From assembly GCA_947632395.1 (NCBI GenBank), contig CANRPA010000004.1, positions 1-61,752 of the forward strand: 61,752 nucleotides of DNA, in the 5' to 3' direction. This document shows, in pieces, positions 1 to 61,752 of the stretch. This DNA comes from an uncultured Bacilli bacterium (GTDB lineage: Bacteria; Bacillota_I; Bacilli_A; RF39; UBA660). Positions within the stretch are counted from its first letter, which is position 1. Each line of letters begins with the position of its first letter. Both the position numbers and the translations under genes were made by a program. The notes beneath the pieces were generated by a model. It saw only the letters and a program-made list of their open reading frames with translations. It was not told the origin of the DNA and ran no database searches.

Positions 1-473
<473 letters not shown>

Positions 474-490
474 TCAACTCCTTTTCCTAC

Positions 491-537
491 AAAAAAGGGA
501 GTCAAAAATATTAGTTCAAACTAATACCTTTGACTCC
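491..537 (-). terminator. Intrinsic terminator ~24 nt upstream of the recombinase start
   Basis: GGAGTCAAA...TTTGACTCC stem with inner TATTAG/CTAATA stem, followed by a TTTTTT tract on the minus strand. Confidence 0.8.
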
Positions 538-582
538 ACTTAATTTCATATTATATTTTTTATTAATTGTATTTTTGACCAT
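511..582 (-). CDS. Putative 23-aa leader peptide MVKNTINKKYNMKLSGVKGISLN
   Basis: AAGGAGGT RBS 5 nt upstream of the ATG; stop codon lies inside the terminator hairpin. Confidence 0.6.
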   Translation of the reverse strand: MVKNTINKKYNMKLSGVKGISLN

Positions 583-637
583 AGCGTACCTCCTTTTTAA
601 TAAAAAACGGATACTTCTTGTCATTTATTGGTTTTAT

Positions 638-666
638 ATAATATACTTAAAAATTTATTTTGTCAA
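638..666 (-). promoter_or_regulatory. SigA-type promoter for the leader and recombinase
   Basis: TTGACA-17 nt-TATTAT. Confidence 0.7.
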
Positions 667-688
667 TTCCCTGATTAGGGTATAGATA

Positions 689-961
689 TTAGTTATGTTT
701 TAAATAGTTTTCTAATTCAGATAATTTAATCTTATTATTTAAGTTTTCAATAAATATCTCATTATAATAATTAAAGGCAAGAAAAGTTACATCATTAATT
801 ATTATTCTATGTGGCTCTAGATAAGTAAGATTAGTTTTATCTATTATTCTTAAATTACCATTAATAATAGTTGGTTTAACTTTACAAAACTCACATATAA
901 ATTCTAATCTCTTTCTTAATGATTCTTCCATTTTAATTTCTTGCTTAATAACATTTACCAT
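689..961 (-). CDS. Hypothetical protein (element-borne)
   Basis: 90-aa ORF with AAAGGA RBS; no family recognised. Confidence 0.7.
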   Translation of the reverse strand: MVNVIKQEIKMEESLRKRLEFICEFCKVKPTIINGNLRIIDKTNLTYLEPHRIIINDVTFLAFNYYNEIFIENLNNKIKLSELENYLKHN

Positions 962-1079
962 TTAACCAATCCTTTCTTTGAAAGATTCTTTTCTAAACAA
1001 GAAAAAAATCAATCCATTTTAGAATTGATTGTCTATTTATTCTCGAAACTTTATAAAAAAGTTCGAGCGGATTTCCCTA

Positions 1080-1164
1080 TGGTGCAAGAAAGGAGATTTG
1101 AACTCCCACGACTATTAATCACTACCCCCTCAAAGTAGCGCGTCTACCATTCCGCCATTCTTGC
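1080..1164 (-). tRNA. tRNA-Leu(GAG)
   Basis: Cloverleaf, anticodon loop TTGAGGG, long variable arm, CCA end. Confidence 0.95.
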
Positions 1165-1189
1165 AAACAAAAAGTTAATAAAAATAAAA

Positions 1190-1265
1190 TGGTGCTGAAA
1201 ATAGGACTTGAACCTACGACCTACTCTTTACGAGGGAGTTGCTCTACCAACTGAGCTATTTCAGC
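1190..1265 (-). tRNA. tRNA-Thr(CGT)
   Basis: Anticodon loop CTCGTAA, CCA end. Confidence 0.95.
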
Positions 1266-1266
1266 A

Positions 1267-1341
1267 TGGTTACCCCAGTAAGATTCGAACTTACGCATGG
1301 TGGAGTCAGAGTCCACTGCCTTACCGCTTGGCTATGGGGCA
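1267..1341 (-). tRNA. tRNA-Gln(CTG)
   Basis: GTGGA-CTCTGAC-TCCAC anticodon arm, CCA end. Confidence 0.95.
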
Positions 1342-1507
1342 ATCTCATATTAAAATTATACTATCATTAATTTAAGTTTTCAAGTAGTTTTATATTTTTT
1401 TGTAAATGACTTACTTATATTATTTTACATATATATTATACAAGAGTTAATTATATCCATAAATAATAAAAAAATCGATGATATAAAATCAACGATTAAT
1501 AATCATA

Positions 1508-1584
1508 TGGTGACCGGTACGGGATTCGGACCCGTGAGTGCATGCGTGAAAGGCATGTGTGTTAAGCCGCTTCACCAACCGGCC
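1508..1584 (-). tRNA. tRNA-Glu(TTC)
   Basis: CATGC-CTTTCAC-GCATG anticodon arm; T-loop reads TCCGAAT. Confidence 0.92.
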
Positions 1585-1590
1585 ATAAGA

Positions 1591-1667
1591 TGGTGGGCCT
1601 GGATGGACTTGAACCATCGACCTCTCGCTTATCAGACGAACGCTCTAACCAGCTGAGCTACAAGCCC
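1591..1667 (-). tRNA. tRNA-Ile(GAT)
   Basis: Anticodon loop CTGATAA, CCA end. Confidence 0.95.
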
Positions 1668-1763
1668 GTCAAAAAGATATGACTCTATAAGTATATCTTA
1701 ATTTTGTTAAATTTACAATAGTTTTTTGTCATTTTTTTACTTTTTTATAAACTATTAGTAAAT

Positions 1764-3101
1764 TTAATTTCTATTTTTGACAGATTTTAACATCTTTTTC
1801 CATAATTTAGATGAAGAATAATTAAGAATTCCTACTTTATATATTCTTAGACCATACTTAATTAATAAATATAAAGTACCAATCATTATTAAAATTGAAA
1901 TTATAATTTCCATTATTCCTATTTGACCAAGCACAAATAATGAAGGAGATAATAATGCAGAAATAAGTGGTATAAATGATAATATTTTTATAAATAATGA
2001 ACCTTTAAACATTCCTGCCATCATTGCTAAATAATATCCTAAAAGTAATATAACCATTATTGGTGTTTGAAGTTGTTGAAAATCTTCTGGATTAGTAGTC
2101 ATTGATGCTAAAATTGCTGCAATTAATGAATATGCAATAAATGTAAGAATCATTAAAATAAGTGTGAATATTATAATTAATGCTAATTTGTCCCCCATTG
2201 AACCAGTTGTCAATGCATTCAAAGTTTTCCCTACTTCACTTCCTACACCATTTAATATTGAATCTCCACCTAATGCCTTTCTTACTATAAATCCAATTAC
2301 AACATATATCACCAACAAAATTCCTTGAATTAACAAAAATAAATTGTTTGCTATAATTTTTGAAGCAAGATGAACTTTTGGAGATACATTTGATATAATT
2401 ATTTCCATACTTCTAGTTGATTTTTCATCAGTAATTTCAGATCCAATGAATTGAACTAATAATAGTGTAAGCATAAAGAATGGTAATATAATTGCTGGAA
2501 ATACTGTAGTCATTATCATACTTACATCCTCATCTTCACTCGTTATATTTTCATCAATTATTTCTCGTTCAATTTCAATAGGAGTCGTAAGTTTATTAAA
2601 TTGTTCTTCAGTAAGTCCTATACTTTCCATTGTATAAAAACTAGTTGATTGCGTAATTGCACTTGAAATAATTTGGTAATCAACTGTATCCATTGTAGAA
2701 AGTGATATTAATTTAGAACCTATTTCATTTGATTCATTCTTATTATATATATCAACAATAATTGATGATTTTTCCTCATCCGTTACCAATTGTTTTAATT
2801 CATCTATTGATTTGTCAGAATTTATAATTTCAAAGTGTTCATCACCTTCATATATAGATCCTTCTAATACTTTCATAGATTCATTAAAAGTATCAAATAT
2901 TTCACCTGTTTCATCAATTAAATATATTTTACTTTTTTCATCAAAATCTCCACCAAAAAATGTAATAATACTATCGATATTAATTATACCAATAATAACT
3001 AGTGCGATTATTACATTTGCTATCATAAACCATTTTGTTTTAGTTTTCTTTTTTAAACTTGAACTTATCAAAAACTTTAATTTATTTTTCATATGATTCA
3101 C
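1764..3101 (-). CDS. ABC-2 transporter permease (NatB/YhaP-like)
   Basis: N-terminal TM, large extracellular loop, EK..RSMEII motif, six C-terminal TMs. Confidence 0.85.
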   Translation of the reverse strand: MNHMKNKLKFLISSSLKKKTKTKWFMIANVIIALVIIGIINIDSIITFFGGDFDEKSKIYLIDETGEIFDTFNESMKVLEGSIYEGDEHFEIINSDKSIDELKQLVTDEEKSSIIVDIYNKNESNEIGSKLISLSTMDTVDYQIISSAITQSTSFYTMESIGLTEEQFNKLTTPIEIEREIIDENITSEDEDVSMIMTTVFPAIILPFFMLTLLLVQFIGSEITDEKSTRSMEIIISNVSPKVHLASKIIANNLFLLIQGILLVIYVVIGFIVRKALGGDSILNGVGSEVGKTLNALTTGSMGDKLALIIIFTLILMILTFIAYSLIAAILASMTTNPEDFQQLQTPIMVILLLGYYLAMMAGMFKGSLFIKILSFIPLISALLSPSLFVLGQIGIMEIIISILIMIGTLYLLIKYGLRIYKVGILNYSSSKLWKKMLKSVKNRN

Positions 3102-3984
3102 CTACTTTTGAAATAAATATATCATTTAAACTTGGTTCTTCAACTATAAATTTTGTAACATTACTGCACTCACTAATATATTTAAATACATCATTTACTA
3201 TATCTTTAGATTTTATAACAATATTGATTTCATCATCACTCTTTTGAATAACTTTTTCAACACCATTTATTTCTTGTAATTTATTCAAATTAATATCGCC
3301 TTTTAATATAATATTTTTCTTTTGATATTTTTCTTTTATTTCTTTAATATTTCCTGAAAGGACAGTTTTTCCATTTACAAGAATTACTAATTTTTTACAA
3401 AAGAGTTCTACATGATCCATTCTGTGTGAAGAAAATATTATCATACTTCCTTTTTTAGATAAATCTAAAATTTCTTCCTTAAATAATTCAATATTAAATG
3501 GATCTAATCCTGAAAAAGGTTCATCTAATATAAGTAATTTTGGCTCATTTATTATTGCTAATATAAATTGAATTTTTTGTTGATTTCCTTTAGATAATTC
3601 TTTAATTTTTTTGTCTTTATAATTTGTTATATCAAATTTTTCAAGTAGGTAATCTAATCTTTCTAATATTTTTTCTTCACTCATTCCTTTTAGAGTTCCA
3701 AAATATATTGCTTGTTCACGAACTGTTAATTTTGTAAGTAAACTTCTCTCTTCAGTTAAAAATCCTATATTATCCGTAACAGAATAATCTATATTTTTAC
3801 CATCTAGTGTAATTTTACCATCAGTCTTATCAAGAAGTCCCATAATCATCCTAAATGTAGTAGTCTTACCTGCTCCATTTACACCTAGTAAACCAAAAAT
3901 TTCTCCCTCTTTAACATCAAAAGACAAATCATCTACTGCTTTAAAATTTCCATAATATTTTGTTACATGTTCTACCTTTAACAT
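3082..3984 (-). CDS. ABC transporter ATP-binding protein (NatA/YhaQ-like)
   Basis: Walker A GVNGAGKTT, signature LSKGNQQ, Walker B LILDEP. Confidence 0.93.
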   Translation of the reverse strand: MLKVEHVTKYYGNFKAVDDLSFDVKEGEIFGLLGVNGAGKTTTFRMIMGLLDKTDGKITLDGKNIDYSVTDNIGFLTEERSLLTKLTVREQAIYFGTLKGMSEEKILERLDYLLEKFDITNYKDKKIKELSKGNQQKIQFILAIINEPKLLILDEPFSGLDPFNIELFKEEILDLSKKGSMIIFSSHRMDHVELFCKKLVILVNGKTVLSGNIKEIKEKYQKKNIILKGDINLNKLQEINGVEKVIQKSDDEINIVIKSKDIVNDVFKYISECSNVTKFIVEEPSLNDIFISKVGESYEK

Positions 3985-3996
3985 ATTGTATCACTC

Positions 3997-5256
3997 CTAA
4001 AATAACTTTATTATATCATTATAAGTTACAAGCACCATCAGTATCATAAGTAATATAAATCCTATATTGTGAATCATATTTTCTACTTTTGGATTTACTT
4101 TACTTCCTTTAATTTTTTCTATTATTATAAATAATACATGTCCTCCATCAAACGCTGGAAGTGGTAATAAATTTATAAATCCAACATTTACACAAATCAA
4201 ACATAATAATGAAATTAAACTAAAGAATCCATAACTTGAATACACACTAACTGCATTAAATATTCCAACAGGTCCTGATAACATACTTAAACTAATTTTA
4301 CCTGTTACTAAATAAAATACAGTAAATATCATTTGTTCTATTACACTAATAAACTTTAATATTGAATATTTAAGTGCTTCAAAAAAACCTTTAACTTTTT
4401 TACCTTTTATTGCAAATCCATAACTATAACCTTTCAATTCATCATTTTCCTTTTCTGTTGCTTTTATAGTTACTATTTTCTCATTGCCATTTTTGTCATT
4501 AATAGTTAAATTAAATTTGCTATCGTTTATTTTATATAATGCATCCAATAAATTTAAATATGAATTTATCTCTAAATCATTAATTTTTATTATTGTATCA
4601 TCTTTAGATAAATTATCAATATTTGAACTTTTAATTGTTAAATCATTAACTTCAAATCCGTAATCTAATCCATATAATAAATTGGATTTACCAACTTTTA
4701 TTGGATTTACTTTAACATCTTTTGTTCCTTCACTATTTTTTACAGTCATTGTAAATTCATTTTCACCTGCAATAGTCATTTCGAGTGCAAGTTTATCATA
4801 ATTATTTACAAAATGATTATTAATTGCTACTACCTTGTCATTATCCTTTAATCCTTCTACAGAAATATTTTGAACATAAACATTATCTATTGATACTGTA
4901 CTAAATAATCCTATAACAAAATATAAAACAATAGCAAGTAAAAAATTCATCATAACACCTGCTACCATTATTAATAATCTTTGGTATGCTTTTTTTGAAT
5001 CAAGTCTTTTTTCTTTAGGTATTTTTTCATCTACCTCTATCTCTTCACCTGCCATTTGAACAAAGCCACCTATTGGTAAAAGTCTTATACAATAATCTGT
5101 TTCATCATTTTTTCTATTAAATTTAAATAACTTTGGACCCATTCCTATTGAAAATTCATATACATAAACCCCAAATTTCTTAGCAAATATAAAATGTCCT
5201 AATTCATGTATAAAAACTGTTATACCTAATATTAAAATAAAATATATAATTGTCAT
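3997..5256 (-). CDS. rseP: RIP metalloprotease RseP/RasP
   Basis: HELGH, PDZ-like region, NLLPLPAFDGG. Confidence 0.95.
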   Translation of the reverse strand: MTIIYFILILGITVFIHELGHFIFAKKFGVYVYEFSIGMGPKLFKFNRKNDETDYCIRLLPIGGFVQMAGEEIEVDEKIPKEKRLDSKKAYQRLLIMVAGVMMNFLLAIVLYFVIGLFSTVSIDNVYVQNISVEGLKDNDKVVAINNHFVNNYDKLALEMTIAGENEFTMTVKNSEGTKDVKVNPIKVGKSNLLYGLDYGFEVNDLTIKSSNIDNLSKDDTIIKINDLEINSYLNLLDALYKINDSKFNLTINDKNGNEKIVTIKATEKENDELKGYSYGFAIKGKKVKGFFEALKYSILKFISVIEQMIFTVFYLVTGKISLSMLSGPVGIFNAVSVYSSYGFFSLISLLCLICVNVGFINLLPLPAFDGGHVLFIIIEKIKGSKVNPKVENMIHNIGFILLMILMVLVTYNDIIKLF

Positions 5257-5277
5257 TTGATTTCTCCTTTATATTAA

Positions 5278-6078
5278 TTATATGAAAAAAGTAAATGCTA
5301 GAAGTACAAATATTATACTATCTAGTCTATCTAAAACTCCACCATGCCCTGGCATTATTTTAGAAAAATCTTTTATTTTATATTTTCTTTTTATACTTGA
5401 AAAAAATAAATCTCCAAATTGACCGACTATACTTAAAAATAGTACTATTATAGCAATTTTAAATATAGAAGCAGTAGTATCTACAACTGTTATATAATAA
5501 ACTGTACATACAAAAGTTGCAACTAGACTTCCACCTATTGTTCCTTCCCATGTTTTATTAGGTGAAACTACTTCAAGCAATTTATTTTTCCCTATCAATT
5601 TACCTATAAAAAACGCGTATGAATCTGTTACTATGGTTATCAAAAATAAGAAAATTAATATTTTTAAATCAATACTCCTATATATATAAAATAGTGACAT
5701 AGCGTATCCTAAAAATAAAGTACCACCAAGTAAATAAAACGCATCAGTTACTCCATATTTTTTATCATCATGATATAAAACAACAGGAAGTAATAAAATT
5801 AAAAATACTCCTGGTAATAATCTATTATCTAAACTTAGTGACAAATCATTATTCAATGTATTTTTAAAATAAATAAGAGTTATTAATAAGTAAGTTATAA
5901 ATCTCATAAAATCAGGTATTGCTTTTACATTTTGTCTAGCTTTCATAAATTCTCTAATTGCAAGTATAGTAAGTATAAAAAATGTTATATTAAAGGCTAA
6001 ATCACCTACTATAATAATTGGTATAAATATTAAAGCAGCAACTAATGCACTAATTACTCTTTGTTTCATATATAACAC
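5278..6078 (-). CDS. cdsA: Phosphatidate cytidylyltransferase
   Basis: SPNKTWEG and KDFSKIMPGHGGVLDRLDS motifs. Confidence 0.95.
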   Translation of the reverse strand: MLYMKQRVISALVAALIFIPIIIVGDLAFNITFFILTILAIREFMKARQNVKAIPDFMRFITYLLITLIYFKNTLNNDLSLSLDNRLLPGVFLILLLPVVLYHDDKKYGVTDAFYLLGGTLFLGYAMSLFYIYRSIDLKILIFLFLITIVTDSYAFFIGKLIGKNKLLEVVSPNKTWEGTIGGSLVATFVCTVYYITVVDTTASIFKIAIIVLFLSIVGQFGDLFFSSIKRKYKIKDFSKIMPGHGGVLDRLDSIIFVLLAFTFFI

Positions 6079-6157
6079 ATCCTAATCTACTTATATATTA
6101 TAATATATATTCTAATTTAATTCAATAAATAATGAAAAAAAATGGATTAAACCATTT

Positions 6158-6412
6158 TTATAATGAATCAATATTTATTCTAACTCTACCAAGTTTTTTA
6201 TTATAAGAAGCTGCTTGAACTATAGTCCTAATTGAATTAGCAATATTTCCACCTTTTCCTATAATAGTACTTATAACATCAGATGGAACCAATACTTTAA
6301 TAACTGTATCAGATTCTGAATCTATTTGTTCTATTTTAATATCAACATTACTTGGCAATAATTCCTTAACTAAATATTCAGTTAAATTTTTTAAACTCTC
6401 TTTTTCGTTCAT
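6158..6412 (-). CDS. khpA: KH-domain RNA-binding protein KhpA/YlqC
   Basis: IIGKGG KH motif; follows rpsP. Confidence 0.85.
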   Translation of the reverse strand: MNEKESLKNLTEYLVKELLPSNVDIKIEQIDSESDTVIKVLVPSDVISTIIGKGGNIANSIRTIVQAASYNKKLGRVRINIDSL

Positions 6413-6424
6413 ATTTTACCTGCT

Positions 6425-6706
6425 TTACTTACTTTTTTTAGAATTTTTTTCTTCATGGAACTCTTTTAAAATTCCTTGTTTGCTTAAAATATCTCTAACT
6501 GTATCAGTAGGAGTAGCTCCATTTCTTAACCATTTCATTGCAAGTTCTTTATCAACTTCAATTTTTGTTGGTGTTTCAATTGGATTATAATATCCTATTT
6601 CCTCTATAAATCTTCCATCTCTTGGAAATCTAGAATCAGCAACAACTATACGATAAAAAGGTCTTTTCTTTGCTCCCATTCTTTTCAATCTAATTTTAAC
6701 TGCCAT
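6425..6706 (-). CDS. rpsP: 30S ribosomal protein S16
   Basis: [26 protein letters not shown]. Confidence 0.99.
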
Positions 6707-6801
6707 TTTAGCACCTCCTCTTTAACTACATATAATAATATCAATTTTTCTACATGTTGTCAACCTTTTTAGGTTAACAAAATAAAAAAGTACTACTAGT
6801 A

Positions 6802-7332
6802 CTAATTTATGAAATCCTCTTTGACTTCATCAATTTCTTTTTCATCTTTTTCACTTAATTCATCATCTATTTCATCCCAAGGTTCTTCATCTTCTTCGAT
6901 TGCAATCTTAACCTTAGTTTCTCCAACAACTTCAACCCCTAATTCTTTTTCAATATCAAATACTATATTTTTATCATTTATATTTACACCAGTACAATTA
7001 GGTTGTTTAAGAGTTCTTACTATTATATCAGTATCACTTGTAAGATCTGTATTTTCTTTTAATTTAACATTAAATAAATCATTATAAGATATATTTTTAT
7101 TAACTACTGCAGTTTTAGAATCATTATCATATGAATACCATACATTCACATCATATGAACCACTAACTCCTATTTTATCATTAGTTTTAAATCCTTTAAA
7201 CTTGTGATTTATTACCCAACACCCAAGTATTGTTGTAGGAACATTTTCACAGCTTATGCTGTAATTATCTTTAAAATATTTTTTCCCTTTACCAATTATA
7301 GCTTTAGTAACAATTTCTTTATATAATGACAT
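6802..7332 (-). CDS. cotE: Outer spore coat morphogenetic protein CotE
   Basis: YKEIVTKAIIGKG, ILGCWVINH, GSYDVNVWYSY, ELGVEVVGETK, acidic tail; GCATATATT SigE-like -10 at 7353-7361. Confidence 0.9.
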   Translation of the reverse strand: MSLYKEIVTKAIIGKGKKYFKDNYSISCENVPTTILGCWVINHKFKGFKTNDKIGVSGSYDVNVWYSYDNDSKTAVVNKNISYNDLFNVKLKENTDLTSDTDIIVRTLKQPNCTGVNINDKNIVFDIEKELGVEVVGETKVKIAIEEDEEPWDEIDDELSEKDEKEIDEVKEDFIN

Positions 7333-7402
7333 ATATATGCCCTCCTCACTTTAATATATGCAAAAAAGATATAAAAGTACACAAAAAAAGAGTTTAAAAC
7401 TC

Positions 7403-8689
7403 TTAAAAATTATAATCTAATGGAGTATCTAAATCTGTATCTAAATCGGTTTCTGTTGTACTATCATATTGCATAAGATAATCTTCAATACTCATAGTAG
7501 CATTTAATGCCTCTTCAGGAATTTCTACTTTTGTACTATTAAAGTCTTTAAATTCTATACTTAATTCTGCTTTATTTATATCATCCATATCTACATATTT
7601 TGCTAAATCAATTGATATTTTTGATATTTCATTAAATTCGTTTATATAAATATCTATTTCTAGTTTTTTAACTTTACCTGTTTTTATAGCCTCTATTGCT
7701 TCATCTATTGATTCTACATCTTCTATTTCTAAATTATTTTTAGCATTTTCAAAAAATTTTTCATCTATTATAAATACATAATGACTTAATGTATTATCTT
7801 TTTCAATTAATTTAAAATGTTCTGAATCAATTACTTTATCTAAATTAACTGTTTGTTTTGAATTAGATGTTTTTGATATTTCGTCAAAAACGTCTTCAAA
7901 ACCATCAAGCTCTTGTCTATATATTAACCAAGTATCTGAATTTAATTCAGTATTTCCAACTATAATATCAAGTGTTTTTGAATTAATATAATTAGTTATA
8001 CTATCTTTATTTAACACTGAATATATATTCATTTCATCAAATAATGCTGATTTATTTAGTCTAATATTTAATTTATAATCATCATTGTATTTTTGATAAA
8101 GAAAACTTGCTGATAAATTAACAACATCATGAGTTGAACTTTCAATTTGAAGTGTTGCAGTTACAGTGCCACTTTCATTACCTTTATTTGAAAAATTACC
8201 TACTGCTTTTTCTAAAACTGAAACACTACCTTTTGAACTTCTATTTTTACCAAATGACATAAAAGCTAAAATATTTATTACTGCTATAAGAATTATTGCT
8301 AAAACAATTAATATAACTTTAGTTGATGATTTATTTTTTTTGACATTTTTAGGTTGTTCTACTTCCATAGGTGTTGATGATTGTAATGGTTCAAATTCTA
8401 ATTTAATGTCATTACTATTTAAATCAGTTTTATCTTTTTCAATTTTAGTATCATTACTATTTAAATCAGTTTCATCTTTTTCAATTTTGATATCATTACT
8501 ATTCTCTACTAATTCAGTATTAAAATTTTTTTCTTCTGTGTTTTCTAAATTTAATCCATCTTCTTTTAAATCATAATTTTTTTCATTATCTGTAGTATTT
8601 AAAGAGTCTTCCCTCTCTATAAGTTGGCCACAATATCCACAAAATTTAGAATTTTCAGATATTTCATTACCACATTTTTTACATAACAT
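7403..8689 (-). CDS. Zinc-ribbon membrane protein with a large extracellular domain
   Basis: N-terminal CKKC...CGYC, acidic linker, single TM. Confidence 0.8.
   Translation of the reverse strand: MLCKKCGNEISENSKFCGYCGQLIEREDSLNTTDNEKNYDLKEDGLNLENTEEKNFNTELVENSNDIKIEKDETDLNSNDTKIEKDKTDLNSNDIKLEFEPLQSSTPMEVEQPKNVKKNKSSTKVILIVLAIILIAVINILAFMSFGKNRSSKGSVSVLEKAVGNFSNKGNESGTVTATLQIESSTHDVVNLSASFLYQKYNDDYKLNIRLNKSALFDEMNIYSVLNKDSITNYINSKTLDIIVGNTELNSDTWLIYRQELDGFEDVFDEISKTSNSKQTVNLDKVIDSEHFKLIEKDNTLSHYVFIIDEKFFENAKNNLEIEDVESIDEAIEAIKTGKVKKLEIDIYINEFNEISKISIDLAKYVDMDDINKAELSIEFKDFNSTKVEIPEEALNATMSIEDYLMQYDSTTETDLDTDLDTPLDYNF
8409..8503. repeat. 42-bp intragenic tandem repeat, ~2.3 copies
   Basis: tcattactatttaaatcagtt... 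recurs at 8409, 8451 and partially at 8493. Confidence 0.9.
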
Positions 8690-8758
8690 TACTAGTCACT
8701 CCTCTATATTTTCTATACCAGTATATCATATTTTATTTTAAAGGTCAAAGAAATATTA

Positions 8759-10543
8759 TCATTTATTAAATTTTTTATTGTATTCTTGTAAAAAGTTATA
8801 TAAATTATTTGCAACACTATTAGGTAAAATTTTCTCTAACTCATCTTTACTTGCCATACTCATCTTATTTATAGTTTTATATTTTTTTAACAATTCTTTT
8901 TTTCTTTTATCTCCTATACCTTCAACATTATCTAAAATACTAGAAATTGATCCTTTACTTCTTATTTGTTTATGATAATTTATTGTAAATTCATGTACTT
9001 CATCTTGCATTCTTTCAAGTAAATAAAATAAATTACTTTTTTTGTCTATGTTTAATTCTTTTATTGGGTTACCTGCTAAAAGAGCGCTAGTTGTATGTTT
9101 ATCATCTTTTTTTAATCCAACTACTGGAATATCCATGCATAAACTATTTATTACACTTCTAGCAACATTTATTTGACCAATACCTCCATCAACTATTATC
9201 AAATCAGGTTTCTCTAAATTATCTTTTAATACTCTAAAATATCTTCTATATATGACCTCTTTCATAGTTCCATAATCATCATTAGTGTCATTACTAATTT
9301 TAAATTTTCTATAATTATTTTTGCTAGGTTTTCCATCTATAAATACAACCATACCAGAAACATTATATGTACCAAAAAGATGTGCATTATCAAATATTTC
9401 TACTCTAGATAATTTATCTAATTTTAATATCTTTCTCAAACTTTCAAAAGCACCCAAAGTTTTTTCTTCATCTTTTTTTATTAGTTCAAATTTTTCATTT
9501 AAAGAAATTTTTGCATTATCACATGCAAGATTTACTAATTTTAATTTTTCACCTTTAATAGGTTTTTTTACATTAACTTCTAAATATTCACTAAGTAATT
9601 TATCATCTACAATATCTGGAACTAATATTTCTTTTGGCTTATTTAAATTAGTATAAAAACGTGCGATATATCTTGTAAGTTCTTCATTTATATCATCAAC
9701 TACATCAAATATTTTTGATTTTCTTTCTACTATCTTTGAACCTCTAATGAAAAATACTTGTATACTTAAATATCCTTTATCAAAATAAAAACCAAATATA
9801 TCTCTATCAATATTATCTTTAAGTTCTACTTCTTGGTTTGTTAGAGTTATAGAAATAAATCCAAGTAAATCTTTATATTCTTTTGCTTTTTCAAAATGTA
9901 ATAAAGAACTTTCATATTCCATTTTTTCTTTTATTTTACTAGTAACTAAACTATGATCTCCTTTAAGAAACTTAATTATTTCAGATTTCATTTCGTTAAT
10001 TTTTTGTTTTTCTACTTTATGAGTACAATAACCTAAACATTCATTTATATGAAAATATAAACAAGGTCTTTTTTCATATGTGCTGCACTTTCTTAAAGGA
10101 TAAATTCTGTTTAATAAATTAACTGTATTCCTTGCAGCAGTTACGTTTGGATATGGTCCATATAAATGTTTTGCTTTTCTTTTTCTGTTTATATTTCGTA
10201 TTACCTTTAAAGTAGGTACATCACTATCAGTAAGTTCTATATATGGATAACTTTTGTCATCTCTAAGTAAAATATTATATTTAGGATCATATTTTTTTAT
10301 TAAATTTATTTCAAGTATCAATGACTCTATTTCACTATTTACAACAATATATTCAAAGTCAACTATTTCACTTACAAGTTTTGCAGTTTTTCCATAATGT
10401 TTACCTCTAAAATATGAATTAACTCTATTTTTTAATTTTTTTGCTTTACCTACATATATAATTACTCCATCTTTATTTTTCATAAGATAGCAACCAGGTT
10501 CCATAGGCAATAATAATAATTTATCTTTAAGTGTTGAAGCCAT
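8759..10543 (-). CDS. uvrC: Excinuclease ABC subunit C
   Basis: GIY-YIG (IYVGKAKKLKNRV), UVR domain, RNase H-like domain, C-terminal HhH. Confidence 0.97.
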   Translation of the reverse strand: MASTLKDKLLLLPMEPGCYLMKNKDGVIIYVGKAKKLKNRVNSYFRGKHYGKTAKLVSEIVDFEYIVVNSEIESLILEINLIKKYDPKYNILLRDDKSYPYIELTDSDVPTLKVIRNINRKRKAKHLYGPYPNVTAARNTVNLLNRIYPLRKCSTYEKRPCLYFHINECLGYCTHKVEKQKINEMKSEIIKFLKGDHSLVTSKIKEKMEYESSLLHFEKAKEYKDLLGFISITLTNQEVELKDNIDRDIFGFYFDKGYLSIQVFFIRGSKIVERKSKIFDVVDDINEELTRYIARFYTNLNKPKEILVPDIVDDKLLSEYLEVNVKKPIKGEKLKLVNLACDNAKISLNEKFELIKKDEEKTLGAFESLRKILKLDKLSRVEIFDNAHLFGTYNVSGMVVFIDGKPSKNNYRKFKISNDTNDDYGTMKEVIYRRYFRVLKDNLEKPDLIIVDGGIGQINVARSVINSLCMDIPVVGLKKDDKHTTSALLAGNPIKELNIDKKSNLFYLLERMQDEVHEFTINYHKQIRSKGSISSILDNVEGIGDKRKKELLKKYKTINKMSMASKDELEKILPNSVANNLYNFLQEYNKKFNK

Positions 10544-10588
10544 ATAAATCACCTATTACATTTTATCATATTTTTAAAAAACAATAAA

Positions 10589-10606
10589 GAGAACCATAAG
10601 GTTCCC
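10589..10606 (-). terminator. Intrinsic terminator between comEC and uvrC
   Basis: GGGAACC-TTAT-GGTTCTC followed by TTTATTGTTTTT. Confidence 0.7.
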
Positions 10607-10791
10607 AAATATATATAAACACCTCACCATTACTTAATAAGTATAGGTAAAGGTGAAGTGTAGCTTTTTATACGCATAACCACTCACTAATAAAAATTTT
10701 CATATTCTAATTTTAGTATATGCATTTTATTTATTTAATATACAATAATTTTTATCCATGTAATAATATTTATATTAATATATTTTTTTGG

Positions 10792-12819
10792 TTAACAAGT
10801 TTTTATCTCTAATTTATCTTTATTAATTTTAAACATAATACTTCCATTTTGATCTGTTCTGTATATTTTTGAATTAAATAAATTATCTAATACTTCTTTA
10901 TTTGGATGACCATATCTATTATTTTTTCCTACACTAATTATTGAATATTTAGGATTTATTATATTTATAAATTCCTTACTACTACTTGTCTTAGATCCAT
11001 GATGTCCTACTTTAAGTACATCTATATTTGATAAATTATATTTATTTAATATTTCATTTTCAGTAGTTATAGATGCATCTCCCATAAATAAGAATTTATA
11101 ATTATTAAGTTTTATATAAGTAACACTTGAATTATCATTTTCATTATCATAATTTTTTGTATTTAAAAAATATAATTTATTGTTATCTATATTTAATTTA
11201 TTTATACAACTATAATATTTTATTTTTTTTGTATTTAAAACTTTAATTAATTCATTTTCTAAATCATTGTATAATCCACAATTAAATATTACTTTTTTTA
11301 TTTTAAAATTGTTTACTAAATTAATTGCTTCTCCCATATGATCAAAATCTCCATGACTGAATATCATATAATCAATATCTTTTATACCTTCACTTTTCAA
11401 ATAGTTTATTATATCTTTTGAATAATTTTTTGTTGTAGATCCACCAGTATCTATTAATATATCACCTCTATTATGTGGAAGATGTATTAAAGCACAATCC
11501 CCTTGCCCAACATCTATAAATGTTATATATGCGTAATTTTTTAAATAATTTATATTATTATGTATAAATATAATAATTACTATTAAAAATATATACTTAT
11601 ATTTATTATCCTTTATTTTTAATAAAACAAATATAATTACTATATAATATAAAATTACAATAAATATATTTACTTTGCATAATATTATTTCTATTTTAAA
11701 ATTAGTTATAAATAATGATAATCTTTCTAATATATTAATTAATATTTCATACATAAAATCTAATTTTCTAAATATTAAAACTATTAATGAAAACGGAAAT
11801 ATTATAACTGATATTATTGGTACAAATATTATATTATTTAATACTGTCATTATATTTATACTAAAGTAATTATTAATAAGTATTGGTATACCTGCCATAA
11901 ATGATATAAACGATGTCATAAATATTTTTGATATGTAATTTTTGCACTTATTTATTATTTTACTAAAATATACTAAAAAAAGAGAGACTACATAACTAAA
12001 TTTAAATCCTGTATTATATATGTTATATGGATTTACAAGTAAACTTATACAAAGTATTATTAAAAGTATTTTAAACGTACTAAGTCGCAAATTTAAAAAT
12101 TTATTTAAAGTAATTAATATAAAAAGATATGTAGCTCTTATTACTGATGGAGTAAAATTAGTAAGAAACATATAAAATATTAAAAAAATACTTACAAATA
12201 TATAGTTTATATTAATCTTTTTTATTTTGTTTAATATTAATAATATTATAGTTGATAATAATGTTATATGCATACCTGATACAGAAAATAAATGACTTAT
12301 TCCATTAGTTCTATAAGATTCTAAAACATCACTATTTATATCCGAAGAATTACCTAATATAAATGTTTTTAAATATTCGGATTTTTTTAAATTACTTATT
12401 CTTTCAATTAAGTAATTTTTTATATTATAAAATATATTTTTATTTTTTCTTATTATCTTTATATCATCCGTTTTGATACTATAATAAGTATTTTTACTTA
12501 ACATATATTTTCTATAATTAAAAAGATTAAAAATGTTATTATCACTTAAATAATTTAGTTTACCATTTACTTTTATTTTATCTCCTAATTTAATATCAAT
12601 ATTATTTGTATAAACAATTATATTCTCTTTTGCTTTTATATTTAAAGTTAATTTACTGTCACTTATTTTAATATTAGTTACTGTTCCAACAATATTTGTA
12701 TCTGTTTCTTTATACTTACTTTCTACATTATTTATTTTATATATTATATTTACTATACTTATTAATATTAAAATTACTATAAATATATTAGAGTTTAATA
12801 TATTCTTTAATCTTTGAAT
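10792..12819 (-). CDS. comEC: DNA uptake channel ComEC/Rec2 (true start uncertain; frame open to 12831)
   Basis: GISHLFSVSGMH, DVGQGD, HGDFDH, LKVGHHGSKTSS; in-frame N-terminal extension upstream of the 12504 ATG. Confidence 0.92.
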   Translation of the reverse strand: MQRLKNILNSNIFIVILILISIVNIIYKINNVESKYKETDTNIVGTVTNIKISDSKLTLNIKAKENIIVYTNNIDIKLGDKIKVNGKLNYLSDNNIFNLFNYRKYMLSKNTYYSIKTDDIKIIRKNKNIFYNIKNYLIERISNLKKSEYLKTFILGNSSDINSDVLESYRTNGISHLFSVSGMHITLLSTIILLILNKIKKININYIFVSIFLIFYMFLTNFTPSVIRATYLFILITLNKFLNLRLSTFKILLIILCISLLVNPYNIYNTGFKFSYVVSLFLVYFSKIINKCKNYISKIFMTSFISFMAGIPILINNYFSINIMTVLNNIIFVPIISVIIFPFSLIVLIFRKLDFMYEILINILERLSLFITNFKIEIILCKVNIFIVILYYIVIIFVLLKIKDNKYKYIFLIVIIIFIHNNINYLKNYAYITFIDVGQGDCALIHLPHNRGDILIDTGGSTTKNYSKDIINYLKSEGIKDIDYMIFSHGDFDHMGEAINLVNNFKIKKVIFNCGLYNDLENELIKVLNTKKIKYYSCINKLNIDNNKLYFLNTKNYDNENDNSSVTYIKLNNYKFLFMGDASITTENEILNKYNLSNIDVLKVGHHGSKTSSSKEFINIINPKYSIISVGKNNRYGHPNKEVLDNLFNSKIYRTDQNGSIMFKINKDKLEIKTC

Positions 12820-13477
12820 AAGTACTTTCTCCTATACCTTTAATATTTTTTAGTTCTTCAATACTTTTAAATCCACCATTTATTTCTCTATATTCTATTA
12901 TAAGTTTTGCTTTAGATTCTCCTATTCCTTTTAAAGTCATTAATTCAGAAATTGTTCCTGTATTTAGTGATATTACATTTTCAGTTTTAGATGAACTATT
13001 AGTTTCAGTTGAATCACTACTACTAATATTATTTACAATATTATCTTTATCAATATTAGCACTATTTTCTAATTTTGAATTTTCTTCATCAAGTTGATTT
13101 ATCTCATCATTAGAATATATAATTATAACCATCTCATCAGTTAATTTTCTGCTTAAATTTAAATATTCAGTATTGGCATTTTCAAGTAATCCTCCAGCTG
13201 CATTTATTACATCAAGCACTCTACTTTCACTACTTAATTCATATACTCCAGGATTTTTTATAAATCCTTTTATATCTACTTTTACTTTTTTTTCTTCTTC
13301 ATTGTTACTTTCCAATTTTTTCTCTATATCTATTATATTTTCATATTCAGTATATTCTATTTCATCTTTAGTTTTACTAAAAAAACTTACAATTAATCCT
13401 ATTAAAATAAATAATATTATTAAAACTATTATTATAATTTTTTTATATTTTTCTAATATATACTTTATATTTTCCAT
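12788..13477 (-). CDS. comEA: Competence DNA receptor ComEA
   Basis: N-terminal TM, SLBB domain (VDIKGFIKNPGVY), C-terminal HhH (LKGIGESKA...IKGIGES). Confidence 0.93.
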   Translation of the reverse strand: MENIKYILEKYKKIIIIVLIILFILIGLIVSFFSKTKDEIEYTEYENIIDIEKKLESNNEEEKKVKVDIKGFIKNPGVYELSSESRVLDVINAAGGLLENANTEYLNLSRKLTDEMVIIIYSNDEINQLDEENSKLENSANIDKDNIVNNISSSDSTETNSSSKTENVISLNTGTISELMTLKGIGESKAKLIIEYREINGGFKSIEELKNIKGIGESTYSKIKEYIKL

Positions 13478-13564
13478 ATCATCCTTTCTAGTGATCTTCC
13501 TATATATATTATACCTCGTGAGTATATGTTTTCCTTTTTGAACACAAAAAAAATGATATTTCTA

Positions 13565-14311
13565 TCAATTTTTAATTTTTTCAAGTAATTGTTTTAAAAA
13601 GGTTTTGCTTTTTAAATAAAGTCCTGTATATCTATCATAATAATCATCTATAAAATTATTTACTTCAATTACTATTTTTTTATCTATATCTAACTTTGAT
13701 ATTTTATTTATATCTACATAATAATACATTCTAATTAATCTAATAGTCATTTCATTTACTATTGGTTCTATAGTTCTACACTTTTTACACAAGTAACCTC
13801 CTTTGTCACTTGAAAGTGTTATAACATTTTTCGAACCACATATAATACATCCTTCAATACTTGGCATAACTCCTAAATAATCTAAATATTTAAGTTCTAT
13901 TATATTAGTTATTATAAGTGGATTAAAATTATCATTTATCTTTATTAAAGCACTTATAAGTAAATTATATAAATCATTTTTTTCACATTGTTTATATACT
14001 TGATGTGTTAAATCTAAAAGAAAAGATGCATAACTAATTTTTTCTATATCTTTTTTTATATTAGAAAAATTATTTATTATAGTTGCTTCAGTTAAAATAG
14101 ATAATTTATCTTTTTTATAATATATTGTAAATGTAGCATAAGTTAATTTATCTGTGACACTTCTAAGATTGCTTTTTAAAGATTTACAACCTTTTGCTAG
14201 CACACCAATAATTCCTCTATCTATAGTTAATATATCAAGTATTAAACTTGTATCACTATAACTTTTTGTATTTAATACTATTCCTTCTACATCAATTATC
14301 ATATTCTTCAA
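13565..14311 (-). CDS. recO: DNA repair protein RecO
   Basis: OB-fold N-terminus, CxxC...CxxC; downstream of era. Confidence 0.93.
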   Translation of the reverse strand: MKNMIIDVEGIVLNTKSYSDTSLILDILTIDRGIIGVLAKGCKSLKSNLRSVTDKLTYATFTIYYKKDKLSILTEATIINNFSNIKKDIEKISYASFLLDLTHQVYKQCEKNDLYNLLISALIKINDNFNPLIITNIIELKYLDYLGVMPSIEGCIICGSKNVITLSSDKGGYLCKKCRTIEPIVNEMTIRLIRMYYYVDINKISKLDIDKKIVIEVNNFIDDYYDRYTGLYLKSKTFLKQLLEKIKN

Positions 14312-14522
14312 ACCTATATTTTTGTTTTACATCAGGATACTTAATATTATCTACTAGTGAATTAAACATATCTATCGGTCTAGCCCATACCTCACCTGTA
14401 TCTAGGTGTTTATATATAACTAATAAATCTAGAGTTTCTGAATGTTTAGCAATTGTTATAACTTCTACTATATTTCCTTTAAAATGTTTATATTTCTTAC
14501 CTATTTTAATTTCTCTTTCCAT
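14292..14522 (-). CDS. DUF1653-family protein
   Basis: YKHFKG...AKHSET...WARPIDMF...RFE. Confidence 0.85.
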   Translation of the reverse strand: MEREIKIGKKYKHFKGNIVEVITIAKHSETLDLLVIYKHLDTGEVWARPIDMFNSLVDNIKYPDVKQKYRFEEYDN

Positions 14523-14648
14523 CTTTTTTTACTTCCTCTTTATACTTAATATAATACTCTATCTTACCTGTATTTTTAAATAAATCCCACAATAAATCTT
14601 TCATAATATCACCATTTCATAATGTATTATATTCTTATTATTTATTCA

Positions 14649-15536
14649 TTATTCCTTAAAATCATTAAATCCAAATTCTGACAAATATTTTTCTTTTTCT
14701 CTCCATTTTTTTACTGTTTTAACAAATAATTCTAAATAGACTTTCTTGTTTAACAAATTTTCTAAATCAATACGAGAAGATACACCTATTTTTTTTATCA
14801 TTTCTCCCTGTTTACCAATTATTATCTTTTTTAGTGAATCTCTATCTACTATTATTGAAACTCTAATAGTATAACTTGTTTTTCCTACTTCTACACTATC
14901 CGTTACACACGTAATTGAATGAGGTACCTCCTCTTCTGTAAAGTTAAAAATTTTTTCCCTTACTATTTCTGCCATTAAAAAATCCATTGATTTATTAGTA
15001 ATATTTTCATCACTATAATATTTTATATTGTCTGGCAAATATTTCTTTAATGTTTCTATTAAATCTTTTATATTATTTTTAGTAAGTGCGGAAAGTGGTA
15101 TTATTTCATCAAAATCATATAAATCTTTATAGTCATTTATCCTATTCAATATTTCTTCATGTGTTATTTTATCTATTTTATTTATGACAAGGATTACTGG
15201 TTTATCTATTTGCTTTAATCTATCCAATATATAAATATCACCTTTACCAATTCCTTCATATGCATCTACAACAAATAATATTATATCTGTATCATCTATA
15301 CTATAATAAGCTTCTTTGTTTAATGTCTTACCTAATTTGTTTACTGGTTTATGAATACCTGGAGTATCTACAAATACTATTTGAACCTTATCTTCATTAT
15401 ATATTCCTTGTATTATATTACGTGTTGTTTGAGGCTTATTTGAAGTAATTGCAACTTTTTTACCTATTATATTATTTATTAATGTGCTTTTACCTACATT
15501 TGGCCTTCCTATCATTCCAACAAAACCACTTTTCAT
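14649..15536 (-). CDS. era: GTPase Era
   Basis: GRPNVGKST, DTPG, NKID, C-terminal KH domain. Confidence 0.98.
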   Translation of the reverse strand: MKSGFVGMIGRPNVGKSTLINNIIGKKVAITSNKPQTTRNIIQGIYNEDKVQIVFVDTPGIHKPVNKLGKTLNKEAYYSIDDTDIILFVVDAYEGIGKGDIYILDRLKQIDKPVILVINKIDKITHEEILNRINDYKDLYDFDEIIPLSALTKNNIKDLIETLKKYLPDNIKYYSDENITNKSMDFLMAEIVREKIFNFTEEEVPHSITCVTDSVEVGKTSYTIRVSIIVDRDSLKKIIIGKQGEMIKKIGVSSRIDLENLLNKKVYLELFVKTVKKWREKEKYLSEFGFNDFKE

Positions 15537-15552
15537 CTTATCACCTACTTTT

Positions 15553-15966
15553 TTAAAACAATGCTACAACTTTAGGATAAAATATTATTATATTTAAAAT
15601 TACGGCTACTATAAATATTGCAAATGTTGCCGCACACGCACAATCCTTTGCTTTTTTTACATATATATTGTAATCCTTAGTTATTAAATCACAAACACTT
15701 TCTATTGCTGTATTTATAAGTTCTATTGATAATATAAATGCTAGTATACATAATATAAGTATCCACTCTTTACCATCTATGTTATATACAAAACCCAATA
15801 TTACTTCTATAAGAAAACATGCAACATATATTATTATACTTTTACCATCTTTAGCATAAAATCTCAATCCACTTAAAGCATTTTTTATTATTTGAAATAT
15901 TGAGTTTGGACTTATATTAATTTTTTTTAAATCCTTATTTATTTTCTCTTTTGATACCATACTCAT
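15553..15966 (-). CDS. dgkA: DgkA-family (undecaprenol/diacylglycerol) kinase
   Basis: ELINTAIESVCD...KAKDCA; ybeY-dgkA-era synteny. Confidence 0.88.
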   Translation of the reverse strand: MSMVSKEKINKDLKKINISPNSIFQIIKNALSGLRFYAKDGKSIIIYVACFLIEVILGFVYNIDGKEWILILCILAFILSIELINTAIESVCDLITKDYNIYVKKAKDCACAATFAIFIVAVILNIIIFYPKVVALF

Positions 15967-16390
15967 CTAAAATCCTTTCTTGAAGTTCAAACATTACTTT
16001 TTCATCTTCTTCTTTCATATGATCATACCCAAGTAAATGTAAAAGTCCATGAATGGTTAAAAATGAAAGTTCCCTTAAAAGACTATGACCATATTCATTA
16101 GCTTGATCTTTAGCTCTTTTTAAACATATATATATATCTCCTAGCACTCTAAAATCAGTTTTTATAAATGTATCATCATCTTCTAAAGCAAAACTAATTA
16201 CATCAGTAACACTATCTTTATTTCTATAGTTCTTATTGAGTTCTCTTATCTTTTTTTCATCAACTATTATTATATTAAAAACAGAACATGTAATATTTTG
16301 ATATTTTAAAGCAAATTCAACTACTTTTTTTATCTCATCTAATTCTTTTATTTCATCATGTGTTTCATTAAATATTTCAAAATTATTCAT
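15935..16390 (-). CDS. ybeY: rRNA maturation endoribonuclease YbeY
   Basis: TDVISF, HGLLHLLGYDH; RBS favours the ATG at 16390. Confidence 0.95.
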   Translation of the reverse strand: MNNFEIFNETHDEIKELDEIKKVVEFALKYQNITCSVFNIIIVDEKKIRELNKNYRNKDSVTDVISFALEDDDTFIKTDFRVLGDIYICLKRAKDQANEYGHSLLRELSFLTIHGLLHLLGYDHMKEEDEKVMFELQERILDEYGIKRENK

Positions 16391-16500
16391 GTAATTCACC
16401 ATAATAATTATATTATAAATATACATTTTTTTCAATTAAAATAATTAAATTCAGTAATTTTTTAATACAAAATAAAATTGCAAAAATTATTGTTTTGCAA

Positions 16501-17700
16501 TTAATTAACATTTTTATCTAATATTTCTTCTGTATACTTTTCAATTGTTTGATATTCTGTTATATTTTCAATAACTGTAAAGAAAATATTGAGTGTTAAA
16601 GTATCAGTATTTTTTGTTTTATTCAATATTTTATAATCTTTTACATATTCATCACTATCTAAAGTATTTTGTAATTTATCTTTAGAATAATCAATCATAA
16701 CATCTATTAACTCTTCTTCAGTATAATTTTTATCTATTACTACACTTTCTCTTTGAAATTCATTTATAAGTTTTATTGGAAGAATATTATTTTTTACTAT
16801 TACTTTATCATCTATCTTTTTATTTTTAAATTTATTAAAATTAAAAAGTTCTATCCTTTTATTTAAAAACTCTATTACTAATAATCTTTTAGTTTTCGAT
16901 GTGGTATATTCTTCATGATAGTTATATGGATATGTTATTTCAACATTATACCAAGTTTCCCCATAAACCTTACCTGTACTTGAAACAGTATCTTTAATAC
17001 TTTCATTTAAATATATATATCCACTTACAATTATATCTCCTTTTTTTACATATGAATTTATATTTTTTACAATTTGTCCTTTTGAAATATCAAAATTTCT
17101 TATAACCGCATCTTTACTAGCAATTATATGTCTAAATTCTTGACTTTTAGTTTCCTCATCAATTATTCTAGGTTCATATCTTACTATGTATTTTGTCCCA
17201 CTACTTTCTATTTCTATCCATTCTAATGAATCTTTATGTCTATTTAAAATTTGTTTTTTTATTTCTTCTATTTTTTCATAACTTTTTTTAAATTTATATT
17301 TATCTATCCCAAATTCTTTTAAATCATTTAATAAAGTTTGAGACATTTTCGAATCGTTTGTCATTATAGTTATGTTAAAAATCATATTAGTTAATACATA
17401 TAAAACTATTAATGATAAAAATATTAAGGTTATAATATATTTATTATCTAATATATTGTTTTTTACTTTAACTATGCCATAATAATTTAATATATTTATC
17501 TCATATATTGTATTTAAAGATATTACCTTATCATAATCTTTTTTATAAATTTTTATATTTATTTCATCATTACTTATATTATAAATATTTAATATTTCAA
17601 TATTATTATTTTTAAGTCTTTTTATAAATCTTTCTATTACTTTACCTTTTACATTTAAATTCAATTTACTTCTAAAAAAATATATTATACTATTTTTCAT
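16501..17700 (-). CDS. yqfD: Sporulation protein YqfD (SpoIV family)
   Basis: IEWIE-like motif, VKKGDIIVSG, GKVYGETWY; yqfC-yqfD-ybeY synteny. Confidence 0.85.
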   Translation of the reverse strand: MKNSIIYFFRSKLNLNVKGKVIERFIKRLKNNNIEILNIYNISNDEINIKIYKKDYDKVISLNTIYEINILNYYGIVKVKNNILDNKYIITLIFLSLIVLYVLTNMIFNITIMTNDSKMSQTLLNDLKEFGIDKYKFKKSYEKIEEIKKQILNRHKDSLEWIEIESSGTKYIVRYEPRIIDEETKSQEFRHIIASKDAVIRNFDISKGQIVKNINSYVKKGDIIVSGYIYLNESIKDTVSSTGKVYGETWYNVEITYPYNYHEEYTTSKTKRLLVIEFLNKRIELFNFNKFKNKKIDDKVIVKNNILPIKLINEFQRESVVIDKNYTEEELIDVMIDYSKDKLQNTLDSDEYVKDYKILNKTKNTDTLTLNIFFTVIENITEYQTIEKYTEEILDKNVN

Positions 17701-17703
17701 ATA

Positions 17704-17946
17704 TCACCTAAATTCTAGTGTTTTAAATTTACCTGTTATTAGTATTTCATCTTTTAAAAGTTTTGATATAGCAAGTTCACTTCCTTTTATTATTACCTCA
17801 CTATTTGTTAATTTTACAATTATTTTTTCACTATCAAAATGACCTATATCATTATAATTAACGATATCAATCTTGTTTTTTACTATTGTTAATTTAGTAT
17901 CATCTTCATTTATATATGATTTAATACCGCTAATTATACTCATCAA
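17704..17946 (-). CDS. yqfC: YabP/YqfC-family sporulation protein
   Basis: IKGSELAISKLLKDEILITG; directly upstream of yqfD. Confidence 0.8.
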   Translation of the reverse strand: MMSIISGIKSYINEDDTKLTIVKNKIDIVNYNDIGHFDSEKIIVKLTNSEVIIKGSELAISKLLKDEILITGKFKTLEFR

Positions 17947-17995
17947 ATCACCTATATAATTTTATTACATAAAAAAAATAATAATACCATGTTTA

Positions 17996-18580
17996 TTATT
18001 TTTTTAATTTTTTCAATTTCAATACTTTTTTTATATAACATTCACCACAAAGTGGTTCATATATTGCATCTATTCCATCGATTGCTACCTCATCGCCTTC
18101 ATATACATATTCTCCATTTACAATTCTAGCATTAAATTTAGCTTTTTTACCACATGAACAAATCGTTGTTAGTTCTTCTATCTCATCTGCAAGTTCAATT
18201 ACAGGTTTTGAACCTGTAAATAATTCACCTTTAAATGTAGTTTTAAGACCATAGCATATTACTGGAATATCATACAATTTAGATATTATCCAAAGTTCTT
18301 TTACTTGTGGTGGAGTCATAAATTGTACCTCATCTACAAGTATACATTTCAAATTTTTAAAATTTATTTTATTTATTACTTTTTCACCCGGTTTTAAAAG
18401 TATATCTACTTTTCTTTGTATACCAAGTCTAGATACTACTTTGTCATCTCCTTTTAAATCTAATTTAGATTTTATTATTATTACATTTAATCCTTTTTCT
18501 TCATAATTATGAGCAACCTGTAAAAGAGAAGTCGTTTTACCACAATTCATTGCTCCATATCTAAAATACATCTTTGCCAT
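17996..18580 (-). CDS. tdk: Thymidine kinase
   Basis: GAMNCGKTT, ILVDEVQF, Zn-binding Cys pairs. Confidence 0.96.
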   Translation of the reverse strand: MAKMYFRYGAMNCGKTTSLLQVAHNYEEKGLNVIIIKSKLDLKGDDKVVSRLGIQRKVDILLKPGEKVINKINFKNLKCILVDEVQFMTPPQVKELWIISKLYDIPVICYGLKTTFKGELFTGSKPVIELADEIEELTTICSCGKKAKFNARIVNGEYVYEGDEVAIDGIDAIYEPLCGECYIKKVLKLKKLKK

Positions 18581-18583
18581 ATT

Positions 18584-19477
18584 TTACCTCCTCTTAGCTC
18601 TTGGATGAGTATTTAAATATACATTTCTAATTTTTTCATTTGTTAAATGAGTATAAATTTGTGTTGTTGAAAGATTAGAATGTCCTAGTAATTCCTGAAC
18701 ACTTCTAAGATCTGCACCACCATCTAACATATGTGTTGCATATGTATGTCTAAGTACATGGGGTGATATTTTCATATTTATACCAGCAATACTGGCTGCC
18801 AAATCTATAATTTTTCTAATTTCTCTATCGTTTATTTTTTTCCCTGTTTTACTTAATAATAAATAATCTATATTATCTTTATTTAAAACAGGATAACTCT
18901 TTTTTAAATACAAATTTATAAGTTCAAAACATTTGCTTCCAAAATATACTATTCTTTGTTTATTACCTTTTCCTGTTATCTTAATACTTTTTGTATCTAT
19001 TGATATATCATTAATCTTCACATTAGTAAGTTCACTTACTCTAATACCTGTTGAATAAAGCATTTCAAGTATTAATGAATTCCTAAGTCCAATTATGTTA
19101 TTATTATCAAATGAATTAAGTAATTTTTCTGTATCTTCGTAATTTAGATATTTTGGTAATTTTTTATCTAATTTAGGATTGGATATTAAAATAGTAGGAT
19201 TTTCATTTATTATATTTTTTACTTTTAAATATTTAAAAAAACTACGAAGTGTACTAATATGTCTAGATATTGTTTTATTATTATATTTTAAATCATATAA
19301 ATAATTTATATAAAGTCTTATATCTTGGTATTCAACATCATTATACTTTTTTATATTATTTTCATTTAAATATTCCAAAAATAAATATAAATCCTTTTGA
19401 TAATTTTTGATTGTATATTTTGAATAATTCTTTTCAACTTTTAATTCTTCTATAAATTTAATTATCTCTTCACTCAT
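18584..19477 (-). CDS. xerC: Chromosomal tyrosine recombinase, XerC/XerD type
   Basis: LYSTGIRVSEL, HVLRHTYATH, LLGHSNLSTTQIY. Confidence 0.88.
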   Translation of the reverse strand: MSEEIIKFIEELKVEKNYSKYTIKNYQKDLYLFLEYLNENNIKKYNDVEYQDIRLYINYLYDLKYNNKTISRHISTLRSFFKYLKVKNIINENPTILISNPKLDKKLPKYLNYEDTEKLLNSFDNNNIIGLRNSLILEMLYSTGIRVSELTNVKINDISIDTKSIKITGKGNKQRIVYFGSKCFELINLYLKKSYPVLNKDNIDYLLLSKTGKKINDREIRKIIDLAASIAGINMKISPHVLRHTYATHMLDGGADLRSVQELLGHSNLSTTQIYTHLTNEKIRNVYLNTHPRAKRR

Positions 19478-19520
19478 ATTAACTACCCTACTAATTATAG
19501 CACAAAAAAAGAATAGTTGT

Positions 19521-20672
19521 CTATTCTCTTACGCCATTTACACTTTGATTGAATGAATCTACTAATTCATTAAATTTAAGTATATTATTAGCTAAATCAT
19601 TTTTATCTGCCTCATATTGAATTCTATCAAGACTAAGTTGATTCTTTTCTTCATCAAGTAAATCTTTTTGTCTTCTCAATTCTTCTTCTATTTTATTTAA
19701 TTCTTCTCTTCTATCATCATATGCTTTTTGAACATCTTTTTGAACAGAAACAATTTTATCTTGTTCAGTCTTTTTATATTGTTCAAAATTATCTTTATCT
19801 CTTTCTAAAGTTGCTTGCAAATCCTTAAGTGTATTAAGTCTTTTTTCAATCTCAATTTTTTTTGCATTTAACTTATTAAATACTTCTTTTTTATATTTAT
19901 TTATTTCTTCAATTTGTGATTGTTTACTAGAATCAAGTTCAGATTGTAATTTTCTTAATTCTTCAAATCTAGTATCAATTTTTTGTTTCATCTCAGAATT
20001 TCTTTTAAATATATCTGAAGCATCTTTTACATTAACACTAACCTTATCAAATAATTCAGTTATATTGGTAATTTCTAGTTTTTCTGGTTTATTTATTGTC
20101 AAATCATTAAGTTCATCAATTGGAGTTTCTGATATTTTTATATTAGAATCTTCTCCATCGTTATCTTGAGATTCATCTTCATTTGACCCATCTAACTTCT
20201 CATCATTTAATTCTTGAATAGTTGATTGATTATCAGTTGTTTCAAAGGCTAAGTTATCATTGTTTGATTCTTCAATAATTGGTTGATTCTCAGTTGTTTC
20301 AAAGGCTAAATTATCATTATTTGATTCTTCAACAATTGGTTGATTATTGATTGTTTCATAATCTAATCCATAATTGTTTGATTCTTCAATAGTTGGTTGT
20401 TCCTCATCATCCAATGTAACACTTGAAAAGTCATCAAACACACGACCACCATCATCATCATTATCATCATCAGTATCATCAAAAGCAATAGTTCCATCAT
20501 ATGAAACATTATTATTTTGAACATTTTTTACACTATTTTCAAAAATATCTTCATTATCATAATCACTTTGGCCTAGCCCACTTATAGTGTTATAATCAAA
20601 ATTCTTTGAATCATTTTGTAGTTCATTACTTTCAGATTCAAAATTAAATATATCATTATTATAATTTTCCAT
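19521..20672 (-). CDS. Hypothetical acidic, disordered plus coiled-coil protein
   Basis: D/E/N-rich N-terminal half, heptad-like C-terminal half, no TM. Confidence 0.8.
   Translation of the reverse strand: MENYNNDIFNFESESNELQNDSKNFDYNTISGLGQSDYDNEDIFENSVKNVQNNNVSYDGTIAFDDTDDDNDDDGGRVFDDFSSVTLDDEEQPTIEESNNYGLDYETINNQPIVEESNNDNLAFETTENQPIIEESNNDNLAFETTDNQSTIQELNDEKLDGSNEDESQDNDGEDSNIKISETPIDELNDLTINKPEKLEITNITELFDKVSVNVKDASDIFKRNSEMKQKIDTRFEELRKLQSELDSSKQSQIEEINKYKKEVFNKLNAKKIEIEKRLNTLKDLQATLERDKDNFEQYKKTEQDKIVSVQKDVQKAYDDRREELNKIEEELRRQKDLLDEEKNQLSLDRIQYEADKNDLANNILKFNELVDSFNQSVNGVRE
20224..20400. repeat. 57-bp (19-aa) intragenic tandem repeat, ~3 copies
   Basis: Peptide unit QP(I/T)(I/V)EESNNDNLAFETT; ggttg recurs at 20281, 20338 and 20395. 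Confidence 0.88.
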
Positions 20673-20684
20673 TATTCCACCTCT

Positions 20685-21317
20685 TTATTCTCCATTATCC
20701 TCAATTATTGGTCTAAAATTAGAATTAAATTGACTAATCATATTTCTAAATTTAGCACATTTCTGTTCAAGATTTGCATTTTCTAATTCTAATTTCTTAG
20801 TTGTTATTTCTTTATATTGTTCAAATTCCTTTTTGTCTGATTCAAAAATTTCCTCTAAATGATGAATGCGTTCAATTTCAATATTCTTATATTGCTCAAA
20901 TTGTTTTTTATCTTCTTCAAATTTATTCTTTTGCATTTCAAATTCTTTTTTATTTAATTCAAATTCAGCTAGAGTATTATTCATATTTGTTTTAAATTCT
21001 TCCTCTGCTTTCATTAAATTATCTTTTTGTTTATTTACGAATATATCAAATTTATTTTGTTTTTGTTTAAATTCTTCTTGTTGAATTTTAATATAATTAT
21101 CAAACTCAGTTTTAGCTCTTGAAAGTTTTAGCTTTTCTTCAGTTAATTCAAGTTCTGATTTATTATTTTCTTGTTTTTGATTTTGGACATTATTTATATA
21201 ACTATTAAAGTTTGCAATATCGTTTGTTAAGTTTTGGAACATATCATCTAAGTCAACATTATTATTTTTGAAATTGAAGTCATTCCCTAAAATAACATCA
21301 TTATTCATACTATTCAC
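20685..21317 (-). CDS. Hypothetical coiled-coil protein
   Basis: E/K/Q-rich helical sequence with repeated FEQYK-like motifs. Confidence 0.8.
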   Translation of the reverse strand: MNSMNNDVILGNDFNFKNNNVDLDDMFQNLTNDIANFNSYINNVQNQKQENNKSELELTEEKLKLSRAKTEFDNYIKIQQEEFKQKQNKFDIFVNKQKDNLMKAEEEFKTNMNNTLAEFELNKKEFEMQKNKFEEDKKQFEQYKNIEIERIHHLEEIFESDKKEFEQYKEITTKKLELENANLEQKCAKFRNMISQFNSNFRPIIEDNGE

Positions 21318-21596
21318 CCTTTTATTCTTCCTCGTTCTTTTATACGTTGATAGCTTACTATCGTTAACATATAAATTGTATCATTTTTTAACAAAAAAAA
21401 CAATACTTACAAGTAATGTTTTTTTTGTTTATTAATTTTTATCCTAAATCTATATTAAAAATATTCACATTTTCATATTTATTTTCAATCTATTTTTAGT
21501 ATTTTTAATAATTTTATTTTATTTAAAATAATTATAATATTAAAATTCACATTTCATTATTTTTGTATTTTTTTAATATTTATTATAAGTTATATA

Positions 21597-23762
21597 TTAT
21601 ATTTTTCTAGGATTAAAGTCTATATCTACAATAACCTTATTATTTTGTTTAGATTTATCTACTATAAATTTTAAATGTTCATAAACATCTTTAATATTTT
21701 TATATTTCAATATTATTTGCATATAATATTTATTATTTATTTTAGGAATGTTACACATACTTGGACCTAGTACTATTACATTATTTATATTTTTATTTAA
21801 ATAATCTTTTATTTTATTTGATTCACTATTTAATAAATTTAAATCAGTACTTGTTAATTTTATTAAAGTTAAAAGACAATATGGAGGATATTTTAACTTT
21901 TTTCTTATGCTCATCTCTTCATTATAAAAACTTATATAGTCATTTAAACTTGCATATCTTATGCTATAATGATCTTTATTAAAACATTGTATTATAACTT
22001 TTCCATTTGTCTTAGATCTACCACTTCTACCCGATACTTGACTTAAAAGAGAATATGTTCTTTCTCCACTCCTAAAATCTGGTATATTTAAAGTAGCATC
22101 CCCATTTATAATTCCTACAAGTGTTACATCATCAAAATCAAGTCCTTTAGATACCATTTGTGTACCTATCAAAATATTATATTTTTTGTTTTTAAAATCA
22201 TTTATAATTTTTTCATGACTACCTTTTTTTCTAGTGGTATCTATATCCATTCTAATTGTTTTAGCACCTTTAATTAATTTATTAATTTCTTCTTCTAATT
22301 TTTCTGTACCAAGACCAAGATTTGATAATGATTCACTACAACATTTAGGACATTTTAATGGTTTAAACGTTGTATATCCACAATAATGACAATTTAATTT
22401 ATTACCATTTTTATGATATGTAAGTGGTATATCACAGTTTGGACACTTTATTGTCTCACCACATTGCATACATGATATAACAGTTGAATATCCCCTTCTA
22501 TTTAAAAACAATATTACTTGTTCATCATTTTTTAATCTTGTATTTATATCATCTATTAATTCACCCGATAATATTTTATTTCCTTTTTTTATTTCTTCTT
22601 TTGTATCTATTAATTTCACTTTTGGCATACTTTTATTTATTCTAGTTTTTAGTTCAAGTAATTTATATATACCCATTTTGGCTTTTGTATAACTTTCTAT
22701 AAGTGGTGTTGCACTACCAAAAATTATTGGACAATTATGAGTTCTAGCCCTTTTTATTGCAATATCTGCTGTATCATATTTTGGGTTATTTTCTTGCTTA
22801 TACGTATCTGAATGTTCTTCATCCATAACTATAAGTCCAATATTAGTAAATGGCGCAAATATAGCACTTCTAGCACCTATTACTATAGATACTTCTCCTC
22901 TTTCAATTTTTCTCCATTCATCATATTTTTCTCCATCAGAAAGAGCGCTGTGCAGAATAGCAATAGAATTTTTAAATCTACCTCTAAATATATTTACAAC
23001 TTGTGGAGTTAGACTTATTTCAGGAACAAGTACTATTACTTGTTTCTTATTTTTTAATACCTCTTCTATTATGTGCATATATACTTCTGTTTTTCCACTA
23101 CCAGTTACTCCATGAAGCAAGTAAGGTATAAAGGAATTTAAATTTTTAACTACCTCTTTAACTACTTTAGTCTGATCCTCATTTAATATTACTTTTTTAT
23201 CTTCTTTAATATTTACATTATTTAATCTATACGTTTCTTCCTTTTTCTCTTCTATTACATTTAATCTTTTTAAAGTATTTATACTAGATAATGATATTTT
23301 AGTTAATTCTTCTTTTAATACATCTTTTTCTTTTAACTTTTCTATTATTTCTTTTTGATTATCATTTTTTGGTATATAATTTTTATCTATTAATTTTATA
23401 TATGTTATATATTTTTTATTTATTTCAAAGTTTTTATGAGCTTTAAGTGCAGTAGGTAACATTGTTTGATAAGCACTTATTAAATTACAAAGTGTTTTTT
23501 TACTAATATAAACACCTAAATCTAATAACTCTTTATTAAGTACTGGTTCCTCATCAGTTACTTTAATTATTTCTTTAAGTTCGTAATCTATATTCTTATT
23601 ATCATCTATTTTTAATACAAAACCCTCTAATTGCTGCTTACCAAATGGAACTAATACTCTTTCTCCTACCTTAATTTTTTCTCTTAAATTAGTAGGAATT
23701 AAATAAGTAAATGTTTTATCTACCCCTCTAGCTTTAAGTTCTACAAGCACATCTGCATACAT
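21597..23762 (-). CDS. priA: Primosomal protein N'
   Basis: LHGVTGSGKTEVY, DEEH, Cys-rich zinc region, GTQMVSKGLDF. Confidence 0.97.
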   Translation of the reverse strand: MYADVLVELKARGVDKTFTYLIPTNLREKIKVGERVLVPFGKQQLEGFVLKIDDNKNIDYELKEIIKVTDEEPVLNKELLDLGVYISKKTLCNLISAYQTMLPTALKAHKNFEINKKYITYIKLIDKNYIPKNDNQKEIIEKLKEKDVLKEELTKISLSSINTLKRLNVIEEKKEETYRLNNVNIKEDKKVILNEDQTKVVKEVVKNLNSFIPYLLHGVTGSGKTEVYMHIIEEVLKNKKQVIVLVPEISLTPQVVNIFRGRFKNSIAILHSALSDGEKYDEWRKIERGEVSIVIGARSAIFAPFTNIGLIVMDEEHSDTYKQENNPKYDTADIAIKRARTHNCPIIFGSATPLIESYTKAKMGIYKLLELKTRINKSMPKVKLIDTKEEIKKGNKILSGELIDDINTRLKNDEQVILFLNRRGYSTVISCMQCGETIKCPNCDIPLTYHKNGNKLNCHYCGYTTFKPLKCPKCCSESLSNLGLGTEKLEEEINKLIKGAKTIRMDIDTTRKKGSHEKIINDFKNKKYNILIGTQMVSKGLDFDDVTLVGIINGDATLNIPDFRSGERTYSLLSQVSGRSGRSKTNGKVIIQCFNKDHYSIRYASLNDYISFYNEEMSIRKKLKYPPYCLLTLIKLTSTDLNLLNSESNKIKDYLNKNINNVIVLGPSMCNIPKINNKYYMQIILKYKNIKDVYEHLKFIVDKSKQNNKVIVDIDFNPRKI

Positions 23763-23875
23763 ATAACCACCATATTAATTATATCAAAATTAAATAAAAA
23801 AAAGTAGGATTACTTGTAATATATCCAACTTTTGTAATTCTTACAACATATATTTATAATATTTAATATAATCTA

Positions 23876-24859
23876 CTATATGTTTTTAAGTAAATCTAAA
23901 GTCTCGTTAAAAGTAGATACACCTATTATTTTTATTTTATAATTATTTTCGTTCTTTAATTTAATGGCCTCATCATAATTTTCGCCATTTGGAACTATAA
24001 AAATTGGTGCCTTACTATTTTCAGCAGACATTAATTTATATTTAATACCACCTATACTACCAACATTACCATCTTCATCTATTGTACCCGTTACAATTAT
24101 TTTTTTACCCTTAGTTATATCTTCTTTAACAAGTGAATTATAAATAGAAAGTGATAAAGCAAGTCCTCCACTTGATCCTGATTCGTTTTTATCTACTTTA
24201 ATTTTTATTTCAGGATTAGTTTCATATTCTTTCATGTCTACAATAACAATGCCTATTTTTTTCTCGTTATCTTCTAATTTTACATAAGCATATCTATCAT
24301 ATTCTTTATTATTGTTTTTTACTTTTATATTTATTTTATCGTTTTCAGATTTATATTTTATAATATCTAAAAGATCATCTCTTTTTTGTATAGTTTTACC
24401 ATCTATGCTTATTATCTCATCACCTACTTTTAATGATGTATCAGCAAGTTTATCTATATATAATACTGTAGCTTTATTATTCTTTAATTTAATTTCTTTA
24501 TCTGCACTAGTATAAGCCACATATATAGCATTACTAATTGATTCATTCATTAATATTTTATCTCTTATTAAATAGGAATCATCATCTTCTGTATCTAACA
24601 TTACATCATCTACTTTGTATATATTCCAGTTTTTATTTATAAGTGAATATAGTAAAGTTGGAATAGTTGCTTTATACTCTTTTACATATACTAAATTAAA
24701 ACTTCCTTCACTTTCATATCCATCAAGTTCTATCTTATCTCCTATGTTGCTTATACCACCAGGAGCATCAATATAATAAGGTAAGTGAATAGTTAAACAA
24801 ATAAATAGTATTATGAAAAATATTATTTTTTTATAATTTTCCTTAATTATCTTTTTCAT
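23876..24859 (-). CDS. YlbL-like PDZ and Lon-type (S16) protease
   Basis: TM, PDZ, SGSSGGLA and GSIGGIKYKL Ser-Lys dyad motifs. Confidence 0.88.
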   Translation of the reverse strand: MKKIIKENYKKIIFFIILFICLTIHLPYYIDAPGGISNIGDKIELDGYESEGSFNLVYVKEYKATIPTLLYSLINKNWNIYKVDDVMLDTEDDDSYLIRDKILMNESISNAIYVAYTSADKEIKLKNNKATVLYIDKLADTSLKVGDEIISIDGKTIQKRDDLLDIIKYKSENDKINIKVKNNNKEYDRYAYVKLEDNEKKIGIVIVDMKEYETNPEIKIKVDKNESGSSGGLALSLSIYNSLVKEDITKGKKIIVTGTIDEDGNVGSIGGIKYKLMSAENSKAPIFIVPNGENYDEAIKLKNENNYKIKIIGVSTFNETLDLLKNI

Positions 24860-24963
24860 TTACTCACCTACTATAATTTATGATAACATTTATAAATTTA
24901 TTTGTAAAGCAAAAAACTATTAACAAAATTACTTTGTCAATAGTCTTAAATATATCAACATTT

Positions 24964-25330
24964 TTATTTTATCAAATTTTTCTTGCCAGAAGTAAGCACA
25001 CCTTTAATTAAATCATACTGTCTTCCATAATTTACACCCAATTCTTCCAAAGTATTATCTAACATTCTAGTTGCTTCTTCTCTCGTATAATTTTTATTAT
25101 TCTTCCTTGAAAAACATTTTGAAGGATTCATATACAAAATTCTTACCATATCCATAACTCTTTTTCAAGTGCAGTAAGTGTTGCTCTAGACATAATTATA
25201 AGCCATCTACGAGTTACAAAATCCTCATACTCTTTTGAAGTTATATTATTTGCCATATTTATTAAATCTGATTAAAGTTGTTGGTATATTCTATCCCTTT
25301 AGCAGATAATTTAGAGGCTAAATTCATTAT
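24964..25330 (-). pseudogene. Probable decayed gene of unknown function
   Basis: Several short, protein-like open segments in different frames; only a 63-aa 3' piece is called as an ORF. Confidence 0.3.
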
Positions 25331-25383
25331 ATCTTTTTGAATTTTGGTATACTTATATATTCACCTAATTATTACTATTATTT

Positions 25384-25442
25384 TCAAAAACATTCGAGTT
25401 GTACTCACTTTCGTTCGTAGCAACTTATCCGAATGTTTTTGA
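25384..25442 (-). repeat. Nested inverted repeat/hairpin 5 nt past the pilin-like stop codon
   Basis: 13-bp perfect outer stem TCAAAAACATTCG/CGAATGTTTTTGA, inner AGTTG/CAACT, apical TAC-GA-AC-GAAA-GT-GA-GTA. Confidence 0.85.
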
Positions 25443-25447
25443 TTCGA

Positions 25448-26617
25448 TTATCCTATTCGGAAAGCTGGCGCAACCCCACAAGTATTATAAGCACAGCTGA
25501 AATGCCAACTACCGTTACCATTAACAAGGTAGAAAGTGTCAGCGTCATAAGAATAAGCCGAGCGGAGCCATACAACAACTGGGGTGCCTTTATATTCCTT
25601 AATAGCTGTAGAATAATTATTGGTTGTTACACCTTTTTGTGCGTAATAATCTAACTGTCGTGTATCATCCCATGCTGTATCGTAGTTAACGTTTATTGCT
25701 CCTCCACCTTCTACATTTTCCCATACTTCATGTGGTGACAATAAATATAGTTTTTCTTTTTCTAATACATAATTTTGATTATCATTATCATCTTTACCAT
25801 GACCTGATACTACATATGTATCTATTATTACATCCTTTAGTTCTTGTGGTAAAGCATCATATATTGTACTAGTTAAATATGTTCTTAATTCACTACCATT
25901 CCATCCACCTACATTTGTTGTATATGGATACATTTCATGTTCCGTGATAATATCTGCAAATTCTATTACAAATCCACATGCAGTTAGTGAGAAACCAGGA
26001 TTATTACAAACACTTGGTGTAGTTGTGTTTGCTATACGAAGTGTAAATGTTCCAAAATCAGATAAAGTTACAGTCTTAGTATCACCTACTTGATATGGAT
26101 AAGTTCCTGATTGTACAGCTTTTTGTATTGTAGCCCAATCATCAGTTTCAAATGATACCGGATTAACATCTGCAGCTTCTGAATCAGTTTGTACATATTT
26201 TGTAAAATAATGTTTCGCATTTTCTTTTTCTGTACTAGAATAACATGCAACTTGTAATCCATTGTTTATAGTTACTTCACAGTATGCTCCATCATTTGTT
26301 TCTATTTTAAGCATTTCTGGTGCATCATCGTTATCAAATGTAACTTTATTTTCTTTATCTACATTATCTACATTTAAGTATTGTTTTATGTCTTTCAAAC
26401 TTGGATTAGGTACATAAGTTCCTTCAATTCCACCATACATAGCAGATACATATGCATATTGAACTCCTGTATATACTAATTCAGCAGATCTTTGTTTAGC
26501 ATTTGCTCTAGCACTATTAATAATATTTAAAATAACTGGGGTTGCTATTAGAGCAATGATTGCTAAAATTACAATAACTGCTAATAATTCTATTAATGTA
26601 AAACCTTTTCTATTCAT
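25448..26617 (-). CDS. Prepilin-type (type IV pilin N-methylation) protein with a C-terminal DUF6273/CLec-like domain; candidate DGR target
   Basis: MNRKG|FTLIELLAVIVILAIIALIA class III signal; C-terminal WLRSA...FYLVNGNG...GVAPAFRIG. Confidence 0.88.
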   Translation of the reverse strand: MNRKGFTLIELLAVIVILAIIALIATPVILNIINSARANAKQRSAELVYTGVQYAYVSAMYGGIEGTYVPNPSLKDIKQYLNVDNVDKENKVTFDNDDAPEMLKIETNDGAYCEVTINNGLQVACYSSTEKENAKHYFTKYVQTDSEAADVNPVSFETDDWATIQKAVQSGTYPYQVGDTKTVTLSDFGTFTLRIANTTTPSVCNNPGFSLTACGFVIEFADIITEHEMYPYTTNVGGWNGSELRTYLTSTIYDALPQELKDVIIDTYVVSGHGKDDNDNQNYVLEKEKLYLLSPHEVWENVEGGGAINVNYDTAWDDTRQLDYYAQKGVTTNNYSTAIKEYKGTPVVVWLRSAYSYDADTFYLVNGNGSWHFSCAYNTCGVAPAFRIG

Positions 26618-26819
26618 TATATTCCTCCTATACTTATCGTCTACAATATTAATTTATCAAAAAAATAAATCTTTGTCAATATTATTAATTGATATTTTAT
26701 TTTATATACATTATATTTGTAAAATATACTTAATCAATCATACTAGATATATTATTGTTATAAAAAAAACAAATAAGTAAAATATTTACCTATTTGTCGA
26801 TAGTCTGAATCAAGATAAA

Positions 26820-27902
26820 TTATCTTGATTTAACATATTCTTTCAAAGCCTCATCCATTTCTTTTGTCTGAGCTCTCATTACTCCATTAACTAAATTATA
26901 ACCTTCGTAATCTTGTAGTACCCATTGTTCATAATCTGCTTTACTTTCAAAGTATAATCCTGAAACTTGATCTAAATATAAACCATCTGTACTTTCTGGT
27001 TGAATAATTAAATCTGATGAATCTTCAAAAACATCTGATGAAGTTGAATTATCACTACTAGCACTATTACTATCAGTATAAACAGTTTCACCTTCTTCAA
27101 CTACTACTGGATCACTTGGTACTACTTCGGTTTCTTCTTTAACAATTGCGCCAGATTCATTTGCTTTTTTTAAAGCTTCCAAATATGCTTCCCAATCTTC
27201 TTTTAACCAAAGATTTCCTTCATCATCAGTTACATATTTACCTACATCTTCTGTATGAAGATTTTTTCCAGTTGTTTCATCATATGACCATCCACCTGGA
27301 AGATCACTAGAACTATCTAAAGTTCCTGTTTCTTTAACATTATCATTTTCATCTTTTATCTCATAAGATGGTTGTTTTTCAACAACTTTTCCATCTTTTT
27401 CTTCAAGTGTATCATTTTTTGTATCTGTAACAGTTGTACCTATTTCATCTTTTTTCTCTTCATCTTCTTTCGTTGCCCATAAAGTACCGTTTTCATCTTC
27501 TACTACTTTTTCAGATTGTACATTACCAGTTACTTCTCCAATTTCAATTTTTCCTGAATTTGTTTCTTTTTCTGGTAATTCTAATTCTTTTCCTAAATTA
27601 CCTAAAAAATCTGTCTTAAGACTATCACTTTTTTCATTTTCAAATGTAGGTGTTTCTTCTGGTGTAGTAGTACTTGAACTTGAAGCTCCTATACTTGACA
27701 TTTCTGGTTCTGATTTACTAGTTTTAGTGTTTCCACATCCTACGAGTGTTAAAATAATTGCAGACAATCCAGAAGCAACTATTACCTTTAATTTTTTACT
27801 GAAATTAAACTTTTTGTTTGTTTTTATTAAACCAAACTTTCCATATCTTTTTATTTTTTCTTCTACTTTCTTATCTAATTCAGTTTTTTTATAAGTATTC
27901 AT
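26820..27902 (-). CDS. Orphan putative lipoprotein
   Basis: Basic N-region, hydrophobic stretch, LVG|C lipobox, S/T/E-rich linker; TTGACA-17-TATTAT promoter upstream. Confidence 0.75.
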   Translation of the reverse strand: MNTYKKTELDKKVEEKIKRYGKFGLIKTNKKFNFSKKLKVIVASGLSAIILTLVGCGNTKTSKSEPEMSSIGASSSSTTTPEETPTFENEKSDSLKTDFLGNLGKELELPEKETNSGKIEIGEVTGNVQSEKVVEDENGTLWATKEDEEKKDEIGTTVTDTKNDTLEEKDGKVVEKQPSYEIKDENDNVKETGTLDSSSDLPGGWSYDETTGKNLHTEDVGKYVTDDEGNLWLKEDWEAYLEALKKANESGAIVKEETEVVPSDPVVVEEGETVYTDSNSASSDNSTSSDVFEDSSDLIIQPESTDGLYLDQVSGLYFESKADYEQWVLQDYEGYNLVNGVMRAQTKEMDEALKEYVKSR

Positions 27903-28038
27903 ACCATAACCCTCTTTCTTCTAAAAAGCGTATATAATTCGCGCTTTTTCAAATTTATTGATGTATATAATAGCACTTTATTAACCTTTTGTCAAATTAA
28001 AAAAAAATAATAAATAATAAAAGTTTTAATATTATTTA

Positions 28039-28242
28039 TTACATATATTTATTCATTGATTTCATCATTTGATTTACTTGTTTTTGGCTTGGTGTTCTAC
28101 CCATTTGCATCATCATTGCTTTAATCATTTGTTCATTAATTGGTGGATTTTTCTTTAAATACTTTTTCATATACTTTCTTGCTAAAAAAAATCCTAATAC
28201 TGCTCCTACCACTAAACCAATTAACATCCATAATATATCCAT
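28039..28242 (-). CDS. yneF: YneF/UPF0154 family membrane protein
   Basis: TM followed by [26 protein letters not shown]. Confidence 0.93.
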
Positions 28243-28300
28243 GTTTTTCCTCCTTTTATTTATTATAAAACCCTTATTAATAAGGGCTTAAATACAAAAA

Positions 28301-28377
28301 TGGTCGGGAAAACAGGATTTGAACCTGCAACCCCTTGGTCCCAAACCAAGTGCTCTACCAAGTTGAGCCATTTCCCG
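28301..28377 (-). tRNA. tRNA-Pro(TGG)
   Basis: Anticodon loop TTTGGGA, CCA end. Confidence 0.96.
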
Positions 28378-28384
28378 AAACATA

Positions 28385-28461
28385 TGGTGCGCTCGAAGGG
28401 ATTCGAACCCCTGACCTTTTGGTTCGTAGCCAAACACTCTATCCAGCTGAGCTACGAGCGC
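28385..28461 (-). tRNA. tRNA-Arg(ACG)
   Basis: Anticodon loop CTACGAA, CCA end. Confidence 0.96.
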
Positions 28462-28532
28462 ATATCAACTAGTATTTTTGGTCATCTCATCCCAACACAA
28501 CTAATCTTACCACATATTTTTATTTAAGTCAA

Positions 28533-29432
28533 TCATTTTCTCAAATTTTTACTTACCATTTCTACATCTTTAGTTAATTGTTCTATTCTGGATATTATTC
28601 TTTTAGCTTTTACTTCATCTACTCCATCTTTTGAAGAAGAAAGATGTATTTCTAATTCTTTTAAATTTAAATTTGATGTAAAAAAAGTAGTTAAATTATT
28701 ATCCATTCTATATTGAAGTAATGGACATAGTATTTCATCTCTGTTCCAAGCAGTTAACCCTTCTGCACCTATATCATCTATTAAAAGGAGTGGTACCTTT
28801 TTTACATATTCATACTTACTATTAAAATCATCATAAAATGCCTGTCTTAAAAATTCTGGCCAAAAAATTATACAACTTTTATAATTATTTTTTGCAAGTT
28901 CATTAAATATAGCTGATATTAAATATGTTTTTCCACATCCAAAATTTCCATGCAAATATAGACCCTTACAATCCTTATGTGCCTCATAATCATCTAGAAA
29001 GTCCATTAAATAGTTAATTACTTTAAATCTATTTTTATCTGTTTTATATATTTTATCTAACGATGCTTCTTTTACATAATTAGGTATATTAAAATACTTG
29101 ACATTATCTAAATATTTATTTTTATATATCATATGTTCTTTATATTTACAAGGCTTATAAGTAAATGTTAAACTACCTTCAAAATTAACTGGTATATAAC
29201 AATATCCCTCTACTTTATTTTTACAATCAAGTAAGCACTTACAATTCTTACAGTTTTCATATTCGTTCGCACATTCTAAAATTATACTAGTATTTTGTTT
29301 TAATATATCTTCATCCATTTTAAGTTTACTAGTCATTAACTTAAAATTAGGATTAGATAGTGCTTTTTCATATTCCTTATCTAAATCTACTTTTTTAAAG
29401 TCTCCATTAATTTTATCAAGTATATTTTGCAT
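28533..29432 (-). CDS. dnaI: Helicase loader DnaI
   Basis: Zn-binding Cys cluster, GNFGCGKT, LLLIDDIGAE; follows dnaB. Confidence 0.95.
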   Translation of the reverse strand: MQNILDKINGDFKKVDLDKEYEKALSNPNFKLMTSKLKMDEDILKQNTSIILECANEYENCKNCKCLLDCKNKVEGYCYIPVNFEGSLTFTYKPCKYKEHMIYKNKYLDNVKYFNIPNYVKEASLDKIYKTDKNRFKVINYLMDFLDDYEAHKDCKGLYLHGNFGCGKTYLISAIFNELAKNNYKSCIIFWPEFLRQAFYDDFNSKYEYVKKVPLLLIDDIGAEGLTAWNRDEILCPLLQYRMDNNLTTFFTSNLNLKELEIHLSSSKDGVDEVKAKRIISRIEQLTKDVEMVSKNLRK

Positions 29433-29434
29433 AA

Positions 29435-30712
29435 CTAACTCCTTTTCATACGACTTTCTAGTTTTTTAATTTCTTCATCACTAGCTATTTCTTCATCTAT
29501 TTCCTTATTAATCCATTCTGGATTTATTTTTGTTTTCTTACTTTGTTTCTCAGTAATAGTTTTATTTTTCTTTTTATATTCTTCTTCTGCTATGTTCATA
29601 GCATCCTCTACAGTTTTAATACCACTTTTACTCCACTGAGCAGCAATTGATTCTACGAAAGGTTTAATTAATTTGTTATTATTTATTTTAAGTACATAAT
29701 CTACAAGAACATTAACTACACCAGGTTCTAATTTAAGATCAGTAAGTAAATACGCTATTATATTAAGATCACTACTAGTTGGATTACCTGTTTTATATTT
29801 GCTACAAATAAAATCATGTGGACTTGTTGTTTCAAACATATGAATAATACGTGATCTATTTGATGTATCTAAAGTTTCTTTTCTTAGATATTCTGGTTGA
29901 TTTTTATATATTATACTAGGTAACTTACCCATATTATCATAACTATAATATTTACTAGCATTCTCTTGAAATAATTTTTTATCTATTGTATGTTTTTCAC
30001 TTATTGAATTTCTTATAAGTTCTACCATATCATCATTATCATAATTATAAACATAAGCAATTTTATACAAAAAATCTTTTGTGTCTTTAGTAAGTGATTT
30101 TTTATTTAGAATATCATCACTTACTAAACTAAGTATTGTATCTATATCTATTTTAGATAATATTTCCAATTTTCTATAATTAGATTTTTTTATATCATAA
30201 ATTAAATTATCTGTAAGAGGTATATTTGAAAATGCAAATACATCACTAAATTTACTAGTTATATCCTCATATTCTTTTAAATTTATTTTTGGAATTTTAA
30301 AAAAGTTTATTATTCTTTCATATTCTAATTTACCTACTGAATTTAAGAGTGCAATATTAAGTAATGGATTATTGATAAATTCAGATGCACATATAGGTGA
30401 ATAAAGTTCATATACATAATTGTTTATATTTCCCTTTTTTACATAAGTTTTTAAAAGTCCAATTGCTTCTAATTTTACTTTAGCATCAATAAATTCACGA
30501 TTACTTATCATCATATCCCTTAGTATGTGATGATGTGTCCATTCACTTGAAAGAAGTTCAAATTTATCTAAATATGACAATAACGTGTAGTAAAGACTTA
30601 TAGCTTGGTAACCAATTATTGGCTGATATAATAATATGAGTAAATTTCTATCTTTATCACTATAAATTGTTTTATTTGTAACTATAAAAGTATCTGCTGG
30701 AAGTACACTCAT
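29435..30712 (-). CDS. dnaB: Replication initiation/membrane attachment protein DnaB (Bacillus type)
   Basis: LLYQPIIG, DnaB_2 domain (GVVNVLVDYVL...IAAQW), dnaB-dnaI synteny. Confidence 0.93.
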   Translation of the reverse strand: MSVLPADTFIVTNKTIYSDKDRNLLILLYQPIIGYQAISLYYTLLSYLDKFELLSSEWTHHHILRDMMISNREFIDAKVKLEAIGLLKTYVKKGNINNYVYELYSPICASEFINNPLLNIALLNSVGKLEYERIINFFKIPKINLKEYEDITSKFSDVFAFSNIPLTDNLIYDIKKSNYRKLEILSKIDIDTILSLVSDDILNKKSLTKDTKDFLYKIAYVYNYDNDDMVELIRNSISEKHTIDKKLFQENASKYYSYDNMGKLPSIIYKNQPEYLRKETLDTSNRSRIIHMFETTSPHDFICSKYKTGNPTSSDLNIIAYLLTDLKLEPGVVNVLVDYVLKINNNKLIKPFVESIAAQWSKSGIKTVEDAMNIAEEEYKKKNKTITEKQSKKTKINPEWINKEIDEEIASDEEIKKLESRMKRS

Positions 30713-30835
30713 AATAAACTCCTTTCAATTTAAATCTATATATATTTTAGCATATTTAATTTTAAATTAAAAGATAACTTTATATTTATAAAACTTAAAA
30801 ATTACTTTAAAACAAAAAAGAGTCAAGTTTTAAAC

Positions 30836-31033
30836 TTAATTCTTTTTATAATTTTCAACATTATTATAGTATTGTTTTCCAAGTTCTACTAATTTTTTAG
30901 TCATATAACCACCAACAGTACCATTTAATCTACTTGATGTATCTGCACCTAAGTTAATACCAAGTTCATTTGCTATTTCATATTTTAAATTATTTATAGC
31001 ATCTTTAGATCCTTTTACAACTAACTTATTCAA
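30836..31033 (-). CDS. Alpha/beta-type small acid-soluble spore protein, divergent paralog
   Basis: LKYEIANELGI...SRLNGTVGGYMTKKLV; TTG start after a GAGGTG RBS. Confidence 0.85.
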   Translation of the reverse strand: MNKLVVKGSKDAINNLKYEIANELGINLGADTSSRLNGTVGGYMTKKLVELGKQYYNNVENYKKN

Positions 31034-31242
31034 AACTATCACCTCATTATTATTGTTTCCTAATGTTAAAAAATAATAATGGTACTTTTTTACTTTTATT
31101 TAATTGTTTAATTAGAAATTTCTGTTATATATAAATTTATATTTAAAGTTAAAAATAATAAAGGGAAATATATTTTCTCTAAATACGCTATCAAATTTCT
31201 TTTTTAAACAAAAAGATAGCATAAAAGTTTGCTATCAATTTC

Positions 31243-31446
31243 TTATTTAGAATAAGTGTTTCCACCTAAATGTTGTTCACCCATTTGAACTAATCTTTTA
31301 GTGATTTCTCCACCTACTGAACCATTAGCTCTTGAAGTAGCATCTGGACCCATAGTAACACCAAGTTCGCTAGCTATTTCATATTTCATTTTATCGATTG
31401 CTTGTTTAGCTCCTGGTACAACGAATTTACTAGTTGAATTATTCAT
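31243..31446 (-). CDS. Alpha/beta-type small acid-soluble spore protein
   Basis: [11 protein letters not shown]...[16 protein letters not shown]; thiI-ssp synteny as in B. subtilis. Confidence 0.96.
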
Positions 31447-31522
31447 AATTTCACCTCCTGTACATTCTTAATTTGTGTACAAAGTGAAATTTTATACAAT
31501 TTTTATTTAGTAATTTTTACCA

Positions 31523-32695
31523 TTAAAGTAAATCAGTATATTCTTCATTTTTTAGATTTGTTATAGTTTCTATATTATTTACACATTCTTCTATTAATTG
31601 TTCATAATTGAAACTCATTTCATACAATAAACATTTATTTATATCTGGATTTATTACTGGATGAGTTGGAAGAAAAATAGTACAACAATCTTCATAAGGC
31701 AAAATACTTGTTTCATATGTATTAATTTTTTTTGCTATGTCAATTATTTCCAATTTATCCATACATGCTACAGGTCTAATTACTGGAAAATTGGTTACAC
31801 TATTAATAACACTCATACTTGTTAAAGTTTGACTTGCTACTTGACCAATTGATTCTCCATTAATTATAACTTTGCATTTATGAATTAGAGCAACTCTTTC
31901 TGCAATTCTGTACATCATACGTCTCATAATTGTTATAACATAACTATCAGGTACGTTTTTGTATATTGCTTCTTGTAATTTTGTAAATGGTACTATATTT
32001 ACTTTTATATTTCCAGAGTATTCATTTATTATACTTGCAAGTTTAATAACTTTATTTTTTGCTTCTAAACTTGTATGTGGAGGAGATTCAAAATATAAAC
32101 ACTCTAGATCTACACCTCTTTTTAAAGCAAGATATCCAGCAGTTGGCGAATCTATTCCACCACTCAACATAAGTAATCCTTTACCTTGTATACCTACAGG
32201 ATATCCGCCTATACCTTTTATTTCATTAGTATAAATAAATGTTCCTTCAGGTCTTATTTCTATTGTAACTAATACATCAGGATTATGTACATCTACTTTA
32301 GATTTAATGTTTTTAAGTACATATCCTCCTATTATATTATTAAATTCCATACTATGTATTTCAAATGACTTATCAGCTCTTTTAGTATGTATTTTAAAAG
32401 TATTAAAATTTTCATTTTTTAAAAGTTCCAAAACTTTTTCTTTTATAGTATCTATATTAGTATTAACTTTATGACAAATAACTATACCATGTATTCCAAA
32501 AACACGTTTTAATTTATTTACTATGGAATCAACATTACTACATTCGATATACATTCTAACTCTATCAAATTTAATACTAAATTCTTCACCATTTAATATA
32601 TTTTTTATATTGTTAGCAAGTCTTCTTATAAATTCGTTTCTATTTGCTTTTTTAGTTGTTAACTCTCCATATTTAATTAAAATCAAATTATTCAT
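31523..32695 (-). CDS. thiI: tRNA 4-thiouridine synthase ThiI
   Basis: IKYGELTTK, THUMP domain, LSGGIDSP, PYEDCC. Confidence 0.96.
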   Translation of the reverse strand: MNNLILIKYGELTTKKANRNEFIRRLANNIKNILNGEEFSIKFDRVRMYIECSNVDSIVNKLKRVFGIHGIVICHKVNTNIDTIKEKVLELLKNENFNTFKIHTKRADKSFEIHSMEFNNIIGGYVLKNIKSKVDVHNPDVLVTIEIRPEGTFIYTNEIKGIGGYPVGIQGKGLLMLSGGIDSPTAGYLALKRGVDLECLYFESPPHTSLEAKNKVIKLASIINEYSGNIKVNIVPFTKLQEAIYKNVPDSYVITIMRRMMYRIAERVALIHKCKVIINGESIGQVASQTLTSMSVINSVTNFPVIRPVACMDKLEIIDIAKKINTYETSILPYEDCCTIFLPTHPVINPDINKCLLYEMSFNYEQLIEECVNNIETITNLKNEEYTDLL

Positions 32696-32781
32696 AAAAT
32701 CACCACAAATCAATTATATATTAAAAATATTAAAATGTAAATTACTTGTATTTTTAGATTTTTTTTGAATAAACTTGTACT

Positions 32782-34071
32782 ATGAAAAATAAATTTATTA
32801 AATCTACAATTATATTAATTATTGGTGGCTTTTTTACAAAGTTACTTGGTTTAGTTATTAAAATTTTTTTAACAAGAAATATGACTTCACTTGGCTTTGG
32901 ATTATACTCTATGATTATGCCTACATTTATGCTTCTAAACAGTATATCTCAATTAGGTCTTCCAACTGCTTTAAATGTTTTGATAGCCAGTGAAAAATAT
33001 AATACTAAAAATTTAGTTTTTACATCTATTTTAATATCTCTTTGTATCGATTTTATCATTTTTATATTTTTAGTTTTTTCATGTAGTTATATAAGTAATA
33101 ACCTTTTAAATGATTCAAGACTTAACTTACCACTTTTATCTATTGGATTTGTTTTACCTTTCATAACTATTTCTAATTGTCTTAGAAGTTACTTTTTTGC
33201 TAAAGAAAGAATGTATCCACATGTATTAACTAATATTATAGAAGATCTAATTAAATTAATTTTTATTATTATTGGAATACCATTTTTTCTTGTTAAAGGT
33301 ATTGAGTACGCAGTTAGTTTTGTAATACTTTCTAACATTTTCTGTGAACTTTCTAGTATTATAATATTTTTATTTTTAATACCTAAATTTAAATGCCAAA
33401 AAAAAGAATTAAAACCCAATAAAAAAAATATAAAAGAACTATTAAAGATTGCTTTACCAACTACAGGAAGTAGATTAATAGGTTCAATTGGATATTTTTT
33501 TGAACCTATTATCATAACTTATGTATTATTAAAAATAGGATATTCTAATGATTTTGTTGTTAGTGAATATGGAGTTATAAATGGATATGTTATACAACTG
33601 GTGTTATTACCATCATTTTTTACACTAGCAATATCACAAGCACTTATACCAATTATTTCTAAAAATTATTCTAAAGGTAATTATAAATATATAAAGAAAA
33701 AACTAAAGGAAGCAATATTTTTTTCACTTTTAATAGGAATCCCTGCAACATTTATTTTTGAAATTTATCCAAATGAACTTTTAAATTTTTTATTTAAAAC
33801 AACCAAAGGAGTTAATTACATAAAGGTAATTGCACCTATTTGTTTGCTACATTATATTCAGTCTCCTATATCAAGTACTTTACAAGCTATGAATAGTGCG
33901 AAAATTTCTATGACAGGAACATTTATTGGTATGATACTTAGAACTATTTCACTTTTAATTTTTTCATTTTTAAAAATAGGTTTATGGGGATTAATAATTG
34001 CAACAAGTGTTAATATTGCATTTGTAACTTTATTTGATTTATACAATGTTAAAAAGAAATTAAAAAAATAA
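32782..34071 (+). CDS. spoVB: SpoVB/MurJ-like MOP flippase
   Basis: Polytopic membrane protein, GLPTAL, PTTGSRLIGS, YIQSPISSTLQA. Confidence 0.8.
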   Translation: MKNKFIKSTIILIIGGFFTKLLGLVIKIFLTRNMTSLGFGLYSMIMPTFMLLNSISQLGLPTALNVLIASEKYNTKNLVFTSILISLCIDFIIFIFLVFSCSYISNNLLNDSRLNLPLLSIGFVLPFITISNCLRSYFFAKERMYPHVLTNIIEDLIKLIFIIIGIPFFLVKGIEYAVSFVILSNIFCELSSIIIFLFLIPKFKCQKKELKPNKKNIKELLKIALPTTGSRLIGSIGYFFEPIIITYVLLKIGYSNDFVVSEYGVINGYVIQLVLLPSFFTLAISQALIPIISKNYSKGNYKYIKKKLKEAIFFSLLIGIPATFIFEIYPNELLNFLFKTTKGVNYIKVIAPICLLHYIQSPISSTLQAMNSAKISMTGTFIGMILRTISLLIFSFLKIGLWGLIIATSVNIAFVTLFDLYNVKKKLKK

Positions 34072-34074
34072 CAC

Positions 34075-34233
34075 CTACACTTGGGATGTTATTTTTACTT
34101 CATAAATATACGAATCTTTATACTCATTTTCTTTATTCTCATCGTATTTTTTAGTGCACATAGAACTTGCTATAGAAAGTCCTATTACTAAAATTGTAAA
34201 AATAATCATTCCTTTGCTTTTAACTAATTCCAT
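34075..34233 (-). CDS. Small single-pass membrane protein (52 aa), absent from the ORF track, divergent from lexA
   Basis: MELVKSKGMIIFTILVIGLSIASSMCTKKYDENKENEYKDSYIYEVKITSQV; AAGGT RBS; TTGACA-17-TAAAAT promoter at 34259-34287. Confidence 0.7.
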   Translation of the reverse strand: MELVKSKGMIIFTILVIGLSIASSMCTKKYDENKENEYKDSYIYEVKITSQV

Positions 34234-34258
34234 ACAAATTACCTTCTTTCTGTATTAT

Positions 34259-34336
34259 ATTTTAACACGAACATTTATATGTGTCAACATAAAAATCGAA
34301 CAAATATTTGACAAATGTAAAGAAGTATGATAAAAT
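34259..34336. promoter_or_regulatory. Divergent SigA promoters overlapped by two imperfect LexA-box-like sites
   Basis: TTGACA-17-TAAAAT on each strand; CGAACATTTATATG (34268-34281) and CGAACAAATATTTG (34297-34310) versus Firmicutes consensus CGAAC-N4-GTTCG. Confidence 0.65.
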
Positions 34337-34360
34337 ATACGTGTCAAAAGGAGAAAAGTT

Positions 34361-34984
34361 ATGGAAAAAGAAAAGTTAACAAGAAGACAAGAAGATACTT
34401 TAAAATGTATTAAAACTTATATGGTATCACACGGATTTCCTCCAACTGTTAGAGAACTAGCAGATGAAATGGGATTATCATCACCTGCCACTGCACAAGC
34501 ACATCTTGATTGTTTAGCAAACAAAGGATACATAAAAAAAGGAAGTAATAAAAATAGAACTATCGAACTTATGGTTGAAAATGAATTTATGCCAAAAAGT
34601 GAGGATGTTGTTGAGGTGCCATTACTTGGTAAAATTACTGCTGGGAATCCTATAGAAGCTATTGAAAACCCTAATGAATATTTTACTCTACCAGCATATT
34701 TAATACCTAATAATAAGGAAGTATTTACACTTAATGTTAGTGGAGAATCAATGATTAACGCAGGAATATTAGATGGGGATATCGTTATTGTAGAAAGAAG
34801 AAATACTGCTAGAAATGGTGAAATTGTTGTTGCAATGACTGAAGAAAATGAGGTTACTTTAAAAACATTTTATAAAGAAAAAGATCATATTCGTTTACAA
34901 CCTGAAAATGATTCTATGGAACCTTTTATATTTGATAATGTATTTATATTAGGAAAAGTTATTGGATTATATAGAAAAATATAA
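34361..34984 (+). CDS. lexA: SOS repressor LexA
   Basis: wHTH (GFPPTVRELA), AG cleavage site (ITAGNP), GESM catalytic Ser, VTLK catalytic Lys. Confidence 0.98.
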   Translation: MEKEKLTRRQEDTLKCIKTYMVSHGFPPTVRELADEMGLSSPATAQAHLDCLANKGYIKKGSNKNRTIELMVENEFMPKSEDVVEVPLLGKITAGNPIEAIENPNEYFTLPAYLIPNNKEVFTLNVSGESMINAGILDGDIVIVERRNTARNGEIVVAMTEENEVTLKTFYKEKDHIRLQPENDSMEPFIFDNVFILGKVIGLYRKI

Positions 34985-35005
34985 AAGTTAAGAAATTCTT
35001 AACTT

Positions 35006-35896
35006 TTATTTTTTTGTATATAATTTACTTGGATATATTCCTTGTTGTATCAAACTATTTATATATTGTTTTAATTCATCTAAATCTGAACTATATGTAA
35101 CACCTTTCCATACTGCATTCGTTGGAATTAGTCTTAATTCTTTATGTGATTCATTTAAATAATTATTTAAAGCATCTGGTAGTAAATATTCACATGTTGA
35201 TAAATCTCCACTAAAATTTTTAAAATAATTATATATATCTTTTTTTAAAAATTCACAAAATTCTTTTTGTATACCACACATTAGCATAGATACTGGATGA
35301 TTTTCATCAACTTCATACTTAGGTTCACCTGAAAGTGGCTCACCAACTATTTTTCCATCTATTCTCTCAACTTTGCTTTCAACTATTTTTTCAATTATAC
35401 CATTTTTTTCAAAACAAACTCCTCTTTTTACTGATCCGTTTTCTGTTAGTGTATTACCTATTTTATAACCTATTATACTATATTCGCCTTTTTTTAAAGA
35501 TTCTTTTAATAACCCAAATGATTCACGACCATAAAAATCATCAGCAGATATAACAGCAAATGGTCCATCTATTGATTTAGTTGCACAATAAAGTGCGTGA
35601 CCTGTACCTAATGGTTTTACTCTTGTCTCTGGAACACTAATCCCTTGTGGCAAATTCTTTATATCTTGAAAAACATATTCTACTTCTACTATATTTTCAA
35701 TGCGACTACCAATAGTACTTTTAAATATTTCATAATTTTCTTCCTTGATTATAAATACTACCTTATCAAATCCTGCTTTAATTGCATCATAAATACTATA
35801 ATCAATTATAAATTCTCCATTTGGACCTACTGGTTCTATTTGTTTTAGTCCACCAAACCTACTACCCATTCCTGCAGCCATAATAACTAATGTCAT
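35006..35896 (-). CDS. Sugar-phosphate nucleotidyltransferase family protein
   Basis: IMAAGMGSRFGGLKQ, PLGTGHAL. Confidence 0.88.
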   Translation of the reverse strand: MTLVIMAAGMGSRFGGLKQIEPVGPNGEFIIDYSIYDAIKAGFDKVVFIIKEENYEIFKSTIGSRIENIVEVEYVFQDIKNLPQGISVPETRVKPLGTGHALYCATKSIDGPFAVISADDFYGRESFGLLKESLKKGEYSIIGYKIGNTLTENGSVKRGVCFEKNGIIEKIVESKVERIDGKIVGEPLSGEPKYEVDENHPVSMLMCGIQKEFCEFLKKDIYNYFKNFSGDLSTCEYLLPDALNNYLNESHKELRLIPTNAVWKGVTYSSDLDELKQYINSLIQQGIYPSKLYTKK

Positions 35897-36753
35897 ATTA
35901 TTCCTCCTTTAAACATTTTATATGGTTTTAATTTATTATCACATAATTCATATAAGGCTATTGCCTCATTATTTTTTATAAATAATACTCTATCTGTATC
36001 ATAAATATTATCTATAGCAGCACCATTTAATATCTTCTTTTCTATATCAGTATTAAGTTCTATCTTTTTACAATCTAATACATCTACTATATTAATTAGT
36101 TTATCTTCAGTTACATCTTCAAGTTTAATAGAATCTTCTATCACAAATTTACCTTGTCTTGTTCTTCTTAAATCAGTCATAATACCTATTGTATTTAATT
36201 TACAGGCAATATCTCTAATTAAACTTCTTATATATGTACCTTTAGAAACACTACATTTAAATTTAAAAGATGTACTACTTTCAGTATACACTATTTCATC
36301 AACTAATTCAATATTACTTATTTCTACTTCTCTTTTAGGTAAATCTACTTTTATTTTCTCTCTAGCATATTCATACAACTTTTTACCACATACTTTAACT
36401 GCTGAAAAAGATGGTACTTCTTGCATATATTTACCCTTAAAAGAATTTAGCGTATTTATTATTTCATCCTTATCTTTTATGCATTTTTCTGTTTTTAATA
36501 TTGTTCCTGTACTATCTAACGTATCTGTTGATATACCAAGTGTAACGCTTGCTATGTACTCTTTATCATTACAAGTTAATTCTTCAACTAATTTTGTTGC
36601 ACTCCCAACACATATAATAAGTACACCTGTAGCTATTGGATCGAGTGTTCCCGTATGTCCTACTTTTTTTGTATTTAATTTTTTTACTATGTTATTTACT
36701 ACATCGCGACTAGTAATACCTTTTTCTTTATCTATTATAAGTATTCCATTCAT
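35893..36753 (-). CDS. truB: tRNA pseudouridine(55) synthase
   Basis: KVGHTGTLDPIATGVL, VSKGTYIRSL. Confidence 0.97.
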   Translation of the reverse strand: MNGILIIDKEKGITSRDVVNNIVKKLNTKKVGHTGTLDPIATGVLIICVGSATKLVEELTCNDKEYIASVTLGISTDTLDSTGTILKTEKCIKDKDEIINTLNSFKGKYMQEVPSFSAVKVCGKKLYEYAREKIKVDLPKREVEISNIELVDEIVYTESSTSFKFKCSVSKGTYIRSLIRDIACKLNTIGIMTDLRRTRQGKFVIEDSIKLEDVTEDKLINIVDVLDCKKIELNTDIEKKILNGAAIDNIYDTDRVLFIKNNEAIALYELCDNKLKPYKMFKGGII

Positions 36754-36823
36754 ATATCACCTAATTTTTTATATTAAAGATATCCTCTCTAATGTATATT
36801 ATATCAAAAAAATAGGCCTTTGC

Positions 36824-37117
36824 CTATTTAATTATTTTTATATTTTCGTTATTGTATGCTAAACCCATTTCTTTAAGTACACCATTTAATTTTTCATATG
36901 ATGTAAGTTCATTTACTTGCATAACTAAACTTTGATTTTTCTTTTCTTGATTTTCTATTTTATATGATATTTTTTCTATATCCATTTTTAAATTACTAAT
37001 ACTAGCGCTAGCAAAAACTTTAATTGCAACACCAAACAAAAAACATAATACTCCTAAGGTATAAACAAGAACTTCTCCTTTTGTAATATATCTTTTATTT
37101 CGTCTCATGCTAACCAA
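36824..37117 (-). CDS. ftsL: Cell division protein FtsL
   Basis: Bitopic, leucine-zipper coiled coil; follows rsmH. Confidence 0.85.
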   Translation of the reverse strand: MVSMRRNKRYITKGEVLVYTLGVLCFLFGVAIKVFASASISNLKMDIEKISYKIENQEKKNQSLVMQVNELTSYEKLNGVLKEMGLAYNNENIKIIK

Positions 37118-38018
37118 CTCTTTCTATTATTCTCAATTTAGCGCTTCTTGCTCTATTATTTTCATCTATTTCATTTTTGCTAGGTTCAATAGTTTTTATA
37201 ACTTTAAATTTAGGTAAATATTCATCTGGTATTATTGGAAGTTTTTTTATATTGCTATCTATCTCACTTACACTCTTAAATATATTTTTACATATTTTAT
37301 CTTCTAGTGAATGAAATGTAATAACACATATTCTACCGCCTACATTAATAAGTTCTAATGCTTCATGTAAACTTTTTTCAAACACATTTAACTCATCGTT
37401 AACTTCTATTCTTATAGCCTGAAATACCTTTCTTGCAGGATGTTTATCTCTCTTATATTTTTCTGGAACATTTTCTTTTATTACCTCTACAAGTTCAAGT
37501 GTCGTAGTAATAGGTCTACTAGCAATTATTCCTTTTGCTATACTAGATGCATATTTTTCTTCTCCATATTTATGAAATATATCAACTAATTTTTCATATG
37601 AATAAGTATTTACAACTGTGTAAGCATCGAGAATATTATTTTGATTCATCCTCATATCAAGTCTTGCATCTTGATGAAAACTAAATCCTCTATAATCTTC
37701 ATCAAGTTGTGGACTAGATACTCCAAGGTCATAAAGTATCCCATCTACGCTAGTTACATTTTTTTTACTTAATTCTTCTTTTATATTTGCAAAATTACTA
37801 TTTATGATTTCAAAATTTTTACCTATGTTATTTAGTCTTTCAGTACTAAATTTTATTGCTTCACTATCCTGGTCAAATGCATATAAATATCCATGGCTTA
37901 TCCTTTTTAATATTTCACTGCTATGACCTGCATATCCTAAAGTACAATCGACTATTACACTATTTTCTTTTAAATTTAAGTTTTCTATACACTCTTTAAG
38001 TAATACTGACTTATGCAT
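37110..38018 (-). CDS. rsmH: 16S rRNA m4C1402 methyltransferase
   Basis: HKSVLL, DCTLGYAGHS, YDLGVSSPQLD, FHSLED. Confidence 0.98.
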   Translation of the reverse strand: MHKSVLLKECIENLNLKENSVIVDCTLGYAGHSSEILKRISHGYLYAFDQDSEAIKFSTERLNNIGKNFEIINSNFANIKEELSKKNVTSVDGILYDLGVSSPQLDEDYRGFSFHQDARLDMRMNQNNILDAYTVVNTYSYEKLVDIFHKYGEEKYASSIAKGIIASRPITTTLELVEVIKENVPEKYKRDKHPARKVFQAIRIEVNDELNVFEKSLHEALELINVGGRICVITFHSLEDKICKNIFKSVSEIDSNIKKLPIIPDEYLPKFKVIKTIEPSKNEIDENNRARSAKLRIIERVG

Positions 38019-38445
38019 GATAACTATTTGTAAATAGGCTATCTGCTATATCAGATAAATTTTCTTCATTATTGCTAATGAATTCTTCCCATTTACTTTT
38101 ACTCCATATTTCTAATTTTTCATCTACACCTATAATAATGCAATCTTTTTCTAAACTTGCAAATTCTACTAAAGGTTTAGGTATATTTATTCTACCAAGT
38201 TTATCATATTCACATATAGTAGCGCCAGATAAAAATATTCTCATAAATTGTCTTTTTTCTTTAGTGTCAGGAAGTTCTTTATACTTATTTATTATTTTAT
38301 CCCATTCTAACTTTGGATATAAAAATAAACAGCCATCAAGTCCACGAGTAACTATAAAATTTTCACCTAAATCATCTCTTACTTTAGCAGGTATTATTAT
38401 TCTTCCTTTAGCATCTATTGTATGATGATATTCACCCATGAACAT
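38011..38445 (-). CDS. mraZ: Division/cell wall cluster regulator MraZ
   Basis: MFMGEYHHTIDAKGRIIIP, DKLGRINIP, LEIWS. Confidence 0.98.
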   Translation of the reverse strand: MFMGEYHHTIDAKGRIIIPAKVRDDLGENFIVTRGLDGCLFLYPKLEWDKIINKYKELPDTKEKRQFMRIFLSGATICEYDKLGRINIPKPLVEFASLEKDCIIIGVDEKLEIWSKSKWEEFISNNEENLSDIADSLFTNSYHA

Positions 38446-38455
38446 AAGTAGTCAC

Positions 38456-38496
38456 CCACCTTTTACCACTTTATAACACTTTGTACCACTATTATA
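38456..38496 (-). promoter_or_regulatory. MraZ operator-like array next to a -10 box
   Basis: GTGG/GTGT/GTGG/GTGG at exact 10-nt spacing (38489, 38479, 38469, 38459) just downstream of TATAAT. Confidence 0.75.
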
Positions 38497-38613
38497 ACTT
38501 TTTTTTATACTTTTGTAAATATATTTTTTCACAAAAGAAACAAAAAATATAAAATTTCTTGTTTCTTTACATTTTTTGTTTTTAAAATAAAAAAAAAGAT
38601 TGAATTATTCAAT

Positions 38614-38820
38614 CTATAATACTATACATAATATGAAAAAGGCAACTCCAAGAACTACTGTAGTATAAGTTATAAATAGTTCTCCTCCTCTTTCTTTTCT
38701 ATTTTTAAATAGATCATCGTTACCACCTGTAATAACAGAAGAAGCACTCTCTGCTTTACCACTTTGAAGTAATACTATACCTATTATTAATATTGAAACC
38801 ACGATTAATAATGTTGTCAT
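38614..38820 (-). CDS. secG: Preprotein translocase subunit SecG
   Basis: VLLQSGK...GG...LF..RKERG, two TMs. Confidence 0.92.
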   Translation of the reverse strand: MTTLLIVVSILIIGIVLLQSGKAESASSVITGGNDDLFKNRKERGGELFITYTTVVLGVAFFILCIVL

Positions 38821-38865
38821 AATTTCCTCCTACCTGTTATAATTTATCATAAAAATAATAATAAA

Positions 38866-40149
38866 TCAAGATTTATCTATAATATATATAGTTTTGTTAC
38901 TTAATTTTATGTTCTTAATTATATTTTGTGCATTTTTTATATTTAATTCATCTATTCTTTTATAATCATCTAATATTACCTTATTATAATTCATAATATT
39001 ACTCATTATTTTATTGTTAATTGAATATATGCTGTCGCTTCTATATATACAATTACTTTTCCTAACTCTCTTTTTTCTTTCTAATTCTTCTTCACTTATG
39101 TTTAAATCTTTTAATTCATTTGTTATTCTTTTTAATACTTCATCTACTTCTTGCGATTCAAATGTTATTATAGCAAGTATATGCTTATCAGTATTTACAA
39201 AAGTTATATCTATATCGTGAGTAAGTAAATTTTCTTTTTGTAAACTTTCATTTAACATTGATGTATTACCCAATTTTAAATCAAATATTATACTCAAATA
39301 TGTCTTAATATCATTTATATCATATTTTAATTTAGAACAATCTATCTTATAACCTATACCTGCTTTAGAAATTTCTATATCCATAGTTGTAATTTCTTTT
39401 TCTTTCTCTACTTTATTAGGTTCATCATATCCTTTTATTTGTATTGGATTAAATTTAGCAAATTTCTTTTTTTCTTGATTTAATTTTACTATTTCAATTA
39501 CTTCTTTTGGATCTACATTACCAGTTACTACTAAAAACATATTAGAAGGGTGATAAAATGTATTATAACAATTATATAAATCTTCTTTTGTTATTTTATT
39601 TACATCTTCTATAGTCCCTGCAATAGGATATTTAATAGGATGTTTAATAAAAGAATTATATATTATACCATCATATATTTTAAAATATGGGTCATCTTGA
39701 TACATTTTAATTTCTTGTTCAATTATTCCCTTCTCTTTTTCTACATTTTCATCTGTAAAATATGGAGATTGCACATAATCTAATAAATAATTTAAATTTT
39801 CACTAAATGAATTAGAACCACTAAAAAGGTAAGTTGTTTTATAATTAGATGTATTAGCATTCGCATCACAACCTCTTTCTGAGTAAAATGTAAATGGATC
39901 TACTCCGTCTTTTTGTTCAAACATTTTGTGTTCTAAAAAATGAGCAATACCAAGTGGAACTTTTATCATTTTTTTACTACCATTTGGTATAAATTCATCA
40001 TATATTGAACCAAATTTTGTCGTAAATGTTGCGTATATTCCGTTTACATTTTCCTTAGGTATTACATATATAGTAAGACCATTAGGAAGAGTTTCACTTA
40101 TTAATTCCAAATCTAATTTTTCCAATTTTTTACTTTCCATCAGTGTCAC
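38866..40149 (-). CDS. M16 peptidase, YmfH-like (catalytic)
   Basis: Inverted zinc motif HFLEH. Confidence 0.92.
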   Translation of the reverse strand: MTLMESKKLEKLDLELISETLPNGLTIYVIPKENVNGIYATFTTKFGSIYDEFIPNGSKKMIKVPLGIAHFLEHKMFEQKDGVDPFTFYSERGCDANANTSNYKTTYLFSGSNSFSENLNYLLDYVQSPYFTDENVEKEKGIIEQEIKMYQDDPYFKIYDGIIYNSFIKHPIKYPIAGTIEDVNKITKEDLYNCYNTFYHPSNMFLVVTGNVDPKEVIEIVKLNQEKKKFAKFNPIQIKGYDEPNKVEKEKEITTMDIEISKAGIGYKIDCSKLKYDINDIKTYLSIIFDLKLGNTSMLNESLQKENLLTHDIDITFVNTDKHILAIITFESQEVDEVLKRITNELKDLNISEEELERKKRVRKSNCIYRSDSIYSINNKIMSNIMNYNKVILDDYKRIDELNIKNAQNIIKNIKLSNKTIYIIDKS

Positions 40150-41422
40150 CTTCTAATAAATATACTATATCTAAATGAATTTTTGAGGCTAGTTTCATAA
40201 CATCCTTTTTAGTGACTTTGTTTATTTTTAAAAATCTAGTATCTAAGTCATCACTTTTTAAATATTCTATTCCTGCATACAAACTAATTATATTATCTTG
40301 ATTATCTTCCAATTCTTTTAAACTATTTACATATGTTATTTTGGCTTTCATTATATCATCATTTGTAAACTTACCTTTTTTCATATTATATACTTCTTTT
40401 TTTATAAGTGCAGTTGTACGTTTAAAATCTTTTTTATTTATTCCAGCATGAATAGTAAGTATACTATTTAATGGTGCCCCCACTGATGATATGTAGTAAC
40501 ACAAACTATTTTTTTCTCTTACATTTTTAAATAATTTAGAGTCTGGTCCTCCACCTAATATATATGAATATACGTTTAACACATATCTAAGTTCAAAATC
40601 AGACATCTTATCTATTTTATATCCAAGTACTAATTTACTTTGATTTATCTTTTGTTTCTCTATTACTGTTTTAGGTAAAAATCTAGTTCTTTTTGATTTT
40701 ATAAAATGAGACTCGCTTGGTTTTTTAAATGTTTTTATACCAGAAAAATTTTCATCTATTATTTTCTTTATATGTTTTTCATTTATATTTCCAATAACAA
40801 ATATATCTATAATATCGCTATTTAATACAGACATATAGTACTTATATAAATCTTTACTATTTATCTTTTCTAAATCTTCTATATATCCAGAACTTCTATA
40901 TGATATTATAGAATTAGGTTCCATATTCTCTAAACATCTAACTTTGCTGTATTGATCTGGGTTCTCTTTGCTTGATATTATATTATCTTTAAGTAAATTA
41001 TAAGATAATTTAAAACTTTCTTCATTAAATTTAATACCTGTTCTTGTTTTTTCAATGTTTGGTTTAAATATTAAATCAGATAAAAATTTTATTGATTTAT
41101 CAAGCATGCCTTTTTCTGTATATTCTTCATTTAAAAATGTTACATCAAATCCCATTACACTATACTTTCCAGATATATAATTCATACCCCTATAATATAA
41201 ATCATATAAATTTTCAGTTTCTATTGTCATAAGTCTCTTTGTTTTAAATTTTTCAGTTGATTCACATAACATGTTTATTATCATATTTCTCTTAGTTATT
41301 TCATCTTTCACTGTTTTTCTTTTGAAGTTTACTTTTACAGTAATTGTTCTAAATTTATCAGTTTTAATTATATGAAGATTATAAGAATATGTGCTTATCT
41401 TTTTATATTTCACGATTTTCAC
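40130..41422 (-). CDS. M16 peptidase-like, YmfF-like (non-catalytic partner)
   Basis: ILGGGPDSKLFKNVREKNSLCY; no HxxEH. Confidence 0.88.
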   Translation of the reverse strand: MKIVKYKKISTYSYNLHIIKTDKFRTITVKVNFKRKTVKDEITKRNMIINMLCESTEKFKTKRLMTIETENLYDLYYRGMNYISGKYSVMGFDVTFLNEEYTEKGMLDKSIKFLSDLIFKPNIEKTRTGIKFNEESFKLSYNLLKDNIISSKENPDQYSKVRCLENMEPNSIISYRSSGYIEDLEKINSKDLYKYYMSVLNSDIIDIFVIGNINEKHIKKIIDENFSGIKTFKKPSESHFIKSKRTRFLPKTVIEKQKINQSKLVLGYKIDKMSDFELRYVLNVYSYILGGGPDSKLFKNVREKNSLCYYISSVGAPLNSILTIHAGINKKDFKRTTALIKKEVYNMKKGKFTNDDIMKAKITYVNSLKELEDNQDNIISLYAGIEYLKSDDLDTRFLKINKVTKKDVMKLASKIHLDIVYLLEGDTDGK

Positions 41423-41464
41423 CTCTTTTTTTATTATTGTTTAAAATTTATAAATTAAACATTT

Positions 41465-42172
41465 TTATAGTTGTATTGCTGAATCTAATGCTAATTCAAT
41501 CATTTTATTAAATGAATTTTGTCTTTCTTCACTAGTTGTTTGTTCTTTAGTTACTAAACTATCTGATATAGTAATTAGACATGTTGCCTTTTTATTTAAA
41601 ATATTAGCATTGTGAAACAAAGCAAATGATTCCATTTCACATGCTAAACAATTATATTTTTCATTCAATTCTTTAAAATTATCATTATCTTTATAAAAAA
41701 CATCACTACTATGTATTGTTCCTGCAAATAATTTTATATTATTTTTTTTAGCAGTTTCAAGTATTATATTATTTAGTTCTGGATTACTACTTAAAATATG
41801 TCTTGTCTCACCATTTTGCGTTAATGCATAACTAGATTCTGAGTAGCTGTCTGTAACTAAAACTATATCATATAAATTTAAATCTTTAGTATATGCACCA
41901 GCAGAACCTATTCTAATTATGTTCTCTACATCATAAAATTTATATAATTCATATGAATATATTCCTATACTTGGCATACCCATACCACTTGCCATTATAG
42001 TTATTTCTTTATTTTTATATTTACCTGTATATGCATACATATTCCTTACTGTATTTACAAGGCGTACATCAGATAAATAAGTATCTGCTATAAACTTTGC
42101 TCTTAATGGATCTCCTGGCATTAATACAGTTTTTGCTATTTCACCCTTTTTAGCTTCATTATGTGGTGTCAT
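41465..42172 (-). CDS. deoD: Purine nucleoside phosphorylase
   Basis: MTPHNEA...VLMPGDPLRA, GMGMPSIGIY, EMES. Confidence 0.97.
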   Translation of the reverse strand: MTPHNEAKKGEIAKTVLMPGDPLRAKFIADTYLSDVRLVNTVRNMYAYTGKYKNKEITIMASGMGMPSIGIYSYELYKFYDVENIIRIGSAGAYTKDLNLYDIVLVTDSYSESSYALTQNGETRHILSSNPELNNIILETAKKNNIKLFAGTIHSSDVFYKDNDNFKELNEKYNCLACEMESFALFHNANILNKKATCLITISDSLVTKEQTTSEERQNSFNKMIELALDSAIQL

Positions 42173-42304
42173 AACATAATCACCTCTTATAAAGATTATA
42201 TCATATAAAGTATTAATTTACTAGCATGAAAAAAGAGATTATAACTAATTGAATAATCCCTTTAAATTTAATACTATTTTTTATAAATTATTATTCGTAT
42301 TTAT

Positions 42305-43696
42305 CTATTTTATACTAAATGTAGTACCTTCTCTTGTATCTTTAAGTATTATACCTTTTTCTTCTAGTTCTTTACGAACTAAATCTGCTTTATCATACTC
42401 TTTATTATTTTTGTAATTAGTTCTTTCTTCTATTTTTGAATTAATATAATTTATTAAATTTTCATCGAGTTTATCTTTTTTTAATAAATCTAAACTAAGT
42501 ACTTTATCAAAATCCTCTATTAAATAAAGTTTAGTATTATTATTTATGTCACTTTTTATAACATCATAAAGTACTGTAAGTGCATTAGCAGTATTAAGAT
42601 CATTTCCAAGTTCGCTTTTAAATTTATCTTGATATTCTTTTACTTTGATTTGATCTATAGTACTTTCATCTATTGCTATATTTTTTATTTTGTTTTTTAG
42701 TTTTTTATATGTAACTTCTGCTAAACTTAAATTATCATAAGAAAATACTAATTGTTTATGATAATGTGAATTTAAACAAAACAATCTATAACTAAGAGGA
42801 TTATATCCCTTAGATTCAAGTAAAGATACTGTTAGGAAATCTTCTTTAGATTTACTCATTTTTCCTGTTTCATCATTCAAATGCTCTGAATGAAACCAAA
42901 AATTGCACCATTTATGTCCTAGGAAACTTTCTGACTGCGCTATTTCATTTGTATGATGAGGGAATATATTGTCAACACCACCACAATGTATATCTAAATA
43001 TTCACCTAAATATTTAAGTGCTATACCAGAACATTCTATATGCCAACCTGGATAACCTACTCCCCAAGGTGAATCCCATTTAAGTTCTTGTGAATCAAAT
43101 TTAGATTTAGTAAACCATAATACAAAATCAGTTTTATTTTTTTTATTTTCATCTATTTCAACATCATCTCTTACAGCTTCTTTTAATGAGTCTTCTGTAT
43201 GATTTGTTAACAAATAATAATTGTCTAATTTTGATGTATCAAAATATACATTTCCACCTTTAAAATAAGCATAACCATCATTTTCTAATTTTTTAATTAT
43301 TTTTATATATTGATCTATTTCTTTTGTAGCAGGAACAACTATATCAGGCCATTTTATATTTAATTTAGCACAATCATTTTTAAATTCATTAGTATAATAT
43401 TCAGCTATTTCAAGTACTGATTTATGCTCCCTTTTAGCACCTTTGAGCATTTTATCTTCACCTGTATCAGAATCACTAGTTAAATGTCCTACATCTGTTA
43501 TATTCATACACCTATTTACTTTGTAACCTAAATAATTTAAACTTTTTTCTAATATATCTTCCATTATATAAGTTCTTAAATTTCCTATATGTGCATAATG
43601 ATACACAGTAGGTCCACAGGTATACATTGTTACATTTTCTTTATCTCTTGGTATAAACTCTTCTACTTTTTTTGTCAATGTATTATATATCTTCAT
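42305..43696 (-). CDS. cysS: Cysteine--tRNA ligase
   Basis: CGPTVY, HIGN, GWHIECS, KMSKS. Confidence 0.97.
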   Translation of the reverse strand: MKIYNTLTKKVEEFIPRDKENVTMYTCGPTVYHYAHIGNLRTYIMEDILEKSLNYLGYKVNRCMNITDVGHLTSDSDTGEDKMLKGAKREHKSVLEIAEYYTNEFKNDCAKLNIKWPDIVVPATKEIDQYIKIIKKLENDGYAYFKGGNVYFDTSKLDNYYLLTNHTEDSLKEAVRDDVEIDENKKNKTDFVLWFTKSKFDSQELKWDSPWGVGYPGWHIECSGIALKYLGEYLDIHCGGVDNIFPHHTNEIAQSESFLGHKWCNFWFHSEHLNDETGKMSKSKEDFLTVSLLESKGYNPLSYRLFCLNSHYHKQLVFSYDNLSLAEVTYKKLKNKIKNIAIDESTIDQIKVKEYQDKFKSELGNDLNTANALTVLYDVIKSDINNNTKLYLIEDFDKVLSLDLLKKDKLDENLINYINSKIEERTNYKNNKEYDKADLVRKELEEKGIILKDTREGTTFSIK

Positions 43697-43758
43697 TTTA
43701 TCACATCCCATATAATTATATCACAGTAAAAATAAAAATAGTATTATTCATACCATTT

Positions 43759-45306
43759 TTATTTAACTTTTGATGTATTTGATGTATTGTCTAAATCTTC
43801 AAAATCTACCTTTTCACATTCACCTGTTATTACATTTTGAATATGTTGCATAGATTCTTCTACATTACTTTCTGCTTGTTTAATGTAATCTTCCATATAC
43901 TTAACTTTAGGTAATTTTTCTAATGTATATTTAATAGTTTCATTATTTATTAATTGTACACTATCACTTACTTCTTGATAAGATATTGTATATTCTTTAT
44001 CTTTACCATCTTCACCTAAATATTTATAAGTAACTTTTTGTTTTAAAATATATTTATAAATATTTTGAAAATATGGATTATTAAATACATCTGTAAATTC
44101 AGAATCTTCTTTTATTGTATTTCTTGCCATTAAAGCATTATATTCTACAAAATTCATTGAAAGTATATCTATATTACCTGTACCTGTTTTAGCATATTCT
44201 TCAAGTAAAAGATCTGAAAGTACTATTAATTGATCTTGATTTTTAAAATTATATTCATTTATAGCATCTATAGCAAGTATAGTATCACTTATTTTAGAAG
44301 TTTCATATCCACCAAGTATTTCATTTTTATCTTTAGTTGATACTTTATCAGAGTTTAAATATTCAAGATTAATATAATTAATTAAATCTTTAGAATCTCC
44401 AGTTGATAATTTTATTTTATCACTTAATAAATCATTTGCGCTTGTATACTTATCTTCAAATGCAGTTTTAACATCTATAGCAGATTCTTCAGCCATTAAG
44501 TTATTTAATATTTGTAATTTTGTCATTATATATGCTTTACTGTTTTGATCATTAGTTCTCTTATCTAATTTTGAATATTTTTCTTCTGTTATATAATTTC
44601 TTGAGTAGTATGCGCTTACTCTTGCATATGCTGAAGAAAGAGCTCTTGATGCAAATGTTAAATCTCTAATTTCAAATTTATAATTATCTACAGTAATTGA
44701 ATCTTCTTCTACAAATAATTTATATATTTTTTCAAAATTTGAATCTATATTTTTGCCTTCTATAATTTCTTGTGTAATAGTTTCAAGAATTGTTAATATT
44801 TTTTTATCATCTTCACCTGTAACTAATCCATGCATTACAGCAATTGCCTTATTTGATATCATATAGTTTTCATATGCATCTATTAAAGTATTGAAATCAG
44901 AAATCATATTATTAGAATCTATTTTGCTTTTAAAATTAGATATAACATCTGCTTTTATTTTGCCATTTTCATCCTCTTTAGCTAATTCATCTAAATTTAT
45001 TATAAGTGAAGCATTAGTAACTATTTCATCATCCATATCATTAAATAAAACTTTAATTAATGAAACAGTGTTATCAACCATTGCTGATTCCTCTTTGTAT
45101 AAATTTGCACTTCCAACTTCTACATTAGAATCTGTACTATTTGAACTATCTGTACTATCTAAACTATTTACAATTTCTGAATCAGAATTTTGTTCACTCG
45201 TTTTTGAATCGCAACCGCTAAATAAACTAGTCAATGCAATGACAGCAGCTAGTGAAAGTGATTTAAATTTTTTACTATTTATTTTGTCTAAAATGAATTT
45301 TTTCAT
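43759..45306 (-). CDS. Orphan putative lipoprotein
   Basis: Start MKKFILDK at 45306 with GGGG RBS; FSG|C lipobox; TTGACA-17-TAGAAT promoter overlaps the longer track ORF. Confidence 0.78.
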   Translation of the reverse strand: MKKFILDKINSKKFKSLSLAAVIALTSLFSGCDSKTSEQNSDSEIVNSLDSTDSSNSTDSNVEVGSANLYKEESAMVDNTVSLIKVLFNDMDDEIVTNASLIINLDELAKEDENGKIKADVISNFKSKIDSNNMISDFNTLIDAYENYMISNKAIAVMHGLVTGEDDKKILTILETITQEIIEGKNIDSNFEKIYKLFVEEDSITVDNYKFEIRDLTFASRALSSAYARVSAYYSRNYITEEKYSKLDKRTNDQNSKAYIMTKLQILNNLMAEESAIDVKTAFEDKYTSANDLLSDKIKLSTGDSKDLINYINLEYLNSDKVSTKDKNEILGGYETSKISDTILAIDAINEYNFKNQDQLIVLSDLLLEEYAKTGTGNIDILSMNFVEYNALMARNTIKEDSEFTDVFNNPYFQNIYKYILKQKVTYKYLGEDGKDKEYTISYQEVSDSVQLINNETIKYTLEKLPKVKYMEDYIKQAESNVEESMQHIQNVITGECEKVDFEDLDNTSNTSKVK

Positions 45307-45415
45307 ATACATTCCCCCTCGATTTCCGTATATTCTAACACTTTTTTTTTGTTTTGTCAAATTAAAAAATAAAGTATCAATTATAATAATACTTTATTTA
45401 TTTTTTGACTATTTA

Positions 45416-47167
45416 TTAACTTGTTTTATTTTCTTCATTTATTAGTTTTATAAATTCATCTACTGATATGTTTATTGTATCTTCACTTTTAATTTTGCGA
45501 TAACTAATAGTGTTATCATCTACCTCTTTTTGTCCTAATATTAAAGTATATGGTACTTTTTTCATTACTGATTCTCTCATCTTATATCCCAATTTTTCAT
45601 CTCTATCATCTAATTGTACTCTAAATCCTTTGTTTTTTAATTCATTATAAATTTTTTCAGAATACTCTAAGTGATATTTATTGTTAACTGGTATTATATT
45701 TATTTGAACTGGAGATAACCAAAAAGGTAATATTCCTTTAGTTTCTTCTAAAATAAATGCAGTAAATCTATCAAATGTACCAAAAATTGCTCTATGAAGT
45801 ACTACCGGAGTTTGTTTAGATCCATCCTTATCAATATAAGTTAAACCAAATCTTCTTGGTAGTAAAAAATCTAATTGACAAGTAGATAGTGTTACCTCAG
45901 GTCCAACTGCAGGTTTAACTTCGACATCTAACTTAGGTCCATAAAATGCTGCCTCACCAATTGCCTCAAAATATTCTACTCCAAGTTCGTTTAATACTTC
46001 TCTTAGTTTTGATTCTGCTGAATCCCACATTTCATCATCATCAAAATATTTTTCTTTATCTTCAGGATCTCTTAATGATAATCTAAATTTATAGTCTTTG
46101 AGTCCAAAATCGTTATATACATCAAGTATCAATGAAACTACTTTTTTAAATTCTTCACCTATTTGATCAGGTCTCACAAAAAGGTGAGCATCATTTTGAC
46201 ACATACATCTAACTCTTTCAAGTCCTTTAACTGCTCCACTTGCTTCATATCTAAAATCAGTAGCAAATTCACCTATTCTTACAGGCAAATCACGATATGA
46301 GTGTAATTGATTTCCATAAACTAACATATGATGTGGACAATTCATTGGTCTTAAAACAAATTCTTCTTCATCTACCTTCATAGATGGAAACATATTTTCT
46401 TTATAATGATCCCAATGTCCTGAAGTCTTATATAAATCAACTGTTCCTACACATGGTGTATATACATGCATATATCCCATATTTTTTTCTTTTTCATATA
46501 TATAATTTTCAAGATTTTTTCTAATAATTGCACCATTTGGTAACCATAATGGCATTCCTTTACCAACTAAATCATGTGTCATAAATATGTCTAAATCTTT
46601 TCCAATTTTTCTATGATCTCTAAGTTTTGCCTCTTCTAAATATTCTAAATAATTATTTAAATCTTCTTCTTTTTCAAAACATACACCATATATTCTTTGA
46701 AGCATTTTATTTTTTGAATCGCCTTTCCAATATGCTCCACTAACCTTTAATAGTTTAAAATATTTCATTGATTTAGTAGTTGGCATATGAGGTCCCCTAC
46801 AAAGATCTATAAAATCATCTTGTTTATAGGCGCTTATTATAGTATCAGATTCATCCATTCTATTAATCAAATCTACTTTATATAAATCATCTTTAAACAT
46901 ATCTAATGCTTCAGCCTTAGATAGTTCTATTCTTTTTATTAATTTATCAGATTTAGATATTTTTTTCATTTCCTGTGCTATTATAGGTAAATCTTCTTCT
47001 GTGAGTACAGTATCACCTAAATCTATATCATAATAAAATCCACTCTCTATTACAGGTCCTACCCAAAATTTAGCATTTGGATATAAATGTTTAATGGCAT
47101 GAGCCATTAAATGAGCACAACTATGATTTAAAATATTTAATTTTTCATCTTCCTTAATATTAATCAT
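45416..47167 (-). CDS. thrS: Threonine--tRNA ligase lacking the N-terminal TGS domain
   Basis: HSCAH and DLCRGPH editing motifs, LRPMNCP, class II core, anticodon-binding domain. Confidence 0.98.
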   Translation of the reverse strand: MINIKEDEKLNILNHSCAHLMAHAIKHLYPNAKFWVGPVIESGFYYDIDLGDTVLTEEDLPIIAQEMKKISKSDKLIKRIELSKAEALDMFKDDLYKVDLINRMDESDTIISAYKQDDFIDLCRGPHMPTTKSMKYFKLLKVSGAYWKGDSKNKMLQRIYGVCFEKEEDLNNYLEYLEEAKLRDHRKIGKDLDIFMTHDLVGKGMPLWLPNGAIIRKNLENYIYEKEKNMGYMHVYTPCVGTVDLYKTSGHWDHYKENMFPSMKVDEEEFVLRPMNCPHHMLVYGNQLHSYRDLPVRIGEFATDFRYEASGAVKGLERVRCMCQNDAHLFVRPDQIGEEFKKVVSLILDVYNDFGLKDYKFRLSLRDPEDKEKYFDDDEMWDSAESKLREVLNELGVEYFEAIGEAAFYGPKLDVEVKPAVGPEVTLSTCQLDFLLPRRFGLTYIDKDGSKQTPVVLHRAIFGTFDRFTAFILEETKGILPFWLSPVQINIIPVNNKYHLEYSEKIYNELKNKGFRVQLDDRDEKLGYKMRESVMKKVPYTLILGQKEVDDNTISYRKIKSEDTINISVDEFIKLINEENKTS

Positions 47168-47687
47168 CTTCTTCTCTGCCTTTCATAATTAATTCTAATT
47201 TCTTATTTTTATATTTTTCAACTAAAGCTTCATCTTTTTTTTCTTTGAGTAAATCACGTACAATTCTATATCTAGAAAAATCCTTTATACTTTTATAATG
47301 TTTACATAGAATAGAAAGTTCATATCTACTTAAATTTTCACTTATTACTGCATCCTTAAAAGCTGAATTTTTACTTTTAATTTTACTTTTTATAACAGTT
47401 TCTTCATATTCATTTATTTCTGGTGTTATATAACACTGTAAATTTCCATATGAATCTATTATTAATACTGCACTGCCACTATATACTAAATCTTTATTTT
47501 TTAATATAGTATCTAAATTTAATCTTTCTAAATTTGGAAGAAGTATACAAATATCAGAGTGACTAATTTTTAGTTTATCCATTTTAATTCCAAAATATCT
47601 AATTAAAAATTTATTTATACTCATTCCATTATCTTCTTTTAATTTTTGTAATTCTCTTTTTAACTTTTTTAATTTAAATCGTTTCAT
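47160..47687 (-). CDS. Hypothetical basic protein between the T-box and thrS
   Basis: 175-aa ORF, AGGGG RBS, 8-nt overlap with the thrS start. Confidence 0.75.
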   Translation of the reverse strand: MKRFKLKKLKRELQKLKEDNGMSINKFLIRYFGIKMDKLKISHSDICILLPNLERLNLDTILKNKDLVYSGSAVLIIDSYGNLQCYITPEINEYEETVIKSKIKSKNSAFKDAVISENLSRYELSILCKHYKSIKDFSRYRIVRDLLKEKKDEALVEKYKNKKLELIMKGREEDD

Positions 47688-47704
47688 AAAATCCCCCTAT
47701 AAAA

Positions 47705-47900
47705 CACAAAAACGCCCCTTAATGTAAGGAGCGTATAAACGCGGTACCATCCTATTTTTTTGCTTAATTTAGATAACGCCAAAAGCGGAATATTTTTCAA
47801 TATCAGCTCATAGGTAGTAATTATTAAGATATTTATTAGATTTTCACCATCTCTAACTCTCTTTAAAATATTACTTAATAATGTTGTCCTAATCATCGCT
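47705..47900 (-). promoter_or_regulatory. T-box riboswitch (Thr)
   Basis: AGAGA...GGTGAAA stem I elements, candidate specifier ACC, T-box AGGATGGTACCGCG, terminator ACGCTCCTT/AAGGGGCGT-TTTT. Confidence 0.9.
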
Positions 47901-47936
47901 TTTCTCTATTTTAACATACTTTTTATAATTTTAAAA

Positions 47937-49670
47937 CTAATTTCCCTTTGAACTATATAAATTTAAAATTTTATTATATATTCCAGGCTCTATTTTATTT
48001 AAAACATTGACAGTATTTTCAAATGATTTTTTATATTCACCTTTATAGAATAATTGTTCTGACATATTTAAATAATTATTTAAATCTTCAAAACTACTTC
48101 TATATCTATTACCATATATTATTGCTTTTTCTGCAAACATGGCATTCTTCATCATCTCTTTAGTTTTAGTATATAATTTTAAAACTAAATCTCTTGCCGT
48201 ATCTACTCTTGTATTTAAAACTTCAATTGTTATTGGTTTTTTATCAAGTTCTTTTACTATTTCCTTAATAGCATTCTTTGCTTCTTTTAATTCAACATAA
48301 TATGTATCTGGTATAACTGGTAAATTGTATTCTCTTATTTTTGATTTAGAATTTTTTAATATCATCTTGATTTCTTCTAATTGTTCTCTTGCACGTAATT
48401 CATCATCATGCATATTACCAATAGCATTTAATGTTTGATCTAATTCTTCATCAATATGTGATAAATTATTTATTAAAACATCTAATTCTATCACTAATTT
48501 AGAATATGCGAATGTTTCATTAAATTCAGTATGATCACATAATACTTTATAATTAGTATTTAATTCATCTAATTCACTTTTAAGTTTATACAATACTTGT
48601 ATATCTTTATCTTTTAAATTATATACATTTTTAAGTTCATCTAATTTAGAAAACATATCATTTACTATACTATTAGTCTTCTTAAGTTTAGTACTAAATG
48701 CAAGTAGTTTTTCTTTATATTCTTTTCTACTTACCTTTTCCTTTTCAAAATCATTAAATATTGAATCAAAATAATCAAGTAAAACTTTTAATTCTAATAA
48801 ACTTTGATTCATATCTAATTTTCTAGTTCTATCTTTTATATCCTCTATTTTTAGATTTGCTTCTTTAATATTATATTCTATATTTAAGTATCCAAGAGGA
48901 TATTTTTCCTCAATCATTTTATCATATGTTTCTTTTATTTCTTTAATTCTAATTGGAAGTACATTAGTTGTCATAAGTACTATTGATGGTATTTCATCAA
49001 TAACTACATTCATATGATTTAATAATTCATCTATTCCATTTAATATTTTATCTACTTCAGTATATTCATTATTATCAATTACATTTTCAAATTGTTCAAA
49101 TTGATTAGCAATCAATTCAAATTGATTATTTACAATGCTTTCATATTCGCCATATTCTGATTTAGAATCAACAAATTTTTGATATAACGTTCTATATCTT
49201 GCTTTATAACCTGTAATTATAGTACGTCCTCTCTCTTCACTAGATGTTAAACTTTTAATTTCATTATACAAAAATTGTGAATTTGTACGTACTTTGTAAA
49301 GTTCCATTTCTAATTTTGCTACCTTATAGGTAGTGCTTTTATAATCCCTTTGTGATAATGAGTATTCTGCATCTAATATCATATCAGATAGCTTTGGAAT
49401 TTGTACTTCTTTAATTTGATTTAACCTATTACTCCACTCATTATAAAGTTCTTTCAATTTTTCATTATTTAAAAATGATTCTACTTTAGCAAGTTCTGGA
49501 ATTATCGGAGATGTAGCAAGTTCATTTTTTTCTATTTCAAGTTTTTCTAGTTTTGCTTTTACTTTTTTATATTTTTTACCTTGAATAAAATATAAAACTC
49601 CTATAATTAATACAACACACAATACAAATAGTGTGACTATAATAAGTGTTATATTGTCCATACAAATCAC
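47937..49670 (-). CDS. ezrA: Septation ring formation regulator EzrA
   Basis: N-terminal TM, long spectrin-like coiled coil, C-terminal YGNRYR patch. Confidence 0.93.
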   Translation of the reverse strand: MICMDNITLIIVTLFVLCVVLIIGVLYFIQGKKYKKVKAKLEKLEIEKNELATSPIIPELAKVESFLNNEKLKELYNEWSNRLNQIKEVQIPKLSDMILDAEYSLSQRDYKSTTYKVAKLEMELYKVRTNSQFLYNEIKSLTSSEERGRTIITGYKARYRTLYQKFVDSKSEYGEYESIVNNQFELIANQFEQFENVIDNNEYTEVDKILNGIDELLNHMNVVIDEIPSIVLMTTNVLPIRIKEIKETYDKMIEEKYPLGYLNIEYNIKEANLKIEDIKDRTRKLDMNQSLLELKVLLDYFDSIFNDFEKEKVSRKEYKEKLLAFSTKLKKTNSIVNDMFSKLDELKNVYNLKDKDIQVLYKLKSELDELNTNYKVLCDHTEFNETFAYSKLVIELDVLINNLSHIDEELDQTLNAIGNMHDDELRAREQLEEIKMILKNSKSKIREYNLPVIPDTYYVELKEAKNAIKEIVKELDKKPITIEVLNTRVDTARDLVLKLYTKTKEMMKNAMFAEKAIIYGNRYRSSFEDLNNYLNMSEQLFYKGEYKKSFENTVNVLNKIEPGIYNKILNLYSSKGN

Positions 49671-49786
49671 CTGTATTAATTATATCATTGTTTTTAGATT
49701 TCGACAATATTTTTGACTAAAAAAATCAAGTATAAATTTCACAATTATATAAAAAAAATATAGTAAAGTTTTGTTATACTATATTT

Positions 49787-52138
49787 TTATTCTTTTATAT
49801 TTCCTAGTTGTACTACAAGTTTAGAATTTTTGTCTATTTTTTCATCAGGTAAAATACTTTGTTTTATTACATATCCAAAACCTTCAAATGAACATTCAAT
49901 TCCCATAAACTCACATAATTTTATTACATCATATCTAGACCAATTAGTTATATCTGGCATTATAAAATTAGTACTATTTGTAAGTAAATATATTTTATCA
50001 TTTTCTACCATATTTGAGTTTTTATTTGGATATTGCTTTATTACTTTATCTCCATCACCTATAACTACTACATTCATATTTTTATCAGTTAACTCTTTTG
50101 TTGCTTCGTCAATGTTTTTATTTATGTATGATTTCATATATTCAATATCTTGCTCATTATCAATTTCCATTGTCATTTCTCTATATTTAGAAATATTTTT
50201 AACTAGTTCCTGAATTCTATTATTAAGTACAACACTTGAATTATGATCTGGTTGTTTTACCGCTGCATATATAATTATTTCTGGATCATCTTTTGGATAC
50301 ATAAGTGCGAGTGAAATTATATAATCATTAGGGCCAGTTAAATATCTACCATTTTCTGAAATTTGTGCTGTACCTGTTTTACCTATTAAATCGTAACCTT
50401 CTAAGTAATACATTCTTCCTGTTCCACTATCATCTGCTATAACACTTTCCATTAAATCTTTTATTTTTGAGATAGTACTATCACTTACTAATTTTTCACT
50501 TTTTTGTACTTCTGTTACTATTTCAGTATTTGTCTGTTTATCTACCATTTTTTCAATTATGTGTGGACTAACCATAACACCATTATTAGCAATAATAGTG
50601 AGTGCTTGAAGTTGTTGAATTGCAGTAGTAGATATACCTTGTCCATATCCTGCAGACATTGTTTCTGTCTCATATTTAAATGAAATATCACCACTATATT
50701 CATTTGATAATTCTATACCTGTCTTTTTATTAAATCCATATTTTTCAAAGCAATCTTTAAGTTGTTTTCTTGATAAATAATCATTTATTATATTTATAGC
50801 ACCTACATTAGATGAATATTTAAATCCTGTATCATATGATATATATCCCCATCCTTGTACTTGCCAGTCATGCATGACTGTTCCATCACTAAATGCGTAT
50901 GAACCACTCTTAAATGTTTTTTCTCCATCATAGTTTCCAGTTTCAAGAGCACACATATAAGTATATATTTTCATAACACTTCCAGGCTCATATGAATAAG
51001 ATACAAGTGGATTATTATATTCCATATTACTTGGTAAACTATTTGGATTATATGATGGACTTGTTGCACTCGCAAGTATTGCGCCACTTTTGGCATCCAT
51101 TACCGATATTATAGTCCATTCAGGTGAATATTCATCACTTATAGTTTTTACCTCATCTTCAGCAAATCTTTGTATACTAGAATCAAGTGTTAAATAAATA
51201 TCATAACCATCTTGTGCTTCTACTCTTTCTTCTGGTGTATCAGGTATTTTATATCCATATTTATCTCTTTGATATTTTATATATCCATCAACACCTTGTA
51301 ATTTGTCATCATATTTGTCTTCTATTCCAAGTTCACCTACTATAGTACTATCAAGTGTTTTATAATTATCACCCTTAGTAACATTTATAACTATAGTATC
51401 AAGTGGATCTTTATTTGTCTTTATTGAAAGTATACTAGTTCCAACCTTCAATCCTGTTACTTTTTTATCACTTACCTGTGCGACTTCTTCATTAGTTAAA
51501 GTAAGAGTTACATTTTCATAATTTTCAAAATATGAACTGTAATAATTATATAAATCGTAAGTTTCTCCTACTTTAATATTTATTCTAGTATATTGTTTTG
51601 AATAACCTAATATATAAGATGCAAAATTCCCATTTGGATAATATCTTTTTACTGTTTCAGTAAACGATATTCCTGGTAAATTGAGTGCTTCTATCGCAAG
51701 TTTAGTAAGTTCTGTTAAATTTTTTCCTACAGTGCCAAATTCAACTTGTTTTGAGTGTTTATTTAACCTTTCTAATATATAATCATAGTTTTCTTCACCT
51801 AAAACACTTGCAAGTTTTGTTGCAGTATATTCTTTATCGACTACATGTTGTGGATTATTTTCGTTTACTGTTCTTGATGAATCTAAATATGCGATGAGTG
51901 TATACGTAGAAATATTTTGGGCAAGAATTTCCCCTTCTTTATCATATATTGTTCCTCTTTTTGCTGTTAATATAGATGTTACTGTATTTCTACTTTGAGC
52001 AAACTCTTTCATGTTTATTCCATATACATTTTTTGATAAACTTAAATAACAAAATTGTATAAATAAAAGAATTAAACATAATGTAAAAAAACAAAAATAT
52101 ATTAATGGCATATTATATTTTCTTACCTTTAGTTTCAT
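49787..52138 (-). CDS. Class B penicillin-binding protein (PBP2B/2x-like) with two PASTA domains and an Ig-like insert
   Basis: RGTIYD, RYYPNG, SVMK, SSN, KTGT. Confidence 0.95.
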   Translation of the reverse strand: MKLKVRKYNMPLIYFCFFTLCLILLFIQFCYLSLSKNVYGINMKEFAQSRNTVTSILTAKRGTIYDKEGEILAQNISTYTLIAYLDSSRTVNENNPQHVVDKEYTATKLASVLGEENYDYILERLNKHSKQVEFGTVGKNLTELTKLAIEALNLPGISFTETVKRYYPNGNFASYILGYSKQYTRINIKVGETYDLYNYYSSYFENYENVTLTLTNEEVAQVSDKKVTGLKVGTSILSIKTNKDPLDTIVINVTKGDNYKTLDSTIVGELGIEDKYDDKLQGVDGYIKYQRDKYGYKIPDTPEERVEAQDGYDIYLTLDSSIQRFAEDEVKTISDEYSPEWTIISVMDAKSGAILASATSPSYNPNSLPSNMEYNNPLVSYSYEPGSVMKIYTYMCALETGNYDGEKTFKSGSYAFSDGTVMHDWQVQGWGYISYDTGFKYSSNVGAINIINDYLSRKQLKDCFEKYGFNKKTGIELSNEYSGDISFKYETETMSAGYGQGISTTAIQQLQALTIIANNGVMVSPHIIEKMVDKQTNTEIVTEVQKSEKLVSDSTISKIKDLMESVIADDSGTGRMYYLEGYDLIGKTGTAQISENGRYLTGPNDYIISLALMYPKDDPEIIIYAAVKQPDHNSSVVLNNRIQELVKNISKYREMTMEIDNEQDIEYMKSYINKNIDEATKELTDKNMNVVVIGDGDKVIKQYPNKNSNMVENDKIYLLTNSTNFIMPDITNWSRYDVIKLCEFMGIECSFEGFGYVIKQSILPDEKIDKNSKLVVQLGNIKE

Positions 52139-52237
52139 ATCCTCACCATATCAATTATATCATGAAAAGAAAAAAAAGATAATATAATTTATCTTTTTTA
52201 TTGCCTTTTTCGTAGTCTATATGTGGCAACATTAATA

Positions 52238-53062
52238 TTATGTATTATTTTTATCATTGTATTCATGATTTTTAGTATTTATCGCTATACCTATTACTAG
52301 GATATATGAAATTATATATGTTAATAGCATAAGAATAACTATGTTAGATAAACTTCCATAGAAAATATCGTAATGTGAAAAATGTGTTACCCAAAATGAA
52401 TAGATTTGTATGACAAGTATTAGTGCGAGTGTTGTAAAAATTGCACCTTTTGTTGTATCTTTACTCATTATTTTTGAATCAGGAGCAATTGTATATATTA
52501 ACTTTATATTAAAATATATAACAAACAGAGCAAAAGGCCATTTAAATATTAAAAATATCGATGTGATTATTTTTACTAATTTTGCATCAAATATTTTAGG
52601 TAATAATAAATTAAGTAAAAAATTTCCAAAGCCTATAAATCCTAACATAAATACTATTAGCAATATTATAATTATAATAAGGAACATTGATTTTATTTTT
52701 CTTTTTATATAATCTGAATTTTTAAAACCATATATATTATTACTTGCAAGTATTAATGCATCCGCACCATTACTAGCAAGAAAAAAACCTATAATCATAA
52801 ATATTCCAACATTCATGTCAAATCCTTTACCTTGTATAAAAGGATTTAACATATCAGATATATTGTTTGGAAACGTATCTGTAATTAAATTAGTCAATGA
52901 ATTCACATTTAAATTAAATCCAGATGCAATAACACCTATTAATGTAAGTATTGGAAATATTGATAATACAAGAAAAAATGCTAAGTTACCAGGCAAAAAT
53001 GCCATATCAGGCCTTGTAATAATTTTAAATAATTTTTTTAAATATATTTTAAATTTTTTCAT
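52238..53062 (-). CDS. YihY/virulence factor BrkB family membrane protein
   Basis: LAFFLVLSIFP, YDIFYGSL. Confidence 0.9.
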   Translation of the reverse strand: MKKFKIYLKKLFKIITRPDMAFLPGNLAFFLVLSIFPILTLIGVIASGFNLNVNSLTNLITDTFPNNISDMLNPFIQGKGFDMNVGIFMIIGFFLASNGADALILASNNIYGFKNSDYIKRKIKSMFLIIIIILLIVFMLGFIGFGNFLLNLLLPKIFDAKLVKIITSIFLIFKWPFALFVIYFNIKLIYTIAPDSKIMSKDTTKGAIFTTLALILVIQIYSFWVTHFSHYDIFYGSLSNIVILMLLTYIISYILVIGIAINTKNHEYNDKNNT

Positions 53063-53068
53063 ATATTC

Positions 53069-53263
53069 CTACTTTTCTTTTATATGTATTAATCCCTTTG
53101 ATACCTCTTCCAATGATTTTCCTATATTTTTAACAGATTTATATTCACTTAACTGATAATATCCTGTTTCATTCATCTCTTTAACTCTTTTTGAAACTAT
53201 ATTTACAAGTAAAAATTTTGATCCTACTTGATTAAGTAATTTATCTATTGATGGATATATCAT
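53069..53263 (-). CDS. rpoZ: RNA polymerase omega subunit
   Basis: MIYPSIDKLLNQVGSKFLLV..VSKR. Confidence 0.93.
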   Translation of the reverse strand: MIYPSIDKLLNQVGSKFLLVNIVSKRVKEMNETGYYQLSEYKSVKNIGKSLEEVSKGLIHIKEK

Positions 53264-53346
53264 AATATCGCCTCCTCATTATTTATAGAATATAATATTT
53301 TTTATTTCAGTTCAAGCATTTTTACAAAACTTGACATTTATTTACG

Positions 53347-54621
53347 TTATTTAACTATATCTAATATCAATTTAGGTACTGCTTCAAGTTCTTTATCTAT
53401 TCTAAAACAATTTATTATTTCATTTACATTTGCACCTTTATCTTTTGCATAAACTTTTAAAAGTTCTTCATCTTTTTCAACATAATCCCCTACTTTTTTA
53501 TTAAGTACAAGGCCTACTTCATAGTCTATTTTATCATCAAGAGTATTCCTTCCTGCTCCTAAATTTTTTGCTATTTCACCGAGACGAAGAGCATCTATAT
53601 GATTTATAAAACCTTCCTTATTGCTTTTTATTGAATATACTTTGTTTGATATTGCTATTTTATTTATATCTCCACCTTGTGCTTGTACAAGTTCAACAAA
53701 TTTATTATATGCCTCTCCATTATTTAATTGTTTAAATAATAAATCTTTTGCATCACTATTAGATATTTTGTTAACTGCTCCTATTATAATTGATGAAAGT
53801 GTCATTACTACTTCAAGTAAATCTTTTGGACCATTTCCTTTAAGAGTATTGATGGCTTCTTGTACCTCAAGCGAATTACCTATAGAATAGCCTAATGGTT
53901 CATCCATATTTGTTATTAGACATATTGTAGGTTTTCTATAACTTTTACCTATTTTTACCATAATTCTAGCAAGTTCTTTTGCATCTTCTAATGTCTTCAT
54001 GAGTGCTCCACTACCAACTTTTACATCAATCATAATTATATCTGCACCACTTGCAAGTTTTTTTGACATTATACTTGATGCAATAAGTGGTATTGATTCT
54101 ACTGTCCCCGTAACATCTCTAAGTGCATAAATTTTTTTATCTGCAGGAACTAAGTTACCTGTTTGACCTACTAATGCAATATTAATATTATTTACTTGTT
54201 CTATAAATTTATCTTCACTTATTTTAGTATTAAAACCCTTTATTGATTCAAGTTTATCTATTGTACCACCTGTGTGTCCAAGCCCTCTACCACTCATTTT
54301 TGCTATTTTTATTCCAAGTGACGCAAGTAAAGGTGCAAGAACTAATGTAACTTTATCACCAACACCACCTGTTGAATGCTTATCTACAACAATTCCATCT
54401 ATTTTACTTAAATCTATAATATCTCCACTTTTTAACATTATATCTGTTAAGTCAATTGTTTCTCTATCTGTCATTCCATTTAATAAAATTGCCATTAAAA
54501 GTGAACTCATTTGATAATCTTTTATAGTAGAATCTAAATAACCATTAACTGCAAATTTTATTTCTTCTCTTGTAAGTTCTTTTTTTAATCTTTTTTTATT
54601 TATTATATCTATTATTGTCAT
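53347..54621 (-). CDS. pdp: Pyrimidine-nucleoside (thymidine) phosphorylase
   Basis: DKHSTGGVGDK, KMSGRGLGHTGGTIDKLE. Confidence 0.96.
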   Translation of the reverse strand: MTIIDIINKKRLKKELTREEIKFAVNGYLDSTIKDYQMSSLLMAILLNGMTDRETIDLTDIMLKSGDIIDLSKIDGIVVDKHSTGGVGDKVTLVLAPLLASLGIKIAKMSGRGLGHTGGTIDKLESIKGFNTKISEDKFIEQVNNINIALVGQTGNLVPADKKIYALRDVTGTVESIPLIASSIMSKKLASGADIIMIDVKVGSGALMKTLEDAKELARIMVKIGKSYRKPTICLITNMDEPLGYSIGNSLEVQEAINTLKGNGPKDLLEVVMTLSSIIIGAVNKISNSDAKDLLFKQLNNGEAYNKFVELVQAQGGDINKIAISNKVYSIKSNKEGFINHIDALRLGEIAKNLGAGRNTLDDKIDYEVGLVLNKKVGDYVEKDEELLKVYAKDKGANVNEIINCFRIDKELEAVPKLILDIVK

Positions 54622-54746
54622 ATATATTACCACCTATTATAATTGTATCATATTTTTATAATTTTGGAATATTAATAAAATAATTTTACATAAAACTTTG
54701 TAAATAAAATTATTAAAATACACTAATTACAAAAAAAATAATAATA

Positions 54747-55628
54747 TTAATTATTAATTTTTACTATATCAATAAAACTTTCTACTCTAGTCTCAATTCC
54801 ACCACTAAAACTTATATCATCTATTATTAAGTTTAGATATGGCTTATTTATTTTTCTCATTATAAGTTCGTTTGTCAAACTATCTGGTCCACATGGAAAA
54901 CTCGATAAAAATATTATTCCATCAATTTGTTCTACATATTTTAAACCTTTCATATTTTCTTTATTATACTTCCAATATAACCCTGTTGCATATTTTTTAT
55001 ATTCGTCATTATCATCAAATAATTCACTATATATTATTTCAATATCGTATTTTTTTAACATATTTATAATTTGTCTACCTATTAATTTATCATATATATT
55101 ATATGGATGACCTATTAATAATACTTTCATTTTTTCACTTTTTAGTTTTTCTTTATTCTTTTCTATCTTTAATTTTTTTACTCTTATTTCTTCGTTTTTA
55201 GCGCTCATATATGCTTTAATTACTGTTTTTTTGTTTATTCCTAATATAGCACCTATAGATATAAATCCATCAATTTCCTTTTCATTATTGTTTAAATTTA
55301 TATTGTAATTTAATATTTTTATATCAAATAAATTATTTACTATATCATATATTGCTAAAAAATTAGTGCATGTTTGATTATCGATACCATAATTGTCTAT
55401 TCTTGGAATTAATATATAATCACATTTATCTTTTAAATATGCAATATGTCCTATATAATTTTTTAATGATAAACACATCTCATCTGTTCCATATTTTAAA
55501 CCTAAATCCATTATTTCTTTATTTGTTTCTGGACTGATTACTATATCGATGTTTAAATTTTCAAAAAAAGTTATCCATAAATCTTTGAAATAATAGTAAT
55601 GAAAACTCCTTGGTATTCCTATTTTCAC
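54747..55628 (-). CDS. Acyl-CoA dehydratase activase-related protein (DUF2229-like)
   Basis: MKIGIPR, EMCLSLK, FPCGPDS, ETRVESF. Confidence 0.82.
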   Translation of the reverse strand: MKIGIPRSFHYYYFKDLWITFFENLNIDIVISPETNKEIMDLGLKYGTDEMCLSLKNYIGHIAYLKDKCDYILIPRIDNYGIDNQTCTNFLAIYDIVNNLFDIKILNYNINLNNNEKEIDGFISIGAILGINKKTVIKAYMSAKNEEIRVKKLKIEKNKEKLKSEKMKVLLIGHPYNIYDKLIGRQIINMLKKYDIEIIYSELFDDNDEYKKYATGLYWKYNKENMKGLKYVEQIDGIIFLSSFPCGPDSLTNELIMRKINKPYLNLIIDDISFSGGIETRVESFIDIVKINN

Positions 55629-55689
55629 ATTATCACCTATTAATTGTATGATTTTTATTTTTTAGTTAATACTAGTATTGGGTGAAATT

Positions 55690-55848
55690 ATGAAAAAAGA
55701 TCAAAAAATTAAATGTGATGTTTATGACTGTAAACACTGTAATTGTGATGATGATTGTTGCTCACTAAATGAAATAAAGGTTTGCAATTGCAATAATAAA
55801 GAGACAAAAGAGTCTACTATGTGTGATAGTTATGACAAAAAAGGTTAA
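55690..55848 (+). CDS. DUF1540-family small Cys-rich protein (52 aa), absent from the ORF track
   Basis: MKKDQKIKCDVYDCKHC...C.LNEIKV...TMCDSY; GGTGA RBS. Confidence 0.85.
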   Translation: MKKDQKIKCDVYDCKHCNCDDDCCSLNEIKVCNCNNKETKESTMCDSYDKKG

Positions 55849-55915
55849 TGCCTTTTTTTGTTTACTTTTTTCTTATTTTGTAATATAATCTAAATATGTG
55901 AATGAGGGTGTTAGT

Positions 55916-57169
55916 ATGTATATAAAAGAACTTACGAATGCTGAATTTAATAGTTTTACTGATTGCTTTGTAGATTCATCAATATATCAAACTAGTGAAT
56001 ATGGCTTTATTATGAATACGCAAAATTATACATCTTTATTTTTAGGATTAATTGATGATAATAAAATTCTTGCCGCTAGTTTAATATTGATTGAAAAAGA
56101 AGGTATGTTTAAATATGCATACGCACCAAAAGGCTTTTTAATTGATTATAGTAATAAACTTCTTGTAGAAAAATTCACTAACCTTATTAAAAGTTATTTA
56201 AGTAAAAAAAAGATTATGGCTATTAAAATTAATCCTATGATTATAAAAAGTTCATATGATTATAGAACTAATCAAACAAACTATAATCCAAACTTTAATG
56301 AGCAAATGGAATTTTTAAAAAGTTTAGGGTACTACCATTTAGGATTCAATAATCTATTTGAATCTTTTAAACCTAGATATAACGCTATTATAGATTTAAG
56401 CAAACCAATAACTACTCTATTTGGTAATATGAATAAAAATTTTAAAAACAAAGTTAAAAGTGCAGATAAAAATGGAGTTAGAATTATTAAAAGTGATGAA
56501 AATCATTTAGATTATTTATATGAAGAAGTTAAAAATAAGTATCCAAGAGATAAAAAATATTTTGAGGACGTTCTTTTCTTTTTTAAAAAAAGAAATATGA
56601 TTGATTATTATTATGCAATACTTGATACAAATACATATCTTATAAATACACAAAAAAAATATCAAAAGCAATTAAATATTTGTAATAAAATTAATAATAA
56701 ATTATTTAAAAATGTTGGTAAAAATAATGAAAAAATTATCAATAGTAAAATATTTGAAGAAAATAAACTCAATGAATTGAAAAATGAATTAGTATATGCT
56801 ACTAAACTATTAAAAGAAGAACCAAATGGTATCATTTTATCTACTATGCTAATTACTAAATATAGAGATGAAGTAATGATATTTATGGATGGGTATAATA
56901 AGGATTTTAAAAGATTAAATGCTAAACATTTAATGACTTGGAAATTAATTGAAAAATACTCTAATGAAAAATACAAAAAATTTAATTTAGGTGGTATGGC
57001 TAATCCTAATATAGATAGTAAGTATAATGGGTTAAATGAATTTAAATTAAGTTTTAATGCAAGATGCATTGAATATATTGGTGACCTTGAACTAATTACA
57101 AACAATGTTTTATATGGATTATATAGAAATTCTAAACCTGTTAGATATATATTAAAAAAAGACAAATAG
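55916..57169 (+). CDS. FemAB-family peptidoglycan bridge aminoacyltransferase
   Basis: IYQTSEYG, YAYAPKGFLIDY, FNLGG, GLNEFKLSFN. Confidence 0.9.
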   Translation: MYIKELTNAEFNSFTDCFVDSSIYQTSEYGFIMNTQNYTSLFLGLIDDNKILAASLILIEKEGMFKYAYAPKGFLIDYSNKLLVEKFTNLIKSYLSKKKIMAIKINPMIIKSSYDYRTNQTNYNPNFNEQMEFLKSLGYYHLGFNNLFESFKPRYNAIIDLSKPITTLFGNMNKNFKNKVKSADKNGVRIIKSDENHLDYLYEEVKNKYPRDKKYFEDVLFFFKKRNMIDYYYAILDTNTYLINTQKKYQKQLNICNKINNKLFKNVGKNNEKIINSKIFEENKLNELKNELVYATKLLKEEPNGIILSTMLITKYRDEVMIFMDGYNKDFKRLNAKHLMTWKLIEKYSNEKYKKFNLGGMANPNIDSKYNGLNEFKLSFNARCIEYIGDLELITNNVLYGLYRNSKPVRYILKKDK

Positions 57170-57198
57170 TCTTTTCTTGAATTTTAATTATAATTACC

Positions 57199-57229
57199 AA
57201 AAAAACTTAAGAAATCTTAAGTTTTTTTA
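57199..57229. terminator. Bidirectional terminator between femAB and tuf
   Basis: aaaaaacttaaga-aa-tcttaagtttttt. Confidence 0.75.
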
Positions 57230-57231
57230 AT

Positions 57232-58416
57232 TTATTTAATAATTTCTGAAATTGATCCAGAACCAACTGTTCTACCACCTTCACGGATTGAGAATTTAGT
57301 TCCATTTTCAATAGCAATTGGAGCTATTAATTCAACTGTCATTTCAACATTGTCTCCAGGCATAACCATTTCAACACCTTCTGGTAATTCAATAACACCA
57401 GTAACATCTGTAGTTCTGAAATAGAATTGTGGACGATAGTTACTGAAGAATGGAGTATGTCTTCCACCTTCTTCTTTAGTTAAAACATAAACTTGTGCTT
57501 TAAATTTAGTATGAGGTGTAACTGTTCCTGGTTTAGCTAATACTTGACCACGTTCAACATCTTCACGAGCAATACCACGTAATAATACTCCGGCATTATC
57601 TCCTGATTCTGCATAATCAAGTGATTTACGGAACATTTCAATTCCAGTAACAACTGTTTTTTTAGTATCTCTTAAACCAATTATTTCAACTTCATCATTT
57701 AATTTTAATTGACCACGTTCAACACGTCCAGTAACAACTGTTCCACGTCCAGTGATTGTGAAAACGTCTTCAATTGGCATTAAGAATGGTTTATCATTAT
57801 CTCTAGCTGGAGTTTCAATCCAAGTATCAACTGCATCTAATAATTCATGAATTTTTTCTCTCCATTTAGGATCTCCTTCAAGAGCTTTTAAAGCTGATCC
57901 CCTAATAATTGGAGTATTATCTCCATCATATCCATATTTATTTAATAATTCACGAACTTCCATTTCAACTAAATCTAATAATTCAGGATCATCAACCATA
58001 TCACATTTATTTAAGAATACAACCATACGAGGTACTCCAACTTGACGTGATAATAATACGTGTTCATTAGTTTGAGCCATTGGTCCATCTGTTGCAGCTA
58101 TAACTAAGATAGCTCCATCCATTTGAGCAGCACCAGTAATCATGTTTTTAACATAGTCAGCATGTCCTGGGCAATCTACGTGTGCATAATGTCTAGCATC
58201 TGTTTCATATTCAATGTGAGCAGTATTAATTGTAATACCACGTTCTCTTTCTTCAGGTGCTTTGTCGATATTTGAGAAATCAACTTTCTCTGCTTTTCCT
58301 TCATCAGCTAAAGTTGCACTAATTGCAGCTGTTAAAGTTGTTTTACCATGATCTACGTGTCCAATAGTACCAATGTTAACATGTGGTTTTGAACGATCAT
58401 ATTTTGCTTTTGCCAT
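57232..58416 (-). CDS. tuf: Elongation factor Tu
   Basis: [21 protein letters not shown]. Confidence 0.99.
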
Positions 58417-58543
58417 ATTTATTTCCTCCTTATTTAACAATACATTAATATTTTATATCAATTAGCAAAAAATTTCAATACTTTTTTTATTTTTTATGTT
58501 GAAATAGAAGTTTTTTTTGAATTTAACTTCTATTTCTAACAAA

Positions 58544-60613
58544 TTAATTTCCATTTTTCTTAATTACTTCTTCAGCAATGTTTCTTGGAACTTCTTCATA
58601 ATGGTCAAATTCCATAACGAAGTTTCCTCTACCTTGAGTATTACTTCTTAGAGATGTTGCATATCCAAACATTTCTGAAAGTGGTACCATTGCATCAATT
58701 GCAATAGCATTTCCACGAGATTCTTGACCCATAGGACGTCCACGACGAGATGTAATATCTCCCATTACGTTTCCTAAATATTCATCTGGTACAACTACTT
58801 GTACTTTCATAATTGGTTCAAGTAATACTGCTTTACACTTAGTTTTTGCTTCTTTTAAAGCTAAACTTGCAGCAACTTTGAATGCCATTTCAGATGAGTC
58901 TACTTCGTGATATGAACCATCGAATAATGTAGCTTTAACATCTATCATTGGGAATCCAGCAAGTACACCAGTTTTAAGTGCATCTTGTAGTCCTTTATCT
59001 GTTACTGGTATATATTCACGTGGAACTACACCACCAACTATAGCATCAACGAATTCATATCCTTTACCAGGATTTGGTTCAAATTTAATTTTAACATGTC
59101 CATATTGTCCACGTCCACCTGATTGTTTAATATACTTACCTTCACATTCACCCTCTTGAGTAATCGTTTCACGATAAGCAACTTGTGGTTGACCAATGTT
59201 TGCCTCTACATTAAATTCTCTTTTCATACGATCAACTATTATATCAAGGTGTAACTCACCCATTCCTGCTATTATTGTTTGACCAGTTTCATGATTAGTT
59301 GAAGCTCTAAAAGTTGGGTCTTCTTCAGATAACTTTTGTAAAGCTATAGCCATTTTATCTTGATCTGCTTTTGATTTTGGTTCTACAGCAAGTTCAATAA
59401 CTGGTTCTGGGAATACCATTGATTCAAGTATACATGGATGTTTTTCATCACATAGTGTATCTCCAGTCGTTGTATTTTTAAGTCCTACTGCAGCTGCTAT
59501 ATCACCAGTCCATACTTCATTAATTTCTGTACGGTTATTAGCATGCATCAATAATATACGACCTATTCTTTCTTTTTCATTCTTAGTTGCATTTAATACA
59601 TAAGAACCACTTGTTAAGTGTCCTGAATAAACACGGAAGAATGATAAACGTCCAACAAATGGATCTGTCATTATCTTAAATGCTAGTGCTGAAAAAGGTT
59701 CATTATCTCTTGGATGTCTTTCTATTTCATTACCATTTAAATCTACACCTTTAATAGATTCTACATCTATTGGACTTGGTAGATAATCAACTACTGCATC
59801 TAATAATAATTTAACTCCTGTATTTCCTAAAGCAGTACCACACATTACTGGAAAGAATTTAACTTCAAGAGTACCTTTACGAATAGCTTTTTTAATTAGT
59901 TCTACACTAATTTCATCACCTTCAAGATACTTTTCCATTAATTCATCATCAAATTCTGCAACTGCTTCAATTAAGTCATTACGTTTTTCTTCAACGATAT
60001 CTTTTAAATCTTCTGGAATATCGATTATAGTTGCATTTTCATGTTGTTCTCTATCATAATGATAAGCTGTACGAGTTACTAAGTCAATAATTCCATTAAA
60101 TTCATTTTCTGCACCAATTGGCCATTGTATAGGCTTAGCATTTACACCAAGTCTTGAATCTATAGTTTTTAAACTATATTCAAAACTAGCTCCCATTTTG
60201 TCCATTTTATTACAGAAAATCATTCTTGGAACTTTGAATTCAGTAGCTTGACGCCATACTGTTTCTGTTTGTGGTTCAACACCAGCTTGTGCATCTAAAA
60301 GCGCTACTGCACCATCTAATACACGAAGTGATCTTGAAACTTCAACTGTAAAATCTACGTGACCTGGAGTATCTATAATATTTAATCTATGACCTTTCCA
60401 GTATGCAGTAGTTGCAGCTGATGTAATTGTAATACCACGCTCTTGTTCTTGTGCCATCCAGTCCATTTGTGATTCACCATCATGTGTTTCACCTATTTTA
60501 TGGATTTTACCTGTATGGAATAAGATACGTTCAGTACAAGTAGTTTTACCTGCATCGATATGTGCCATTATTCCTATATTACGAGTATTTTCTAGACTAT
60601 ATTCACGAGCCAT
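58544..60613 (-). CDS. fusA: Elongation factor G
   Basis: [18 protein letters not shown]. Confidence 0.99.
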
Positions 60614-60630
60614 ACTTTATTTCCTTTCTT

Positions 60631-61098
60631 CTACCATCTATAATGAGCAAATGCTTTGTTAGCTTCTGCCATTCTGTGAGTTTCTTCACGTTTTTTAACT
60701 GCTGCACCTGTTCCATTTGATGCATCAATTATTTCATTAGCAAGGTTGTCAGCCATAGAATGACCACCACGTAATCTTGCATAATTAATTAACCAACGAA
60801 TTCCTAATGCTTGTTTACGATCAGCTTTAACTTCAATTGGTACTTGGTAGTTAGCTCCACCAACACGGCGAGATTTAACTTCAAGTTGTGGCATGATATT
60901 TTCTAAAGCTTTATCTAAAACTTCCATAGGTTCAGTATTAGTTTTTTCTTTAACTATATTCATAGCATCATAAAAGATTTTTTGAGCAATTCCTTTTTTA
61001 CCATCTTTCATAATTGTATTTATGATTTTAGTAACTAATTTTGAATTATATATAGGATCTGCTAAAACGTCTCTTTTAATTGCACGTCTCTTACGCAT
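60631..61098 (-). CDS. rpsG: 30S ribosomal protein S7
   Basis: [26 protein letters not shown]. Confidence 0.99.
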
Positions 61099-61114
61099 TT
61101 AATTTCCTCCTTTA

Positions 61115-61537
61115 TTATTTAGTTGTTGCTTTTGGTTTTTTAGTACCATATTTACTACGTCCTTGACGACGTTTCTCGATACCAGCTGTATCAAGTGTAC
61201 CACGAACAATGTGATAACGAACACCTATTAAGTCCTTAACACGTCCACCACGTATAAGTACTACTGAGTGTTCCTGTAGATTATGTCCTTCTCCTGGAAT
61301 GTATGCAGTAACTTCCATATTATTTGAAAGTCTAACACGAGCATACTTTCTTAAAGCTGAGTTTGGTTTCTTTGGTGTCATTGTTCCAACACGAGTACAT
61401 ACACCACGTTTTTGTGGAGCTGTTTTATTTGTTTGTACTTTATCTTTACTGTTATATCCTATATTTAAAACAGGTGATTTACTCTTTTTAGTCTTCTTAG
61501 ATCTATTCTTCCTAACTAATTGGTTTATTGTTGGCAT
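61115..61537 (-). CDS. rpsL: 30S ribosomal protein S12
   Basis: [27 protein letters not shown]. Confidence 0.99.
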
Positions 61538-61752
61538 ATTTTTCTCCTTTCTTTCCACACCTCCAGGTGTTTCATTTTTACCTTAATTAAAGATTTGCAC
61601 AAGGCAAATCCAAATTAAAATGCATAAATAATATATCATTTTATAATATGCTTGTCAATAATTTTTATGAATTTTATAAAAATATATAATACATAGTGAC
61701 CCCATGGTTATTATGTATTTTTTGTATTTTGATATATAATATGTGGTTATAG

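Follow-up and report, generated by a model that had tools for sequence, protein, structure and literature searches.

A probable fossil variable region of a DGR in a modular type IV pilin-like gene of a low-GC Bacilli bacterium

Introduction

The question raised by this locus is how a gene for a pilin-like protein, lying among housekeeping genes of an uncultured Bacilli bacterium, came to end in a run of codons resembling those left by diversity-generating retroelements (DGRs). The original prediction took the 3' end of the gene for an adenine-mutagenised variable region (VR) and the protein for a stand-alone remote target, whose template repeat (TR) and reverse transcriptase (RT) would lie elsewhere and which might still be hypervariable. 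Here, we examine the locus in the window, i.e., the whole 61.7-kb stretch of DNA that was analysed, and compare it with homologous cassettes from related gut Bacilli contigs. The comparison bears out the adenine-specific origin of the segment, and we consider it likely that this modular pilin carries a fossil VR, left by a cis DGR that has since decayed (Table 1).

Table 1. Features of the pilin-like gene and its downstream region, with coordinates in the window
Feature	Coordinates	Strand	Details and evidence
Modular type IV pilin-like protein gene	25448..26617	-	389 aa; ORF, Pfam, TIGRFAM, AlphaFold model
Prepilin (class III) leader with N-terminal methylation motif, MNRKG/FTLIELLAVIVILAIIALIA	26543..26617	-	PF07963, TIGR02532
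DUF6273 domain, module bearing the VR	25454..25927	-	Residues 231-388; Pfam E 7e-17
567-nt tract 100% identical to L084 (other strain)	25285..25851	-	Pairwise alignment, blastn
Variable region (VR), 108 nt, codons 351-386	25460..25567	-	Colinear with TRs of homologous cassettes
Diversified codons 355-380	25478-25555	-	Within VR
GC-rich VR 3' end, GGGGTTGCGCCAGCTTTC	25460..25477	-	IMH position, where TR/VR homology of relatives stops
Three-tier hairpin 3' of stop codon, conserved core CTACGAACGAAAGTGAGTA	25384..25442	-	GAAA tetraloop 25409-25412
DGR accessory pseudogene	24964..25345	-	tblastn E 7e-49 to intact L088 protein
Intergenic stretch at expected position of TR and RT	24860..24963	-	Resembles neither VR nor RT
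Lon_C/PDZ (YlbL-like) gene	23876-24859		Directly past intergenic stretch; Pfam

Results

A modular pilin-like protein with a C-terminal DUF6273 domain

The ORF translates into a protein that begins with MNRKG/FTLIELLAV and ends in WLRSAYSYDADTFYLVNGNGSWHFSCAYNTCGVAPAFRIG, its modules following one another in the order of prepilin leader and alpha-1 helix, small pilin-type sheet, linker, and C-terminal DUF6273. The class III prepilin signal G/FTLIE, already pointed out in the original prediction, is recognised by the N_methyl profile PF07963 (E 3e-8, residues 2-25) and by TIGR02532 (E 2e-8, residues 3-26), and the leader displays the hallmarks of this class, namely a short basic stretch, Gly at -1, and Glu at +5, followed by a hydrophobic segment. 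It is the sole such leader in the window, where no second ORF with a prepilin motif was found. The AlphaFold model of the protein (pLDDT 79) comprises a helix (residues 8-62), strands (91-141), a low-confidence linker (143-149), and a globular domain (150-389); the predicted helix and strands, with pLDDT values mostly of 60-85, match the alpha-1/beta-sheet arrangement of pilins.

The C-terminal domain scores 62.3 bits against the DUF6273 profile, far above the gathering threshold of 23.5. Foldseek searches with the model recovered 25 gut-phage proteins at E<1e-3 (best 3.6e-13), several of which are named as DUF6273, tail-fibre, or receptor-binding proteins. Among PDB structures, the DUF6273 region matched 9qa6 (E 2e-4), whose N-terminal domain is annotated as DUF6273 (PMC12402451), while no canonical CLec structure, such as Mtd or TvpA, came up at a significant E-value (CD23, ~0.7). 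DUF6273 has itself been described as C-type-lectin-like (PMC10743442). No exact match to the window protein or to P0002 was recorded in public assemblies.

The annotated neighbours of the gene are housekeeping genes, encoding PriA, a DnaB/DnaI-like protein, ThiI, and the Lon_C/PDZ (YlbL-like) protein. Since no pilus assembly genes were noted within the window, it is the leader peptide and the model that point to display on a pilus, where the protein would presumably function as an adhesin.

Codon signature of the 3' end

The segment that drew attention to the gene spans codons 354-380 (25558..25478). Our recount agrees with the earlier one: 26 of its 27 codons end in T or C, TGG being the sole exception, and seven end in C. 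Against the third-position frequencies in the 39 long ORFs of the window (0.466 for pyrimidines and 0.039 for C), the probabilities of at least 26 and at least 7 such codons in 27 are 3.6e-8 and 5.8e-5, respectively. No other Y-ending run in the window is as long as these 27 codons, the runner-up measuring 17, and all ten four-fold degenerate codons in the segment end in T (P = 5e-4). Likewise confirmed were the absence of K, E, Q, and M from the segment and the GC-rich codons on either side of it (CTC CGC TCG and GGG GTT GCG CCA); the local GC content is 0.44, against 0.248 for the whole window.

Intact cassettes in related gut Bacilli

Related contigs carry cassettes in which a pilin+DUF6273 target is followed by an accessory gene for a protein of ~180 aa, a TR, and an RT gene of the RVT_1 family. 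Such cassettes are complete in L004, L011, L087, and L094, the RT gene of L087 being cut by the contig end and completed by the overlapping, identical L088. Partial versions comprise accessory gene, TR, and RT gene (L085 and L088) or accessory gene and TR (L092). In L004, L011, L087/88, and L094, a TR of ~110 nt and an RVT_1 gene of 350-385 aa come after the accessory gene. The TRs of these cassettes encode LRSANSNNTNNFYNVNNNGDWNNNNANNTNGVAPDF; in L087, L085, L004, L011, and L094, the translation reads LRSANSNNTNNFYNVNNNGDWNNNNANNTNGV(A/S)PDF. The template WLRSANSNNNNNFNNVNNNGNWNNNNANNTNGVAPAF, which had been predicted from the sequence alone, is nearly identical to these real TRs beside homologous genes.

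In the cognate pairs of the relatives, the differences are adenine-specific: in L087, 24 of 24 differences between TR and VR lie at TR adenines, with none at the 71 non-A positions, and in L077 all 16 differences lie at A. The RTs of this cassette family bear the motif LG(I/V)E(I/M)AQ, as against IGxxxSQ in L055 and L077. At least three module types are borne on near-identical leaders (L011/L087, L055, and L077). A generic scan with the pattern of this TR family added two cassettes, L093 and L094, both non-cognate to the window VR, and gave zero matches in viral contigs. The contigs L087, L088, and L089 come from three samples and show 100% identity, VR included; they probably represent one strain, and their identity therefore says nothing about activity.

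The intact accessory family, with proteins of ~180 aa, counts 143 members. It has no match in Pfam, including bAvd/PF05635, and no sequence match in the PDB. Its model is a helical bundle, for which the best PDB matches are the PF05635-type structures 2gsc and 2rld, at weak E-values of 0.05-1. By position and predicted fold, it appears to be Avd-like, and we refrain from calling it a member of the Avd family.

Adenine-specific differences between the window VR and related TRs

The window VR aligns without gaps with the TRs of L087, L085, L004, and L011. It is altered at 21 of the 37 positions where all four TRs carry A and at only 3 of the 49 positions where they agree on a base other than A (Fisher p 2.5e-7), as expected of the adenine-mutagenised DGR VR that had been proposed, here at the C-terminus of DUF6273. 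The 21 changes at shared adenines (9 to G, 8 to T, and 4 to C) all fall at codon position 1 or 2, while the three non-A changes all fall at the third codon position, two of them silent with respect to the TR codons.

Nine TRs of this family were recovered, from seven independent cassettes (L004, L011, L085, L087, L092, L093, and L094), and none is cognate to the window VR: non-A mismatches number 11 to 16 in the six for which they were counted, and the TR of L092 was judged non-cognate by eye. A degenerate scan for a cognate TR, with A accepted in place of each base of the VR, produced no match in the genome, metagenome, and viral collections; the window VR is itself missing from these collections, and the absence of a TR there is therefore uninformative as to the rest of its genome. 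As a cognate TR was never found, we infer the A-to-N conversion at the window locus by way of orthologous TRs. In the homologue L001-3 (66% identity), the VR already contains A-ending codons, and neither an RT gene nor an accessory remnant was found within 10 kb.

Target-site signals and a decayed accessory gene

In L087, L004, and L011, TR and VR are the same up to ...CC(A/G)G(A/C)TTTC and diverge thereafter. The GC-rich end of the window VR stands at this very point and, judged by its position, may have served as IMH. The hairpin that follows the stop codon has a DNA folding energy of -16.2 kcal/mol (z -5.7). The element recurs in L084, L087-89, L016, L004, and L011, in each case between VR and accessory gene; across five sequences, 10 of its 19 pairs show compensatory changes, and the tetraloop is either GAAA or GGAA. 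Hairpins of DGR targets follow a 5'-GRNA loop consensus and, in the published examples, have GC-rich stems (PMC3240598). The window has both target-site signals, a GC-rich IMH-like end and a GRNA-loop hairpin, with a stem that is not GC-rich, unlike those published. The hairpin may double as a terminator because a T-run lies at its end; a terminator scan did not call it, since the stem is AT-rich, and an Rfam scan of the window returned tRNAs only, with no match at the hairpin.

Directly downstream of the VR, in the place that Avd or its counterpart occupies between target and TR in intact cassettes, lies a decayed accessory gene that had been overlooked when the absence of DGR components was first noted. 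Its three frames (25345-25298, 25292-25155, and 25164-24967) are marred by an in-frame stop and a deletion in the interior, and both ends are missing, ~30 residues at the start and ~28 at the finish. The database sequences most similar to the remnant (84-93% identity) are without exception short fragments of 71-125 aa, while the intact versions of 179-182 aa are at most 78% identical to it. The absence of RT and TR from the window, as originally stated, held up: blastn (word size 7) found no second copy of the VR, and neither a motif regex nor tblastn with the RTs of four related cassettes (E up to 10) found an RT. Past the remnant, only 104 nt separate it from the beginning of the next housekeeping gene. 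Of the components of a functional DGR, the locus thus has no RT, no TR, and no working accessory gene. The pristine state of the VR, with its third positions all TR-like, and of the IMH-like end and hairpin contrasts with the bad decay of the accessory gene and sits uneasily with a fossil; it would also fit a VR that was serviced until recently by a DGR at another place in the genome.

Apparent stasis of the VR and exchange between strains

The tract shared at full identity with L084, a contig of another strain, extends from the C-terminal part of DUF6273 through VR and hairpin into the first part of the accessory pseudogene, with flanks that are ~89% identical to the window. The product of the L084 gene, P0004, has its C-terminal part in common with the window protein and a different N-terminal half. 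Conversely, P0018 and P0022 have the N-terminal module in common with it and carry LRR_5 in place of DUF6273. The VRs were further compared in three large homologue clusters of up to 93 contigs: in these clusters, defined at 90% identity, variable columns number 0 to 4 among the last 45, against 8 to 33 elsewhere. The ongoing hypervariation that had been envisaged thus left no sign, the VR being identical in L084 and invariant or almost so in all three clusters. As regards long stasis, the identity with L084 could also reflect a very recent transfer.

Discussion

Probable decay of a cis cassette

The remnant adjoining the VR speaks against a stand-alone remote target and for what is left of a cis cassette from which TR and RT have gone. 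We envisage an ancestor in which accessory gene, TR, and RT gene would have lain directly downstream of the pilin gene. An AAY-rich template would have been copied by error-prone reverse transcription, turning adenines into any base, and the GC-rich VR end and the GRNA-loop hairpin would have directed homing of the cDNA to the 3' end of the gene. Past retrohoming would, accordingly to this scheme, have taken place at exactly this locus. Later, in this lineage, the cassette would have decayed through deletion of TR and RT, and the accessory gene is now a pseudogene with frameshifts and truncations. Given the loss of TR and RT and the pseudogenisation of the accessory gene, the current VR is presumably a frozen allele and at present inactive, and it has since passed among related strains, apparently via homologous recombination.

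Alternatively, a complete DGR on another contig, with RT, accessory gene, and compatible TR, could still be diversifying the VR in trans, in which case the local pseudogene would be irrelevant debris. Intact and 100% conserved, the IMH-like end and the hairpin with its GRNA loop would suit such servicing, as would the four-fold degenerate codons, all of which keep the TR-type base despite the strong preference of the genome for A-ending codons. Multi-target DGRs do occur in the group: L055 has a single TR with two VRs, and L010, a further contig from the same MAG as the L011 cassette, has two VR-type genes, though with 3 to 5 non-A mismatches to the L011 TR. Yet none of the recovered TRs is cognate, the VR is the same in the strain background of L084, and the homologue clusters are static at this very region; the degenerate scans were also empty, though of collections from which the genome of the window is likewise absent. 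On balance, we regard servicing in trans as improbable. It is similarly doubtful that type IV pilin scaffolds are a general display platform for DGR-diversified modules in low-GC gut Bacilli and that the window VR, serviced in trans, is competent for retrohoming; were this true, the specificity of a pilus-tip adhesin would stay hypervariable despite the dead local cassette.

A non-DGR origin, through selection on a binding loop rich in Asn, Tyr, Ser, and Gly or through horizontal acquisition of a segment of other composition, is strongly disfavoured and, in our estimate, very improbable. The 567-nt tract with the VR was clearly exchanged between strains, and the GC content of the segment (0.44) departs from that of the genome (0.25). 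However, AT-rich flanks are also part of the exchanged tract, composition leaves the focus on adenines unexplained, and the accessory pseudogene and GRNA hairpin are placed exactly as in intact cassettes.

Like the VR considered here, R64-type shufflons concern the receptor-binding C-terminus of a type IV pilin: PilV is varied through site-specific inversion between sfx repeats by the Rci recombinase. Variation of the window protein by site-specific inversion or gene conversion from silent cassettes deserves next to no credence and was rejected: the mosaic nature of the gene (P0004 of L084 with its other N-terminal half, P0018 and P0022 with LRR_5 for DUF6273) could be taken in its favour, but positions 23500-28500 hold no sfx-type or other inverted-repeat set and no silent C-terminal copies, the annotated neighbours (part of the ORFs of the stretch) include no recombinase, and the mosaicism resembles ordinary homologous recombination between strains rather than programmed switching.

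Relationship to known systems

Returning to the reading of a decayed cis DGR, its intact relatives are arranged like the prototype, the DGR of Bordetella phage BPP-1 (mtd-avd-TR-brt): the target, whose VR lies at the 3' end, precedes a small helical accessory protein, a TR, and an RT. The adenine-specific differences between TR and VR in the relatives, the GC-rich VR end, and the hairpin behind it, with its GRNA loop of 4 nt, are further points of likeness. The systems differ in that the target here is a prepilin-signal protein with DUF6273 rather than a phage tail-fibre tip, the ~180-aa accessory protein lacks a Pfam match to bAvd/PF05635 and has a weak fold match, the RT motif in the relatives is LG(I/V)E(I/M)AQ, and the hairpin is three-tiered, with an AT-rich stem; moreover, the window itself is without TR and RT, and its accessory gene is dead.

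DGRs also diversify the tip pilins of type V pili in gut Bacteroides (bioRxiv 10.1101/2024.11.15.621889). There, as probably here, a pilus subunit of a gut commensal bears a lectin-like head made variable by a DGR, which presumably varies the specificity of adhesion. The scaffolds are distinct: type IV here, with a class III signal and an N-terminal alpha-helix, and type V there, with lipoprotein-type strand-exchange pilins. So are the hosts, low-GC Bacilli-type MAGs as opposed to Bacteroidota, and the element described here is a relic. The same work (bioRxiv 10.1101/2024.11.15.621889) notes that variable proteins of cellular Bacillota resemble phage receptor-binding proteins and leaves type IV pilins unmentioned.

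Phages have DUF6273 targets of DGRs of their own, namely the tentaclins (PMC10743442) and those of Faecalibacterium prophages (PMC11792537). The VR-bearing domain belongs to the same Pfam family, and the window model matches gut-phage proteins with E down to 4e-13; those are virion proteins, whereas the window gene is chromosomal, lies among housekeeping genes, and encodes a pilin N-terminus. In architecture, the protein recalls PilB and PilC of Streptococcus sanguinis, modular type IV pilins of monoderm bacteria (PMC8179133, PMC9934059) in which a binding module is grafted at the C-terminus of an N-terminal pilin module. In contrast to PilB and PilC, neither assembly machinery nor other pilins are found nearby, and the grafted module is DUF6273 with a DGR-type VR instead of a vWA or ConA-like lectin domain.

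Implications

The DGR strategy, known for the type V pili of Bacteroides, is seen here on type IV pilin-like scaffolds of poorly known low-GC gut Bacilli. In the literature searched, a type IV pilin as DGR target received only a passing mention, in a table that lists a "GspG-type pilin" domain (PMC11661182). More than 6,800 pilin+DUF6273 proteins stand against 143 accessory proteins, and the VR-shaped C-termini are mostly static in the three large clusters examined; the contrast between few intact cassettes and many mostly static C-termini suggests a life cycle in which the element diversifies, freezes, and then spreads by recombination. VR-like codon signatures without a nearby RT may be relics rather than remote targets, and for annotation, such relics are usefully marked by an accessory gene in decay.

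Architecture and codon signature of the pilin-like protein

The 389-aa pilin-like protein begins MNRKG|FTLIELLAV and ends WLRSAYSYDADTFYLVNGNGSWHFSCAYNTCGVAPAFRIG. Pfam assigns residues 2-25 to N_methyl (E 3e-8) and residues 231-388 to DUF6273 (E 7e-17), and NCBIfam matches a prepilin cleavage/methylation domain. In the AlphaFold model (pLDDT 79), a long N-terminal helix (residues 8-62) and a small sheet (91-141) are joined by a low-confidence linker (143-149) to a globular C-terminal domain, a predicted layout that is that of the modular type IV pilins (PMC8179133). A Foldseek search with this model retrieved gut-phage DUF6273, tail-fibre and receptor-binding proteins (25 at E<1e-3, best 3.6e-13); the sole solved structure matched was 9qa6 (E 2e-4), an IgA peptidase of Thomasclavelia ramosa whose N-terminal domain is annotated as DUF6273 (PMC12402451). 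The same search matched no canonical C-type lectin structure at a significant E-value, and the putative CLec character of the DUF6273 domain rests on the literature (PMC10743442). The family comprises over 6,800 proteins at E<=1e-3; among the best 120 listed, almost every one combines N_methyl with DUF6273. Twenty aligned homologues share the C-terminal consensus WWLRSAxSxxxxxFYxVxxxGDWxxxxAxxTxGVAPAFRIG, with variation confined to the x positions. Two proteins, P0018 and P0022, share the N-terminal pilin module of the window's protein (87-91% identity over ~160 aa) and carry an LRR_5/BspA-type module (PF13306) in place of DUF6273; P0022 lies on an NCBI contig of 23.2 kb, a length also listed for the contig of P0003. 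Modules thus seem to be exchanged on a single pilin scaffold.

Codons 354-380 (exactly 25558..25478, minus strand) end in T or C in 26 of 27 cases, TGG being the exception, and in C in seven; they encode no K, E, Q or M. Against the 39 long ORFs of the window, in which the third position is Y at a frequency of 0.466 and C at 0.039, these counts have probabilities of P = 3.6e-8 (at least 26/27) and P = 5.8e-5 (at least 7/27). This is also the longest Y-ending run in the window (27 codons, the second being 17), T ends 10/10 of its four-fold degenerate codons (P = 5e-4), and local GC is 0.44 versus 0.248 for the window. The NNY pattern, which the original prediction had read from codon use and composition, is real and far from chance.

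Coordinates of the features discussed (window positions unless a related locus is named)
Feature	Position	Strand	Remarks
Pilin-like gene, 389-aa product	25448..26617	minus	ORF
Window variable region	25460-25567	minus	gap-free alignment to four relatives' template repeats
Three-tier hairpin, GAAA tetraloop	25442 to 25384	sense strand of pilin gene	DNA fold -16.2 kcal/mol, z -5.7
18-nt box TTAAGACTATTGACAAAG	24932-24949, 26671-26688, 26792-26809	minus	
360-aa protein gene just upstream of pilin gene	26820-27902	minus	
Conserved spacer 3' of template repeat	L004:2468-2545, L011:5911-5990, L087:2051-2130, L085:873-950		also in L093, L094
Reverse transcriptases of DUF6273-pilin cassettes	L011:6147-7304, L088:1293-2354, L004:2887-3826		
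L077, complete DGR on prepilin-leader protein	9989-13962		VR 11517-11632, TR 11884-11999
L055, DGR locus	140-3883		

A variable region probably made from an AAY-rich template

When aligned to the template repeats (TRs) of four relatives, the variable region (VR) of the window differs at 21 of the 37 positions at which all four TRs have A (to G at 9, T at 8 and C at 4), and all 37 are codon positions 1 or 2. By contrast, it differs at 3 of the 49 positions at which the TRs share one non-A base (p = 2.5e-7, Fisher's exact test); these three are third codon positions, two of them silent against the TR codons. The VR thus reads as the mark left by mutagenic retrohoming directed at the adenines of an orthologous template, bearing out the claim that the segment is an adenine-mutagenised cassette of a diversity-generating retroelement (DGR), here on a modular pilin. 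The relatives' TRs translate to LRSANSNNTNNFYNVNNNGDWNNNNANNTNGV(A/S)PDF, almost exactly the template that had been predicted from the VR alone.

The 61.7-kb window contains neither a second copy of the VR segment nor a reverse transcriptase (RT). A degenerate TR scan that accepted either the VR base or A at each position gave 0 matches in genome, metagenome and viral collections; the VR itself was absent there too, so the source genome lies outside these collections and its cognate TR is not directly findable.

Intact cassettes in related gut Bacilli

Related loci in gut Bacilli MAGs, recovered via the pilin and then via the accessory protein, include cassettes that share one gene order: a pilin-DUF6273 target, a ~180-aa accessory ORF at the position of the DGR accessory protein Avd, a ~110-nt AAY-rich repeat and an RVT_1 RT. 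The full order is present in L004, L011, L087 and L094, the RT of L087 running off the contig end and being completed by the overlapping, identical L088. Accessory gene, TR and RT are found in L085 and L088, and accessory gene and TR in L092; L093 contributed a TR alone. Between the L087 TR and its own VR there are 24 differences, 24/24 at TR adenines and 0/71 at non-A positions. A scan of viral contigs turned up no member of this TR family.

Every TR in the cassette family is followed immediately by the conserved sequence GCAGAACAGGT(A/T)AAATAAAG...ACACTTTAA...TTTTAAAAGAAAGGAT, probably a structured spacer of the DGR RNA between TR and RT. The RTs of these cassettes read LG(I/V)E(I/M)AQ where those of L055 and L077 read IGN(M/Y)TSQ, and other DGR RTs likewise have SQ at this site. 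In L004 the RT is broken into two ORFs without a YxDD box, and this cassette too may be decaying. In the TRs of L092 and L093, TAA replaces the TAC or TAT of the other TRs (F-*-N). An untranslated TR can carry such a codon without harm; in the VR, an unmutated adenine would give a stop codon there, and mutated copies would be the only viable ones.

In related MAGs, DGRs repeatedly have prepilin-leader proteins as their targets. In L077, from a related gut Bacilli MAG, the VR is of the FGE-sulfatase type, 16/16 of its mismatches fall at A (A>N), and the TR is followed by bAvd (PF22296) and then an RT with the IGNYTSQ motif. In L055, a single TR (1851-1928) matches two VRs inside one prepilin-leader gene, at 1062-1139 (11 A>N and 2 other changes) and 1671-1748 (7 A>N); the encoded pilin-like protein, which has two DUF6273-like repeats, is diversified twice.

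A probable decayed cassette in the window

A tblastn search with the intact L088 accessory protein matched 24967-25345, directly 3' of the VR (E 7e-49). This remnant lies in three reading frames, with one in-frame stop and an internal deletion, and lacks ~30 N-terminal and ~28 C-terminal residues. A Lon_C/PDZ gene (23876-24859), with priA next, begins 104 nt past it; TR and RT occupy the corresponding space in intact cassettes. The locus is probably a decayed cis cassette and a frozen relic; with an accessory pseudogene adjoining the VR, the remote target originally proposed gives way to a relic of a local cassette. The database relatives most similar to the remnant (84-93% identity) are without exception fragments, 71-125 aa long, and its identity to full-length versions (179-182 aa) is <=78%; on this evidence the cassette appears dead across the sub-lineage. 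A further relic is found in L084 and traces in L023; at L091:72-603, a split accessory remnant, with neither TR nor RT, adjoins a gerA-type spore germination operon. Such relics recur in genomic contexts independent of one another.

The accessory family comprises 143 proteins, with no Pfam match and no PDB sequence match. Its model is a five-helix bundle, best matched by the PF05635-type structures 2gsc and 2rld (probability 1.0 and 0.91, with weak E-values of 0.05-1), and the protein is predicted to be Avd-like by position and fold only.

L084, from another assembly, holds an orthologous locus whose upstream region is 89% identical to the window, whose pilin differs in its N-terminal half and whose accessory remnant has other indels. 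Despite these diverged surroundings, a 567-nt tract (window 25285-25851), which runs from the last part of the DUF6273 module through the VR and the hairpin into the first part of the remnant, is 100% identical, evidently through recombinational exchange of a frozen VR allele. In three 90%-identity clusters of the family (28, 19 and 16 sequences; one variant on 93 contigs), 4, 1 and 0 columns vary in the last 45, against 33, 27 and 8 in the rest of the protein, and one such gene stands by itself between housekeeping genes, far from any DGR on its contig. These observations point to a VR that is no longer changing. A DGR at another site in the genome, acting in trans, would account for a VR that is pristine although the adjoining pseudogene is badly decayed, and this keeps a small share of the likelihood; the tract shared with L084 and the near-invariant VR ends of the three clusters make it improbable.

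A candidate target-site hairpin

The hairpin downstream of the VR has counterparts, with the core CTACGAACGAAAGTGAGTA, between VR and accessory gene in L084, L087-89, L016, L004 and L011. Across five distinct sequences, 10/19 pairs show compensatory changes, and each of the five has GAAA or GGAA as its loop. The element fits the experimentally defined target hairpin of the BPP-1 DGR, which lies a few bases past the VR and combines structure-dependent stems with a 5'-GRNA loop of 4 nt (PMC3240598), although the stem here is AT-rich and longer than in published DGR hairpins. The 3' arm continues into a T-tract, so an additional terminator role is possible; a simple terminator scan did not call the hairpin.

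Relation to known systems and neighboring features

In gut phages, DUF6273 is already known as a domain that DGRs target (PMC10743442, PMC11792537), and DGR-diversified pilus tips are known for Bacteroides type V pili (bioRxiv 10.1101/2024.11.15.621889). The latter study describes cellular Bacillota targets as resembling phage receptor-binding proteins; type IV pilins go unmentioned in it, as do pili in Roux et al. 2021. A "GspG-type pilin" domain is among the rare VR-bearing domains of one survey (PMC11661182), and the literature on DGRs combined with prepilins or type IV pili yielded nothing more specific. With both DUF6273 targets and diversified pilus tips already known, the window feature falls within a known kind of system, as a DGR target seen here in decay.

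The 18-nt box, which includes a TTGACA -35 hexamer, occurs in three copies in the window: one precedes the YlbL-like (Lon_C/PDZ) gene, one precedes the pilin gene, and the third lies ~120 nt beyond that. L084 conserves the box, and a common promoter or operator role is possible. The neighboring 360-aa protein has no Pfam match; its N-terminal hydrophobic stretch ends in a lipoprotein-like Cys (LVGCGN) and its body is rich in Ser, Thr, Glu and Asp, and it could be another surface protein.
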